A DNA stretch of 20,550 nt from Candidatus Heimdallarchaeota archaeon (GCA_030668875.1 DAOVER010000052.1:1-20550); one strand, 5' to 3'. Positions 1-20,550 are shown, counted from the stretch's first letter. A program made the numbers and translations. The notes: generated from the sequence alone by a model not told the origin.

Positions 1-2
1 TT

Positions 3-401
3 CTAGAGTCGCTTGCTCATGCTAAACCTCAAGGAGAATCAGATTTGGAAGTTGCAATTGATTATCTCTTACAAAGAGTGAAACGCGCAGCCTACATTGT
101 GGTAATCTCAGATTTAGAATCTCACCCTGATAGAATTATTAAAGCTATCAGAAGGGCCAGAGCACGGAAGCATAATATCACTGTTATCTCTCCTTTTGGA
201 CCATGGTTTGAAATTGTCTCACATCAACTTTCACCAGTAGAACAAATGGTAGGACATGCTATGGTTGAAAAACAATTAGGAGAACGACAGAATCTATTCA
301 AGCTTCTAAGAAGATATGATGCGGTATCTATCTCAGTAGGTCCAGATGACTTCTTACCTACAGTAATGTCACAGTTTAACCGCATGCAACGTCGAGGATG
401 A
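3..401 (+). CDS. DUF58 / vWA-like domain protein, C-terminal part (5' truncated by window edge)
   Basis: The frame is open from base 3 (LESLAHAKPQGESDLEVAIDYLLQRVKRAAYIVVISDLE...), so the TTG at 45 is not the real start. The pattern G-x-[ST]-D-L...VVISDL followed by a V-I/V-S-x-x-P/D strand is typical of DUF58 proteins that accompany MoxR AAA+ ATPases. Confidence 0.7.
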   Translation, partial: LESLAHAKPQGESDLEVAIDYLLQRVKRAAYIVVISDLESHPDRIIKAIRRARARKHNITVISPFGPWFEIVSHQLSPVEQMVGHAMVEKQLGERQNLFKLLRRYDAVSISVGPDDFLPTVMSQFNRMQRRG

Positions 402-408
402 TAAGAAA

Positions 409-1938
409 ATGGAATCGTTAGGAGACATACAATTTATCGATCTTGGAATAAGAGGAGTACAACGTAGAATCCGCAGCGCAAAAATTCAAACCACAATTAC
501 CAATGTAATTGGAAGACTATTCGCTATAGGGGTTATTGTTTGGCTTGTACTTCAATTTGCAGATTTAATTGATTTTGCAAATGCAGAGAAATTTCCAGAT
601 GGACATCTATTAGATAGCTTAACACTGATATTCATTTTCTTTGAGAACATAGCCCTTGTAATTTTCTCTCTACCATTGCTGATATTCCTCGCTATCTCGC
701 CGATAGATGCAAATGCCATTCTTTTAGGGGCGAGAGCATTTATCACTGTGGATTTATTCAACAATGTTTCACCTCCAGGTGAGATGACTGCATCAGAACT
801 ATATGGCGTAGGTGAATCAGCTATAGATGCGTTGTTCTCTCCATTTGCTTATTATTTCGCTAATCTAGGCCCCTTAAAAGCTTCAAATAGAGCTTCAATT
901 TTAGTATTATTTGTAATTCTATTTTCAGTAGCTGTGACCGCATTTTTACTAAGAGCGAATATGCGCTCAGCGACAGCTGCATTTGTTTGTGTCCAATTTG
1001 TGGTATTCTACGGAAACGTCAAGTTACTCTTCAAACCAGGGCTCTCATTTTCCCCCACACGTAACTTTGGAGAACTTATCACAAACGAAGTAGTACTAAT
1101 TGCACTTGCCTCATATCTATTTCTTGAAATAGCTTTACAGATATCATATATGACGAAGATTCTTAATCCTGCTCAAAGCAGGCAGCAAAGAGTTCTAAGA
1201 GCTTTGGATAGATTGAAAGATTTCCGCTTAGGAATTACTGGTTCTAAAGCAGTTCCTATAGTAAGAGAAGAAGCTGAAGGAGAAGAAGAAGCATCTGACA
1301 GTGGAGATAAGAAATCTGGTGGTTCGATTACGGGTGCGAGTAGTTCTATCAGAAGGAAATTTGGTTTAGCTGGACTAACTTATTTTATGGAAAAAGCTTC
1401 AGATTCTCTTTTTGCTCGTCCTGGTGGTCAACGAGACAAGTTAACTGCTAGATTGCAAAGGTATCATGATGGTTTAGTTCATAGTGACCCAAAAGTCGAT
1501 GATAAACTAGTAGGCGCGTCTATAGCGATAACACCTTTCAAAACTCTCATGTATGTTGGAATGTCAATTGTATTTAGAGTAGGGATAATGCTTGGGGGAC
1601 TATACGCTATCTTAAACCCAGACATCTTATTATACTTCTTAAGATATCCTCCTTCCATTTATAATTCACTTGAGATGTTCGAACCAGAAGGAGTAGTTCT
1701 TCTTTTAATTCCACTGGTAATCTTTATCCTACTATTTACCTCTCTAATTGGTTTTATACAAGAAAAATTCTCTGAAAGAGTAGAAGAAGAACTGGAACCA
1801 ATTCTAGAAGATGTGGAATATATGGTGGAGGATGACAGATCAGGAATATTAACAGAAGAAGACATCGATCCAGTTTCAGAAGAAGATTTGTTTTATGAAC
1901 AACTAGCTTCTGAATTTGATGAAGACTCAGCAGATTAG
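409..1938 (+). CDS. Polytopic membrane protein of unknown function (about 7-8 TM helices, large charged cytoplasmic loop, acidic C-terminal tail)
   Basis: 509-aa ATG ORF starting 7 nt after the DUF58 stop. It has multiple hydrophobic stretches (e.g. LFAIGVIVWLVLQF, ILVLFVILFSVAVTAFLL, VVLLLIPLVIFILLFTSLIGFI) and a D/E-rich tail. No family recognised. Confidence 0.75.
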   Translation: MESLGDIQFIDLGIRGVQRRIRSAKIQTTITNVIGRLFAIGVIVWLVLQFADLIDFANAEKFPDGHLLDSLTLIFIFFENIALVIFSLPLLIFLAISPIDANAILLGARAFITVDLFNNVSPPGEMTASELYGVGESAIDALFSPFAYYFANLGPLKASNRASILVLFVILFSVAVTAFLLRANMRSATAAFVCVQFVVFYGNVKLLFKPGLSFSPTRNFGELITNEVVLIALASYLFLEIALQISYMTKILNPAQSRQQRVLRALDRLKDFRLGITGSKAVPIVREEAEGEEEASDSGDKKSGGSITGASSSIRRKFGLAGLTYFMEKASDSLFARPGGQRDKLTARLQRYHDGLVHSDPKVDDKLVGASIAITPFKTLMYVGMSIVFRVGIMLGGLYAILNPDILLYFLRYPPSIYNSLEMFEPEGVVLLLIPLVIFILLFTSLIGFIQEKFSERVEEELEPILEDVEYMVEDDRSGILTEEDIDPVSEEDLFYEQLASEFDEDSAD

Positions 1939-1943
1939 AGAAA

Positions 1944-1971
1944 TTTCTTCATCACTTTCCCCTTATTTTTT
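1944..1971 (+). terminator. Pyrimidine/oligo-T tract, probable archaeal terminator for 409..1938
   Basis: tttcttcatcactttccccttatttttt immediately follows the stop codon in a convergent intergenic region. Confidence 0.4.
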
Positions 1972-1994
1972 AAATATGATCAAAATTCAGATTG

Positions 1995-2026
1995 AAAAAT
2001 AAAAATAAAAAGAGGGAAAAAAAGAG
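1995..2026 (-). terminator. Oligo-T tract, probable archaeal terminator of the EF-2 gene
   Basis: The minus strand reads tctctttttttccctctttttatttttattttt directly after the TAA of the EF-2 ORF. Confidence 0.55.
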
Positions 2027-2028
2027 AT

Positions 2029-4245
2029 TTATGTTCTTTTATACATGAACCGTTCCCAGTTGGATACTTCAGGAACTTGTGGAGAAAGTTCTTTTCGAGT
2101 GCGAATGGATTCTATCAGTTCCTTCTCTAGATTAACAGGAACACGATCAAATCCATCGAAAACATAACCAAAGAATGCTCTACCAGAACTATTACCTCGT
2201 ATCTCATCTGCAAGATCAATAGTTTCAGCTGTTGGTATTCTTCCTCTTATGTTAGTATTTTCTCCTTCTTGAGTCATATCTTGAATTATTCCCCTGTTCT
2301 GGGTTATTACTTTAGACATATTTCCTACATAATCAGAAGGAACCTTGATGTCAATTATTTGCATTGGTTCAAGTAAATGTGGTTCACTGGTTAAGAAGGA
2401 TGTATGATATGCAGCCAAACACATTTGGAAAATTTCTGTAAACCCTGTATGAGCTGGGTCTACGTGAATGGTAGCATCTGTAATCATCCACCTTGAACCC
2501 ATTAATGGTTCTTTTGCCAATGTTGCTCCATCACAGAAATCTTCGAAAACTTGGATAACATATGCCTTAATATTATCTAATCTTTGAACACCAGAGGTAG
2601 CATCTACAAGTACATTTGTGTCTTTTATAGTCCAGATTCTTCTAGCTTCCTTAGCAATCCATCCTGCTTGTTCTTGAAGTTGATTTGCTCTTTCTCTGCG
2701 TTCCATATCATTATGGATTTTACCAGATTTGAACAAATCAATGGATTCTTTATTTAATACCTCTACATGTATCATTAATCTATTGTGACCATTAGGAGAT
2801 TTGGCATGTACAGTAATACCACTTTTAGATGGAACTTCTCTGTAAACAATGATAGGATCACTTACATCAATCTGAACTTGCTCTTGAATTCGTGTTACTA
2901 AAATTTCAATTTGCAAAGGATCAATACCTGATAAAACATATGTCTTAGATTCTTGGTCATGTCTAAAAGTAGCGGTTGGGTCTGCCATTATCCATTTTGA
3001 TACTACCTCTCCTAATTTAGCAATATCTTGGGGATCTTTTGGCTTAATCGTTCTGCTAACAACTGGATCTGAAGCATAAGAAATTTCTTCAAAAGGTGTA
3101 AGCCTATTTTCATCTCCTTCTCTTACGAAAGTTTCTCCAGCTGGGGTAATAAAACCATAGATAGCAAAAAGATTCCCTGCTGGAACTTCATCTACATCAA
3201 GAATGTCTGTAATTTCCATAACTCCTAGACGTTTAATAGATGCTTTGGTTTTCTTTCCAACTAGAAATAGCGAATCTGTTTTCTTTAACGTACCTGAGTA
3301 TACTCTTCCAATAAGTGTAGGTCTCTTTGATTTGGGTTCAATAAAGATTTTTGTAATCATACCCATAAGTGGACCGTCTTTATCACAACTCAAAAGAGCT
3401 TGACCTTCAGGACTTTCAATGTCTCCGCCCCAAATTGCTGGAATTTTGACTTTTTGTCCTTCAACAGGATTTGGTAAATGTCGTATAACCATCTCTAATA
3501 GAGGTTCTTCAAGTGGTAAATTGTCCTTTAACCATTCTTTGTCATTTTCATCATATTTTGCAAAAATATCTTGGGGTCTAATCTGTAATCTTTGAAGAGT
3601 TGACATATTAAATGCCCATCCATCTTTAGCACTACCTACTGCAACTGAACCATCTTTGAAAGATACCATCCATTCTTTAGCTGAACCTTTTGGAGCGTTA
3701 TCCTTGATTAGTTTATTAACACCTGCAAGAATTGTGTCAATTTTTGCAAAAACGTCTTGGGGAGCAAGTCTGAGTTCAGAAATAAGTCTGTCTACCTTAT
3801 TAATGAAAAGCACTGGTTTGCATTTTTCAGCTAAACTTAGTCTTATGTTAGTTTCAGTCTGGGTCATAACACCTTCAAGAGCATCTACTAAAATGATAAC
3901 ACCATCACTTCCTCGAAGTGCTCTACTTACTTCTCCTGTAAAAGAAATATGTCCTGGGGTGTCGTTAATCTCACAAAGGTATGTATCCCCTTCGAATTCG
4001 TAGGATAACATTACTACACTTGTAAAAATAGTGATTCCTCTCTCTTGTTCTTCTTCATCACTATCCATCATTACTTTCTTTCCCGCATCTGCGTCCGACA
4101 TTAGACCAGCTTTACGCAGGAGATAATCACTTGTTGTTGTTTTACCATGATCAATATGAGCTGCAATAGAAAATACTCTACGCAAGTTCATAGGATGATT
4201 TTTAATCATCTCGCGGATTTCATCTGGATTCTTTACACGAACCAT
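2029..4245 (-). CDS. fusA: Translation elongation factor EF-2 family GTPase, divergent (aEF-2 paralog-like), 738 aa
   Basis: G1 AHIDHGKTT, switch I EQERGITI, G3 DTPGH, G4 NKVD, GRVYSG, PIIVYRE, SPNGHNR and the domain V region LLEPMQ are all present. The start was moved from the 4398 TTG to the ATG at 4245 (MVRVK...) because the first 51 codons of the ORF-track call are AT-rich promoter sequence. Diagnostic motifs are altered (see findings). Confidence 0.93.
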   Translation of the reverse strand: MVRVKNPDEIREMIKNHPMNLRRVFSIAAHIDHGKTTTSDYLLRKAGLMSDADAGKKVMMDSDEEEQERGITIFTSVVMLSYEFEGDTYLCEINDTPGHISFTGEVSRALRGSDGVIILVDALEGVMTQTETNIRLSLAEKCKPVLFINKVDRLISELRLAPQDVFAKIDTILAGVNKLIKDNAPKGSAKEWMVSFKDGSVAVGSAKDGWAFNMSTLQRLQIRPQDIFAKYDENDKEWLKDNLPLEEPLLEMVIRHLPNPVEGQKVKIPAIWGGDIESPEGQALLSCDKDGPLMGMITKIFIEPKSKRPTLIGRVYSGTLKKTDSLFLVGKKTKASIKRLGVMEITDILDVDEVPAGNLFAIYGFITPAGETFVREGDENRLTPFEEISYASDPVVSRTIKPKDPQDIAKLGEVVSKWIMADPTATFRHDQESKTYVLSGIDPLQIEILVTRIQEQVQIDVSDPIIVYREVPSKSGITVHAKSPNGHNRLMIHVEVLNKESIDLFKSGKIHNDMERRERANQLQEQAGWIAKEARRIWTIKDTNVLVDATSGVQRLDNIKAYVIQVFEDFCDGATLAKEPLMGSRWMITDATIHVDPAHTGFTEIFQMCLAAYHTSFLTSEPHLLEPMQIIDIKVPSDYVGNMSKVITQNRGIIQDMTQEGENTNIRGRIPTAETIDLADEIRGNSSGRAFFGYVFDGFDRVPVNLEKELIESIRTRKELSPQVPEVSNWERFMYKRT

Positions 4246-4287
4246 CTTTATCACACATTCTGTTATGACGCTAAATTTTAAGGTTGA

Positions 4288-4297
4288 ATTATAAATA
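4288..4297. promoter_or_regulatory. Overlapping back-to-back TATA boxes (TTATAAAT on +, TTTATAAT on -) in the divergent EF-2 / cof operon intergenic region
   Basis: attataaata at 4288-4297 lies about 45-50 nt upstream of the EF-2 ATG (4245) and about 120 nt upstream of the + strand operon start. Confidence 0.45.
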
Positions 4298-4409
4298 TAG
4301 TGATTCTTATGTTTTTTAACTAAAAGACTAAAGCGCACAAATCTTTCTTTTTTACCAGTAATCTCTCCGCTAAACACATATGTGTGCTTTTTCCGCAAAA
4401 TCTTAATAC

Positions 4410-5588
4410 TTGCTCACAGATTTTCAAAAGAGATATATGGTATCAGTTCGTGCCAATGCTTTAGTAGGTTCAGATTTGGAATTTGTTGAGGATGTTCGAT
4501 TTCAAATTGGCTCTGATGGTACTATAATCGATATTTCAAAAGAAGAAAAACCAACTAAATATATTTTACCATCGTCTTACCTTCTAATTCCAGGTTTTGT
4601 AAATGCTCATGTCCATGTTGGTGATGCATATCTTAAGGATCAGACTTATGGATTATCTCTTGATGAGGCAGTAGGGCTTGCTGGAGTTAAGCATAAAAAA
4701 CTAAGTTCCAGCTCAACCGCGGAAAAAATTGCAAGTATTAGAAACTCATTGGAGATGCACGTCAACAATGGTTTTACGAGTTTTATTGATTTCAGAGAAG
4801 GGGGTTTACAAGGTATTAATTTACTGAAAGAATCTCTCGTGGATTTTCCTATTCGTGGATTGATTTTAGGTCGGACATTCAATGAAGATTCACTAGTGGA
4901 AATAAGTAAACAGAGTGATGGTATAGGGTTTTCCGATGTTTTTTCTTTGGATGATGCTCTTTGTAGGGAAGCAAATATTATAAAAGAAAATAAGATTGAT
5001 CATCTAAATGCGATTCATGTATCAGAATCATTGGAGGTTATTTCTCAATCTTTAACATCCTATGGTAGAAGAGATATTGAAATAGCAATTGAGCAATTAG
5101 ATTTGGACTTCGTTATCCATGCGACTTATGCTGATAAGAAAGATTTCCAATTTTTGAAAAAGGGCGATATTGGAGTTGTATGTTGCCCCCTTACCAATTT
5201 ATATCATGGTCTAGATTTTCCTCCTTTAGAAGCCATTATTACTGAAGGAATACTTCTCGGATTAGGAACAGATAATGTCTTTTGCTGTAATCCAGACCCC
5301 TTCAGATTAATGGCTTTTTCACTTTATAACGCTCGCTCAACCAACCAACATATCACTCCAAAAAATATACTTAAAGCTTTAACTGTCAATCCTGGATTGA
5401 TGACCCAAAGAAAAATTGGACAATTGTCTATGGGATATAGTGGTGATTTTCTAGGATTTGATTTAAATAATCCTAATCTCAGATTCTCTAAAGATCTCTA
5501 TACAGCATTAACAATGCGAGCTACATCCGCTGACATAGGCTTTCATATGTACAAAGGCAGGTTAGTAAAATGGGAAAACCAGAAGTAA
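4410..5588 (+). CDS. Metal-dependent amidohydrolase superfamily protein, nucleobase-deaminase type
   Basis: PGFVNAHVHVGD (HxH at 4608-4616), IHVSE (HxxE at 5016), VIHAT and LGLGTDN (Asp at 5271) give a complete amidohydrolase metal-ligand set. C-terminal G-x-L-x-x-G-x-x-x-D motif is present (GQLSMGYSGD). The start is either TTG 4410 or ATG 4437. Confidence 0.88.
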   Translation: MLTDFQKRYMVSVRANALVGSDLEFVEDVRFQIGSDGTIIDISKEEKPTKYILPSSYLLIPGFVNAHVHVGDAYLKDQTYGLSLDEAVGLAGVKHKKLSSSSTAEKIASIRNSLEMHVNNGFTSFIDFREGGLQGINLLKESLVDFPIRGLILGRTFNEDSLVEISKQSDGIGFSDVFSLDDALCREANIIKENKIDHLNAIHVSESLEVISQSLTSYGRRDIEIAIEQLDLDFVIHATYADKKDFQFLKKGDIGVVCCPLTNLYHGLDFPPLEAIITEGILLGLGTDNVFCCNPDPFRLMAFSLYNARSTNQHITPKNILKALTVNPGLMTQRKIGQLSMGYSGDFLGFDLNNPNLRFSKDLYTALTMRATSADIGFHMYKGRLVKWENQK

Positions 5589-6259
5589 TCATAAATGTTG
5601 CAAGCACTCTTGATGGGATAATAGGTTCAGAAGAAGGTGCTCTTTCCTTATCAACAAAAGAGGATTGGTTTAGAGTACATGAGTTAAGAAATTCAGTTGA
5701 AGCGATTCTTATAGGTATTAATACAGTTCTTAACGATGATCCTCTTTTGACTGTTCGTTATGCTGAACCTAAGTCTCCTCACCCATTTAGAGTTGTATTA
5801 GATTCAAAGTGTCGAATTCATTTAGGTTCAAAAATCGTACAAGATCAAAATAGATTCCCAACAATTGTTTTTACATCTCACCAAAGTTCTGAAGAAAAGA
5901 GGAAAAAACTACAAAGTTTGGGTGTAAAAGTTGAACTTATTGAAGAAAGAGACGAAAGCAATTTTTTAGATATGAGAACGATTTTGAAAGTACTAAGCAC
6001 GAAGTATTTTGTATCTAGCGTTTTAGTAGAGGGTGGTTCAACAATTATAACACAGTTACTAAAGAAAAAATTAGTTGATGTTTTACATATCTTTTACCGA
6101 TTTGTGTTTGTTGGAAATAGGGGGGGTATAAACTTGTATAATGATAAATTAGTTCAAGATATCCAAGATGCATTGATGTTTGAAGTGGTGGAGATTACAA
6201 AATTGGATAAAGGTATTTTGGTGACACTTACACCAAAAAAGAATACAAATAATAAATAA
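5570..6259 (+). CDS. ribD: 2,5-diamino-6-ribosylamino-4(3H)-pyrimidinone 5'-phosphate reductase (stand-alone RibD C-terminal domain, archaeal ArfC/Rib7 type)
   Basis: KPEVIINVASTLDG, S-x-x-ED-x-x-RVHELR, AILIGINTVLNDDPLLTVR, RVVLDS and VLVEGG motifs of the DHFR-like RibD reductase domain. No N-terminal Zn-deaminase (HAE...PCxxC) domain. Overlaps the upstream gene by 19 nt. Confidence 0.9.
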   Translation: MGKPEVIINVASTLDGIIGSEEGALSLSTKEDWFRVHELRNSVEAILIGINTVLNDDPLLTVRYAEPKSPHPFRVVLDSKCRIHLGSKIVQDQNRFPTIVFTSHQSSEEKRKKLQSLGVKVELIEERDESNFLDMRTILKVLSTKYFVSSVLVEGGSTIITQLLKKKLVDVLHIFYRFVFVGNRGGINLYNDKLVQDIQDALMFEVVEITKLDKGILVTLTPKKNTNNK

Positions 6260-6267
6260 AAAAAGTG

Positions 6268-7371
6268 ATGCGAAAAATGAGTTTTGACCATTATCTTTCC
6301 TTGTTAAACAACGAACCTCGAGAGTTACAGAGTCTAGCAAATGAAAAAGCAAGAAATTTATTCGGTCAGACAATAACTTATTCACGTAATTTTTTTGTGC
6401 CAATTACTCATCAATGCAGAAATAAATGTGGTTATTGTAGTTTTGTTTCAGATGATGTTAACAGTTGGATTACTCCTAATTCATTTCAATCTCTATTAGA
6501 AAAAGCAATATCAGTTAAATGTTCTGAAATTCTTCTAACCTTAGGAGAGAAACCCGAGGAGAAATATGAAACTGCAAGGGAATTTTTACGAAAATACAGC
6601 TGTAACTCAACCGTTGAATATGTAAAAATGTTCTGCGAGCTTGCCTTAGAAGAAAAATTGTTGCCTCATTCGAATCTAGGTGTAATTACACTTGAGGAGC
6701 TTAGAAATTTGAAAGCTTCCAATGCTAGCCTCGGTTTAATGTTAGAATCTTCAAGTGTTCGCTTATTGAACAAAGACGAAGCTCATTACCATTCTCCTAC
6801 AAAAGACCCAAAACTAAGGCTTGAAGTCATTGAGAATGCAGGAAAACTAAGAATACCGTTTACTTCAGGTTTGCTGATAGGGATTGGAGAAACAAAGGAA
6901 GAGCGAATAGAATCTTTGATGAGATTGCAGACTATCAATAATAAACATCAACACATACAAGAAATAATTATACAAAATTTTAACCCTCAAAAAGGAACGC
7001 CTATGCAAGATTATCCTCCTCCTGAAGAGAAAGATGTTCTTCTAACCATTGCCCTATCGCGCATGATTATGGGATCCAACGTAAACATTCAAGCTCCTCC
7101 CAATCTCAATAGGAATAGAATAATTGAACTCTTAAACTATGGTGCAAATGATTTGGGGGGTATATCTCCAGTAACCATTGATTATATCAATCCAAAAATG
7201 ACATGGCAAGAAGAGAAGCATTTGGGGAAAAACTTGGAATCTAAAGACTTTTTGTTAAAACAAAGACTACCTGTGTACCCTCCATATGAAAAGTATTTAA
7301 ACAAAAGAATTCGCAAAATAATTGAGGATAAGTATAGGAATGAAGAAATTATCTCCCCCCAAAATCGATGA
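6268..7371 (+). CDS. cofG: FO synthase subunit 1 (7,8-didemethyl-8-hydroxy-5-deazariboflavin synthase CofG), radical SAM
   Basis: TYSRNFFVPITHQCRNKCGYCSF (CxxxCxxC), GEKPE, LPHSNLG, SLGLMLE, PFTSGLLIGIGET, IQEIIIQNF, IQAPPNL and NDLGGISPVTIDYINP are CofG-characteristic. The start could be GTG 6265, ATG 6268 or ATG 6277. Confidence 0.93.
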   Translation: MRKMSFDHYLSLLNNEPRELQSLANEKARNLFGQTITYSRNFFVPITHQCRNKCGYCSFVSDDVNSWITPNSFQSLLEKAISVKCSEILLTLGEKPEEKYETAREFLRKYSCNSTVEYVKMFCELALEEKLLPHSNLGVITLEELRNLKASNASLGLMLESSSVRLLNKDEAHYHSPTKDPKLRLEVIENAGKLRIPFTSGLLIGIGETKEERIESLMRLQTINNKHQHIQEIIIQNFNPQKGTPMQDYPPPEEKDVLLTIALSRMIMGSNVNIQAPPNLNRNRIIELLNYGANDLGGISPVTIDYINPKMTWQEEKHLGKNLESKDFLLKQRLPVYPPYEKYLNKRIRKIIEDKYRNEEIISPQNR

Positions 7372-8464
7372 AATCATTGATTTGACTACTTTTAGTGAAT
7401 CAAATACAAACGAAATAAAAGAAGTAACTGAATTACTAAAAAAACGTGGAAAGGAGTTATGGATACAGACAGCTTTGGCTGATGATTTAAGATATCAACA
7501 AGTTGGAGATAAAGTCACTTATGTAGTTAATCAGAACATCAATTTTTCAAATCATTGCATTGGTTCCTGTAGATTTTGTTCTTTCAACTATACTAATCAC
7601 AAAGACACCCTCAGGCCTGAAAGGCTCACTCTTGAAGATATACGACTAGAAACGGAAAAATCTTTAGCCAGAGGTTGTACTGAGTTATGTATTCAAGGTG
7701 GTTTAGATCCAGAAATAAATTTCGAATTTTATCTAGACATTTTAAAAGCAGTAAAAACCACAGCACCTAACATCCATATACATGCTTTTTCTCCCTCAGA
7801 GATAGCTTATATGTCACAAATTTCTGGTGAAACAGTGGTAGATGTATTCAAAGAACTTGCTAGGAATGGACTAGATTCTTTTCCTGGAACAGCTGCTGAA
7901 ATTCTAGTAGATGACGTCAGACAAGTAATTTGTCCAGAAAAAATATCTACAAACCAATGGGTGAATATTGTGTTAACCGGACATAGTTTAGGTTTAAGAT
8001 CTACAGCAACAATGATGTATGGGCACGTGGAAACACTGAAAAATGAAGCTGAACATCTAGTTCTTTTGAAGCATATGCAGGAAATTTCGAAAGGTTTTAC
8101 AGAATTTGTGCCTTTACCCTTTATACATAATAATACTGTTTTGTATAAATATCTTGGAGCAAGACCTGGTAGTACAGGAATGCATGATCTAGCCCTTTTC
8201 AGTTCTGCAAGATTATATCTGGGTGAACTTTTTTCAAACATTCAAACCTCTTGGGTAAAACTAGGGGCAAAATTTTCACAAATATCACTTAATGCTGGGG
8301 TTAATGATGTAGGTGGAACACTATTTTCTGAGAGCATTACCAAAAGTGCAGGGGGCAAATATGGTGAAGAGAAAACTGCTGAAGAATTTATTGACTTAAT
8401 TCGTGATGCTAATAGACTTCCTGCTCAAAGAGACACGATTTACAATATTCTCAAGAACCATTAA
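7340..8464 (+). CDS. cofH: FO synthase subunit 2 (CofH), radical SAM
   Basis: VTYVVNQNINFSNHCIGSCRFCSF, ELCIQGG, IHIHAFSPSEI, SFPGTAAEIL, ICPEKI, TATMMYGHVE, EFVPLPFIH, NIQTSWVKLG and NDVGGTLFSESITKSAG match the CofH/MqnC family, and adjacency to cofG favours CofH. ATG 7340 is preferred over the TTG at 7322. Confidence 0.92.
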   Translation: MKKLSPPKIDEIIDLTTFSESNTNEIKEVTELLKKRGKELWIQTALADDLRYQQVGDKVTYVVNQNINFSNHCIGSCRFCSFNYTNHKDTLRPERLTLEDIRLETEKSLARGCTELCIQGGLDPEINFEFYLDILKAVKTTAPNIHIHAFSPSEIAYMSQISGETVVDVFKELARNGLDSFPGTAAEILVDDVRQVICPEKISTNQWVNIVLTGHSLGLRSTATMMYGHVETLKNEAEHLVLLKHMQEISKGFTEFVPLPFIHNNTVLYKYLGARPGSTGMHDLALFSSARLYLGELFSNIQTSWVKLGAKFSQISLNAGVNDVGGTLFSESITKSAGGKYGEEKTAEEFIDLIRDANRLPAQRDTIYNILKNH

Positions 8465-8476
8465 TAGTAAGCCAAG

Positions 8477-8484
8477 TTTTAAAT
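8477..8484 (+). promoter_or_regulatory. Putative TATA box (TTTTAAAT) for the HTH-membrane regulator
   Basis: Lies 36 nt upstream of ATG 8513, which fits a short-leader archaeal transcript. Confidence 0.3.
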
Positions 8485-8512
8485 TCGAGTTTGTCAATTA
8501 TAGTATAGTTCT

Positions 8513-9355
8513 ATGAATTCAAAGAAACAAACGCCTGAAATTTGGAAAGCACTTTCAAACAAAATTCGAAGGGACTTACTTTGTTTTATAGGCGAAAAAA
8601 GGGTCGTTTCTTTTACCGAAATTCAAGAACGTTTTCAGATGAAAGTGGGAACACTTTATCATCACCTTGATACTCTTGGAGAGTTAATCACTCAAGATTC
8701 AACTAAGAAATATCTGCTAGCAGAAAAGGGAAGAAGATCATATGCTTTAATAGAAGATGAATTAGATGTTTCTGCGCCTAGTCTACCAACATATGGGAAG
8801 ATGTCGTTTCTACATTCAGTTTTCTTAAGACCAGTTTTTCATTTTATAGGAAATGATTCTATTAGATCATTAGGATTCTCTATACTGCTTCTAATTGGAT
8901 TAGGGGTTGCTACATACTTCCTTTCTTTTGCACCCATCTTTCTATTTCCCTCTTTTATTGTTCCAGATTATTTTGCTCCTGTCTTCTTCTTAGTATCAAC
9001 AATAGTTACTTATCTGTTAACAGAGCTATTTGTGTCAGTTATTTTCAGAAGAAAAACTGGTAAGCTAGCCCTATTTCAAAGCATCATATTCGCTCAAATG
9101 CCATTGGTTTTATTCTGTATTCTTGAAGCACTTGTTTTTGATTTTGAGTACCCTGTTTCACCTCTGCAAATGGACATCTGGGTGATAGTGTTACTAATGT
9201 TTGTACAATTAATATTTGTAGGACTTTTGACTGAATCGATTGTCGTTATCAAGGAATTAAGGGTTGAGAAGGCTGGATTAGCTACACTTTTTGTGGTTTT
9301 TATTCTGAACGGGCTAGCATTTTTGGTTATGAACCTTCTGGAGGTCACTTTATGA
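8513..9355 (+). CDS. ArsR-like winged-helix DNA-binding domain fused to a ~5-6 TM membrane domain
   Basis: The N-terminal ALSNKIRRDLLCFI...SFTEIQERFQMKVGTLYHHLDTL...YLLAEKG is a wHTH pattern. The C-terminal ~170 aa consist of successive hydrophobic helices. Confidence 0.8.
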   Translation: MNSKKQTPEIWKALSNKIRRDLLCFIGEKRVVSFTEIQERFQMKVGTLYHHLDTLGELITQDSTKKYLLAEKGRRSYALIEDELDVSAPSLPTYGKMSFLHSVFLRPVFHFIGNDSIRSLGFSILLLIGLGVATYFLSFAPIFLFPSFIVPDYFAPVFFLVSTIVTYLLTELFVSVIFRRKTGKLALFQSIIFAQMPLVLFCILEALVFDFEYPVSPLQMDIWVIVLLMFVQLIFVGLLTESIVVIKELRVEKAGLATLFVVFILNGLAFLVMNLLEVTL

Positions 9356-9456
9356 TGAAGTTCGAGAAAAATAGAACTGAATACTTTAAACTTTATAGAA
9401 ATAAAATCTTATCAAGAGTGAAAATCATAATAAATTATGAGGGGAATGCTTCATGA
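9352..9456 (+). CDS. Putative 34-aa basic small ORF bridging two genes (MMKFEKNRTEYFKLYRNKILSRVKIIINYEGNAS)
   Basis: Not in the ORF track. Its ATG at 9352 overlaps the upstream TGA (ATGA), GGAGGT lies at 9340-9345, and its TGA overlaps the ATG at 9453 (ATGA). Confidence 0.3.
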   Translation: MMKFEKNRTEYFKLYRNKILSRVKIIINYEGNAS

Positions 9457-12400
9457 GTATCAAAAAACTTCTCCGTCTTAGGAATAGAATAGCCCCAAAT
9501 TATCCTCAAACAATTTTGGTACTTATAATCTTCCTCTCTTCCATTCTTTTTTCTCCAAATAGCATGGTTTATTCCAATTTTGAAGGAAACCATAGTGGTT
9601 TTCTAATTCAACCAATGGTTGTAGAAGAAGTTGATTTTCACCAAGAAAAACTGGATCTCATTGCTGGGAAAGATAATTCAGTAATAGCATCATTAGAGTT
9701 AAATGGTGGGCAAATTGAAACACCATTTGATCTTACATCTACAGCTTTATCACCAGTTACTCAAATTGACTTTATAATTTCTAATCAATCTCAATTTTCA
9801 AATGTTTGGTCTAATCCATTATGGCGTGTCCCAGATGGTCTGGTTGTTCGAATAAAAACACGAACTACCTCATCTAGTCGTTTAGAAGAAATTTCAAACA
9901 ATATTATAAATCTAGTCGAACAGAATTATAATTTAAATTTAAGCTTATATTCAGTGCAATCTGTTTCTTATACAGAAACGCTGATTTCTTTGTTAGCTCC
10001 AATTACTCCAGAAATAGCTTTATCACTTTTCAGTGATATTTTCTCTCCATATGACACTCTACTCTATGGTAACACAGTAATTCTAATGGAAGAAGCTATC
10101 AATCAATCTCCAGATATCTATGCTTTTGGTTATTCTCTCCAGAAGAATCTATGGTCTGTAAACGGAATAGTTAGAGGAGCTATGGTTTCACTTGCGGATA
10201 AGATATCTTTGAACGATGGTATTTACACATTCAATCTAGAAAATACTTTTGGAGATACAATTACTCCCAACCCAGATGCATTTATATCAAAAACTTCTTT
10301 CAGGATACCCTTTATAGCTAATATTACTAGCATTGATCCTTTACCTGATAATACTGGAGCAACTGTTACAGGTTCATTTGAGTGGTTGTTGAAGTATTCT
10401 TTTATTACGCGCTATCCCGATTTTAATGCAGAAATCTCATATCATCCTTCCTCATTAGCTGATTTTACTTATCCTCAAGTTGTAGTAGCAAACTCATATT
10501 CAGATCAAGTTCTCGAGGATGAAGGAGTGCTCAATATGACTTACAGCGCAACAAATATTGGTACAGATGTTGCACTAAATACATCCATAAAAATGCCAAT
10601 TCCCGGTGAGTTAGCTTCATTCATCACCAATGGCGCAGAGATACCTATAATGAAAGATGATTTAACAATAAACGAAAGTTTCTCCTCCTATATTTACCTA
10701 TATGTTCATTATTCATCATATTCACATACAATCCCGATTCTTGATACTCAGGGTTGGTATCAAAATACAACAACTTCACAACTTGAAAGATGGCAAAATG
10801 ACACAGAAATTATTCTTGACAAATATGCTACTATATACTGCTCCTCTGGTGTGTCTTCTGATCTCTATTATGAGTTTGAGCAGGATATTAAACCATATAT
10901 AGAATCTATCGGTTCTTTAACAATTCTCAATAATATTGATCAATATGGACCTATTATACAGAACAAACTCACAACTGCGGTAGGCAATGCATATAATACT
11001 GTTTTTTCAGAATTTTATGAAAACAAGACTCTGTTCCAATTTGAATCAGCTGATTTTTCATTTATACCCAGTTTTTTTGGTGATTATCTTGAATCTGTTG
11101 TTCCAAGTTTGGATATTAATGAAACCGTTGATCTCTCTTGGCAAATTACCAACATTCCAACGTCTTCAGATAAGTTCGGGGCTTTCTCTGTTCGCACTGA
11201 ATATCTTGAGGGGTACGAGTATGCAATATTCCAAACAGTTGAAAGTGACTACAAAGATTTAATGCTAACGCTTTTTGTTTTAATTAATAGTGCTGGACGT
11301 TTTCTAAGTTCATTTGATGAGGTCACAAATTCTTTCATATCATTAGGTAGTCGATATAGTTATTCAGATGTTACAGGACGAGAATATTATGGCTTAACGA
11401 ATGGTTTGAATTTACAGTTTGGAGATGATGAAGCTGTTTTGGAAAGCTCACTTACCTTAGAAGAATCAATCTATAGAGTTGGTGAGCAAATTAATTTCAA
11501 CTTGAATATCACTAATTTTGGTTCATTAGATGCTTTTGACATACATGTGGACATTGTAAACTTGAAACTTGATTCATTCTGGCAACCAACTGGCATTGTG
11601 AAGGTAAAATCCTTTGACATTGATACGATACTAATTGGTGAAGAGTTATCACATGAATTCTCAATAATTGCAAACAGTTATATCGGTCTCAACTCCTATA
11701 TAGCGCTTATTAGTTTTACTTCAGACAAAGACCAGAGTGCAGTAGAAATAGTTAACCCATGGACTGGCAATATCATACACTGGATTTATGGAGGCGAGGC
11801 TAGAAATCTTGTTAGTTCAACCTTAACATTCGGGATTTTATTGCCTCCACCGTTACTTGAGAATCAAGCAAAACAAGCCTTTCCGCTACCTGAAATCTCT
11901 ATTGAATCAGCTTTTGAAGTCAACGAAGAGGATAGCTCATTATATTTACACTATGAAATTGAAAATAAAGGAATGTCTCCAGCGAATATTTCACTTTTCC
12001 AATTTATTGATCAATCTTTACTAGATTCATTTGAAGCTAATGTGATTTATATCCACAATGAAGTCGAGACCGAACTCACAATTGAAACTTCAGTAGAGTT
12101 TGGGACTGTAAAGGTTACTTATGCTACTCTGACTCTTTACCCAGGAGATAAAATTATAATTACTATTACAGGCACAGATTTACCAGATAATTTCACTGTA
12201 CCTCCATTAATTGTGAATTATTTCTCACTTTACGAAATACTTACAACAGATTTTCAATCTATAGAATCTCAAGAGAATCCATCAACAACACTAGAGAATC
12301 CGCTAGCTTTGAAACTATCTCCATCAATAATAAGTGAAGATTCTCAAAACTACTTTATATGGTCAACTTTCTCAAATATCTTTACAATAAACATACCTAT

Positions 12401-12524
12401 CTCGAATATCTATGAGAAAATTACTTACTCCTCATTACCTCTATTCTATCCTATAGTTAGTGTAGCAGCAATCACCGTCACTCTGTCCATTGCTATGATC
12501 ATCTCAAAAATAAGAAATAAATAG
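9453..12524 (+). CDS. Large cell-surface (glyco)protein, 1023 aa, with N-terminal signal/TM, Ig-like/CARDB-type beta domains and a C-terminal TM anchor
   Basis: Basic N-terminus followed by a hydrophobic segment (ILVLIIFLSSILF). Repeated Ig-like strand motifs (LNMTYSATNIG, INFNLNITNFG, LHYEIENKG). About 15 N-x-S/T sequons. C-terminal hydrophobic helix followed by a KIRNK stop-transfer tail. Confidence 0.8.
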   Translation: MSIKKLLRLRNRIAPNYPQTILVLIIFLSSILFSPNSMVYSNFEGNHSGFLIQPMVVEEVDFHQEKLDLIAGKDNSVIASLELNGGQIETPFDLTSTALSPVTQIDFIISNQSQFSNVWSNPLWRVPDGLVVRIKTRTTSSSRLEEISNNIINLVEQNYNLNLSLYSVQSVSYTETLISLLAPITPEIALSLFSDIFSPYDTLLYGNTVILMEEAINQSPDIYAFGYSLQKNLWSVNGIVRGAMVSLADKISLNDGIYTFNLENTFGDTITPNPDAFISKTSFRIPFIANITSIDPLPDNTGATVTGSFEWLLKYSFITRYPDFNAEISYHPSSLADFTYPQVVVANSYSDQVLEDEGVLNMTYSATNIGTDVALNTSIKMPIPGELASFITNGAEIPIMKDDLTINESFSSYIYLYVHYSSYSHTIPILDTQGWYQNTTTSQLERWQNDTEIILDKYATIYCSSGVSSDLYYEFEQDIKPYIESIGSLTILNNIDQYGPIIQNKLTTAVGNAYNTVFSEFYENKTLFQFESADFSFIPSFFGDYLESVVPSLDINETVDLSWQITNIPTSSDKFGAFSVRTEYLEGYEYAIFQTVESDYKDLMLTLFVLINSAGRFLSSFDEVTNSFISLGSRYSYSDVTGREYYGLTNGLNLQFGDDEAVLESSLTLEESIYRVGEQINFNLNITNFGSLDAFDIHVDIVNLKLDSFWQPTGIVKVKSFDIDTILIGEELSHEFSIIANSYIGLNSYIALISFTSDKDQSAVEIVNPWTGNIIHWIYGGEARNLVSSTLTFGILLPPPLLENQAKQAFPLPEISIESAFEVNEEDSSLYLHYEIENKGMSPANISLFQFIDQSLLDSFEANVIYIHNEVETELTIETSVEFGTVKVTYATLTLYPGDKIIITITGTDLPDNFTVPPLIVNYFSLYEILTTDFQSIESQENPSTTLENPLALKLSPSIISEDSQNYFIWSTFSNIFTINIPISNIYEKITYSSLPLFYPIVSVAAITVTLSIAMIISKIRNK

Positions 12525-12544
12525 AACAGAAGGATCAGTTATAT

Positions 12545-12802
12545 TTACCTCATGTCAAAGTCTTCAGATGTGAAATTCTTGAGAAAAGCCATAATCTCTT
12601 CTTGCATAACAGCACTTTGTTTCATACTCATCATCTGAGCGTAAAACATCGAGAATAAATCTCCTTGAAGACAGAGAGAGCATAAATCTGTTGTAAGTTC
12701 TTCGTTTGGAAATCTGCAAGGGAAATTGACTTTGTGTACTGAACCATCAGGTGCTTTACCTGAAACACTTTGTTTCCATTTACATGCACGGGGTGTAGAC
12801 AT
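12545..12802 (-). CDS. Small hypothetical protein (85 aa) with 4 Cys and a Met-rich C-terminal helix
   Basis: ATG at 12802 is preceded by aaggtgga (SD-like). It fills an otherwise empty gap, convergent with the surface protein and divergent from the helicase. Cys at 7, 29, 41 and 44. Confidence 0.6.
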   Translation of the reverse strand: MSTPRACKWKQSVSGKAPDGSVHKVNFPCRFPNEELTTDLCSLCLQGDLFSMFYAQMMSMKQSAVMQEEIMAFLKNFTSEDFDMR

Positions 12803-12939
12803 TCTTTCCACCTTAGTTAGTTTCGAGTAAAGCTAAAACTGTTTTAAATCTATCCTTTTTGAATGTAAATTCAGTGGTTGATTTATGCTTACACTGCAAC
12901 TTTATTAATGATTAACAGATTAGATGCATAGAAAGTAAA

Positions 12940-15486
12940 ATGAAATGTCCTGATTGTGATAAACCCTTGACGGTCGAGCGAAAGACTTCCTTAGTAAGCT
13001 TTCACTGTGGCTTTTGTGGGTTCGCTGAAAAAATCCAATCAGTGGAAATAAATGATGCTTATAGTAAACTGCTCAAGAAAGAATCAACAAGAAAGGAGAT
13101 GCTAACTCCTTCTAGAAGTAACGGTGAAGCACTGGAATTTTCTTTCAAACGGAAAACTGATGCAGAAAAAGAGAAAATGATTGAAAAAGCTGGTTACGAT
13201 CCAAAAAACCTTCCTTTAGCTGTAAAGAAAATAATCAACAATCCAGATATTGAACTCATTTATTATGCTTTCTTGAAACAGAGGAAGCCACCATTGGGCA
13301 AAATTGCTATTAATTTACCATCTGATTTCCAGACTTACTTGAAAGAACTTGGAATAAAACAGTTGTACTCTTTCCAAACTGAATCTTTTGAAGCTATTGA
13401 CAAAGGTGAGAACATTGTAATCGTTGCGCCTACTGGGACAGGAAAAACAGAAGCGTTTGTTTTACCCGTTTTAGCAAAAATTCTAGAAGAGTCTCCTCAT
13501 CCTCTTATGAGAAGAGGTCTATTTGCGATTATAATCTATCCTACCAAAGCTTTGGCAAAAGACCAACAAAGAAAAATAATGAGATATGGTAAAAAGTTGG
13601 GTATAACATGTGAAGTTTATGATGGAGATACTCCACAGACAACTAGAACAAAAATTATGGAGAATCCACCAAACATTCTGATAACTAACCCTGACATGCT
13701 TCATATTCACATGAAAAATCATAATTTCAAAGCTATTATTCGTTCCGTTAAATTCGTTATTATTGATGAAATTCATGTAGCTGTTGGTGCATTTGGTTCT
13801 AATCTATATTTCATTCTGAAGAGACTACAAAGGATTGCTAAAAATAGCATACAATTTATAGGTTCTTCTGCTACTATTGGAAACGCAAAGGAATTCGCAT
13901 GTAATTTATTTGATACAGATGTCAAGGAAATTGCTGTAGGAGAAGCAAGAAAGGCTCCAACACATCTACTAATTACATTACCGTGGGGAGTAAGTCAATA
14001 TACTATTACCTCAGAAATTGCTCGTCAATTGGTGTCTTCAGGTCATAAAACACTTTGTTTCCAGAATAGTCATAAAAATGCTGAGATTGTGAATCTGCTT
14101 TTACAAGCCGCAAGAATTAAGTCGTCTGTTCACCGTGCTGGTCTAACTAAAGAATTTCGAAATAAAGTAGAAACCCGTTTCAAGAAAGGAGATCTTCAAG
14201 CCTTAGTTTCGACACCTACACTAGAGCTAGGCATCGACATTGGGGATGTAGATGGTGTTGTATCTTCAATTGTCGATATAACTAGTTTCATCCAACGAAT
14301 TGGTAGAGCTGGTAGGAAGGGACAAGAATCAGTCGGTGCTCTCATACTTAGGAATGATGATCCAATCAGCACATTTTACAGTTTATACCCAGAGACATAT
14401 TTCGATGATGTAAGAAAAGGTTATGTCGAACCAAGAAACAAAATTGTTTCCTATTATCAGCTCTTAGCTTCTATACTTGAGAAACCCTTGCAAGAAAAAG
14501 AGTTTCCTGAACACATTTCCATGCTGAAAATGCTTGAAGAAAGCAACTTGATTCGAAAAACCTCGGAAGATCTTTATAGACCAGTAAATAGGAAAGAAAT
14601 TCTTAGTATATTACGATCATATTCTATTCGAGGAATTGGAGACACCGTTTTGATAAAGGGTGATAATGGAATTCGAATGGGTGAAAGGTCGATGCCTATG
14701 GCTGCAAGAGAACTGTTCCCTGGGGCAATTTATTTGCTTGGAGGAAAGCACTATCGTTCTACATCTTTCAAATATGATGCAAGATTTGGTGGTGGAGAAA
14801 TAGCGTTAGAAAAAATCGAAGCACTTAATCTCAAAACTTCAGCTATGCGATATGCTGTCCCTTCTATAATAAAAATAAATGAGAAAAAACAAGTACTGGG
14901 TGCTGATGTAGCCTATTGTGATTTAAAAATAACTGAAAATGTGATAGGATACAAAATAAGTGAAATTTATTCCAGCAAACTGAAGGAGATTAAAGAGTTG
15001 GAGGAACCTATTGTTTATTCATTTCAAACAAAAGGATTTGTTTTCACAGCACCAAAACCTACAATGGTTTTATCTGAATATCCTAATCTATCAGAAGAAA
15101 TCCTAATGAGCGGAGCTTTCCATGCTCTTGAACATGTTTTGATTGAATCAAGTTCTATGCTAACAGGGGGAGGTAGTGCAGAAATAGGTGGGATTTCTAT
15201 GGGTAGCTCGGGAGCTATTTTTGTTTACGATGCTGCAAAAGGTGGGAGTGGATTAGTCAAATTGCTTTATGATAGATTAGAAGATGGTTTTGAAAGATCT
15301 CTGAAAATTCTTGAAGGATGTACCTGCAAAACAATAGATGGATGTCCTCGCTGTACTTACTCTTATCAGTGTGGAAATAATAATCAACCTTTGAATAAGA
15401 AAGGTGCAATAGAAGCTATAAAATTGTTAAAAACGATGAAAGTAGAATTAATAGAAAATTATAATGAATATCAAGCATATGTTTAG
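12940..15486 (+). CDS. DEAH-box SF2 helicase of the Hrq1/MrfA(YprA)/archaeal Sfth family, with a C-terminal DUF1998 Cys cluster and an N-terminal Zn ribbon
   Basis: Q motif LYSFQ, Walker A APTGTGKT, Ia YPTKALAKDQ, Ib TNPDML, II DEIH, III SSAT, V TLELGIDIG, VI QRIGRAGR, FHALEH, and C-terminal CTC...GCPRC...QCGNNN. N-terminal CPDC-x17-CGFC. Confidence 0.9.
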   Translation: MKCPDCDKPLTVERKTSLVSFHCGFCGFAEKIQSVEINDAYSKLLKKESTRKEMLTPSRSNGEALEFSFKRKTDAEKEKMIEKAGYDPKNLPLAVKKIINNPDIELIYYAFLKQRKPPLGKIAINLPSDFQTYLKELGIKQLYSFQTESFEAIDKGENIVIVAPTGTGKTEAFVLPVLAKILEESPHPLMRRGLFAIIIYPTKALAKDQQRKIMRYGKKLGITCEVYDGDTPQTTRTKIMENPPNILITNPDMLHIHMKNHNFKAIIRSVKFVIIDEIHVAVGAFGSNLYFILKRLQRIAKNSIQFIGSSATIGNAKEFACNLFDTDVKEIAVGEARKAPTHLLITLPWGVSQYTITSEIARQLVSSGHKTLCFQNSHKNAEIVNLLLQAARIKSSVHRAGLTKEFRNKVETRFKKGDLQALVSTPTLELGIDIGDVDGVVSSIVDITSFIQRIGRAGRKGQESVGALILRNDDPISTFYSLYPETYFDDVRKGYVEPRNKIVSYYQLLASILEKPLQEKEFPEHISMLKMLEESNLIRKTSEDLYRPVNRKEILSILRSYSIRGIGDTVLIKGDNGIRMGERSMPMAARELFPGAIYLLGGKHYRSTSFKYDARFGGGEIALEKIEALNLKTSAMRYAVPSIIKINEKKQVLGADVAYCDLKITENVIGYKISEIYSSKLKEIKELEEPIVYSFQTKGFVFTAPKPTMVLSEYPNLSEEILMSGAFHALEHVLIESSSMLTGGGSAEIGGISMGSSGAIFVYDAAKGGSGLVKLLYDRLEDGFERSLKILEGCTCKTIDGCPRCTYSYQCGNNNQPLNKKGAIEAIKLLKTMKVELIENYNEYQAYV

Positions 15487-15573
15487 TGAAATCTCTTTGA
15501 AATTCATCTCCATTTCATCTAAGTGTAATACCCGGTATAAGTCTACAATCATATCTCAGTCTCATGTGGTCTT

Positions 15574-16017
15574 ATGATTAAAGGATGGAAACTTTCTTTG
15601 ATGATAGCTAGTGAACATGACGACGTAGACGAATTCATTGATATTGCATTGAATAGTATATTCCCGTCAACAGAAGGGATTGAGCCCCAGATATTAAAAG
15701 AGATAACAAATTTCTTAGAAGACAATGAAACAAGGGTTCCTCTTGAAGACGCTGAAATTGTAAGAGGAGAAATCAGAAAAGCTCTCATCCATTTTAAAAA
15801 CCGTCCGCATCTTTTCAATATGAGGAGGAAGATGGAAAGGTTATTACGTGGAGATGACAATTGGAAAAGATTCATGATTGCCCCCACCAGTCTCTTAGAA
15901 GATTTACGAAAAGCAGGACTGAATAATGAAGAAATTGATTTACTGACAAATTCATTTAAATCAGCTGAAAAATCATATTCTCTCTTCAAAAAAATTCCTT
16001 CCCCAAAATCTAACTAA
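15574..16017 (+). CDS. Hypothetical protein (charged, predicted alpha-helical)
   Basis: 147-aa ATG ORF (alternative ATG at 15601) co-oriented with its neighbours, with natural E/K/L/I composition. The overlapping minus-strand ORF is Ser-rich and shadow-like. Confidence 0.65.
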   Translation: MIKGWKLSLMIASEHDDVDEFIDIALNSIFPSTEGIEPQILKEITNFLEDNETRVPLEDAEIVRGEIRKALIHFKNRPHLFNMRRKMERLLRGDDNWKRFMIAPTSLLEDLRKAGLNNEEIDLLTNSFKSAEKSYSLFKKIPSPKSN

Positions 16018-16105
16018 GAATACAAACAGATTTTAATATTATATTTTCTTTCTTGTGAATGAAGTATTGTGCTCTAAATGACTTCCAAAAGGATTGATTA
16101 TTTAT

Positions 16106-17011
16106 ATGCAGAAAGAAGAGTTACTTGAAATTCTAGATGAGCATCTATTTGGCAATTCGTATTTGAACGAGGAAAAACTAGCTAACAAAATATCTTTGTC
16201 GTCTAGCCAAGTTAAGGATTATTTTCTCCAACAAAATGACCGAACAGGCTTTCTAAAGGAAGGAAAACAGATATTTTTTGCCCATGAACTGATTCGATCG
16301 TGTCTTGATAAGATTCATGATACATTTTGGAAGTGGTACTTATATACAGTTCCTAGCCATAGTGAGCTTTCCTGGGAGGAAGGAGCGGGAATGGTAGACG
16401 TTTCAAGAATACGAGTCATTCCTCAGAAGAAACCAAAGGGGGGAATAGTACAATCATTTTCTGCAAGGATAATTCTATTAGGTGAAGAAAGAGTTGGAAA
16501 ACAATCGTTTGTTTACGCTTTGTCAGGAGAAACACCAAACCAACCTGCTCCCGGTGTGTTTTTTGGGAAGATTGTTCGCGCTTCAGATGCTTTCAATATA
16601 GATTTTGAGAGTGTTATTCTAGACATCCCTCCAGAATCACCTCATTGGTTGTATGCTAAAGCTAGTTTTGGGGTGATATTAGTGTATGATGCCAGTAACT
16701 CATCTACTCATGATAAAATAAAGAGATGGTTGGAAACATTTCTTGGTAATTATTCTTATGACCTATGCCCCCCTATAATGATTCTTGGCAATAAAATTGA
16801 TTTAATCAGTGAGATTGAATTAAATGAATTGAAAAAGAAAGTAGAATCAGATAGGCTTGAAATGGAAAAAGAATACGGGACAATAGTTCTAGCAGAATTC
16901 ATATCTTGTACAAACGGAAGCAACGTTCTAAGTGCATTTGAAAACTTTGCATTTACTGTTAGACAATGGTATCAAATAATAAAAGAAGAATATTCTGATG
17001 AAATTAAGTAA
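16106..17011 (+). CDS. N-terminal helical (HTH-like) domain fused to a degenerate Ras/Rab/Roc-like small GTPase domain
   Basis: C-terminal ~185 aa: IILLGEERVGKQS (G1), VILVYD, IMILGNKIDL (G4) and FISCTNG (G5-like); G3 reads DIPPE. ATG 16106 is preferred over TTG 16094. Confidence 0.8.
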   Translation: MQKEELLEILDEHLFGNSYLNEEKLANKISLSSSQVKDYFLQQNDRTGFLKEGKQIFFAHELIRSCLDKIHDTFWKWYLYTVPSHSELSWEEGAGMVDVSRIRVIPQKKPKGGIVQSFSARIILLGEERVGKQSFVYALSGETPNQPAPGVFFGKIVRASDAFNIDFESVILDIPPESPHWLYAKASFGVILVYDASNSSTHDKIKRWLETFLGNYSYDLCPPIMILGNKIDLISEIELNELKKKVESDRLEMEKEYGTIVLAEFISCTNGSNVLSAFENFAFTVRQWYQIIKEEYSDEIK

Positions 17012-17101
17012 ATGATATATTTTCTAATTTAGTTGCCAAAACTTATTAATTTTATAGCAAAACGATTATTTACTAGAGATAAAATTCTGCTGTGAGGAAT
17101 A

Positions 17102-18787
17102 ATGGATCAACTCATTCAATTAAGGTCAGAATACAAAAGCAAGGAATCTAAAAGAAAGAAACGCATTCACATTTTCATTATCATATTGATTTGTATCTTA
17201 CTATTCTGTTTATCTCTTATTCTGAAAAACATCATGTCAGATTGGTACTGGAGTTTTCGCAGAAGTATAGGAGGAGGCTTCTCTTGGAACCAAGTCAACT
17301 CCACAGAAATCTATCAAGCTTGGTATGCTAATGTGTATTGGGAAGGTTTTAACAATGATTTTGGGACGATTGTATCTGTTAATACTTGGCACATTGAAGC
17401 ATATGTTGATGCTTCGTATTATTATGAACCTTATCTTTACAATTTCCGATTTCTTAATTGGAACCCATACGCTGGAGGGGAAGGACCTCTTGCAGGATAT
17501 GCTTATGGACCGATATTCATCTATGGACTATCTTTGATCTCTTTATTTGTTAGTTTACTCAATCCAAATATGAGTAGAACTATCACTGTATCAGAATCAG
17601 TGAAATGGACACATATTGTATTTGATTCACTATGTGTAGTGATGTTATATCTGATTGTAATCTCTCTGAGAGCATTCAAAGATAAAAAAACGAAAAAGCA
17701 CATTATTGGATTTTTGGGTGCTTCTTCGTTAATGCTAATGCCAATAAATCTACTTTATGTGGATAGTATTTATCTAAACATTCCTCAAATGACTTTGTTT
17801 ACAATGATTGCTTTACTTCTCTTTATGAGGGAGAAGTATAAATTATCAGCTTTTATGCTTACAATTGCTTGGTTGTCAAAGCAAATGCCTCTATTCCTTT
17901 TAGCTCCTTGGTTTTTAATAATATGGAAAAAGAAGAACCTAAGAACAGCTATAATTGATTTTCTTTTTACTTTCCTGCTCACCTCATTCATCATCTCTAT
18001 CCCATGGGTGTTTGTTTCTCCATACGATTATTTCGCAAAGCTTTTTGGTCCTGGAAAACCTTTAGCTGTATTAAGTTTGGAAGACGCTTATAGAGGAAGC
18101 ACTGTAACATTAGCGCACACTTTTCTATACCTTGGAAGCGAATCACTAGCACAATTTTACAAAGTAATTAATGATTACATGGTGCCGTTTCTACTAATTT
18201 ACATAATTTCTTTATTAATTACATATTTTAGAGGAAAGGAAATTGGAAAAGGTGAATCCTTGTTCACATTACATACTACTTGGATAATTCTTATCTCTCA
18301 TGCATTTCTTTCTAGAGGCGTTTACAAGTATTATGATGCTTTCATTACACCATTTATTGTGTTAGTGATAATATTATACTCAGATAAATTTATCTGTATT
18401 GTAATTAAGAAATTAAGAAAAGGACCCCAGTTTGCATCTCACAAAGATTTGAAGGGCAATGAAAACGAAGAAAAGACTCAGAAGATCTGGATTACAGCAC
18501 TTCAAGAATCATTATTTTACGTTCTATTTCTAGGATTAACAGCTTTATTCTATTACTTCAATTTCATTATAATAACAAAATCAAGATTCTTGCACCCCTT
18601 ATATCTGCTAATTTCATTTGCGGTTGTAAGCGTTCTCTTTCCACCCTCTATACTCATAAGTTTGTTTGAAATTAAAAATTATAAAATGTTAAAAGAGGAT
18701 ATAGTCTTAATCTTTAAGAGTATCCTTCAATTTTTCAAGAAAATATTTATTCAAAAAAATTGGACAAAAGTAATACTTGAGGATTAA
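17102..18787 (+). CDS. GT-C fold polytopic membrane glycosyltransferase (GT87/DUF2029/PIG-M-like)
   Basis: First TM followed by a large aromatic-rich external loop ending NPY...YAYGPIF, then many TMs with the GT-C style A-x-L-S-K-Q-x-P motif (AWLSKQMPLFLLAPW) and ISIPW. Exact family and sugar specificity cannot be assigned by eye. Confidence 0.65.
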   Translation: MDQLIQLRSEYKSKESKRKKRIHIFIIILICILLFCLSLILKNIMSDWYWSFRRSIGGGFSWNQVNSTEIYQAWYANVYWEGFNNDFGTIVSVNTWHIEAYVDASYYYEPYLYNFRFLNWNPYAGGEGPLAGYAYGPIFIYGLSLISLFVSLLNPNMSRTITVSESVKWTHIVFDSLCVVMLYLIVISLRAFKDKKTKKHIIGFLGASSLMLMPINLLYVDSIYLNIPQMTLFTMIALLLFMREKYKLSAFMLTIAWLSKQMPLFLLAPWFLIIWKKKNLRTAIIDFLFTFLLTSFIISIPWVFVSPYDYFAKLFGPGKPLAVLSLEDAYRGSTVTLAHTFLYLGSESLAQFYKVINDYMVPFLLIYIISLLITYFRGKEIGKGESLFTLHTTWIILISHAFLSRGVYKYYDAFITPFIVLVIILYSDKFICIVIKKLRKGPQFASHKDLKGNENEEKTQKIWITALQESLFYVLFLGLTALFYYFNFIIITKSRFLHPLYLLISFAVVSVLFPPSILISLFEIKNYKMLKEDIVLIFKSILQFFKKIFIQKNWTKVILED

Positions 18788-18822
18788 TTCAGTCACATCA
18801 CCGACAAACCGGCAGAAAATCA

Positions 18823-18830
18823 TTTATAAA
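18823..18830 (+). promoter_or_regulatory. TATA box TTTATAAA with A-rich BRE-like upstream sequence (gaaaatca)
   Basis: Consensus archaeal TATA box 51 nt upstream of the ATG at 18874. Confidence 0.55.
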
Positions 18831-18873
18831 CTCTAATTAACATATTATTTTCAGTATCTATAAAGTGATATCT

Positions 18874-19443
18874 ATGTTTAAAAAACTACGAAAATCAAAA
18901 AGAGCAATTTCAGATGTTTTAGCAGTAGTGATGATTATCTCTTTAGTGGTTGGAGCTAGTGCAATTGTGGGAGTTATTATTATAAACATAGACGTTGTTG
19001 AACTCCCCTGGGATACAGAGGATGCAACTGCAAAGGATGTTCATCTTACTCTGGCTATGGTAAGTAATGAAGATACTGATTTAGATACATTGTTTGATAA
19101 AATCTCTATCTACCTATCATTAGATATAGATTCACCTACGATATACATCAATGATATTGATCTTATTTTACCAACGGGGTATACAGTCGATTATACTAAC
19201 CCTTGGATTATAATTGGTACACCTCAAACTTGGAATGATGAATTTTCAGGGTATGTGGTCCCTTATGGATCCATTAATGCCTCTTTTGAGATTCAAGCAA
19301 GTGATTTGAGCATAAATGATGGGGAACTGGAAGATGGTACTTTAGTATATATTGTTGTAAATTATACGTATATCTCAGATCTGGGAGCTAAAATTCAAAC
19401 ACTCACATCATTTTATCAAAGTGGACTGCTTACAATTACTTAG
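18874..19443 (+). CDS. Archaeal type IV pilin/archaellin-like protein with class III signal peptide
   Basis: MFKKLRKSKRA|ISDVLAVVMIISLVVGASAIVGVII has a short basic leader, a K-R-A cleavage motif and a hydrophobic alpha-1 helix, followed by an acidic beta-rich globular domain. ATG 18874 is preferred over GTG 18865. Confidence 0.75.
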   Translation: MFKKLRKSKRAISDVLAVVMIISLVVGASAIVGVIIINIDVVELPWDTEDATAKDVHLTLAMVSNEDTDLDTLFDKISIYLSLDIDSPTIYINDIDLILPTGYTVDYTNPWIIIGTPQTWNDEFSGYVVPYGSINASFEIQASDLSINDGELEDGTLVYIVVNYTYISDLGAKIQTLTSFYQSGLLTIT

Positions 19444-19573
19444 TGGTATACTTTAATCATTATCTTTTTCTTCACCATGAACGAACAATAAACTGTCGTC
19501 AAGTGAGGATTATTCTTCAAGAAAAAGCAAAAGAAATAAAACATAGTAATACAAAGTCAGCATAGGGATAAAA

Positions 19574-20308
19574 ATGTCAATTGAACCTAAACGAGCTTAT
19601 AAAATAGTCTTAATTGGTGATCCCGAGGTTGGGAAAACATCTATTAGACGGAAGTACATGGGAAAATCTTTCAGGGCTGACTATCTAAAGACATTAGGCG
19701 CTGATTTTGCAGCTCAGAAAGTAAATGTTGAAGGAGAATTAGTACTATTGACTATTTGGGATTTAGCTGGACAATCAATATTCCATGGAATGCGCTCTTC
19801 TTTCTATCATGGTTGCAAATGTGCTCTCATTGTCTTTGATGTAACAAACGCCTCATCATTGGAAAACTGTTTGAAGTGGGGAGAAGAAGCTGTAAGATTT
19901 GCTAAAAACTCCTTGAAAAAAATTTACTTGATAGGAAATAAAATAGATCTAACAGATGATGTAGCAATAACACAAGAAGATGTGAACAAAGTAGTAAAAC
20001 AATTTGAAGAAATAGTAAAATTCCCGGTGAAAACATATGAAACCTCTGCTCTAACAGGTGAAAATATTAACGAACTCTTTGAACATATGAGTAAGAGTCT
20101 AATAATTGGTGAAGATGAAGAAGTAGTTGCAGTGAAAACTGAGACTGTAAACCAAGAGAAAGAGCTGGAAGTACAGATTGATATGAAAGAAATGAGCAAT
20201 AAGGAAAAACTATCTCGTCTAATATCTCTTGTGGAAGATTTAGAAAATAAAATGAATGAAGTATCCAAGGCACTGAAAGAAGTAAAAGACTCACTTGAGA
20301 ACACGTGA
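19574..20308 (+). CDS. Rab-like small GTPase with C-terminal coiled coil
   Basis: G1 GDPEVGKTS, G2 YLKTLGADF, G3 WDLAGQ, G4 NKIDL and G5 ETSAL are all canonical. The ~65-aa C-terminal extension ends in heptad repeats. No CaaX/CC prenylation motif. Confidence 0.92.
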   Translation: MSIEPKRAYKIVLIGDPEVGKTSIRRKYMGKSFRADYLKTLGADFAAQKVNVEGELVLLTIWDLAGQSIFHGMRSSFYHGCKCALIVFDVTNASSLENCLKWGEEAVRFAKNSLKKIYLIGNKIDLTDDVAITQEDVNKVVKQFEEIVKFPVKTYETSALTGENINELFEHMSKSLIIGEDEEVVAVKTETVNQEKELEVQIDMKEMSNKEKLSRLISLVEDLENKMNEVSKALKEVKDSLENT

Positions 20309-20337
20309 AAAATCACTCTTAAAGGTAATTTACTATA

Positions 20338-20371
20338 AAAAAAGAAAATCACTCTTTTTTGTTTCTTTTTT
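20338..20371 (+). terminator. A/T hairpin plus oligo-T tracts after the GTPase gene, probable terminator
   Basis: aaaaaaga (20338-20345) and tctttttt (20353-20360) form an inverted repeat, followed by gtttctttttt. Confidence 0.5.
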
Positions 20372-20474
20372 ATCTTAATTTGTTCTAACAATAAAGCGTT
20401 AAGCTTTAGGTGTTAACTAAACCCACCTTGGTAACAGTTTAAAAGAATGGGTTACGGAGGGTATGTGATTAAAC

Positions 20475-20549
20475 ATGAAACCCCAACGTAACCTGGTAAA
20501 ACTTAGAAAAATTGTAGTTAAAAAGGCTTTGAATGGCGAAAACATTACC
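20475..20549 (+). CDS. 5' start of an ORF running off the window (MKPQRNLVKLRKIVVKKALNGENIT...), possibly a transposase N-terminal HTH
   Basis: 25 open codons to the window edge, with TTTAAAAG (TATA-like) at 20438-20445. The basic amphipathic helix resembles the first helix of IS3/IS481-type HTH domains, but it is far too short to assign. Confidence 0.35.
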   Translation, partial: MKPQRNLVKLRKIVVKKALNGENIT

Positions 20550-20550
20550 C

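Follow-up and report, generated by a model that had tools for sequence, protein, structure and literature searches.

The window analysed here, a stretch of 20,550 nucleotides from a Candidatus Heimdallarchaeota archaeon, contains four + strand genes in the order amidohydrolase, RibD_C reductase (ArfC), CofG and CofH. In the ORF listing the longest + strand ORFs spanned 4410–5588, 5570–6259, 6265–7371 and 7322–8464, and reading of the junctions gave spacings of −19, +8 and −32 nt, in agreement with the four co-oriented genes and junctions described in a first-pass annotation of this DNA. The likely start of the amidohydrolase, a predicted pyrimidine C2 deaminase, is the ATG at 4437 (the TTG at 4410 marks only the longest ORF), giving a gene at 4437–5588 for a protein of 383 aa, as in public collections. 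Its stop codon (5586–5588) lies inside the gene for the stand-alone pyrimidine reductase ArfC (5570–6259, ATG at 5570; 229 aa), with an overlap of 19 nt. The ArfC stop at 6259 is followed after 8 nt by the ATG of CofG (6268–7371; alternative GTG at 6265), and the end of this gene at 7371 overlaps by 32 nt that of CofH (7340–8464, ATG at 7340; alternative TTG at 7322), CofG and CofH being the radical-SAM subunits of FO synthase. The order amidohydrolase–RibD_C–CofG was kept at all 28 loci from the same family, including those with identity as low as 39%, so the arrangement is not due to chance; the four genes are probably co-transcribed. Upstream, an AT-rich intergenic region of 191 bp (4246–4436) lies between the amidohydrolase and a divergent EF-2 paralog (− strand, ATG at 4245) and presumably includes the promoter of the operon. 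Downstream, a + strand gene at 8513–9355 encodes a 280 aa protein with an N-terminal ArsR-like HTH (weak HTH_20/DUF7347 and SdpR/ArsR matches), a possible regulator, and counterparts sharing 50–69% identity directly follow cofH in five related loci (L073–L077). The public sequencing runs containing the locus were marine-sediment and cold-seep DNA runs only.

The amidohydrolase matched PF01979 (Amidohydro_1, 9.8e-21) and, over model positions 3–374 of 382, NF005552 (PRK07213; E 3.6e-71), the next best family model reaching 66 bits; its sequence marks it as a divergent member of the NF005552 family. The NF005552 score of 240 bits is under the curated cut-off of 294, which counts against the deaminase assignment. 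A domain search of the protein gave no match to the cytidine-deaminase-fold (CDA) domain PF00383. The metal ligands and catalytic residues recognized in the first-pass annotation were all present, with H58-x-H60, H194-x-x-E197, H228 and D279 (383 aa numbering) invariant across a 17-sequence family alignment. The AlphaFold model (pLDDT 94.8) puts the ligand residues at the C-termini of four predicted strands or immediately beyond; comparison with cog0402 enzymes suggests that these are barrel strands 1, 5, 6 and 8. The best fold matches to this model were cog0402 deaminases (TM 0.85–0.88), so that alignment and model together place the HxH/HxxE/H/D set characteristic of these enzymes on a TIM barrel. 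A HxxE motif combined with a single HxH/H/D metal site is a mark of the deaminase/chlorohydrolase group and not of phosphatases. In a FastTree phylogeny of 124 family sequences and four paralogs from the same genome, read for topology only, the amidohydrolase fell within a clade of MTH_994 and the thaumarchaeal and Asgard rib-operon members, which a long branch divides from the DadD/MtaD/SsnA paralogs. An in-frame TGA in four homologues was considered as a selenocysteine codon and rejected, because in each case it is the genuine stop codon, a few codons short of where the alignment ends.

The remaining genes of the operon could be assigned to the flavin/FO pathway. ArfC, the only RibD_C gene of the genome, matched PF01872 (RibD_C, 1.2e-36) with the deaminase domain absent, bearing out the earlier description of a reductase that is not fused to a Zn-deaminase; it scored 150.7 bits on TIGR00227 (ribD_Cterm; cut-off 150.15) and 154 bits on the archaeal reductase model TIGR01508 (cut-off 186.45). 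CofG scored 404.9 bits on NF004884 (cut-off 209) and CofH, which also carries PF19288 (CofH_C), 442.9 bits on TIGR03551 (cut-off 374.1). CofD and CofE are also encoded in the genome, as is RibA (GTP cyclohydrolase II, contig C74), and a genome search found neither ArfA nor ArfB. More generally, Heimdallarchaeaceae have RibA and showed no ArfA, ArfB, RibB or riboflavin synthase, and RibH in only 1/30 genomes. A separate RibD-type deaminase in the same genome, named in the first-pass annotation as an argument against its own proposal, was looked for and not found: the genome encodes only two CDA-fold (PF00383) proteins, which scored best as dCMP-deaminase-like and TadA-like, reached 33–39 bits on the RibD model TIGR00326 (cut-off 156) and had no rib or cof neighbours.

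Linkage to genes of the flavin/FO pyrimidine branch, seen in the window as the overlap with arfC, was conserved among homologs in distant archaea; in Methanobacteria the NF005552 family gene was unclustered with rib or cof genes, a point against the deaminase assignment. The amidohydrolase adjoined RibD_C in 30/30 and 33/40 Asgard-sample loci, with or without cofGH, and among the best 80 genome loci it was directly flanked by arfA and/or arfC in 58, with five further loci holding a cofG/cofH cluster with or without arfC. The typical order in the 58 loci was ribB-(ribC)-ribH-arfA-AMIDO-arfC(-arfB), found in Thaumarchaeota, Bathyarchaeia, Jord- and Wukong-archaea; the closed Asgard genome G038 carries RibB-RibC-RibH-ArfA-AMIDO-ArfC-ArfB, and G029 and G002 are similar. 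In such operons the amidohydrolase is the only gene without a known step. This gene order leaves room for a formamide hydrolase substituting for ArfB, since many thaumarchaeal operons have arfA and the amidohydrolase without arfB, or for the missing 5-amino-6-ribitylamino-uracil 5′-phosphate phosphatase, the archaeal phosphatase step being without an assigned gene (PMC8305020). Either role is very unlikely. Several operons hold both the amidohydrolase and arfB, creatininase-family genes occur elsewhere in the Thaumarchaeota checked, and the amidohydrolase differs in fold from ArfB (creatininase, PF02633). Moreover, Heimdallarchaeaceae keep the gene yet use RibA without ArfA or ArfB, so there is no formyl intermediate to remove, and the absence of ArfA/ArfB and of riboflavin-specific genes argues against a deformylase; for a phosphatase, the metal site belongs to the wrong enzyme group.

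Across genomes, the amidohydrolase was detected in 124/300 Asgard genomes, RibD_C being present in 124/124 of these, and NF005552 was single-copy and above cut-off in 120/121 high-quality genomes of the Methanobacteria phylum, counts that overstate the support because related genomes are not independent. At E≤1e-50 the family was found in 4/4 archaeal and 0/10 bacterial control genomes, and a representative search with cluster look-ups returned MTH_994 relatives from Archaeoglobi, Methanosarcinales, Halobacteria, Cenarchaeum and others; NF005552 is a pan-archaeal, usually single-copy family. The phylogenetic profile proposed earlier as a check was thus borne out by the co-occurrence with RibD_C but not in the reverse direction, five genomes of the sister genus g14 having kept ArfC after loss of the amidohydrolase, so that ArfC can persist alone. 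Several apparent cases of the same kind in family f14 proved to reflect genes truncated at contig ends or broken by frameshifts, and in f2 and f19 the amidohydrolase was present and too divergent for the 1e-30 threshold. In g14 the amidohydrolase and CofH, although unlinked, were both present in four genomes and both absent in six (10/10 concordant), which favours a place for the amidohydrolase in the FO branch.

This co-loss with CofH speaks against the assignment as a pyrimidine deaminase insofar as it would also fit an enzyme clearing a radical-SAM by-product, namely a DadD-like deaminase acting on 5′-deoxyadenosine (or MTA/SAH), the inhibitory by-product of CofG/CofH, as the first-pass annotation had offered in alternative. 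The presence of two radical-SAM genes in one operon would suit such a role, and DadD (MJ1541) and MtaD (models NF005557 and NF012037) share the cog0402 TIM-barrel scaffold and metal site with the amidohydrolase, MTA/adenosine deaminases being among its nearest folds. However, the protein reached only 52 bits on the DadD model NF005557 (cut-off 522) and 40 bits on the MtaD model, is approximately 50–60 residues shorter and belongs to a separate clade, at the far end of a long branch from the paralogs of its own genome; these include a DadD-like protein of 469.5 bits on contig C12 and two more of MtaD/chlorohydrolase type on other contigs. Furthermore, its conserved partner is arfC, mostly together with arfA, in riboflavin operons that have no radical-SAM gene, making a DadD-like function extremely improbable.

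Taken with its position between arfA and arfC in rib operons, its co-occurrence with RibD_C and the lack of a RibD-type deaminase in the genome, the amidohydrolase is likely the archaeal pyrimidine C2 deaminase feeding FO synthesis, as first proposed from its grouping with the reductase and CofG/CofH. In the pathway envisaged, RibA would convert GTP to 2,5-diamino-6-ribosylamino-4(3H)-pyrimidinone 5′-phosphate and ArfC would reduce the ribosyl side chain to ribityl, probably before deamination. The amidohydrolase, as a mononuclear-metal TIM-barrel enzyme with HxH, H and D as metal ligands and with the HxxE Glu and another His activating water, would then hydrolyse the C2 amino group of what is its presumed substrate to give 5-amino-6-ribitylamino-uracil 5′-phosphate. 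Following dephosphorylation by some phosphatase, CofH and CofG would condense the pyrimidine with tyrosine to FO, which CofD/CofE would extend to F420. Precedent for this chemistry comes from the isocytosine deaminase Vcz and from 8-oxoguanine and guanine deaminases (PDB 7WW2, 8IS4, 3HPA, 2I9U, 6OHB), which gave TM 0.76–0.88 on the amidohydrolase model; Vcz and the guanine deaminases remove the C2 amino group of a 2-amino-4-oxo-pyrimidine ring, as in the riboflavin step, but share only 14–18% identity with the protein, act on free bases and have no rib/cof link.

These fold neighbours, which include pterin-type deaminases, would also accommodate an off-pathway activity on a related 2-amino-pyrimidine or purine (damage control or overflow for reactive riboflavin intermediates, or guanine/pterin/isocytosine salvage), with the pathway deaminase being another protein, e.g., of the CDA fold. 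Fungal RIB2 is a CDA-fold deaminase, and the two CDA-fold proteins of the genome are therefore possible alternatives that weigh against the main assignment, as does the persistence of ArfC alone in some g14 genomes. Their dCMP-deaminase-like and TadA-like character outside any rib or cof context, however, does not favor them, and a single-copy gene near-universal in methanogens and translationally coupled to pathway genes is more in keeping with a core step than with an accessory function, so that an off-pathway role is very unlikely. The bacterial RibD N-terminal domain and fungal RIB2 (PF00383) catalyse the net reaction proposed here, at the corresponding point of the pathway, on a zinc CDA fold unrelated to the amidohydrolase TIM barrel; if confirmed, the deaminase role would represent a non-orthologous replacement of the CDA-type enzyme.

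To our knowledge, no enzyme has been proven biochemically for the archaeal deamination step since the order of steps was set in 2002. The remark to this effect in the first-pass annotation agrees with the literature search, in which no published assay of the archaeal deaminase family was found, most subscription journals being outside its reach. A candidate termed ‘PyrD’ (MJ0699/HVO_2483) was reportedly put forward by Osterman in 2010 and Rodionova in 2017. The present family is almost certainly the same, the equation of MJ0699 with NF005552 being drawn from archaeal control-genome matches and rib-context loci, while no Methanococcales were among the best 80 loci from the family alignment and M. 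jannaschii was absent from the MTH_994 representative search and cluster look-ups. ‘PyrD’ (SEED ‘Pyrimidine deaminase archaeal predicted’; PRK07213 ‘chlorohydrolase’; Swiss-Prot ‘Putative aminohydrolase MTH_994’) has the same residues, arfA/arfC clustering and proposed reaction, whereas the protein described here forms a divergent Asgard branch, 30–38% identical to thaumarchaeal and methanogen members, and its gene heads arfC-cofG-cofH in a genome with RibA instead of ArfA/ArfB and without riboflavin-specific genes. As had been pointed out at the outset, the archaeal pyrimidine deaminase role is already in print for such clustered amidohydrolases (PMC5397151, PMC8305020); the idea is not new, and the operon is a well-supported rediscovery that adds a new member to a known candidate family. 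What is new is the RibA-based gene set of Heimdallarchaeaceae without riboflavin genes, and the joint presence or absence of the amidohydrolase and CofH in g14.

With no lumazine or riboflavin synthase genes found, the pyrimidine branch seems to serve FO/F420 only in Heimdallarchaeaceae. On balance we lean slightly towards these organisms being riboflavin auxotrophs that keep a bacterial-type RibA and the amidohydrolase–ArfC pair solely for the FO/F420 chromophore. If so, the GTP-to-FO pathway would be uncoupled from vitamin B2 synthesis and the operon would amount to a naturally minimal system, leaving C2 deamination as the only pathway role open to the amidohydrolase: a clean case with no formylated intermediate, no riboflavin branch, one reductase, one candidate deaminase and FO synthase as consumer. 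The Heimdall proteins, or better-behaved methanogen or haloarchaeal orthologues, offer a direct target for closing the archaeal deaminase gap, and the gene set suggests F420 production throughout an Asgard family that relies on external riboflavin. Also retained in the genome are genes for an RbkR-type riboflavin kinase and for a RibL-like cytidylyltransferase, the latter a candidate FAD synthetase, which in a riboflavin-auxotrophic lineage would serve flavin salvage.

The reading of the first-pass annotation, in which the amidohydrolase acts as a C2 deaminase together with the reductase and FO synthase, was supported by comparative context, and the protein is supported as a predicted pyrimidine C2 deaminase. 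The operon lies in a 3.23 Mb genome (99 contigs, 92% complete, ~34% G+C) in which the window is contig C89. Sequencing data containing the operon DNA are marine-sediment metagenomes, and the closest homologues are from named Heimdallarchaeaceae. The ORF listing places four ORFs in one orientation at 4410-8464 (+). Gene identities were assigned with Pfam and NCBIfam, and start codons and junctions were read directly in the sequence. The amidohydrolase (Pfam Amidohydro_1) has a likely start at ATG 4437, corresponding to the 383-aa form of public collections to which all residue numbers refer. The reductase starts at ATG 5570, overlapping the amidohydrolase stop by 19 nt, and matched Pfam RibD_C alone, so that the earlier description of a reductase without the Zn-deaminase domain stands. 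CofG (ATG 6268, 8 nt beyond the reductase stop) and CofH (ATG 7340, 32-nt overlap with CofG) scored 405 bits against a cut-off of 209 and 443 bits against a cut-off of 374, respectively, in NCBIfam. The four-gene structure and its junctions (-19, +8 and -32 nt) agree with the figures originally given.

The best family for the amidohydrolase was NF005552 (PRK07213, “chlorohydrolase”), matched at full length with E 3.6e-71 and 240 bits, under the curated cut-off of 294, the runner-up family among the NCBIfam models giving 66 bits. The Methanothermobacter member of NF005552 (M. thermautotrophicus) is the Swiss-Prot entry “Putative aminohydrolase MTH_994”. An alignment of 17 diverse relatives showed N56, H58, H60, D63, K85, E121 (in a DFRE motif), R146, H194, E197, H228, C250 and G277-T-D279-N280 to be invariant, including the HxH, HxxE, H and D ligands picked out in the first-pass annotation. 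R120 and R361 are likewise family-invariant and, with K85 and R146, are candidates for a phosphate site. H58/H60, H194, H228 and D279 correspond to the residues that bind metal and water in mononuclear deaminases of the amidohydrolase type, and E197 is the Glu of HxxE. In the AlphaFold model (pLDDT 94.8, pTM 0.93), the ligand residues sit at or just past the points where four predicted strands end on their C-terminal side; comparison with cog0402 enzymes suggests that these are barrel strands 1, 5, 6 and 8. A sequence search of solved structures returned none close to the amidohydrolase, the top match being AtzA (E 8e-11), and the fold neighbours of the model were cog0402 deaminases and chlorohydrolases (TM 0.85-0.88, 14-18% identity), including the isocytosine deaminase Vcz and guanine deaminases. 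Isocytosine and guanine deaminases take off the C2 amino group from a 2-amino-4-oxo-pyrimidine ring, the type of reaction that the candidate would have to carry out.

Within the taxonomic family of the source, the order EF-2 paralog, amidohydrolase, RibD_C and CofG was kept in 28/28 loci, down to 39% identity. A homologue of the amidohydrolase (E<=1e-30) occurred in 124 of the 300 sampled Asgard genomes and, in other Asgard families, was immediately 5' of RibD_C in 33 of 40 further loci. The complete four-gene cluster was found again in Asgard families f14, f29 and f30, and the amidohydrolase-RibD_C pair without cofGH in f5, f9, f12 and f23. In the closed genome G038, neighbour annotation gave the order RibB, archaeal RibC, RibH, ArfA, amidohydrolase, ArfC and ArfB, and full archaeal riboflavin operons resembling it were present in three other Asgard genomes (G002, G006 and G029). 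In a locus of family f26 (L054:2725-4696, genome G084), a gene for a FolE2/MptA-type GTP cyclohydrolase IB precedes the amidohydrolase, replacing arfA/ribA, and may represent a third route into the pyrimidine branch. The first-pass annotation had asked whether homologues are linked to rib/cof genes; in a scan of 185,579 species genomes, which returned 578 relatives with context counted for the best 80 loci, arfA and/or arfC directly flanked the amidohydrolase in 58 of these 80, usually in the order ribB-(ribC)-ribH-arfA-amidohydrolase-arfC(-arfB). The hosts of these flanked loci included Nitrosopumilus, Nitrososphaera, Nitrosocaldus, Nitrosotalea, Bathyarchaeia, Jordarchaeia and Wukongarchaeum. 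Another five of the best 80 had cofG/cofH adjoining the amidohydrolase, with arfC present or absent, and the Methanobacteriaceae copies were stand-alone and unclustered. In the riboflavin operons every gene except the amidohydrolase has an assigned step. The alternative raised at first pass, a DadD-like deaminase of 5'-deoxyadenosine, is contradicted by this conserved arfC/arfA pairing at loci without radical-SAM genes, by the tree, by the model scores (52 bits on the DadD model) and by three paralogs elsewhere in the genome, one DadD-like (469 bits) and two of MtaD type.

The phyletic profile against deaminase-less RibD, also proposed as a check, was consistent with a C2 deaminase, RibD_C being present in all 124 amidohydrolase-bearing Asgard genomes. 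Most apparent cases of RibD_C without the amidohydrolase were spurious, reflecting f14 genes broken by contig ends or frameshifts, or homologues beyond the E threshold yet adjoining RibD_C (such as RibA, RibD_C and amidohydrolase in f2). NF005552 was single-copy and over its cut-off in 120/121 high-quality genomes of the Methanobacteria phylum. At E<=1e-50 it matched all four archaeal controls (M. jannaschii, H. volcanii, S. acidocaldarius and M. acetivorans) and had no match in 10 bacterial control genomes. The family comprises about 181 clusters (50% clustering, E<=1e-30) from Archaeoglobi, Methanosarcinales, Halobacteria, Altiarchaeota and others.

In genus g14 (family f5), where RibH was absent from 10/10 genomes, CofH is encoded, unlinked to the amidohydrolase, in each of the four genomes that carry the latter and in none of the six that lack it. 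In these sister genomes, ~800 bp devoid of any ORF of >=80 aa take the place of the amidohydrolase beside ArfC, at loci L082-L087 (genomes G102, G107, G189, G279, G180 and G210), and gene fragments remain in G210. ArfC persists in five of the six genomes without the amidohydrolase. Neither CofH nor RibH was found in the five L082-L087 genomes examined (all except G210), in which ArfC is left without an obvious partner. The co-loss may be a single event because the genomes are close kin.

The RibD_C of the operon is the sole copy in the source genome, and a stand-alone RibA (GTP cyclohydrolase II) lies on contig C74 among unrelated genes; the loci listed for RibA and the flavin gene set are C74:85035-85679 and C15:1465-2184 of L187. 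The genome also encodes CofD, two CofE proteins, an RbkR-type riboflavin kinase and a RibL-like cytidylyltransferase (candidate FAD synthetase). Family models gave no match in the genome to ArfA, RibH, archaeal RibC, RibB or RibE, and RibB, RibC, RibH, ArfA and ArfB were likewise not detected by tblastn with Asgard sequences as queries. This is not an assembly gap, since only 1/30 genomes of the source's family, two of them closed, has RibH; RibA is present in 29/30. In the single RibH genome (G026, C1:242281-243332), RibH adjoins a 400-aa RibBA-type fusion in a bacterial arrangement, which suggests horizontal acquisition. The simplest reading is that the lineage salvages riboflavin and retains the pyrimidine branch for FO/F420 only, in which case GTP would pass through RibA, then the amidohydrolase and ArfC, to CofH/CofG. 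Members of the source's family may thus be auxotrophic for riboflavin but prototrophic for F420.

As RibA makes no formylated intermediate, the amidohydrolase cannot stand in for ArfB in this genome, and a deformylase role is contradicted by such RibA-only genomes, by operons carrying both the amidohydrolase gene and arfB, and by the creatininase-family genes that Thaumarchaeota have elsewhere. The hydrolytic steps left without an enzyme are C2 deamination and dephosphorylation, between which the HxxE deaminase signature points to C2 deamination. A CDA-type protein is an improbable, though conceivable, pathway deaminase. The search for a separate RibD-type deaminase found only two CDA-fold proteins in the genome; one resembles dCMP deaminases and the other TadA by score, their RibD-model scores are just 33-39 bits, and neither lies near pathway genes.

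According to Rodionova et al. 2017 (PMC5397151), Archaea apparently have no orthologues of the RibD deaminase domain. Chromosomal clustering and co-occurrence had led Osterman, Overbeek and Rodionov (2010) to put forward a “PyrD” candidate, a prediction that “remains to be tested” (PMC5397151), and MJ0699 (accession Q58110) and HVO_2483 were later named as candidates with their function given as an open issue (Pfeiffer and Dyall-Smith 2021, PMC8305020). Loss of arfA in Haloferax volcanii makes the cells riboflavin auxotrophs, a result cited in PMC8305020. A literature search found no published assay of the candidate after those papers. Judged by sequence matches, NF005552 is very likely this MJ0699/HVO_2483 “PyrD” family, because it is found at E<=1e-50 in M. 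jannaschii and H. volcanii and is the sole gene without a step in the clustered operons. The amidohydrolase of the window is a new divergent member of this known, still unproven candidate family; its contributions are an apparently FO-only setting with RibA, leaving fewer roles open to the enzyme, and the joint loss with CofH.

Upstream of the operon and transcribed away from it, a divergent aEF-2 paralog (2029-4245, -) scored 668 bits, below the cut-off of 738, and its neighbourhood is conserved across the source's family. Directly 3' of cofH, a 280-aa protein (8513-9355, +) with a weak ArsR/SdpR-like N-terminal HTH shares 50-69% identity with proteins at the equivalent position in related genomes and may regulate the operon. 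The ORFs at 409-1938 (509 aa), 9453-12524 (1023 aa) and 17102-18787 (561 aa) had no Pfam match. The window further contains a DEAD/DEAH helicase with a C-terminal MrfA zinc-binding domain (12940-15486) and two Ras/Rab-like small GTPase genes (16094-17011 and 19574-20308), one of which is degenerate.
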